Assembly: GCA_050744025.1 (NCBI GenBank) | Contig: JBOGGR010000327.1 | Span: 1-13,468, forward strand | DNA: 13,468 nt | Direction of reading: 5' to 3' | Source: Acidimicrobiales bacterium | GTDB lineage: Bacteria; Actinomycetota; Acidimicrobiia; Acidimicrobiales; JAJPHD01 | Shown: in pieces, positions 1 to 13,468 of the stretch | Numbering within the stretch: position 1 is the stretch's first letter | How the letters are laid out: every line of letters begins with the position of its first letter | Position numbers and translations under genes: made by a program | Notes under the pieces: model-generated | The model's database searches: none | What the model was told of the DNA's origin: nothing | Seen by the model: the letters and a program-made list of their open reading frames with translations, nothing else

Positions 1-1131
1 CCCCCCGGCCCGCTCGGCACCTGCTCGAAGGGCCCCGCCCCGCAGGGCAGCCGGGCGGCTGCTGCCGCCGCCGGTCATGGCGGCCACCGCCGCAGGAGTC
101 AGCAGCAACGACGCCTCGCCCCTGGCCTCCAGCTTGCGGCGGATGCCCCGGTAGCGGGGCTCACGTTCCTTGAACAAGGAGAGGAGCGGGGAGGCGATGA
201 AGATCGACGAGTAGGCCCCGCTGGTGAGGCCGATGACCAGGGCCAGTCCGAACTCCTGGAGGGTGGTGGCCCCCAGCAGCTCGGCCCCGATGAGCAGGAT
301 GGACAGGATCGGCAGGATGGCGGCGATCGAGGTGTTGAGCGAGCGCATCAGCACCTGGTTCATGGACAGGTTGACCGTGTCGGTGTACGTGAGGCGGCCG
401 GTGGCGCCGAGGCCCTTGGCGTTCTCCCTGACACGGTCGAAGACCACGATCGTGTCGTAGAGCGAGTACCCGAGGATGGTGAGCACGCCCACGACGGTGG
501 CCGGCGTCACCGGGAACCCGACCAGGGCGTAGATGCCCACGGTCACGACGAGGTCGTGGAGGACAGCGATCAGGGCGGCGGCGGCCATCTTCCACTCGAA
601 GCGGAACGTGATGTAGAGGCCGATGCAGATGAAGAAGATGATCAGGGCCCGGATGGCCTTGGACGTGATCTCGCCGCCCCAGGTCGGGCCCACGGACGTC
701 TCGCTCACGGCTGTGGGGTTCACGTGGGCGAGCCGGGCCAGCGCGGCCGCCACCGACTGCTTGGTGGCAGCCTGCTGGGCCGGAGTGCCGGTCACCTGGG
801 CCTGGACGTCCAGGGTCCTGCTGGTGCCGCTGCCCAGGGTCTGGATGGTGGCGTTGGTGCCCGCCGCCCCGAGGGCGGTGCGAGCCTGGGACGGGGTGAC
901 CGCTGTGGTCGACACCTCCCAGGAGGTCCCGCCCTTGAAGTCGATGCCGAAGTTGAGGCCCTTGACGCCGAGGGCGGCCATGCCGGCCACGATGACGACG
1001 GCCGATATGGCGAACCACCGCCGCCACTTCCCCACGAAGTCGAAGGACGTCTCCCCCCGGTACAGGCGGGTCCAGATGCTGTGGCGCCGCTCTTCCTCCA
1101 CCGCGGCGGCGACGGCGTCGGTGGCGGTCAC
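1..1131 (-). CDS. secF: Protein-export membrane protein SecF, 3' end truncated by the window edge. GTG start at 1131 overlaps the secD stop in a GTGA arrangement.
   Basis: Hand translation of the minus strand from GTG at 1131-1129 gives VTATDAVAAAVEEERRHSIWTRLYRGETSFDFVGKWRRWFAISAVVIVAGMAALGVKGLNFGIDFKGGTSWEV...LIIFFICIGLYITFRFEWKMAAAALIAVLHDLVVTVGIYALVGFPVTPATVVGVLTILGYSLYDTIVVFDRVREN...LTSGAYSSIFIASPLLSLFKEREPRY. These are classic SecF motifs and TM topology. There is an in-frame TGA 24 nt upstream of the GTG, and the frame stays open to position 1. The ORF track does not list it because it has no ATG and no stop inside the window; the track ORF 161..1159(-) is the wrong frame. Confidence 0.9.
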   Translation of the reverse strand, partial: MTATDAVAAAVEEERRHSIWTRLYRGETSFDFVGKWRRWFAISAVVIVAGMAALGVKGLNFGIDFKGGTSWEVSTTAVTPSQARTALGAAGTNATIQTLGSGTSRTLDVQAQVTGTPAQQAATKQSVAAALARLAHVNPTAVSETSVGPTWGGEITSKAIRALIIFFICIGLYITFRFEWKMAAAALIAVLHDLVVTVGIYALVGFPVTPATVVGVLTILGYSLYDTIVVFDRVRENAKGLGATGRLTYTDTVNLSMNQVLMRSLNTSIAAILPILSILLIGAELLGATTLQEFGLALVIGLTSGAYSSIFIASPLLSLFKEREPRYRGIRRKLEARGEASLLLTPAAVAAMTGGGSSRPAALRGGALRAGAERAGG

Positions 1132-2651
1132 CCGGCCCCCTGACCGGCCGGTGCCTCACCCCGGCGAAGGGCCCGGTCGCCCCGGACGGCCGGGGTGGCG
1201 AGGCCCCTCGCCACCCCGATGAACCGGGCCTCGGTGAAGAAGCGGCTCCGGCCGAGCAGGATCACGAAGGGACGGGTGAAGGTCCAGGCCGTGACCAGGT
1301 CTAGGAGGGTGGACAGGCCGAGGTAGAAGGCGAAGTTCTTGACGTCGGCGGTGGAAAAGACGTAGAGCACCACGGCCCCGATGAGCGACACCAGGTCGGC
1401 GGCGACGATGGTGCGGAATGCGGCCGTGAAGCCGCGGTCCACCGAGGACCGCACGGACTTGCCCGATCTGACCTCGTCCTTCAGGCGCTCGAAGAAGACT
1501 ATGTAGGAGTCGACGATGACCCCCACCGACACGATCAGGCCGGTGATGCCGGCCAGGTCGAGGGTCAGGCCGGCCGGCGAGTGGCCGAGGTAGGAGATGA
1601 TGGCCCACAGCAGCAGCGCCGTCGTGACCAGGCCGAGGAGCACGACGATCCCGAGCGCCCGGTAGTAGAGGACGGTGTAGATGAACACCAGGGCAAGGCC
1701 CACGATGGCGGCCAGGATGCCGGCCTTGAGCGAGGCCGTCCCCAGGGTGGGCGAGACGCTCTGCACCGTCTGCTGGATGAGTTGGACGGGCAGGGCGCCG
1801 TAGCGCAGCTCGAGGGCCAGGTCCTTGGCCTGGGACTCGGTGAAGCTGCCGGTGATCTGACCCTTGCCGCCGAAAGTCCTGGCCTGGATGACCGGGGCCG
1901 ACTCGACCACGCCGTCCAGGACGATGGCGACCTGCTTTTGGTAGTTGGCCGTGGCGATGCTGTCGAAGGTGGGCGAGCCCTTGGCGGTGAGGGTGAAGTT
2001 GACCTGCCACTGGCCGGTCTGGGTGTTGAGGCCGGCGTTGGCGGTCTTGATGATCGTGCCGCTCGCCTGAGACGGTCCGAGGATGTAGCGGCCGGGGACC
2101 GACCCGTTGACCGACTTGAGCGGGAGCAGGACCTCTACCCCCGGCGTGTCCAGGCTCCTCGGCGTGCTGGGCACGTCGGCGAAGTTGACGTTGGTGCTGG
2201 AGGAGGTCGGACAGGCCGGGGGCGGCCCGTGGAGGGTGGGGGGGGACTTGCCCTTGGGAACGGGCTTGGTCGGTGAGTAGGCCGGGAGCGGCCCGGAGGC
2301 CGAGGCGGGCGGGCAGAGGACGGGCCGGAATCGCAGCTGGGCCGTCTGGCCGATGACGGCCAGGGCCTGGGCCCGGTTCTTCACGCCCGGGAGCTGGACG
2401 CTGATGTTGCCCCCGGCGCTGCTGATGTTGGGCTGGGACACGCCGAACGCGTCGACCCGGTTGCGGATGATGGCGATGGTCTGGGTGATGACGTCTGGCT
2501 TCACCGGGTGGGCCGGCTTGTACACGACCGAGATCCCGCCCTGGAGGTCCAGGCCGAGCAGGGGGGCCCAGCCCAGGGCCACCACGGCGACGAAGACGGC
2601 GATCGAGACGGCGATCGTCCCGCTCACCCAGGCCCACAGCCGGCCCCTCAT
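1128..2651 (-). CDS. secD: Protein-export membrane protein SecD
   Basis: The 507-aa ORF has an N-terminal TM helix (MRGRLWAWVSGTIAVSIAVFVAVVALGW), then LDLQGGISVVY, NRVDAFGVSQPNI, a periplasmic P1 domain, and a C-terminal six-TM SecD/SecF core (LKAGILAAIVGLALVFIYTVLYYR...GITGLIVSVGVIVDSYIVFFERLKDE). It sits directly upstream of secF with a 4-nt overlap. It contains a Pro-rich low-complexity linker (PPASASGPLPAYSPTKPVPKGKSPPTLHGPPPACPTSSS). Confidence 0.92.
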   Translation of the reverse strand: MRGRLWAWVSGTIAVSIAVFVAVVALGWAPLLGLDLQGGISVVYKPAHPVKPDVITQTIAIIRNRVDAFGVSQPNISSAGGNISVQLPGVKNRAQALAVIGQTAQLRFRPVLCPPASASGPLPAYSPTKPVPKGKSPPTLHGPPPACPTSSSTNVNFADVPSTPRSLDTPGVEVLLPLKSVNGSVPGRYILGPSQASGTIIKTANAGLNTQTGQWQVNFTLTAKGSPTFDSIATANYQKQVAIVLDGVVESAPVIQARTFGGKGQITGSFTESQAKDLALELRYGALPVQLIQQTVQSVSPTLGTASLKAGILAAIVGLALVFIYTVLYYRALGIVVLLGLVTTALLLWAIISYLGHSPAGLTLDLAGITGLIVSVGVIVDSYIVFFERLKDEVRSGKSVRSSVDRGFTAAFRTIVAADLVSLIGAVVLYVFSTADVKNFAFYLGLSTLLDLVTAWTFTRPFVILLGRSRFFTEARFIGVARGLATPAVRGDRALRRGEAPAGQGAG

Positions 2652-2705
2652 GGCTCCACCGCTCGCGCCGCCATGCTCACCGGGGCACGGTCTTCGAGGG
2701 TGCCC

Positions 2706-3425
2706 TCACTCAGCGCGCCGCTCCCTTGGTGTCGCCTTCCGCGGCGGCGCCTTCTCCAGGTCGGGGGATGCCGGTGCCACGCCGAAGATGCGACCCAGGT
2801 CGGCGCCCCGGCCCGCCTTGCCGTTGCGTACCCGGCCGTCGCGCCCGGCACCGCCCGGCGCGGCCCCGTCGACTCGGGGGGCGTTGCCTCGGGCGGCTCC
2901 GTCGTGCCCGGCCTTCTCGAGGTGGCGACCATCCCGGCCTTCGCCCTCCTCGTCCTCGTCCTCCTCTTCGACGGCGTCTCCGCTCCCGTCCTCGTCCTGC
3001 TCGGACTCCTCGGGGTGGTAGCCGTGCCAGCCGCGGTCCTCCTCGTCGTCGTCGTCGTCGTACTCCTCGTCGTCCCCGACCGTCCCCTCGTCCTCGACGT
3101 CGGTGTCCACTGCAGGCTCGATCTTGCGGGATATGGCCTGGCGGATGAACTCCAGCTCCAGGTCCGGACCCACCTCGAGGATGGTGCGGTCGCCCTCGAT
3201 CGAGACCACCCGCCCGACGATCCCCCCGATGGTGACGACGGTGTCGCCCTCCTCCACCGACTTCTGCGCCTGCTGTTGGCGCTGCTGTCGCTTGCGCTGG
3301 GGCCTGAAGATGAGGAGGTACGCGATGATCAGGAGGGGGATGATGAAGATGATGAAGCTGCCGGAGCCGCTGGACTTCTTTGCTGCGGCGACGAGCAGGG
3401 TCGGAACCAGGAAGATCGTGTGCAT
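2706..3425 (-). CDS. yajC: Preprotein translocase subunit YajC with an unusually long low-complexity C-terminal tail, acidic first and then basic
   Basis: The N-terminal 100 aa (MHTIFLVPTLLVAAAKKSSGSGSFIIFIIPLLIIAYLLIFRPQRKRQQRQQQAQKSVEEGDTVVTIGGIVGRVVSIEGDRTILEVGPDLELEFIRQAISRKIE) match the YajC fold, with a single TM followed by a GGIxG beta domain. ATG at 3425. The gene is in the conserved position between tgt and secD. The remaining ~140 aa are D/E-rich (EEYDDDDDEEDRG...EEEDEDEEGEG) and then R/G/A-rich. Confidence 0.85.
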   Translation of the reverse strand: MHTIFLVPTLLVAAAKKSSGSGSFIIFIIPLLIIAYLLIFRPQRKRQQRQQQAQKSVEEGDTVVTIGGIVGRVVSIEGDRTILEVGPDLELEFIRQAISRKIEPAVDTDVEDEGTVGDDEEYDDDDDEEDRGWHGYHPEESEQDEDGSGDAVEEEDEDEEGEGRDGRHLEKAGHDGAARGNAPRVDGAAPGGAGRDGRVRNGKAGRGADLGRIFGVAPASPDLEKAPPRKATPRERRAE

Positions 3426-3530
3426 GTCGATGGCCTTCGCGCTCGGAGCGGGCGACCATCGACGTTAGCCGACCTGGAGGCCCGCGCCGGTGCGGGGCAA
3501 GTCCGGGGGCCCGCGGCCGGGCGTCCCGGG

Positions 3531-3578
3531 CCGGGGGGCTGGTGGGGCGGTTGGCCGGGGGGCTGGTGGGGCGATTGG
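3531..3578. repeat. Perfect-but-one 24-bp tandem direct repeat x2 (ccggggggctggtggggcg[g/a]ttgg) in the tgt-yajC intergenic region, followed by a partial third copy (ccgggcgcc). G-tract-rich on the plus strand.
   Basis: Read directly in the sequence: copies at 3531-3554 and 3555-3578. It lies between the tgt stop (3595) and the yajC start (3425). Confidence 0.8.
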
Positions 3579-3594
3579 CCGGGCGCCGCTGGGC

Positions 3595-4788
3595 TCACGA
3601 CCAGACCGCGGCCACCTCGGCCCGGAGCCGGGCCAGCCGCCCGGCCGCCACCGCCGCCCTGGCCCGGGCCACCAGCCCGAGGGTCCAGGCCAGGTTGTGG
3701 AGGCTGAGCAGGCGGAGGACGGTCGGCTCCCCCACGGCCATGAGGTGACGGAGGTAGGCCCGGGACCAACGGGCGCACACCGGGCAGGGACAGGCTGGGT
3801 CCGGCGGCGCCGGGTCGGCCCGGTGGGCGGCCCGGCGCAGGGACACCGGGCCCGTGGCGGTCAGCACCCGGCCGTGGCGGGCCAGACGGGTGGGCGCCAC
3901 GCAGTCGAACAGGTCGACGCCGAGGGCGACGGCCTCCACCAGGCCGAGCGGATCGCCGACCCCCATCAGGTAGCGCGGCCGGTCCGGGGGCAGCTCCGCC
4001 AGGGCGGCAGCCAGCGCTGCCAGCATCTGGTCCCGGCGCTCCCCCACGGACAGCCCGCCGATGCCGTAGCCGGCGAAACCCAGCTCGGCCGTGCGCCGGG
4101 CGCTCCCGGCCCGCAGGCCCTCGTCCACCCCGCCTTGGACGATCCCGAACAGGGCCTGCCCCTCCCGCCGGTGAGCCCGGCGGGCCCGCTCGGCCCACCG
4201 CAGGGTGCGATCGGCCGCCTCCTGCACCACCTCGGCCGGCGCCGGGAGGCGCGGGCATACATCGAGGGCCATCTGGATGTCCGCTCCGAGCTGCTCCTGG
4301 ACGGCGACGGCCCCCTCGGGCGTCAGCAGGTGGAGGCTGCCGTCGTAGACCGACTTGAACCGGACCCCCTCCTCCTCCACCTGGCCCGAGAGAGACATGA
4401 CCTGGAAGCCCCCGGAGTCGGTGAGGACGTGGCCGGGCCAGGCGGCGAAGCCGTGGATGCCCCCGAGGGCGGCCACCACGTCCGCCCCGGGCCGGAGCAT
4501 GAGGTGATAGGTGTTCGAGAGGACCACCTGGGCGCCCAGGTCCTCGAGATCAGCGCCGGAGAGGGCCCGCACGCTGCCCCTGGTGGCGACCGGCATGAAG
4601 CACGGCGTGGCGAAGCTCCCCCTGGGCGTCTCCACCCGGCCGGCCCGAGCCCCGCCGTCGGTGGCCTCGACCACCAGACGCAGGTCGGCGCTCGCTGCCC
4701 CCCCCCGGCCGCCGGCCGGGTCGCCGGCGCTCAAAGGGTCGCCGGCGCTCAACGGGTCGCCGGCGCTCAGCGGGTCGCCGGCGCTCAA
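3595..4788 (-). CDS. tgt: Queuine tRNA-ribosyltransferase (tRNA-guanine transglycosylase). The start is uncertain: a TTG at 4788 overlaps the queA stop in a TTGA arrangement and would add an N-terminal (LSAGDP)x4 repeat; the conservative alternative is a GTG at 4674.
   Basis: The C-terminal 360 aa of the track's 1029-aa ORF read ...LRLVVEATDGGARAGRVETPRGSFATPCFMPVATRGSVRALSGADLEDLGAQVVLSNTYHLMLRPG...LTDSGGFQVMSL...GIVQGG...YLMGVGDP...CPCPVCARWSRAYLRHL. This is the Tgt catalytic core with its CxCxxC...H zinc site. The part of that ORF upstream of ~4800 is low-complexity read-through and is not real. GC3 stays high in the Tgt frame through the 18-bp repeats, which supports the long start. The GTG at 4674 aligns with the canonical Tgt N-terminus (E. 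coli MKFELDTTDGRARRG). Confidence 0.85.
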   Translation of the reverse strand: MSAGDPLSAGDPLSAGDPLSAGDPAGGRGGAASADLRLVVEATDGGARAGRVETPRGSFATPCFMPVATRGSVRALSGADLEDLGAQVVLSNTYHLMLRPGADVVAALGGIHGFAAWPGHVLTDSGGFQVMSLSGQVEEEGVRFKSVYDGSLHLLTPEGAVAVQEQLGADIQMALDVCPRLPAPAEVVQEAADRTLRWAERARRAHRREGQALFGIVQGGVDEGLRAGSARRTAELGFAGYGIGGLSVGERRDQMLAALAAALAELPPDRPRYLMGVGDPLGLVEAVALGVDLFDCVAPTRLARHGRVLTATGPVSLRRAAHRADPAPPDPACPCPVCARWSRAYLRHLMAVGEPTVLRLLSLHNLAWTLGLVARARAAVAAGRLARLRAEVAAVWS

Positions 4789-4792
4789 CGTC
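4721..4792. repeat. 18-bp tandem repeat x4 (tcgccggcgctcaVNggg; unit starts at 4721, 4739, 4757 and 4775) at the queA 3' end and tgt 5' junction. A C9 homopolymer lies immediately adjacent at 4698-4706.
   Basis: Read directly in the sequence. In the tgt frame it encodes the hexapeptide SAGDPL x4. The last copy contains the queA stop codon (4785-4787). Confidence 0.85.
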
Positions 4793-5783
4793 GGGCGACC
4801 AGCATGGCGTCGCCGAACGAGAGGAAGCGGTAGCCCGAGTCGCGGGCGACCCCGTACAGGTGGCGCCACCGCTCCCCGCAGAACGCCTCCACCATCAGCA
4901 GGAGGGACGACCGGGGAAGGTGGAAGTTCGTGAGGAGCACGTCCACCACCCGCCAGTCGTGGTGGCCGTGGATGTAGAGCGACGTCCGGCCGGCCAGGCG
5001 GCCGGTCACCTCCACCGTCTCGAGCGCCCTGACCGTGGTCGTGCCCACCGCCACCACCCGGCGGGCCGTGCGGCAGGCCTCCATCGTCGAGGCGGGCACG
5101 TCGTAGGCCTCGGTGTGGATCACGTGGTCCTCGGGACGCTCGGCCGTCACCGGGCGGAACGTGTCCAGGCCGACGGCGAGGTCGACCGCGACCACTCCGA
5201 TCCCGGCCCGGCTGAGCCGGTCCAGCACAGGAGCGTCGAGGTGGAGCCCGGCCGTCGGCGCCGCCACCGACCCCGGGCGATGGGCGTACACGGTCTGGTA
5301 GCGCGACGGGTCGGCCAGGGGCCGGTGGAGGTAGGGCGGCAGGGGCAGGCTGCCGTGGACCTCGGGCAGGGAGGGATCCAGGAGGTTGACGACCCGCCGG
5401 CCCTCGCCGAGGTCCTCCCCGACCTCCAGGGCGGCCGCCTCCCCGGCGTAGAGGGTGTCGCCGGGGCGCACCTTGCGGGAGTGGCGAACGAGGGCCTCCC
5501 AGCGCACCGGCGCAGCGGCGGTCCCCCGCGCGAGGGGTGTGAGGAGGAGGACCTCGACCGCCCCGCCGGTAGGCCGGCGAAGATGGAGCCGGGCCGGGAG
5601 GACCTTGGTGTCGTTCACCACGACCAGGTCGCCAGGCCCCAGCAGGTCGGGGAGGTCCGCCACCCTCCTGTGGTCCAGGGTGCCACCCGGGTCGGTGGCC
5701 ACGAGGAGGCGGGCCGAGCTGCGGGGCTCCGCCGGCTCCTGGGCGATGGCGGTCTCCGGGAGGTCGTAGTCGTACGCAGCCAT
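4785..5783 (-). CDS. queA: S-adenosylmethionine:tRNA ribosyltransferase-isomerase QueA. ATG at 5783; an alternative GTG at 5795 would add VGQP.
   Basis: The translation MAAYDYDLPETAIAQEPAEPRSSARLLV...VVNDTKVLPARL...YQTVYA...PGSVAAPTAGLHL...VGTTTVRALE...LTNFHLPRSSLLLMVEAF...YRFLSFGDAML aligns along its whole length with E. coli QueA (MRVTDFSFELPESLIA...YQTVYS...PGAVAAPTAGLHF...NFHLPEST...YRFFSYGDAMF). Confidence 0.92.
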   Translation of the reverse strand: MAAYDYDLPETAIAQEPAEPRSSARLLVATDPGGTLDHRRVADLPDLLGPGDLVVVNDTKVLPARLHLRRPTGGAVEVLLLTPLARGTAAAPVRWEALVRHSRKVRPGDTLYAGEAAALEVGEDLGEGRRVVNLLDPSLPEVHGSLPLPPYLHRPLADPSRYQTVYAHRPGSVAAPTAGLHLDAPVLDRLSRAGIGVVAVDLAVGLDTFRPVTAERPEDHVIHTEAYDVPASTMEACRTARRVVAVGTTTVRALETVEVTGRLAGRTSLYIHGHHDWRVVDVLLTNFHLPRSSLLLMVEAFCGERWRHLYGVARDSGYRFLSFGDAMLVARR

Positions 5784-5834
5784 GGGCTGACCCACGAGGT
5801 GACCGTAGCCGGGTCCCGGAGACCGGGCCGCTCG

Positions 5835-6449
5835 TCAACCGGTGGCGGCTCGGACGGCCGAGTACGCGGCGAAGCCGAGCAGGATCAGGGCCATGCACTG
5901 CTGGGCTCGGTAGATGGGCACCCGTTCCAGGACCTTCGCCCCGACAGACAGAGCCAGGCCGGAGACGGCCCACAGGGCTGCCAGCGCCCCCACGGCCACC
6001 GACAGCGGGTCGGCGTACTGGGCCGCGAAGTTGGCCGTCGCCACCTGGGTGATATCGCCCCACTCGGCCAGGAACACCACTCCGAACGATGTGGCCACCA
6101 CCCGCCCCAGCGGGGCGGGGCGGCGCCCACTTCGGCGCGGGGGCGCCGCCTCGGCGAGAGCCGGCCCCTCGGCGGGAGGCCCCCGGCGGGCGGTGAGGAG
6201 CACGAAGACTCCTCCCGCGGCGAACAGCACAGCCACGACGGCCTCCACCAGCCGGTGGGGCAGCAGGGCGAACAGGCCCCCGGCCACCACGGCCACTGCG
6301 ACCTCGACCACGAAAGCCCCCGCCGCGCCCAGCCACACCGGGAACGGCCGGTGGCGGGTGGACAGGACCAACGAGGCGATCAGGCTCTTGTCGGGCAGCT
6401 CGCCGACGAAGACCACCCCGAACACCGTGGCGGCCAGGGCCAGGTTCAC
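5835..6449 (-). CDS. UPF0016/GDT1 (TMEM165, MneA-like) family putative Mn2+/Ca2+:H+ transporter. GTG start at 6449 lies 7 nt downstream of a GGGAGG SD.
   Basis: It has two copies of the family signature E-x-G-D-(K/R)-(S/T), namely ELPDKS and EWGDITQ, each at the start of a three-TM repeat. The protein is about 205 aa and hydrophobic. The track ORF (to 6632) extends through the riboswitch-like leader and is implausible. A GTG preceded by gtcGGGAGGccggcg gives an N-terminus (V/M)NLALAATVFGVVFVGELPDKS. Confidence 0.8.
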   Translation of the reverse strand: MNLALAATVFGVVFVGELPDKSLIASLVLSTRHRPFPVWLGAAGAFVVEVAVAVVAGGLFALLPHRLVEAVVAVLFAAGGVFVLLTARRGPPAEGPALAEAAPPRRSGRRPAPLGRVVATSFGVVFLAEWGDITQVATANFAAQYADPLSVAVGALAALWAVSGLALSVGAKVLERVPIYRAQQCMALILLGFAAYSAVRAATG

Positions 6450-6455
6450 CGCCGG

Positions 6456-6461
6456 CCTCCC
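6456..6461 (-). promoter_or_regulatory. Shine-Dalgarno GGGAGG for the UPF0016 transporter gene
   Basis: The minus strand reads gtcGGGAGGccggcgGTG; the plus-strand equivalent is cctccc at 6456-6461. Confidence 0.6.
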
Positions 6462-6480
6462 GACGTTCCCACGTGGGGGG

Positions 6481-6511
6481 GCTGTGCTGGCAACCGTGGC
6501 TGTGCTGGCAA
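6481..6511. repeat. 13-nt direct repeat x2 (plus gctgtgctggcaa; minus-strand RNA UUGCCAGCACAGC) separated by 5 nt, inside the 5' leader of the UPF0016 gene
   Basis: Read directly in the sequence: 6481-6493 and 6499-6511. Its UGCCAGC core is complementary to the GCUGGCA segment of the upstream aptamer candidate. Confidence 0.75.
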
Positions 6512-6587
6512 GCGCCCACTCCCTCCGGCTCTGGAGCCGGGGGGAAGGCGGGGAGCCACTTCGACCCGGCCCGACGGGCAGGTCGAA

Positions 6588-6691
6588 GGTCTCGCTCGTC
6601 CATCTCACACGATGGACCCAGTGGCCGGGCACCTGTAGGTGCCAGCATGTCGACCGGCTGGCAGGCGGAGCTACTCCCCTTCACCTGTCAG
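6588..6691 (-). promoter_or_regulatory. Candidate yybP-ykoY (manganese) riboswitch aptamer in the 5' leader of the UPF0016/GDT1 transporter gene
   Basis: The minus strand reads cugacagGUGAAGGGGAGUAGCuccgccugccagccggucGACAUGCUGGCAccuacaggugcccggccacuggguccaucgugugagauggacGAGCGAGACC. It contains the hallmark L1 element GGGGAGUAGC, a CGACAU..UGGCA segment, and a 3' GAGnGAGACC end, as recalled for the yybP-ykoY consensus. Length is about 104 nt. It sits immediately upstream of a UPF0016-family gene, one of the canonical gene classes controlled by this riboswitch. A possible -10 TAGGCT (plus 6690-6695) lies just 5' of it. No covariance-model scan was possible here. Confidence 0.55.
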
Positions 6692-6946
6692 CCTAGCGCG
6701 CCGGGCCGGCGCCAAGTGCGATGACCTCGTCGGCGAGTGGGCCTGCCCAGCAAGCGGACCAGCGACACCCGCCGGCAGGGGTTACCGTGGGCCATGGCCT
6801 CCGGCACCTGGAAGACCCTGCTCCGCCGCTTCCTCAGGCTGTGGCGGAGCCGCCGCCAGAAGAGGCAGCCGGGGCGGCGCTCCCGCTGGTAGCGGGCCGG
6901 GGGCAGCCTCGTCTGGTGAGATCCACGATCCGGGGAGCCCGGCTGC

Positions 6947-8128
6947 CTACGCTCCAGTCTCCTCGACCCGGGCCATCACTCCATCGGTGCCCGTGCCGGG
7001 GCCGGCGGAGGCGGTGCCGGAGCTGGGCCGGCCCGCCTGGGCCGTCCTTCCGGGCGCCGCCCGCTGGAGGGCGTCCAGGATGGCCATGCCCTGGCCGATC
7101 AGGCCCGTCAGCATCTCGCTGATGCCATCGGCGCCGTTCAGTACCGTCAGGTTGGATCCTGACAGCCCCGAAGCGGCCGCCGTCACGAGATCGGGCAGCT
7201 GGTCGACGACCCGGTTGGAGGCGAGCAGCTGCTGGTTGCCCTCCTTCAGGCTGTCCGCCCGCAGGCGCATGGCGTCCGCCTCGGCCTGGGCCAGGGTCCG
7301 CTGCCTGTACGCCTCAGCGTCGGCCGGCCGCCGCACTGTGCCCTCGAGCCGCTTGGCGGCAAGGTCGGCCTCCAGGACGGCGCGCTTCGTCTGCTCGGCG
7401 ATCGTGCGCTGCTCCGCCGCCGCCTGGGCGAGGGGGCCGGCCTGGCTGGCCTCGGCCTGGGCCGTGTCCACCTCGGCCTGGTAGCCAGCCTGGGCGATCC
7501 TGGCCTGGCGGACGTACTCGGCCTTGCGGGCCTCGGACTCCTGCTCCCGCTCGGTGGCCTCCTGCTCGGCCTGGGCCTGGGCGACCCGGGCATCCTTCTG
7601 GACGACGGCGATGTGGGGAGCAGCCAGGCTCTTGATGTAGCCCGTCTCGTCGGTTATCTCCTGGATCTGGAGGCTGTCCACCACCAGCCCCAGCTTCTCC
7701 ATCTCCGAAGCCGACGACGCCTTGACCTCCTGGGTCAGCCGATCCCGCTCCCGGATGATCTCCTCGACTGTCAGGCCACCGACGATCGACCGGAGATGGC
7801 CGGAGAAGACCCGCCCGGCCAGGGATTCCATGAGATCCTGCTGGTCCAGGAAGCGGCGGGCGGCATTGGCGATGGACGACTCGTCGTCGCCCACCTTGAA
7901 CACCACCACCGCCTGGACCAGCAGGGGGATGCCCTGCTTGGTCACGCAGGGCTCGGAGATGCTGGCCTCCCGCAGGTCCAGCGACATGTAGCGGGCCTTC
8001 TGCTTGACCGGGACGACGAAGCAGCCATGACCTGTGATGATCCTGAACTGCGGGCCGCCGGGGTCCTTGTGCTTGGACCCGGAGATCACGAGGGCCTCGT
8101 TGGGGGCTGGGACCTTCCAGAACAGCAC
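6947..8128 (-). CDS. Flotillin-like SPFH/band-7 protein (YqiK/FloT family). GTG start at 8128 is preceded by a perfect AAGGAG SD.
   Basis: The N-terminus reads (V)LFWKVPAPNEALVISG...FRIITGHGCFVVP...SLDLREASISEPCVTKQGIPLLVQAVVVFKVGDD, which is the SPFH domain. It is followed by a long Ala/Gln/Glu-rich coiled coil (AQAQAEQEATEREQESEARKAEYVRQARIAQAGYQAEVDTAQAEA...) and a flotillin C-terminal domain. There is an in-frame TGA 60 nt upstream of the GTG, so no N-terminal hydrophobic anchor can be added. Confidence 0.9.
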   Translation of the reverse strand: MLFWKVPAPNEALVISGSKHKDPGGPQFRIITGHGCFVVPVKQKARYMSLDLREASISEPCVTKQGIPLLVQAVVVFKVGDDESSIANAARRFLDQQDLMESLAGRVFSGHLRSIVGGLTVEEIIRERDRLTQEVKASSASEMEKLGLVVDSLQIQEITDETGYIKSLAAPHIAVVQKDARVAQAQAEQEATEREQESEARKAEYVRQARIAQAGYQAEVDTAQAEASQAGPLAQAAAEQRTIAEQTKRAVLEADLAAKRLEGTVRRPADAEAYRQRTLAQAEADAMRLRADSLKEGNQQLLASNRVVDQLPDLVTAAASGLSGSNLTVLNGADGISEMLTGLIGQGMAILDALQRAAPGRTAQAGRPSSGTASAGPGTGTDGVMARVEETGA

Positions 8129-8134
8129 TGGGCT

Positions 8135-8140
8135 CTCCTT
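8135..8140 (-). promoter_or_regulatory. Shine-Dalgarno AAGGAG for the flotillin-like gene
   Basis: The minus strand reads ggtAAGGAGagcccaGTG, with 6 nt spacing to the GTG at 8128. Confidence 0.7.
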
Positions 8141-8327
8141 ACCAGTCGCAGGGGGCGACGACGACGCTGCGGGGAGAGCTCTGGTCCCTCACCATGCAAC
8201 GAGTGCCCTTGGGGATCGGCTGGCGCCCCTCCGAGTAGGCGGTGAAGGCCTCGGAGCCCCCCCGGACGAACAGGACGATCTCCCCTGGCCGATCCGCGTC
8301 GACCGGCACCGTGATCTGGCCGACCAT
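8139..8327 (-). CDS. Miniature NfeD-like protein consisting only of the C-terminal OB-fold beta-barrel domain, about 62 aa; a possible GTG start at 8348 would give 69 aa
   Basis: The last 62 codons of the track's 709-aa ORF are a wrong-frame read-through upstream of this point. They read MVGQITVPVDADRPGEIVLFVRGGSEAFTAYSEGRQPIPKGTRCMVRDQSSPRSVVVAPCDW. This matches the NfeD/YuaF C-terminal pattern G-x-V-x-V...G-x-V...G...A-x-S...I-x-x-G-x-x-V-x-V...G..L-V-V. Its stop lies 10 nt upstream of the flotillin start, the canonical nfeD-flotillin arrangement. The only space available before the upstream hydrolase stop (8408) is 80 bp, so no TM segment can be encoded. Confidence 0.55.
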   Translation of the reverse strand: MVGQITVPVDADRPGEIVLFVRGGSEAFTAYSEGRQPIPKGTRCMVRDQSSPRSVVVAPCDW

Positions 8328-8407
8328 GCCGAGGAGCGGCTCGTCCACCGGCTCACCAGTGGATTGCGGGTCGGGGCACGACCTCAGTGTAGGCGAGGGA
8401 GCGAGGC

Positions 8408-9172
8408 TCACCAGGGCCGGAGCCCGCCGAGGAAGTCCAGGACGGCACGGGCGAAGGCCGGACCGAGCATCGCGTTCATGTGGTTGCCTGGGACGGTGAC
8501 GGCCCTCCCCTCCTCCATCGGCTGGGCAAGCGGCTCGGGCCGCCCGGCCAGGGTGTCCTCGGACCCCGCCACCACCAGGCATGGCACGCCTACCTCTCCA
8601 GGAGTGGGTGCCGGCCACGAGGGCAACGCCCGCTGGAGGCAGGCCAGGGCAGAGCGGTCGGAGTGGGTGGCGTCGGCGAAGGCGCGAAAGGCGCGACCCG
8701 TCCGGTCCTCCACGTCGGCCAGCCGGCGCGCCTCCATGGCGGCGGCGACGGCCTCGGCGGCGGCCGCGTCCGTGCCCGTGAGCGTCGCCTCCCCCACCCC
8801 GCCGAGGACGAGGGCCCGGACCCGGGGATCGGCCGCTGCGACCAGGAGGCCTAGGCGTGCCCCCAGCGAGTACCCGCCCACCACCGCACCCGGGACGCCG
8901 GCCTGGTCGAGCAGGCCAGCGGCGTCCTCCACGAGTCGCCCGGGCGCGTATGCGTCCACCTGGTGGGGCGCCTCCGAGCGCCCGTGGCCCCGCAGGTCCA
9001 GCGCCAGCACCCGGTAGCCGGCGCCGGCCAGAGCGCCGGCGATCCCGGGCCGGACCCAGTTCACGAAGGCGTTGGCGGCGTAGCCGTGCAGGAGGACCAC
9101 CGAGGGGCCGTCGCCCTGGTCGTCGTAGGAGAGGGCGGTGCCGTCGGCGCTGCGGAGCGTGTTGAACGTCAC
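8408..9172 (-). CDS. Alpha/beta-fold serine hydrolase (esterase/lipase-type)
   Basis: 254 aa. It has the HG oxyanion motif (VVLLHGYAANAF), the nucleophile elbow G-Y-S-L-G (VVGGYSLGARLG), a late acid (VVAGSEDTLAG) and a C-terminal His (VPGNHMNAM). ATG at 9172. It is tightly packed between the EAL gene (stop 9200) and the mini-NfeD gene. Confidence 0.85.
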   Translation of the reverse strand: MTFNTLRSADGTALSYDDQGDGPSVVLLHGYAANAFVNWVRPGIAGALAGAGYRVLALDLRGHGRSEAPHQVDAYAPGRLVEDAAGLLDQAGVPGAVVGGYSLGARLGLLVAAADPRVRALVLGGVGEATLTGTDAAAAEAVAAAMEARRLADVEDRTGRAFRAFADATHSDRSALACLQRALPSWPAPTPGEVGVPCLVVAGSEDTLAGRPEPLAQPMEEGRAVTVPGNHMNAMLGPAFARAVLDFLGGLRPW

Positions 9173-9199
9173 GATCCCCGGCGGCGCGCCCTACGCCGC

Positions 9200-11239
9200 T
9201 CAGGCGAGGCCGGGAGAGCGGAGGTCGGCTCCGCCGGCCCGAGGGGATACGCCGTGGAGCCCCCGGAGGGGGCTGGCGACGAACGACATGAGGTCGTCCT
9301 CGGACAGCGGCCTCGAGATGTGATGGCCCTGGAGGAGGTCGAACCCGAAGCTGGCCATCCGGCGCAGGGTCTCCTCGTCCTCGACTCCCTCGGCCACCGC
9401 AGTGAGCCCGAGGCGGTGGGCCAGCTCCATGACGGTGCGGACGATGGCCTCGTCGGCCATCGAGGTCGACGAGCGCATCACGAACCGCTGGTCGACCTTC
9501 AGCTCGTCGAGCGGCAGGTGGGGAAGGGCGGCGAGGGAGGTGTAGCCGGTCCCGAAGTCGTCGATGGACACCCGGACGCCCCGGTCGTGCAGGGGCCGGA
9601 GCAGCCTGACTGCCTGCAGGAGGTCGGCGGCTGCGGTCTCGGTCACCTCCACCGTCAGGCTGGTCGAGGGGAGGGCGCGGGCCATGAGCTCGGAGAGGAG
9701 GCGGTCGGGCAGCTCGGGGTCGGTGAGGGTCTTGGCAGAAAGGTTGACCGACACGGGCATGTGTATACCCGCCCGGCGCCAGCGGACCTGGGCATCGAGC
9801 GCCTCGGAGAGCACCCATCCGCCCAACCGGTCGATGAGCCCGGTCCGCTCGGCCAGCAGGATGAAGCGTCCGGCCGGGACGTTGCCGTGGATCGGGCTGC
9901 TCCACCGCAGCAGGGCCTCCACGGCGACGGTCTGCCCGGAGTCGGGCGTCATCTGCGGCTGGTAGGCCAACCAGAGCTCCCCCCTGTCGCCGGCCAGGCG
10001 CAGGTCGGACAGGAGAGCCAGGTCGTCGGCCGTCATCGCCCCGTGGGCCCCGTCCCAGACCGCGATGACCCGCCCACTGGATGCGGCCCGGCGGGCGCTG
10101 AGGGACGCCCGGCGCACGAGCTCGGGGACATCGGTGCCATCGCGGGGCGCCACGGCGAGACCCACGTGGGCCCGCAGCGCCACCTCGACGCCGTCCACGA
10201 GGTAGTGGCCGGCACTGATCGCCTGGGCCAGCCGCCGGGCGAGGGACCAGGCGCCGTCGGGCGACCACATCAGGGGGACGTTGGAGTCCAGCTCCCGCCG
10301 GACCGACAGCGGCTCGTCCTCCAGGGCCTCGGTGACAACCAGCTCGTCACCGTCCACCCGGCCGATGACGGCGTCGGCTGGAAGGACCTGTCCGAGGTCC
10401 TCCACGGCCCGCCGGAGCAGCTCCGTCCCGACCCGGTACCCCAGAGCCTCACGGGCCTCGCCGATGCCCTCGAGCACCACCGCCGCCACGACGAACCCCG
10501 GGCGGTCCCGGTGGCTGGCCAGGTGACGGGCCAGGCCGGGGCCGTTCGGCAGGCCGGTGTCCGCGTCCACCGTGCTCTGGCGCCGGGCCGAGCGCGTCAG
10601 GAGGAGGACCGTCAGCAGTGCCGACGCCGTCGTGACAGTGGTGATGGCCGCGACGGCGGCGGCCCGGCCGGCGCCCTCCGAGCCCAGCATCGCCGCCCAC
10701 AGCCCGAGGCCGGCGAGGAGCGGGTAGCCGACGACGGCGCGAACCCCGAGGAAGAGAGCGACGAACACCCCTACCGGGACCACGAACGTCATGTAGGCGA
10801 ACCCGAGCCCGGAGCCGTGCTCCCCCCACACCAGCACCCAGACCTCCACGAGGGCGAGCACCGCCAGCAGCTGACCCCCGCGGGCGCTCACCTTGTCGAC
10901 CCGGAGCAGCACGACCCAGACGGCCGCCGTCGCCGCGCTGACCGCGATCACAGGCCCGGTCCTCAACCCCGGCGTCCGCAGGGCGAGCGCCGAAGCCGGC
11001 CACGACACCAGGCCCAGCCCGTAGACGAGGCGCATCACCGACAGAGGGCTCAACAGCTCCAGCGGCGCGTCGAGGGCGAACCAGGACCGCGTCTTGGGGA
11101 ACAGGCGGCTGCGCACCTGGACGCCGGCCGGCAGGCGGGCGCTGGTGACCGAGTGGTTGCGCTCGCCGGGCGGACCGGCCCAGCCCCGCCAGGCCGGATC
11201 GGGCGCGCGCGACGGCCTCATCGCCCACCTCATCGGCAC
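9200..11239 (-). CDS. Multi-pass membrane sensor with a degenerate GGDEF domain and an intact EAL domain, i.e. a putative c-di-GMP phosphodiesterase. Start uncertain; an internal M at VMRLVY is possible.
   Basis: About 5-6 N-terminal TM helices (LVYGLGLVSW..., VIAVSAATAAVWVVLL, LLAVLALVEVWVLVW, FVVPVGVFVALFLGV, LLAGLGLWAAML, AITTVTTASALLTVLLL). Then a GGDEF-like domain in which DADTGLPNGPGL replaces DxLTGLxNRR and GRVDGDELVV replaces aRyGGDEFvv; both are degenerate. Then a complete EAL domain: ELWLAYQPQ, EALLRW, N-loop VNLSAKTL, DDFGTGYTS, KVDQRFV, AEGVEDEE and QGHHISRP. Confidence 0.85.
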   Translation of the reverse strand: MPMRWAMRPSRAPDPAWRGWAGPPGERNHSVTSARLPAGVQVRSRLFPKTRSWFALDAPLELLSPLSVMRLVYGLGLVSWPASALALRTPGLRTGPVIAVSAATAAVWVVLLRVDKVSARGGQLLAVLALVEVWVLVWGEHGSGLGFAYMTFVVPVGVFVALFLGVRAVVGYPLLAGLGLWAAMLGSEGAGRAAAVAAITTVTTASALLTVLLLTRSARRQSTVDADTGLPNGPGLARHLASHRDRPGFVVAAVVLEGIGEAREALGYRVGTELLRRAVEDLGQVLPADAVIGRVDGDELVVTEALEDEPLSVRRELDSNVPLMWSPDGAWSLARRLAQAISAGHYLVDGVEVALRAHVGLAVAPRDGTDVPELVRRASLSARRAASSGRVIAVWDGAHGAMTADDLALLSDLRLAGDRGELWLAYQPQMTPDSGQTVAVEALLRWSSPIHGNVPAGRFILLAERTGLIDRLGGWVLSEALDAQVRWRRAGIHMPVSVNLSAKTLTDPELPDRLLSELMARALPSTSLTVEVTETAAADLLQAVRLLRPLHDRGVRVSIDDFGTGYTSLAALPHLPLDELKVDQRFVMRSSTSMADEAIVRTVMELAHRLGLTAVAEGVEDEETLRRMASFGFDLLQGHHISRPLSEDDLMSFVASPLRGLHGVSPRAGGADLRSPGLA

Positions 11240-11290
11240 CGCCGGCCACCAGCTGAACCGGGGCGGCGGGCCCCGGGGCGGGGCGGCAGG

Positions 11291-13468
11291 TCAGGATGCC
11301 GAGGGGACCATGGCCACCAGGCTGCGGGCCCGGCGCAGCAGCGGGACCGCGCCCAGGCGCTCGAAGGTCCCGGCGGCCAGGGCAGCGAGCTCTGGCGCCC
11401 GGTCCGGCCGGTCCTGCGCAGCCAGCCACTCGGCGTGGTCCAGCCGGCTGAACGCCAGCCAGTACGGATAGCCCAGGCGTTCGAGCAGGGCCTCGCTCTC
11501 GGCGAAGTCCTCCTCCACCCCGGCGTGCTCCCCAGCCCCGGCCCCGGCCCGAGCCTCGACCCCCGTCCCGGCCCCGGCTCGCGTCCCGTCCCCCGCCCCC
11601 GTCCCGGCCCCCGCCCGGAACCGGGCCCGGAACCGGGCCGCCTGGGCCCGGAGGAACGGAGGAACCAGCCCGGCCGGCTGGTCAGCCACGAGGGCCAGGA
11701 GGGAGGCGGCCTCCTCCCTCCGGTCCAGCTCGAGGGCCGCCTCGACGGCAAGCGGCCAGGACAGCCGGAACGCCTCGTTGCACAGGCCCTCGGCCAGGAG
11801 GGACTCCCGCGCCGTCGTGCCCGCCAGCTCCAGGGCCTCGGGGATGCGGCTGTCGATGATGGCCACCGCGGCCGAGGCGTAGGCCCAGGCCAGGCGGTAC
11901 TGGACCTCGTCGGTGTGCTCCCAGGCGGCGATCCCGGCGAGGGCCGCCCTGGCCTCGGGGACCTGGCCGCGCATGACGTGGAGCATGACCGCACGGTCGG
12001 CGAACGAGTCGGCGCCCGGCCGGTCACGGGAGAGCTCGTCGAGGAGCCGCTCGGCCTCCTCGCAGCGCCCGGCCTGGAGGTGCTGCAGGGTCAGGTTGGC
12101 CCCAGCCAGCTTCTCGCCCGGTCGGTCCCCCAGGCGGCGGAACAGCTCCAGTGCGAGGACGGCGTGCTCGGCGGCCCCGGGCTGGTCGCTCTGGGCCCTG
12201 ATCTCTCCGCTCAGGGTGTGGGCGAAGGCGAGCTCCCGGGTGAGGTCGTGGGCCAGGGCGATGGCGACGATCCCGTCGGAGAGCACGGTGGCCTCCTGGC
12301 GCCGGCCGGCGAAGAGGAGCAGCATGCTCTTGCGCCTGAGGCAGGTGCAGAGGATCTCGGGCAGCTCGAGGGCCTCGGCCAGGAAGAGGGCCGTCTCCAG
12401 GTGGGCCGCCGCCTCCTCGCGGTGGCCGGCCAGCAGCAGGGCGCCAGCCATCGCCTGGGACAGGTCGGCCATGCCGGCTGTCCGGTCCCCCGGGCGGAGG
12501 ACCTCGAGGGCGGCGCGCAGGCGGGATATGGCCTCCTCGTGGCGGCCGAGGTGCCCGAGGGCCTCGGCCGTGCCGGCGACCAGGCGGGCCGCCTCGCGGT
12601 GACGCCCGGCGGCGGCGTGGGCGGCAATGGCCGCCTCCAGGAGCTCCAGGGACCGCTCGGCCCGGCCCGCCTGCCCGGCCATGCGCCCGGCCTGCTCGGT
12701 CAGAGCGGTGGCCTCCGCCTCCCCGCTGGCCAGGCCGGCCGCGGTGCAGTAGGCCGCCTCGGCCGCCTCCGGCGCCCCGACTGCCGCCGCCCGGGCTCCG
12801 GCCCGGGCGTAGGCCGCCAGCGCCTCGGCCCGGATCTCCCCGGCGTCCTCGTCCTCGGGCCCCGCCTCGTAGGCCTCCCGGTAGTGGGCGGCGATCACCT
12901 CGGCCATCTCCTCGCCGTCCCGGGCGAAGGCGGCACGCAGGTGGGCGGCCACGGCCCGATGGCGGGCCTTGCGCTCCCGCCGGCTCAACATGTCGTGGGC
13001 GACCGTGCGCAGCAGCGTCTGCACGAAGGTGTACTGCCCGCGCTCGGGCGAGAGGCGGTCGGCCCGGATGGCCAGGACCTCCTTGCGCACCAGCGAGCCG
13101 AGCAGCCGTTCCACCTCGGCCTCCGGGAGGCCTGTGACGGCGCCGACGGCAGCGCGGGGGAAGCTGCTGCCGAGCACGGACAGGCCCTTCACCAGCTCCC
13201 GCTCGGCCGGCTCCAGCCCGTCCAGGCGGGCGGCGATGAGCGAGGTCAGGCTGGACGGGACGTCGAGGTCCCCGATCTCCCCGACCAGGGTGTACACGCC
13301 GTCCCGGGGGAGGATCACGTCCCGGTCCATCAGGGACCGGACGGTCTCCACGGCGTAGAGGGGGACGCCCTCGGCCCGGGCCACGATCCGGGTCAGGGCG
13401 GCCTTGGGCATGCCGGGGACCAGGTCCTCCAGCAGGCGGCGCATGTCGGGCTCGGGGAGGGGGTCCAG
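11291..13468 (-). CDS. C-terminal region of a large STAND/AAA+ (AAA_16-type) ATPase-TPR family signalling protein, with about 725 aa inside the window. The N-terminus lies beyond the right edge.
   Basis: The frame is open to the window edge (...LDPLPEPDM RRLLEDLVPGMPKAALTRIVARAEGVPLYAVETVRSLMDRDVI...). This is the post-NTPase 'RxEGNPLFxxEL' helical motif typical of actinobacterial ATPase-TPR/LuxR-class and cyclase-associated regulators. After it come about 500 aa of Ala/Leu/Glu/Arg-rich TPR-like helical repeats (EALAAYARAG..., LGHLGRHEEAISRLRAALEV..., ALELFRRLGDRPGEKLAGANLTLQHLQAGRCEEAERLL...). Stop at 11291. Confidence 0.8.
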   Translation of the reverse strand: MDPLPEPDMRRLLEDLVPGMPKAALTRIVARAEGVPLYAVETVRSLMDRDVILPRDGVYTLVGEIGDLDVPSSLTSLIAARLDGLEPAERELVKGLSVLGSSFPRAAVGAVTGLPEAEVERLLGSLVRKEVLAIRADRLSPERGQYTFVQTLLRTVAHDMLSRRERKARHRAVAAHLRAAFARDGEEMAEVIAAHYREAYEAGPEDEDAGEIRAEALAAYARAGARAAAVGAPEAAEAAYCTAAGLASGEAEATALTEQAGRMAGQAGRAERSLELLEAAIAAHAAAGRHREAARLVAGTAEALGHLGRHEEAISRLRAALEVLRPGDRTAGMADLSQAMAGALLLAGHREEAAAHLETALFLAEALELPEILCTCLRRKSMLLLFAGRRQEATVLSDGIVAIALAHDLTRELAFAHTLSGEIRAQSDQPGAAEHAVLALELFRRLGDRPGEKLAGANLTLQHLQAGRCEEAERLLDELSRDRPGADSFADRAVMLHVMRGQVPEARAALAGIAAWEHTDEVQYRLAWAYASAAVAIIDSRIPEALELAGTTARESLLAEGLCNEAFRLSWPLAVEAALELDRREEAASLLALVADQPAGLVPPFLRAQAARFRARFRAGAGTGAGDGTRAGAGTGVEARAGAGAGEHAGVEEDFAESEALLERLGYPYWLAFSRLDHAEWLAAQDRPDRAPELAALAAGTFERLGAVPLLRRARSLVAMVPSAS
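11521..11650. repeat. In-frame low-complexity GC-rich microrepeat region inside the ATPase-TPR gene. It contains the motifs gtcccggccccg/gccccggcccc and a 12-bp tandem repeat x2 (cccggaaccggg at 11624-11635 and 11636-11647).
   Basis: Read directly in the sequence. It encodes RFRARFRAGAGTGAGDGTRAGAGTGVEARAGAGAGEHAG. Confidence 0.7.

Follow-up and report, generated by a model that had tools for sequence, protein, structure and literature searches.

A probable three-way-junction yybP-ykoY (Mn2+) riboswitch upstream of a GDT1/UPF0016 exporter gene in Actinomycetota

The window analysed here, a 13,468-nt stretch of DNA from an Acidimicrobiales bacterium, carries a same-strand neighborhood on the minus strand (161-8128), consisting of a gene for an SPFH/Band-7 protein (6947-8128), a candidate riboswitch followed by a GDT1/UPF0016 transporter gene (5835-6449), queA (4785-5795), yajC (2706-3425) and secD (1128-2651). 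The arrangement is that of the queA-yajC-secDF region, a common one, into which the exporter gene has been inserted; several other large open reading frames (ORFs) gave no Pfam match. The transporter gene encodes a protein of 204 residues, which matched PF01169 in two stretches in a Pfam search (E 1.1e-34; 119 bits, with the cutoff at 27). Its translation contains GELPDKS and AEWGDITQ, and the two GDT1 repeats each have a motif of the E-x-G-D-(K/R)-(S/T) type, in agreement with the first-pass annotation of this DNA, which had recognized a UPF0016/GDT1 gene directly downstream of the element from the motifs ELPDKS and EWGDITQ. Both motifs deviate from the strict pattern, with P for G in ELPDKS and I for K/R in EWGDIT; ELPDK is kept across the homologs, and served as an anchor. 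The leader of this gene is that of a Mn2+ homeostasis gene (MntP, TerC, UPF0016 or P-type ATPase), and UPF0016 genes are a known regulon of the yybP-ykoY riboswitch (328 of 333 screened strains; PMC7380456).

The start of the transporter gene was examined by comparison with its homologs. A GTG codon at 6449-6447 (minus strand) lies 16 codons ahead of the conserved Glu of ELPDK, compared with 16–17 codons in 60 homologs, and is preceded by a Shine-Dalgarno (SD) sequence, GGGAGG (6456-6461, minus strand), located 6 nt ahead of the start codon, with a purine-rich SD at equal distance from the start in the homologs. Conservation of the start-to-Glu distance supports GTG 6449 with its GGGAGG as the start, which had been proposed before. 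The longer minus-strand ORFs at 5835-6632 (265 aa) and 3595-6684 (1029 aa) are artefacts of high G+C content, and the start of the gene moves to GTG 6449. These two ORFs traverse the aptamer and the neighboring queA gene, and could mislead gene callers.

Upstream of this start, all of the motif strings on which the first-pass annotation had relied were found on the minus strand, with AAGGGGAGUAGC at 6681-6670, GUCGACAUGCUGGCA at 6654-6640, and GAGCGAGACC at 6597-6588. Read 5' to 3' on the minus strand, the region consists of the segments TAGGCT, GACAGGU, GAAGG, GGAGUA, GCUC, CGCCUG, CCAG(C)CGGUCG, ACAUGCU, GGCACC and UACA, followed by GGUGCC, CGGCCACUGG, GUCCAUC, GUGUGA, GAUGGAC, GAGC, GAGA, CCUUC and GACC. 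The previous delimitation of the element to 6588-6691 was about right; the paired core extends from 6682 to 6585, so that three bases of the 3' strand of the first helix (6587-6585) had been cut off, and at its other end the interval ran on to the final C in the -10 hexamer, at 6691.

TAGGCT (6690-6695, minus strand) is a putative -10 hexamer with its end 7 nt ahead of the first P1.1 base, and its position is kept among homologs, lending weight to its earlier designation as a -10 element. In 55 of 61 leaders, the distance from the end of a TANNNT sequence to GAAGG is 6–7 nt, and the number rises to 58 of 61 when three leaders with a distance of 10 nt are counted; the background frequency is 0.9% of 13-nt windows. 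A generic sigma-70 scan found no -35/-10 pair. The fixed distance suggests that transcription is likely to begin at the aptamer or slightly ahead of it.

The predicted aptamer is closed by the switch helix P1.1, with the 5' strand GAAGG (6678-6682, minus strand) pairing with 6589-6585. It is followed by the internal loop L1, whose 5' side GGAGUA (6672-6677, minus strand) is part of the invariant GGGGAGUAG, and by helix P1.2, in which GCUC (6668-6671, minus strand) pairs with GAGC (6597-6594). In the place of helix P2 there is a single-stranded linker, CGCCUG (6662-6667, minus strand), analogous to the L2 loop of alx. The P3 "left leg" (6618-6661, minus strand) comprises P3.1, L3, P3.2 and the loop UACA. 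In P3.1, 6661-6651 pairs with 6627-6618, with C6657 bulged and C6656/A6622 mismatched; the L3 bulge is ACAUGCU (6650-6644); and in P3.2, GGCACC (6643-6638) pairs with GGUGCC (6633-6628), all on the minus strand. The C6656/A6622 mismatch, and the G in place of A at L3 position 5, count against the assignment of the window element. The P4 hairpin (GUCCAUC-GUGUGA-GAUGGAC, 6598-6617, minus strand), whose loop varies in length in homologs, leads into the 3' closing segment (6585-6597, minus strand), which is composed of GAGC (6597-6594) for P1.2, GAGA (6593-6590) for L1, and CCUUC (6589-6585) for P1.1. An alternative P3.1 register, GGCUGG:CCGGCC, was dropped; the pairing CGGUGA:UCACCG in Acidimicrobiia is compatible, like the RF00080 structure line, with no register other than the one adopted. 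Minimum free energy folding of 6575-6700 alone gave a z-score of -1.45, with L1 paired with upstream bases and no junction; a single-sequence fold of this kind is uninformative for a G+C-rich RNA with tertiary structure.

To obtain homologous leaders, relatives of the transporter were collected by a single protein-anchored scan for GDT1 genes in one genome per species, which yielded 80 loci, all in metagenome-assembled genomes (MAGs) of Actinomycetota (Streptosporangiaceae, Acidimicrobiia and others), with 42–56% protein identity. In about 60 of these loci, GG[GA]GAGTA occurs approximately 170 nt ahead of the gene, with GAGACC following after approximately 80 nt. We aligned 58 distinct homolog aptamers, with the window left out (alignment A1), and wrote the consensus structure under guidance of the RF00080 structure line. 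It consists of P1.1 (GAAGG:CCUUC), L1 (GGAGUA/GAGA), P1.2 of 4 bp, a linker of 4–6 nt, a 10-bp P3.1 that has a single bulged base, L3 of 7 nt, P3.2 of at least 5 bp, and P4, followed directly by the 3' strand of P1.2. In A1, 96.6% of cells were paired, compared with 34–50% when the partners were slid by 1–3 columns; 15 pairs showed changes on both sides, compared with 2–8 in the slid controls; and the covariation score was 0.299, compared with 0.04–0.08. The observed values were reached by none of 500 shuffles. When the window was included, 96.8% of cells were paired and 19 pairs showed both-side changes, in an alignment that was structure-aware and fitted to the model, and that leans towards it; over both alignments the slid controls spanned 31–50%.

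The covariation supports each of the helices P1.1, P1.2, P3.1, P3.2 and P4. In P1.1, 99.7% of the cells in A1 are paired, with one compensatory change (A-U to U-A), and P1.2 covaries with UCC:GGA and CCC:GGG in homologs, including 13 both-side changes at one pair. Changes on both sides were also found in 5–7 pairs of P3.1, three pairs of P3.2 and 4–5 pairs of P4. The pair formed by the base before L3 is informative across families, since mntP and the RF00080 consensus have A:U at this place and most of the homolog leaders have G:C.

Among the loops, the L1 5' side is invariant in all 58 homologs, and the RF00080 consensus, E. coli mntP and E. coli alx have the same sequence there. In the window, the internal loop is formed by GGGGAGUAG on its 5' side and GAGA(CC) on its 3' side (6679-6671 and 6593-6588), and GAGACC is invariant or nearly so among homologs. 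L3 in the homologs reads ACAUACY, with the C and the second A invariant and the first A at least 90% conserved. The first-pass annotation had regarded L1 and the 3' GAGACC as conserved elements, and both are indeed kept, as is L3; the GCUGGCA part of its "downstream" element is the end of L3 together with the start of P3.2. For comparison, the L3 consensus of the family is ACAUACU in 1,063 sequences (PMC12153347). In solved structures, an L3 adenosine coordinates Mn2+ through N7 (PMC6754395, PMC12153347), and the L1 adenosine is extruded for an A-minor contact (PMC12153347, PMC6754395). A6648, in the L3 bulge of the window, corresponds to this Mn-coordinating adenosine of L3, and does not vary in A1.

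From A1 and its structure, again without the window, we derived a covariance model (R1), which was run with filters off. In the window it matched 6687-6579 (minus strand) over the full model length with 79.8 bits and an E-value of ~2.5e-20 (R1 E-values are rough throughout, coming from a shortened calibration), and the next match scored 14.2 bits. Across 81 sources, R1 found the element in 62 of the 80 loci and in the window, always on the strand of the gene and immediately upstream of it, including two loci outside its building set (L071 and L025); the window is among the lowest-scoring members. In the remaining 18 loci, R1 gave no match ahead of the gene when the threshold was relaxed to E<=1 (L008, L012, L023, L026, L035, L042, L045, L047, L049, L051, L055, L063, L064, L066, L070, L072, L076 and L080); L012 has only ~80 nt of upstream sequence, and is therefore uninformative. 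Two other riboswitches were encountered among the homolog loci. An M-box Mg2+ riboswitch (RF00380, 131 bits; L033 3108-3296) lies directly downstream of a riboswitch-controlled GDT1 gene, placing two metal riboswitches at tandem loci, and a fluoride riboswitch (RF01734, 34.6 bits with a gathering score of 34; L058 5009-5070, minus strand) lies ~2 kb from a GDT1 gene.

The first-pass annotation had proposed a search with the Rfam model RF00080, and had named the absence of a match among the grounds for rejecting the element. Rfam 15 returned no family at the gathering score anywhere in the window, and RF00080 gave no match on 6400-6800, either at its gathering score of 45 bits or at E<=10. It also gave none in 20 homolog loci, and none on L001 at E<=10. 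That outcome was formally obtained, yet it is invalid as a test. The validated E. coli mntP riboswitch (L081 962-1058) scores 41.6 bits under RF00080, below the gathering score, and the validated E. coli alx riboswitch (L082 1878-1998) was not seen by the model at E<=1 on a 291-nt stretch. Because the same model fails on mntP and alx, the negative result carries no weight. The RF00080 model of Rfam 15 has 177 positions, leaves GGGGAGUAGC unpaired, has no pairs for P1, and stops short of the GAGACC on the 3' side.

Next, the relationship to the two validated E. coli riboswitches was investigated with R1. On a 5-kb alx locus, the best match was the alx aptamer (1878-1998), with 44 bits and a rough E-value of 7e-11; it aligned end to end and helix by helix, with a linker of 4–5 nt in the place of P2 and a bulged base at the same position in P3.1. 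On a 3-kb locus, the best match was the mntP riboswitch (962-1077), with 18 bits and a similarly rough E-value of 6e-4; here L1, P1.2, P4 and GAGACC align, and 52 nt corresponding to P2 and P3 were treated as an insertion. In alx, for which there is a crystal structure, a short L2 capping loop takes the place of P2, and three-way-junction architectures are predicted for several families among the Rfam members (PMC12934788). The four-way junction expected in the first-pass annotation was not found; in all homologs the place of P2 holds a linker of 4–6 nt (6 nt in the window) and no hairpin, giving a three-way junction in which P2 is replaced by a short loop. The missing P2 does not disqualify the element, because alx, an accepted member of the family, also lacks it (PMC12153347).

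Downstream of the aptamer, a competitor (anti-P1.1) hairpin (6553-6593, minus strand) is predicted, in which CUUCGACCU (6588-6580) pairs with GGGUCGAAG (6567-6559), extended by the pairing of GAG (6593-6591) with CUC (6555-6553). It is mutually exclusive with P1.1 and L1, and is present in all unconstrained folds shown. The competitor pairing was evaluated with RNAduplex at -20.1 kcal/mol in the window and at a mean of -18.4 kcal/mol in 60 leaders, compared with -11.9 kcal/mol for shuffled downstream sequence. The two arms covary among homologs (CGGCUG/CGGCCG, CGACC/GGUCG, CGUUC/GRACG, CCGUCC/GGGACGG and CCACCCGC/GCGGUGG), with the covariation lying outside the P1.1 core, and in L062, where P1.1 has changed to GGUUGG:CCACC, the competitor has changed to GCGGUGG. 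In many leaders, the GAGA of L1 can also pair with a downstream complement. P1.1 is a weak helix of 5 bp (GAAGG:CCUUC) whose 3' half has an alternative partner. In the family, Mn2+ stabilizes a weak P1.1 against strand invasion (PMC6754395, PMC12153347), and a competitor overlapping the 3' strand of P1.1 fits a switch that would be ON with Mn2+.

A scan for intrinsic terminators found none in the leader, with no U-tract after the competitor hairpin or after a second hairpin further downstream, so that a classical U-tract termination mechanism is not supported. Using constrained partition functions, the accessibility of the SD was compared between P1.1 forced and P1.1 prevented. It was higher with P1.1 forced in 41 of 60 leaders (Wilcoxon p 0.004), and among shifts exceeding 0.2, 12 leaders went up and one the other way. 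In the window, accessibility rose from 0.17 (prevented) to 0.23 (forced), a small shift, and in many leaders the shift is absent. In this modeling, a translational switch emerges as one possible output.

The second hairpin is a G+C-rich structure in the spacer (6514-6551, minus strand; core CCGGCUC-CA-GAGCCGG at 6540-6525), and was predicted in all three folds. Ahead of it lies the C-rich tract CUCCCCGCCUUCCCCCC, with complementarity to GGGGAG of L1 as well as to the SD GGGAGG. A C-rich tract, CUCCCCGCCUUCCCC, is located at 6541-6555, on the 3' side of the competitor arm, and related CUCCCC tracts are located there in many homologs; by its complementarity, the tract at 6541-6555 could serve as a second anti-aptamer or anti-SD element. 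The spacer from aptamer to start codon is ~55 nt longer in the window than in homologs. It contains a 17-nt sequence directly repeated in two copies at 18-nt spacing (6480-6514; GGCTGTGCTGGCAA[C/G]CG on the plus strand), which looks like a small tandem duplication and would account for part of the extra length. Tandem Repeats Finder reported nothing on the spacer; the repeat appeared in a direct-repeat search.

Collectively, these observations suggest that 6682-6585 (minus strand) is very probably a yybP-ykoY (Mn2+) riboswitch aptamer of the rarer three-helix, three-way-junction form, which would control the GDT1 exporter gene at 6449-5835 as a Mn-ON switch. The earlier proposal of a yybP-ykoY-type (Mn2+) aptamer before UPF0016/GDT1 is supported by the R1 score of 79.8 bits, the conserved L1 and L3, and the 44-bit match to alx. 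In the mechanism we propose, the aptamer would start at or beside the transcription start and control a GDT1/UPF0016 cation exporter gene. By analogy with solved family members, Mn2+ would bind between L1 and L3, docking the two legs, and the docking would stabilize the weak 5-bp switch helix P1.1 (GAAGG:CCUUC). Without Mn2+, the 3' strands of P1.1 and L1 would be captured by the stronger hairpin at 6593-6553, and this captured state would lower expression of the exporter, yielding an ON switch for Mn2+ efflux. Both the ligand and the ON direction are inferred from solved family members. The output may be exerted on translation initiation, through non-canonical or Rho-dependent termination, or on mRNA stability.

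The same fold might respond to a different or an additional input, such as another divalent cation handled by GDT1 (e.g. Ca2+), or pH, coupled through the junction loop as in alx. The three-way architecture is common to the pH-tuned alx aptamer (PMC12934788), members of the GDT1 family are described as cation secondary transporters and not as carriers of Mn2+ alone (PMC7380456), and L3 position 5 in the window is G and not A. Against these points, L1 and the first four nucleotides of L3 follow the family consensus and not the UCAUUAC of alx-like members, and this consensus part includes the adenosine whose N7 gives Mn2+ selectivity (PMC12153347, PMC6754395); moreover, the pH response of alx requires alx's own L3 (PMC12934788). 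The first position of the alx-type L3 is U, while window and homologs have A, so that the window element falls outside the alx-like members as PMC12153347 defines them. We consider an altered input unlikely.

A conserved structured leader without ligand sensing, which might for example bind a protein, affect mRNA stability or act as a leader-peptide attenuator, is less likely still. Such a role would find some encouragement in an AUG located right after the competitor arm in a subset of homologs (GAAGAUGCUCCC), which was considered as the start of a leader peptide and rejected; the AUG is absent from most leaders, and the short frames that follow it are not conserved. The identity of the metal-site loops with those of validated riboswitches, and the reciprocal model matches to alx and mntP, would also be hard to explain for a leader that senses nothing.

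That the element is a canonical four-way-junction yybP-ykoY aptamer of ~104 nt, as first annotated, is contradicted by the alignment and hardly credible. L1, L3 and the 3' GAGACC do match the family consensus, but the 6 nt (4–6 nt in homologs) between P1.2 and P3 leave no room for a hairpin, the three-way alx aptamer aligns end to end while four-way mntP aligns with an insertion of 52 nt and 18 bits, and the unconstrained fold contains no four-way junction. A chance co-occurrence of the motifs in G+C-rich sequence has a negligible probability, since, although the 9-mer GGGGAGTAG by itself is not above chance (3 matches with at most one mismatch, against 4.7 expected) and the folding z-score of the region is modest, the margin between 79.8 bits and the next match, and the presence of the element upstream of 62 distant orthologs with compensatory changes, speak against it.

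With the three-way Mn2+ riboswitch as the preferred reading, a Mn2+ riboswitch before a UPF0016 exporter is a textbook pairing, and biologically expected. The pairing of yybP-ykoY with UPF0016 is already known (PMC7380456), as is the three-way subtype from alx. What is specific to the window element is the combination of a three-way junction with the consensus L3, in Actinomycetota, before GDT1, in a clade invisible to RF00080. RF00080 is blind to three-way members, including alx, and surveys based on it therefore under-count Mn2+ riboswitches in high-G+C Actinomycetota; the present clade has probably gone uncounted in surveys of UPF0016 riboswitches, because RF00080 does not detect it. We see an even chance that the leaders form a large clade of three-way-junction Mn2+ riboswitches across Actinomycetota (Streptosporangiaceae and Acidimicrobiia MAGs), combining the P2-less architecture of alx with the consensus L3, and absent from RF00080 lists as the model cannot score three-way members. 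If so, the three-way form would not be peculiar to enterobacteria, nor would it be bound to the sensing of alkaline pH, and the clade would offer a natural test of the junction loop versus L3 as the source of pH coupling. Three-way aptamers with the consensus L3 could in this way separate the effects of junction architecture from those of L3 sequence on the pH-coupled behavior of alx.

Among known systems, the element most closely recalls E. coli alx (PMC12153347, PMC12934788), with which it shares the lack of P2, a short linker between P1.2 and P3, the same order of helices, the same place for the bulge in P3.1, and a P1.1 3' strand that pairs alternatively with the expression platform. The two differ in L3, which here is of the family-consensus type (ACAUGCU in the window, ACAUACY in homologs) and not UCAUUAC, in the host (Actinomycetota and not Enterobacterales), in the gene that follows (GDT1/UPF0016, compared with a TerC-family gene in alx), and in P4, which here shows no terminator-like U-tract. 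With the Mn2+ riboswitches of mntP, L. lactis and X. oryzae (RF00080), it shares L1 (GGGGAGUAG...GAGACC) and the L3 consensus ACAUACU, from which the window departs at one position, and, as in the four-way members, the layout of the P3 leg is that of the RF00080 structure line and the downstream gene is a Mn2+ exporter. Those riboswitches, however, have helix P2 and a four-way junction, and in L. lactis and X. oryzae the switch works through U-tract terminators (PMC6754395), in contrast to the leader described here. The combination of gene family and riboswitch family is also the one seen where UPF0016 genes, such as mneA of Vibrio, are preceded by yybP-ykoY riboswitches (PMC7380456, PMC13274385).

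Follow-up and report, generated by a model that had tools for sequence, protein, structure and literature searches.

A conserved actinobacterial gene pair: an NfeD-type OB-fold protein and a flotillin, both without transmembrane segments

The locus and its gene boundaries

The window (the whole stretch of DNA analysed, 13,468 nucleotides) contains a run of genes for SecD, Tgt, QueA, GDT1, the four proteins listed in Table 1, and a TPR protein. All identified genes in the window lie on the minus strand, so co-orientation is no evidence of an operon. The four minus-strand open reading frames described in an initial annotation are present and were correctly placed. Its spacers of 27 nt (EAL gene to hydrolase gene) and 10 nt (mini-NfeD gene to flotillin gene) also stand; the middle spacer, given as 80, is 59 nt when the mini-NfeD gene begins at 8348.

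Table 1. Features of the four-gene region (positions in the window)
Feature	Position	Strand	Remarks
Anchor-less flotillin (SPFH2-type), 393 aa	6947..8128	-	SPFH domain, long coiled-coil region, C-terminal tail
AAGGAG Shine-Dalgarno sequence for flotillin	8135..8140	-	Overlaps mini-NfeD TAA stop; read from sequence
OB-only mini-NfeD, 69 aa from GTG 8348	8139..8348	-	Predicted soluble five-stranded beta-barrel
Alpha/beta-fold serine hydrolase, 254 aa	8408..9172	-	Neighbour, outside conserved cassette
Multi-TM protein with degenerate GGDEF and, by its motifs, catalytically complete EAL	9200..11239	-	Neighbour, outside conserved cassette

That start, GTG 8348 (69 aa), is the most likely one, rather than the ATG 8327 (62 aa) chosen initially: a Gly conserved in all or nearly all homologues lies upstream of ATG 8327, and the NCBI annotation of the MAG gives a 69-aa protein. 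For the EAL protein, the NCBI length of 673 aa implies a start at ATG 11221. Kyte-Doolittle hydropathy finds transmembrane-grade segments in only one of the four proteins, the EAL protein (residues 96-214), as the initial annotation had it.

The mini-NfeD and flotillin pair

The mini-NfeD contains the C-terminal five-stranded OB-fold ("partner-binding") domain of the NfeD family, and lacks the family's other parts: the N-terminal transmembrane region of the short and long forms (no transmembrane segment, maximum hydropathy 0.58); and the ClpP/S49-type serine protease domain of the long form (NfeD1b). Its AF2 model has a pLDDT of 95.7. A classical NfeD with both transmembrane and OB parts (P0191), whose gene lies upstream of that of a TM-anchored flotillin, is a significant sequence match. 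The protein is thus a genuine stand-alone NfeD-type OB fold without a transmembrane segment, much as had been annotated, although 69 rather than about 62 residues long.

Could so small a frame be what is left of a membrane NfeD, once full-length, in decay? The Pfam NfeD match (19.3 bits) falls under the gathering score of 29.1, and the frame stays open for 709 codons in the window. However, GC3 rises from 0.58 in the upstream extension to 0.91 within the gene, and in relatives in-frame stops cap the possible length of the ORF at 81 aa (median). The shortness of the protein rests on this switch at about 8348 and on those stops, rather than on the frame in the window. Moreover, intact adjacent ORFs of uniform length occur at 80 of 80 related loci, dN/dS is about 0.27, and the fold prediction is very confident. 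A pseudogene fragment, the fate that the initial annotation had allowed for, has next to no probability and is rejected. The family is instead under-annotated: the NCBI name for the small protein is "hypothetical", and the Pfam NfeD model matches 19 of 45 members, weakly, with the window copy below threshold.

The flotillin matches Pfam Band_7 (PF01145) over residues 9-188 (E 2.7e-26; 93.1 bits, cutoff 23.6). Its best NCBIfam match is FloT (NF058507), at 180.1 bits; since this is below the 700-bit equivalog cutoff, the protein is a FloT relative, not an equivalog. The best PDB sequence matches are human flotillin-1 and flotillin-2 (E 5.5e-28), and residue 8 of the query pairs with residue 6 of the chain. 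Alignment to human flotillin-1 extends to residue 292 and includes a further segment at 262-351, and the AF2 monomer model places helices at 164-324, in keeping with a long coiled-coil/flotillin region C-terminal to the SPFH domain. The N-terminal 50 residues are poorly modelled (pLDDT <50), so the membrane-binding surface lies outside the reliable part of the model.

The N-terminal membrane anchor of FloT, FloA, and YqiK is absent. The N-terminus reads MLFWKVPAPNEA, without a transmembrane segment; 19-residue hydropathy peaks at 1.42 in the whole protein and at 0.6 within residues 1-60, and no segment reaches 1.6. The gene starts with GTG, 6 nt behind the AAGGAG. As initially annotated, the protein begins at the SPFH domain and further extension is barred: an in-frame TGA is found 21 codons upstream, and the stretch between contains no start codon. 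All 16 aligned relatives lack a transmembrane-grade segment and share the N-terminus M[LF]FW.VP.PNEA, which is found also in homologues of 460-488 aa. Loss of the anchor is, on these alignments, a family trait. In a TM-anchored homologue with 42% identity (L088), the transmembrane helix joins exactly where the window protein starts, which suggests the same membrane-proximal geometry.

In the window, the operon partner of the flotillin is an NfeD homologue, and the overlap between the Shine-Dalgarno sequence and the mini-NfeD stop codon is consistent with translational coupling. The arrangement is strictly conserved: among species-representative genomes of other species searched by tblastn, a mini-NfeD homologue (38-59% identical) directly precedes the flotillin gene, in the same orientation, at all 80 loci, and four further database loci have it as well. 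The small ORFs in relatives encode 65-85 aa, and their spacers to flotillin run from 2 to 211 nt (median 60). Hundreds of actinobacterial genomes contain the pair. Examples come from Streptomyces (including cultured S. niveus, S. atratus, and S. lydicus), Kitasatospora, Peterkaempfera, Wenjunlia, and MAGs of Streptosporangiaceae and Acidimicrobiales. The flotillin dN/dS is 0.20, and this ratio together with that of the mini-NfeD indicates purifying selection on both genes.

Judged from sequence, the pair is a transmembrane-free variant, spread across Actinomycetota, of the classical NfeD2-flotillin operon (YuaF-FloT, YqiJ-YqiK). It apparently is undescribed: a literature search found no paper on an anchor-less flotillin/mini-NfeD arrangement, in agreement with the earlier impression that it was unrecognised.

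The EAL and hydrolase genes as neighbours

The EAL protein matches Pfam PF00563 (E 1.7e-62, 211 bits), along with a partial GGDEF (E 1.6e-5). As previously noted, its GGDEF site is degenerate (DGDEL) and its EAL motif set complete (EALLRW, VNLS, EVTE, DDFGTG, KVD, EGVE, and QG, read in the translation), so it is a predicted c-di-GMP phosphodiesterase. The hydrolase matches Abhydrolase_1 (E 7.8e-18), Abhydrolase_6, and Hydrolase_4 in Pfam, whereas its NCBIfam matches are weak and all below cutoff. Its proposed catalytic set (HG, GYSLG, Asp, His) likewise can be read in the translation, as LLHGY, GYSLG, SEDTL, and GNHMN.

The initial annotation had joined these two genes to the pair in a single operon for an SPFH scaffold linked to c-di-GMP, with the EAL protein as anchor and the hydrolase responsible for the processing that long NfeDs carry out. 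The genes share a strand; their spacers are short and form no terminator-like fold (spacer fold z -0.46); the EAL protein is the only one of the four with transmembrane segments; and identical clusters exist in two assemblies (L001 and L002). These two are the only assemblies with all four genes together, and their proteins are identical to those of the window, so they are not independent evidence. The common direction of all identified window genes further weakens the first point.

Comparison with other genomes weighs more heavily. Within 7 kb of the 80 pair loci, tblastn at E<=1e-3 detected neither an EAL gene nor a relative of the hydrolase, although such a search could miss very divergent alpha/beta hydrolases. 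Upstream neighbours vary between lineages; the ten nearest scanned in non-Streptomyces lineages comprise STAS, MBOAT, DAG kinase, PheT, and PAS-GAF-SpoIIE genes, along with two ORFs without a Pfam match. Conversely, EAL orthologues 55-61% identical are common in Acidimicrobiales MAGs with differing neighbours, and three such loci (59-61% identity, other Acidimicrobiales MAGs) reveal three different neighbourhoods, all without the pair. The initial annotation had made its four-gene module depend on conservation of the neighbourhood in related genomes, and for the EAL and hydrolase genes that conservation was not found. The link from c-di-GMP to the SPFH scaffold lapses with it, as the EAL gene is absent from all 80 pair loci and its orthologues occur without the pair.

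Nor does the hydrolase appear to stand in for the NfeD protease. It is a generic Abhydrolase_1/6 enzyme, and its fold has no relation to the ClpP/S49 one found in long NfeDs; it gave no match to CLP_protease, Peptidase_S49, or NfeD1b_N at E<=0.1 in Pfam; it differs from a genuine NfeD1b_N/S49 gene (L090); and no homologue accompanies the pair at the 80 loci. A scan of JGI metagenomes found no close relative of it.

As a conserved system, the single operon is largely refuted by these sequence comparisons, and the scaffold that it would encode is very improbable. The EAL protein and the hydrolase are best read as lineage-specific, chance neighbours in a long unidirectional gene run. Co-transcription in the source organism is a separate matter. 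A promoter scan returned no promoter-like sites and a terminator scan only a single terminator-like site, on the opposite strand; given gaps of 27, 59, and 10 nt without terminator-like structure, all four genes may be transcribed together. A four-gene cluster conserved at the family level is possible in unsampled close relatives, because the closest sampled flotillin outside the source organism is only about 68% identical.

Assembly, membrane attachment, and known systems

The favoured reading (probability roughly 0.65) is that the functional unit is the two-gene cassette, with cage assembly promoted by the OB protein and peripheral attachment to the membrane; the EAL and hydrolase genes would be incidental. 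The gene for the 69-aa OB protein, followed 10 nt on by that for a 393-aa flotillin without the ancestral N-terminal anchor, would lead to the two proteins being made together. The OB barrel would bind flotillin at or near the start of the coiled coil and bridge protomers, thereby promoting ring or cage assembly, as reported for the Staphylococcus aureus NfeD OB domain with FloA. The flotillin assembly would sit peripherally on the cytoplasmic face of the membrane. Attachment presumably would be through SPFH1, by a hydrophobic face of this subdomain to which the invariant F3 and W4 of the N-terminus belong, much as in eukaryotic flotillins that lack transmembrane segments but without their lipidation. 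To our knowledge, the acylation on which eukaryotic flotillins depend to bind membranes is missing in bacteria, and for this reason peripheral binding of the window flotillin is put forward as a proposal.

The nearest relatives by gene order are Bacillus subtilis YuaF-FloT (YuaG) and Escherichia coli YqiJ-YqiK, the SPFH2-NfeD2 operons of Hinderhofer et al. 2009 (PMC2636767). There too the NfeD homologue gene comes first, and the flotillin consists of an SPFH domain and a coiled coil. However, YuaF and YqiJ have N-terminal transmembrane helices and FloT and YqiK an N-terminal anchor, and the window pair has neither; its FloT score, moreover, is far from the equivalog range (180 versus 700 bits). 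In S. aureus, the OB-like domain of NfeD attaches to the coiled coil of FloA and mediates contacts between dimers and oligomerisation, and the transmembrane part only targets lipids (Ukleja et al. 2024, PMC11222466). The mini-NfeD may, by analogy, have the same activity. The S. aureus NfeD differs in its six transmembrane segments, an SSD-like region by which it is targeted to microdomain lipids, and FloA is shorter and TM-anchored. E. coli QmcA-YbbJ (PDB 8z5g, Tan et al. 2024) likewise is an SPFH and NfeD complex, a cage of 26 heterodimers as summarised in PMC13086221, but QmcA is a stomatin-type SPFH protein and both partners are transmembrane proteins. In Pyrococcus horikoshii PH1510/PH1511, according to the same summary, a ClpP-type protease is a domain of the long NfeD homologue and cleaves stomatin; the window hydrolase, by contrast, is a separate gene of unrelated alpha/beta fold and is not conserved with the pair.

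Human flotillin-1/flotillin-2, which form a 44-mer (PDB 9bq2, 9l3g; PMC11260169), are the best sequence match of solved structure. They too have no transmembrane segment, and their polypeptides start at the equivalent SPFH1 residue. Flotillin SPFH1 enters one membrane leaflet via Trp- and Cys-rich hydrophobic surfaces (PMC11260169), and the peripheral attachment proposed for the window flotillin follows this analogy. In contrast, the human proteins need myristoylation or palmitoylation, form hetero-oligomers, and have no NfeD partner. The window flotillin is closer to bacterial flotillins, such as TM-anchored L088, than to the human ones, and the likeness in anchoring probably is convergent.

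Does the assembly need a membrane at all? A soluble SPFH cage, vault-like or perhaps a chaperone-like oligomer, might instead hold the OB protein as an internal or capping subunit, with no microdomain role. Neither protein has a transmembrane segment, no membrane-protein gene is a conserved neighbour, the vault protein MVP is cited as a cage of the SPFH family that does not associate with membranes (PMC12624060), and FloA-NfeD of S. aureus needs no ATP to stabilise unfolded proteins (PMC11222466). Against this, the invariant M1, F3, W4, and V6, together with conserved SPFH1 residues, resemble the membrane-inserting surface of eukaryotic flotillins, and the helix of TM-bearing homologues joins at the very start of the window protein. 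A membrane-free cage is thus unlikely.

Alternatively, the flotillin might remain in the cytosol until it is recruited by a membrane protein encoded elsewhere, with the mini-NfeD as adaptor or regulator of this step. A precedent is SamI (YdjI) of B. subtilis, a cytosolic SPFH protein that has no membrane anchor of its own and is recruited by SamG/SamH (bioRxiv 10.64898/2026.02.06.704340). In some lineages STAS genes lie directly upstream and SpoIIE/PP2C genes are close by, a hint of regulated behaviour linked to stress. SamI differs, however, in belonging to another operon (pspA), with no NfeD partner gene reported and its recruiting membrane proteins encoded alongside. No conserved membrane-protein gene adjoins the window pair, and what the NfeD OB domain is known to do is bind the SPFH partner itself (PMC11222466; compare the Pfam name "partner-binding domain"). 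Such recruitment seems quite unlikely, and a peripherally attached, OB-assembled cage is preferred.

In the literature consulted, the bacterial flotillins that have been studied (FloA, FloT) are described as membrane-anchored and their NfeD partners as membrane proteins. Tentatively, and at somewhat less than even odds, a large actinobacterial clade may have cut the SPFH-NfeD system to its soluble core: a flotillin that is peripheral or membrane-free, in the manner of eukaryotic flotillins or of vaults, and a free OB subunit of about 70 aa that drives or caps the cage. If so, what is conserved in NfeD would be its function in SPFH cage assembly through the OB domain rather than an activity of its membrane domain, and bacteria would have reached independently a flotillin design without transmembrane segments that until now has been described for eukaryotes. 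The pair has lost both anchors but retains the OB fold and strict gene linkage, which argues that contact between OB domain and flotillin is the indispensable part of the partnership. The tempting link between c-di-GMP signalling and a flotillin scaffold is removed as unsupported. With two predicted soluble proteins and cultured Streptomyces hosts, the pair offers an easier experimental system for SPFH cage assembly and peripheral membrane binding, and, if the reduction is real, a naturally soluble one suited to structural work.

The four genes and their neighbourhood

The initial annotation read four minus-strand genes at 6947-11239 as a c-di-GMP-linked SPFH operon: a membrane GGDEF/EAL protein; an alpha/beta hydrolase in the place of the NfeD protease; an OB-only NfeD homologue (mini-NfeD); and a flotillin lacking a membrane anchor. 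All four ORFs are present (G+C of the window, about 73%; the source MAG is labelled "Acidimicrobiales bacterium" at NCBI), and the motifs claimed for them can be read in translation. The EAL protein carries EALLRW, VNLS, EVTE, DDFGTG, KVD, EGVE, and QG, along with a degenerate GGDEF site that reads DGDEL; the hydrolase carries HG, GYSLG, Asp, and His. Hydrophobic segments of transmembrane (TM) grade occur in the EAL protein (residues 96-214) and in none of the other three. PADLOC matched none of the four proteins to a defence system.

The four-gene reading, although the more striking one, is not borne out. When one genome per GTDB species was scanned by pattern, at least 460 stretches were confirmed to encode a flotillin relative. 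The best 80 loci were kept, and neighbours were sought by tblastn in the 7 kb on either side of flotillin. A homologue of the small ORF (38-59% identical) lies immediately upstream, on the same strand, in all 80. Homologues of the hydrolase, the EAL protein, and the TPR-repeat protein encoded upstream of the EAL gene were found within 7 kb in none. Gene calls in four further database loci give the same picture. The ten nearest upstream genes scanned in non-Streptomyces lineages encode three STAS-domain proteins, two MBOAT proteins, a DAG kinase, PheT, a PAS-GAF-SpoIIE protein, and two products without a Pfam match; there is no hydrolase or EAL protein among them. A conserved third gene was also sought, but no neighbour family exceeds 25 of 81 loci; the most frequent is the highly paralogous SpoIIE/PP2C phosphatase.

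Full-length orthologues of the EAL protein (55-61% identical) are numerous in Acidimicrobiales MAGs, and three of the neighbourhoods lack flotillin, the mini ORF, and any related hydrolase. A metagenome scan for the hydrolase recovered partial relatives only (28-36% identity). The complete set of four is confined to two other assemblies, L001 and L002; because the proteins they encode match those of the window exactly, these do not provide independent evidence. For the EAL and hydrolase genes the neighbourhood is thus not conserved, an outcome that the initial annotation had named as refuting its reading. No support was found for a functional link of the pair to c-di-GMP or to the hydrolase.

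The four genes may form a lineage-specific transcript. A sigma-70/terminator scan returned no promoter-like site and one terminator-like site, on the opposite strand, and RNA folding of the spacer between the hydrolase gene and the mini ORF gave a z of -0.46; at about 73% G+C, these results say little either way about co-transcription. All identifiable genes of the window (SecD, Tgt, QueA, GDT1, the four genes, and the TPR protein) lie on the minus strand, so co-orientation with short gaps is the local norm and not a sign of an operon.

Downstream of flotillin is a minus-strand housekeeping run (1128-6632). The N-terminal part of the TPR protein resembles the middle of TOMM kinase/cyclase fusions (NCBIfam TIGR03903, E 1.3e-20, far below cutoff). 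Two very long minus-strand ORFs are high-GC read-through artefacts: one is Tgt extended over the queA and GDT1 genes; the other is the mini-NfeD frame crossing the hydrolase gene and part of the EAL gene.

Partner-switching signalling genes recur beside the pair at other loci. In three MAG lineages, the gene 6-64 nt upstream on the same strand encodes a STAS-domain protein (anti-sigma antagonist); in about 25 of 81 loci, flotillin is closely followed by a SpoIIE/PP2C phosphatase gene; and Peterkaempfera has a PAS-GAF-SpoIIE gene upstream of the pair. These neighbours, from families highly paralogous in actinomycetes, may hint at stress-regulated expression or function of the pair.

Coordinates of features in the window and at compared loci (L-numbers)
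Feature	Sequence	Coordinates	Strand	Remarks
ORF	window	161-1159		no Pfam match
secD	window	1128-2651	minus	housekeeping run
ORF	window	2710-3459		no Pfam match
tgt	window	C-terminal part of 3595-6684	minus	housekeeping run
1029-aa ORF	window	3595-6684	minus	artefact
queA	window	4785-5795	minus	housekeeping run
GDT1-family cation transporter	window	within 5835-6632	minus	housekeeping run
Flotillin	window	6947-8128	minus	Pfam Band_7 E 2.7e-26
Small ORF (mini-NfeD)	window	8139-8348	minus	Pfam NfeD 19.3 bits, below gathering score 29.1
709-aa ORF	window	8139-10268	minus	artefact
Alpha/beta hydrolase	window	8408-9172	minus	Pfam Abhydrolase_1 E 7.8e-18
Membrane GGDEF/EAL protein	window	9200-11239	minus	Pfam EAL E 1.7e-62; partial GGDEF E 1.6e-5
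TPR-repeat protein	window	11291-13444	minus
152-aa multi-TM protein	L003 (S. niveus)	5155-5613
OB-only protein and TM-anchored flotillin	L088	5001-6635
Flotillin, anchor-less	L089	3847-4989		L089 is 1-10207 of Logan SRR29837715 contig (254,597 bp)
OB-only protein	L089	5001-5207		as above
STAS gene	L017	69-512		same locus as L005 171-512
STAS gene	L042	6426-6767
STAS gene	L043	429-770
Further partner-switching gene	L027	8314-9915
Further partner-switching gene	L058	4309-6543

The small OB protein

The small ORF had been read as 62 aa from ATG 8327. GTG 8348, giving 69 aa, is the likelier start, because a Gly (nearly) invariant across homologues sits before that ATG and because the NCBI annotation of the MAG lists a 69-aa protein. 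GC3 is 0.91 within the ORF versus 0.58 in its upstream extension, a stretch shared with the hydrolase gene but read in a different frame; the 709-codon open frame is an artefact of high G+C.

A word-indexed search with the 69-aa ORF found no match beyond itself, and the family came to light only when 1.84 billion representatives were searched exhaustively with HMMER, which gave 97 clusters at E<=1e-3, mostly of 65-110 aa. The longer matches inspected were fusions or owed their length to N-termini over-called in GC-rich DNA. Among them, P0191 is a multi-TM NfeD of the classical type that carries the domain C-terminally and is encoded upstream of a TM-anchored flotillin. Structure comparison scored the small protein against PH1510-C (3wwv), 11.5; YuaF (2k14; 31% identical), 11.0; an NfeD-type soluble domain (3cp0), 10.6; MTH693 (2k5h), 9.0; and an NfeD short homologue (2exd), 8.5.

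Four observations establish a real, selected, stand-alone NfeD-type OB protein: the ORF is intact in all 80 loci (65-85 aa, median 73); in-frame stops limit its longest possible form to a median of 81 aa; maximum hydropathy is 0.61-1.83 in related loci; and dN/dS is about 0.27, compared with 0.20 for flotillin. The ORF clearly is not a pseudogene remnant. A split-off NfeD membrane half beside the pair was also considered and rejected: a 152-aa multi-TM protein occurs in 5 of 80 loci, all Streptomyces, and the protein upstream of the pair in L088 (a locus with a TM-anchored flotillin) is soluble. In S. niveus the multi-TM gene lies just upstream of mini-NfeD; the window has no counterpart.

Automatic annotation partly recognises the OB domain. 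The protein is "hypothetical" at NCBI; some UniProt automatic names read "NfeD-like C-terminal domain-containing protein"; and the Pfam model matches no more than 19 of 45 members at E<0.01, with the window copy below the gathering threshold.

The anchor-less flotillin

The flotillin ORF indeed allows no extension: its frame is closed by a TGA 21 codons upstream, and the interval contains no start codon. Its best NCBIfam match is the FloT model (180 bits against a cutoff of 700). Relatives number in the thousands, the closest (60-69% identical, 380-410 aa) coming from Streptomyces, Kitasatospora, and Acidimicrobiales/Actinomycetota MAGs. The N-terminus M[LF]FW.VP.PNEA is present in 16 of 16 aligned relatives, and relatives of 460-488 aa, with longer coiled coils or tails, start in the same way. 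This common N-terminus indicates that anchor loss is a trait of the clade.

Variants at three other loci indicate that NfeD anchor loss and flotillin anchor loss are separable. In L088 the gene directly upstream of flotillin encodes an OB-only NfeD homologue of 77 aa, and the flotillin itself has an N-terminal TM helix. This flotillin (42% identical) reads "...LIIKSMWKVADPNEALIISGG", and its TM helix joins exactly at the start point of the anchor-less proteins. In L089 the order is reversed, an anchor-less flotillin preceding the OB protein. L090 has the classical form, in which both partners bear TM segments. The actinobacterial cassette therefore stands at one end of a series. (The L088 protein sequences look low in G+C. 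About 2 kb upstream of the L089 pair is a PspA/IM30 gene, and the pair belongs to a series of more than 20 short ORFs on one strand, mostly without a Pfam match, the annotated ones including DUF6197 and an M50 peptidase; the surroundings look like a phage- or plasmid-like region with membrane-stress genes.)

The best sequence matches of solved structure are human flotillin-1 (E 5.5e-28) and flotillin-2 (E 9.9e-27), with query residue 8 aligned to chain residue 6. Like the window protein, these lack a TM segment. Human flotillins attach to one membrane leaflet by lipidation and by an SPFH1 surface that is hydrophobic and rich in Trp and Cys (PMC11260169; PMC12624060). The AF2 monomer of the window flotillin, moderate in quality (pLDDT 65, residues 1-50 below 50) and too poor for membrane-surface analysis, shows the SPFH2 subdomain and long helices at 164-324.

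Proposed partnership and assembly

The preferred model follows from three precedents. SPFH2 flotillins are encoded in operons with NfeD homologues, with which they co-evolve (PMC2636767). In Staphylococcus aureus the OB-like domain of NfeD binds FloA where the coiled coil begins and mediates contacts between dimers, and the NfeD TM region serves in lipid targeting (PMC11222466). QmcA and YbbJ assemble into a cage of 26 heterodimers (summarised in PMC13086221). By this model, mini-NfeD would retain the partner-binding module alone. The two proteins would be made together, their genes lying 10 nt apart and the flotillin Shine-Dalgarno sequence (AAGGAG, 6 nt before the GTG start) overlapping the stop codon of the small ORF. 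Mini-NfeD would then promote assembly of a ring or cage, attached peripherally to the cytoplasmic face of the membrane through SPFH1, including the invariant F3 and W4.

Two other arrangements are less probable. A soluble, vault-like or chaperone-like cage seems unlikely. That an unlinked membrane protein recruits the flotillin, as happens with SamI in Bacillus subtilis, seems slightly less likely again.

Among known systems, the YuaF-FloT / YqiJ-YqiK (SPFH2-NfeD2) operon comes closest and has in common with the mini-NfeD-flotillin pair the SPFH domain, coiled coil, OB fold, and operon partnership. The difference, which was tested, is that both window partners lack membrane anchors. The hydrolase is not the counterpart of the ClpP-type protease of long NfeD proteins. 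A literature search found no paper on an OB-only NfeD or an anchor-less bacterial flotillin.

The pair, an incremental change to a partnership already known, is of moderate interest; it is widespread, apparently undescribed, and experimentally convenient.

Follow-up and report, generated by a model that had tools for sequence, protein, structure and literature searches.

A short NfeD-type barrel protein, predicted to lack a membrane domain, is encoded beside an anchor-less flotillin-type SPFH protein in an Acidimicrobiales bacterium

The role of NfeD proteins beside SPFH scaffolds is still unclear (PMC13086221). Across the literature they are described as membrane proteins, in which three to six transmembrane segments stand ahead of a barrel. 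A full-length NfeD has 140-150 aa and combines three N-terminal hydrophobic stretches with a beta domain (PMC2636767), and the membrane proteins NfeD, YuaF and YqiJ all carry at least three hydrophobic segments ahead of the barrel (PMC2636767, PMC11222466, PMC11237479). In Staphylococcus aureus, the OB domain of NfeD, taken alone, binds the start of the FloA coiled coil via beta3-beta4, OB-OB contacts through beta1-beta2 join FloA dimers into larger assemblies, and the transmembrane part serves lipid recognition and targeting (PMC11222466). These structures are maps of ~8 Å and concern a FloA-type, not a FloT-type, flotillin (PMC11222466), so the interface may not transfer to the pair described below. 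For E. coli QmcA-YbbJ, a cage of 26 SPFH-NfeD heterodimers is reported in work cited in PMC13086221. Eukaryotic flotillin binds membranes by a hydrophobic, Trp-rich SPFH1 surface, and eukaryotic flotillins need acylation for membrane binding (PMC11260169). In the literature searched, an NfeD without transmembrane segments was not found described, an absence which is no proof that none exists.

The sequence studied was positions 1-13,468 of contig JBOGGR010000327.1 (GCA_050744025.1) from an Acidimicrobiales bacterium; this whole stretch of 13,468 nucleotides is called the window here. All of its genes lie on the minus strand, with a G+C content of ~70-80%. In the direction of transcription, Pfam scans gave a TPR protein (11291-13444), a GGDEF/EAL protein (9200-11239) and an alpha/beta hydrolase (8408-9172, E 7.8e-18, stop codon at 8410-8408). 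A 59-nt spacer (8349-8407) separates the hydrolase stop from a small gene (8139-8348), which encodes 69 aa from a GTG start at 8348 to a TAA stop at 8141-8139. It is followed by the gene for a Band_7/flotillin-type SPFH protein of 393 aa (6947-8128, Pfam Band_7 E 2.7e-26), and further downstream the same scans gave a GDT1 transporter (5835-6632), queA (4785-5795), tgt (3595 to ~4716), yajC (2706-3425) and secD (1128-2651). The spacer holds no consensus promoter, terminator or strong Shine-Dalgarno sequence. A sigma-70 promoter and terminator scan of 6700-9400 gave nothing relevant; for Actinomycetota, a scan of this type carries no information. Across the entire window, Rfam and tRNA scans were empty, so nothing in them indicates an RNA element beneath the small ORF.

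In the six-frame list, 8139..10268 of the minus strand appears as one ORF of 709 aa, the final 62-69 codons of which read ...VDEPLLGMVGQITVPVDADRPGEIVLFVRGGSEAFTAYSEGRQPIPKGTRCMVRDQSSPRSVVVAPCDW up to the stop. The preliminary description of this DNA regarded 8139-8348 as the genuine tail of a spurious ORF, and both the coordinates and the GC content by codon position bear this out. Over 8142-8348, GC at codon positions 1/2/3 was 0.70/0.51/0.93, a coding-type pattern. The same frame over 8349-10268 gave 0.91/0.77/0.54, a non-coding pattern, and the hydrolase (8408-9172) gave 0.81/0.56/0.91 in its own frame. The frame-specific switch in GC3 falls exactly at the intergenic spacer. Upstream of 8348, the 709-aa ORF is a spurious, wrong-frame artefact. 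Nucleotide differences among close pairs of homologues numbered 5998/3642/27548 at codon positions 1/2/3, with 25131 synonymous versus 8965 non-synonymous codon changes, a pattern of substitution which points to strong purifying selection on the small gene. The small ORF is a real, conserved, protein-coding gene. The NCBI annotation lists the identical 69-aa product in an Acidimicrobiales MAG as hypothetical protein ACRDZQ_02205. It had been expected that gene callers might miss such an ORF; here NCBI calls the gene and callers mostly find the family, and the expectation came true in one Kitasatospora locus (L090), where the homologous ORF is present and no gene is on record.

The junction of the small gene and the flotillin gene (8129-8141) was read directly from the sequence. 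A gap of 10 nt separates the TAA from the flotillin GTG at 8128, as had been described, and the two genes are in different reading frames. An AAGGAG Shine-Dalgarno sequence (8140-8135) overlaps the TAA and lies 6 nt before the GTG. In relatives, the gaps between the small gene and the flotillin gene are comparably short (1-48 nt). Because of the 10-nt gap and the Shine-Dalgarno sequence overlapping the stop, the two genes are probably translationally coupled.

Two in-frame starts had been left open for the small gene, GTG 8348 and an ATG at 8325-8327 that would give a 62-aa product. The distance of 80 bp from the hydrolase stop given in the preliminary description is correct to ATG 8327, and the distance to GTG 8348 is 59 nt. 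Its remark on a weak Shine-Dalgarno sequence holds for both candidates, neither of which is preceded by a good one. The starts were distinguished by alignment. In a large alignment of the family (A2), eight columns are invariant (G7, G22, E23, R29, G30, G31, E33 and R60) and the majority of sequences have Asp at position 2. A D-x-x-x-[VL]-G motif, with the counterpart DDLRG in YuaF, thus lies ahead of ATG 8327, and of the in-frame starts only GTG 8348 keeps both Gly7 and Asp2. Where the window protein has Met8, its relatives in the subclade carry Leu, Thr or Arg. Since ATG 8327 comes after both Gly7, which is invariant, and Asp2, which is conserved, the alignment favours GTG 8348, which is also the choice of NCBI, and disfavours the ATG. 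A MAFFT alignment had paired Met8-Val-Gly of the window protein with Met1-Val-Gly of Kribbella proteins, in apparent support of ATG 8327. This pairing was rejected as a coincidence of register, as Gly3 of Kribbella corresponds to the invariant Gly7 of the window protein in the larger alignment A2.

The identity of the small protein was examined by profile and structure comparisons. Its sole Pfam match was PF01957 NfeD, with 19.3 bits (E 0.0013) against a gathering score of 29.1, the cut-off for membership; a check against this model, proposed beforehand, thus returned the expected family at a score below its threshold. Of 47 members of the family, 19 matched PF01957 with E<0.01, the best at 6.2e-5; a few homologues have a precomputed PF01957 match, and no NCBIfam model matches the small protein. 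Profiles of the family itself gave stronger matches. Family profile A1 matched YuaF (2K14) with E 7.4e-9, PH1510-C (3WWV) with 5e-4 and PH0471 with 0.17, and profile A2, built solely from short proteins, matched YuaF 2K14 with E 1.4e-7 and PH1510-C 3WWV with 1.6e-3. AlphaFold2, run with a 104-sequence alignment, predicted a five-strand barrel with a mean pLDDT of 94.3, in which the strands are residues 9-14, 22-28, 31-39, 50-58 and 61-66 and the core spans residues 9-66 (8151-8324); an OB-fold barrel had been anticipated. In a Foldseek search of the PDB, the first five ranks were all NfeD C-terminal domains (2k14, 3wwv, 3cp0, 2k5h and 2exd, TM 0.62-0.78), with 2k14 at the top (TM 0.78, rmsd 2.1 Å, 30% identity). 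Ranks 6-13 were taken by cold-shock and S1/RPA OB-folds with E ~0.1 and TM 0.4-0.68. The small protein is closer to YuaF than to NfeD1, and its partner matches FloT and flotillin-1/2, both of which are features of the NfeD2 subfamily. The operon with an SPFH gene, another mark of NfeD proteins, is seen here in the 10-nt gap and in the linkage among relatives. The ClpP-class serine protease domain of long NfeD/STOPP proteins is absent from the small protein, and there is no room for it upstream. These profile matches and the predicted structure indicate that the small protein is an NfeD-type OB-fold C-terminal 'partner-binding' domain, closest to NfeD2/YuaF, in agreement with the barrel first suggested from its sequence pattern.

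The N-terminal membrane anchor of NfeD proteins as Hinderhofer et al. 2009 describe them was not found. The most hydrophobic 19-residue stretch of the small protein has a hydropathy of 0.58, and among the best 120 of at least 324 homologues the corresponding value is at most 1.67. The only homologue with transmembrane helices is P0071, a distant protein of 193 aa. Of 76 loci, 33 have a stop codon in frame 8-17 codons ahead of the conserved core, which excludes a lost membrane domain. The preliminary description held N-terminal transmembrane helices to be impossible at this locus; the 59-nt spacer, the hydropathy of 0.58 and the upstream stops in relatives agree with it. It also proposed a tblastn search of relatives for an intact NfeD of greater length in the same place. 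None was found, and it is the short form that is conserved. Sequence comparison thus indicates that the anchor is absent from the small protein and was not lost recently.

The distribution of the family was then determined. A word-indexed search for homologues of the 69-aa peptide found its own protein only, so an exhaustive HMMER search and a flotillin-guided scan of loci were needed. The HMMER search, against 1.84 billion representative proteins at E<=1e-3, gave 97 clusters at 50% identity (best E 1e-13), nearly all of 56-125 aa, and a profile search gave at least 324 clusters at 90% identity (median length of the best 120, 70 aa). Together with the conserved synteny, the matches of the HMMER search exceed chance expectation by far. 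Most members of the family have 64-80 aa. The short form occurs in Acidimicrobiales, Streptomyces, Kitasatospora, Kribbella, Nocardioidaceae, Dormibacteria and WPS-2. Judged from these searches, the barrel-only family is widespread across Actinomycetota and neighbouring phyla, with hundreds of clusters. Most members are labelled 'hypothetical protein'. Some bear the misleading label 'membrane protein...', and IMG names such as 'membrane-bound ClpP family serine protease' on homologues of 70 aa, equally misleading, are automatic carry-overs.

To examine linkage, 80 loci were gathered via the flotillin protein, and the small-gene homologue was sought in them by tblastn. It lies immediately upstream of the Band_7/flotillin gene in 76 of the 80; the exceptions are two contig-end loci, one partial flotillin match and one distant Lachnospiraceae flotillin (30% identity). 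The same arrangement was found in L081-L083, L084-L087, L091 and L092, in Streptomyces niveus (L088/89) and in Kitasatospora (L090), and every further locus read had the linkage. Other neighbouring genes vary among relatives, and no linked third gene is conserved, indicating that the conserved unit is the two-gene pair. A 152-aa membrane protein encoded upstream in S. niveus was considered as a split-off membrane half of NfeD and was rejected for want of conservation in the window and at other loci.

The partner flotillin (6947-8128) starts with MLFWKVPAPNEALVISG, reaches a maximum hydropathy of 1.42 and has no N-terminal membrane helix, and its start is preceded by an in-frame stop at a distance of 21 codons. 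It scored 180 bits against NCBIfam FloT (NF058507), for which the equivalog cut-off is 700, and matched this profile only from position 23, positions 1-22 (the membrane hairpin) being absent. The window partner is a flotillin-type SPFH protein and not a FloT equivalog. Its alignment with human flotillin-1 (E 5.5e-28) begins with residue 8 opposite residue 6, and the anchor-less flotillins of its subclade (MLFWKVPAPNEA...) run in register with human flotillin-1. A model of the monomer shows an SPFH domain, two long helices (164-229 and 232-324) and a C-terminal helix, with a disordered tail; confidence is low in the SPFH1 region (pLDDT 53-62 over residues 1-40). The SPFH and coiled-coil portions of a bacterial flotillin are both there. 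The best 120 flotillin homologues are all anchor-less, and Phe3 and Trp4 are invariant in 53 of them.

That all partner flotillins are anchor-less was considered and rejected. Most flotillins of the distant set (Kribbella, Nocardioidaceae and WPS-2) have an N-terminal transmembrane helix, which leads to a picture of two subclades. In subclade A (Kribbella, Nocardioidaceae, WPS-2 and Dormibacteria), the core of the small protein reads MVG[KR]xGRVTGxIxPGxVGEVM...PPRTV, and the partner flotillins have a clear N-terminal transmembrane helix, e.g. MLWTYLIAGAVALVILLILFRMVWRVAEPNEA. Subclade B comprises the window, L001/L002, L081-L083, L086, L087, L091, L092, Streptomyces niveus and Kitasatospora. 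Here the small protein has the core D-x-x-L-x-G-x-x-G-x-V-T-V-P-I-P-x-x-G-P-G-E-[VI], and the partner flotillins begin M[LF]FW[HKR]VPxPNEA and have no hydrophobic segment.

That 8139-8348 is a real gene for a stand-alone NfeD-type barrel linked to a flotillin is, in our judgement, nearly certain. For the whole explanation, in which a soluble, barrel-only, NfeD2-like subunit binds the flotillin made with it and aids its oligomerisation, we estimate a probability of about 0.78. What we infer beyond the gene itself is that the two proteins bind, through which surfaces they do so, what this does for oligomerisation and how the membrane is reached. By analogy with S. aureus, the barrel would dock onto the cytoplasmic flotillin at the junction of SPFH domain and coiled coil through a conserved charged beta3-beta4 face. 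E33 of beta3 is invariant and A34, F35 and A37 are near-invariant; R50, V53 and E55 of beta4 are near-invariant, and the flanking turns R29-G30-G31 and R60 are invariant. Barrel-barrel contacts, again as in S. aureus, could then assist flotillin protomers into a ring or cage oligomer. The small protein would be an assembly or regulatory subunit, produced in step with the flotillin, and, being free of an anchor, it would have to reach the membrane or any other site through the flotillin only.

How the subclade B flotillin would attach can be suggested from two precedents. It probably binds peripherally through its SPFH1 face including Phe3-Trp4, in the manner of eukaryotic flotillins. Alternatively, an unlinked recruiter might be used, as YdjI needs YdjG and YdjH. 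A more specific version, which we offer as a tentative possibility and would not bet on, is that the subclade B pair forms a eukaryote-like flotillin cage, peripheral via its aromatic SPFH1/N-terminal face or even cytoplasmic, with the barrel as a soluble stoichiometric subunit.

The evidence of fold, family and synteny applies equally if the NfeD-type, flotillin-linked barrel is a negative regulator or cap that limits oligomers, or an adaptor for soluble clients. Loss of the transmembrane part removes the lipid targeting and bridging of full-length NfeD, and the remaining function may differ; moreover, the invariant R29, E33 and R60 are specific to this family and are not common to YuaF in the alignment. 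However, the NfeD proteins that have been characterised favour higher oligomers and do not inhibit them (PMC11222466, PMC13086221), the tight operon coupling suggests a stoichiometric subunit, and there is no linked conserved third gene as a possible client. We regard a regulator or adaptor as unlikely, and an assembly subunit as the better account of the pair.

The remaining alternatives are much less probable. A functionless, decaying pseudogene fragment of a full-length membrane NfeD would fit the three N-terminal hydrophobic stretches normal for such proteins (PMC2636767), the transmembrane helices of the distant homologue P0071 (193 aa) and the weak Shine-Dalgarno sequence. It does not fit a short form kept in hundreds of clusters over many taxa, in-frame stops just upstream of the core, or strong purifying selection with eight invariant residues and a confidently predicted fold, and this very improbable reading is already effectively refuted. 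The cold-shock and S1/RPA OB-folds at Foldseek ranks 6-13 could suggest a generic small OB-fold or cold-shock-like binder of nucleic acids that is adjacent to the flotillin by chance, but NfeD domains supply all of the best five structural matches and every significant sequence match, RNP-type aromatic motifs are absent and flotillin adjacency is near-universal, which leaves little room for such a binder. Finally, long spurious ORFs are common in GC-rich genomes and the gene lies inside one of 709 aa in the wrong frame, so that an untranslated wrong-frame tail might be suspected; in view of the GC3 switch exactly at the spacer, the conservation at protein level with synonymous drift and the homologues across phyla, the probability of this is negligible. 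With these alternatives weighed, a soluble barrel subunit that aids assembly of its flotillin is the reading we retain.

The SPFH-NfeD picture is not overturned by these results; what is new is a barrel-only NfeD2-like variant together with an anchor-less flotillin. The barrel-only family shows that the NfeD barrel can stand on its own as a unit of selection, and this family would separate partner binding from lipid targeting and transmembrane bridging. The module is present in Streptomyces niveus, Kitasatospora and Kribbella, which makes it testable genetically and, as two soluble proteins that are easy to express, biochemically. To our knowledge, bacteria lack acylation of the eukaryotic flotillin kind, and an anchor-less flotillin in register with flotillin-1 raises the question of how the membrane is found with neither a helix nor acylation. 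If the eukaryote-like cage were true, the pair would match, in bacteria, the flotillin architecture of eukaryotes, with the addition of an accessory subunit absent from eukaryotes, and would be a minimal system isolating the action of the NfeD barrel from that of a membrane domain. There is also a consequence for annotation, since members of the family are at present 'hypothetical' or mislabelled as membrane or ClpP proteins, and at least one is unrecorded as a gene.

Among known systems, YuaF/NfeD2 of B. subtilis (2K14) is the best profile and structural match to the small protein. Like the small gene, yuaF immediately precedes a flotillin-type SPFH gene, in the pair yuaF-floT (PMC2636767), where YuaG is FloT, and the two proteins have the motif D-x-L-x-G-x-x-G-x-V...GEV...GG[ST] in common. 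YuaF and E. coli YqiJ, which is of the same type, are three-TM proteins with a C-terminal barrel (PMC2636767, PMC11237479), whereas the small protein is the barrel alone, and R29, E33 and R60 are invariant in its family, unlike in YuaF. In the NfeD-FloA pair of S. aureus (Ukleja et al. 2024, PMC11222466), an OB-like barrel is encoded beside a flotillin, as here, and the isolated barrel is a flotillin-binding, oligomer-bridging module; the same function is proposed here by analogy. In contrast to the small protein, the S. aureus NfeD has six TM segments, which are a sterol-sensing-like lipid-recognition region, and FloA is a short flotillin with a TM helix of its own, which the window flotillin lacks. 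The NfeD1/STOPP proteins (PH0471 2EXD, PH1510-C 3WWV, YbbJ-QmcA) resemble the present pair in the five-stranded barrel and the logic of an SPFH operon. They differ in having stomatin-type partners, TM helices and, in the long forms, a ClpP-like protease, whereas the partner of the small protein is flotillin-type, and their sequence similarity to its family is weaker (E 5e-4 to 0.76).

On the side of the flotillin, the comparator is eukaryotic flotillin-1/2 (9BQ2): the window flotillin can be aligned with human flotillin-1 from the first residues, and like it has no TM helix. Eukaryotic flotillins have no NfeD partner (PMC2636767) and rely on acylation (PMC11260169), whereas the window flotillin has an NfeD-type neighbour. 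A precedent for an anchor-less bacterial SPFH protein is B. subtilis YdjI (PMC8581546). YdjI depends for its recruitment on the membrane proteins YdjG and YdjH (PMC8581546), whereas the present module, with no membrane protein conserved in it, consists of the flotillin and the small barrel protein.

The flotillin encoded directly downstream of the small NfeD-like gene (window 6947-8128, minus strand) was found to be without the N-terminal membrane helix or hairpin typical of bacterial flotillins. The same anchor-less form was observed in its best flotillin homologues (120 of 120), including those of Streptomyces niveus and Kitasatospora. The start of the window flotillin is in register with the N-terminus of human flotillin-1, and its Phe3 and Trp4 were invariant among the 53 homologues compared.

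In the module-carrying locus of Kitasatospora sp. NPDC001175 (L090), the small ORF has a clear homologue at 2274-2462 by tblastn (E 1.5e-15), which directly adjoins the flotillin gene on its upstream side; yet no gene record is present there between 1933 and 2501. The small gene therefore seems to have been overlooked by annotation in at least one genome. The exhaustive HMMER search with the small protein as query also returned two proteins, P0045 (216 aa) and P0050 (71 aa), which start with sequence resembling the small NfeD-like protein and continue into flotillin-like sequence. The probable cause of these apparent fusions is a frameshift, a deletion or an assembly artefact joining the two neighbouring genes.

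Just upstream of the small gene (8139-8348, minus strand), and on the same strand, lie the genes for a GGDEF/EAL protein and an alpha/beta hydrolase (window 8408-11239). Given the shared strand and the short gaps, 27 nt from the GGDEF/EAL gene to the hydrolase gene and 59 nt from the latter to the small gene, the small gene may share a transcript with both in the window. These two neighbours were not conserved in the relatives' loci that were checked. In S. niveus (L088), the small NfeD-like gene is closely preceded by a gene (4155-4613) whose 152-aa product has several hydrophobic segments. The possibility that this product is a split-off membrane half was set aside, because neither the window nor other loci show a conserved counterpart.

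Two repeats were observed elsewhere in the window. A tandem repeat with an 18-bp unit (4717-4790; 4.1 copies, 92% matches) is located at the junction of the queA stop and the tgt start. Translated from the minus strand in the reading frame of the tgt ORF, it gives (LSAGDP)x4; it may either extend tgt at the N-terminus or be intergenic. A GC-rich array of CCCCGG type (11530-11639), with periods of 6, 18, 30 and 36, is situated at the 3′ end of the gene for the TPR protein (11291-13444, minus strand).

In a Candidatus Dormibacteria MAG (L084), whose module belongs to subclade A, in which the small protein is paired with a flotillin carrying an N-terminal transmembrane helix, a PspA/IM30 gene (5754-6548) immediately follows the flotillin gene. 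Links between PspA and flotillin/band-7 proteins have already been reported, and the gene order at this locus echoes them.
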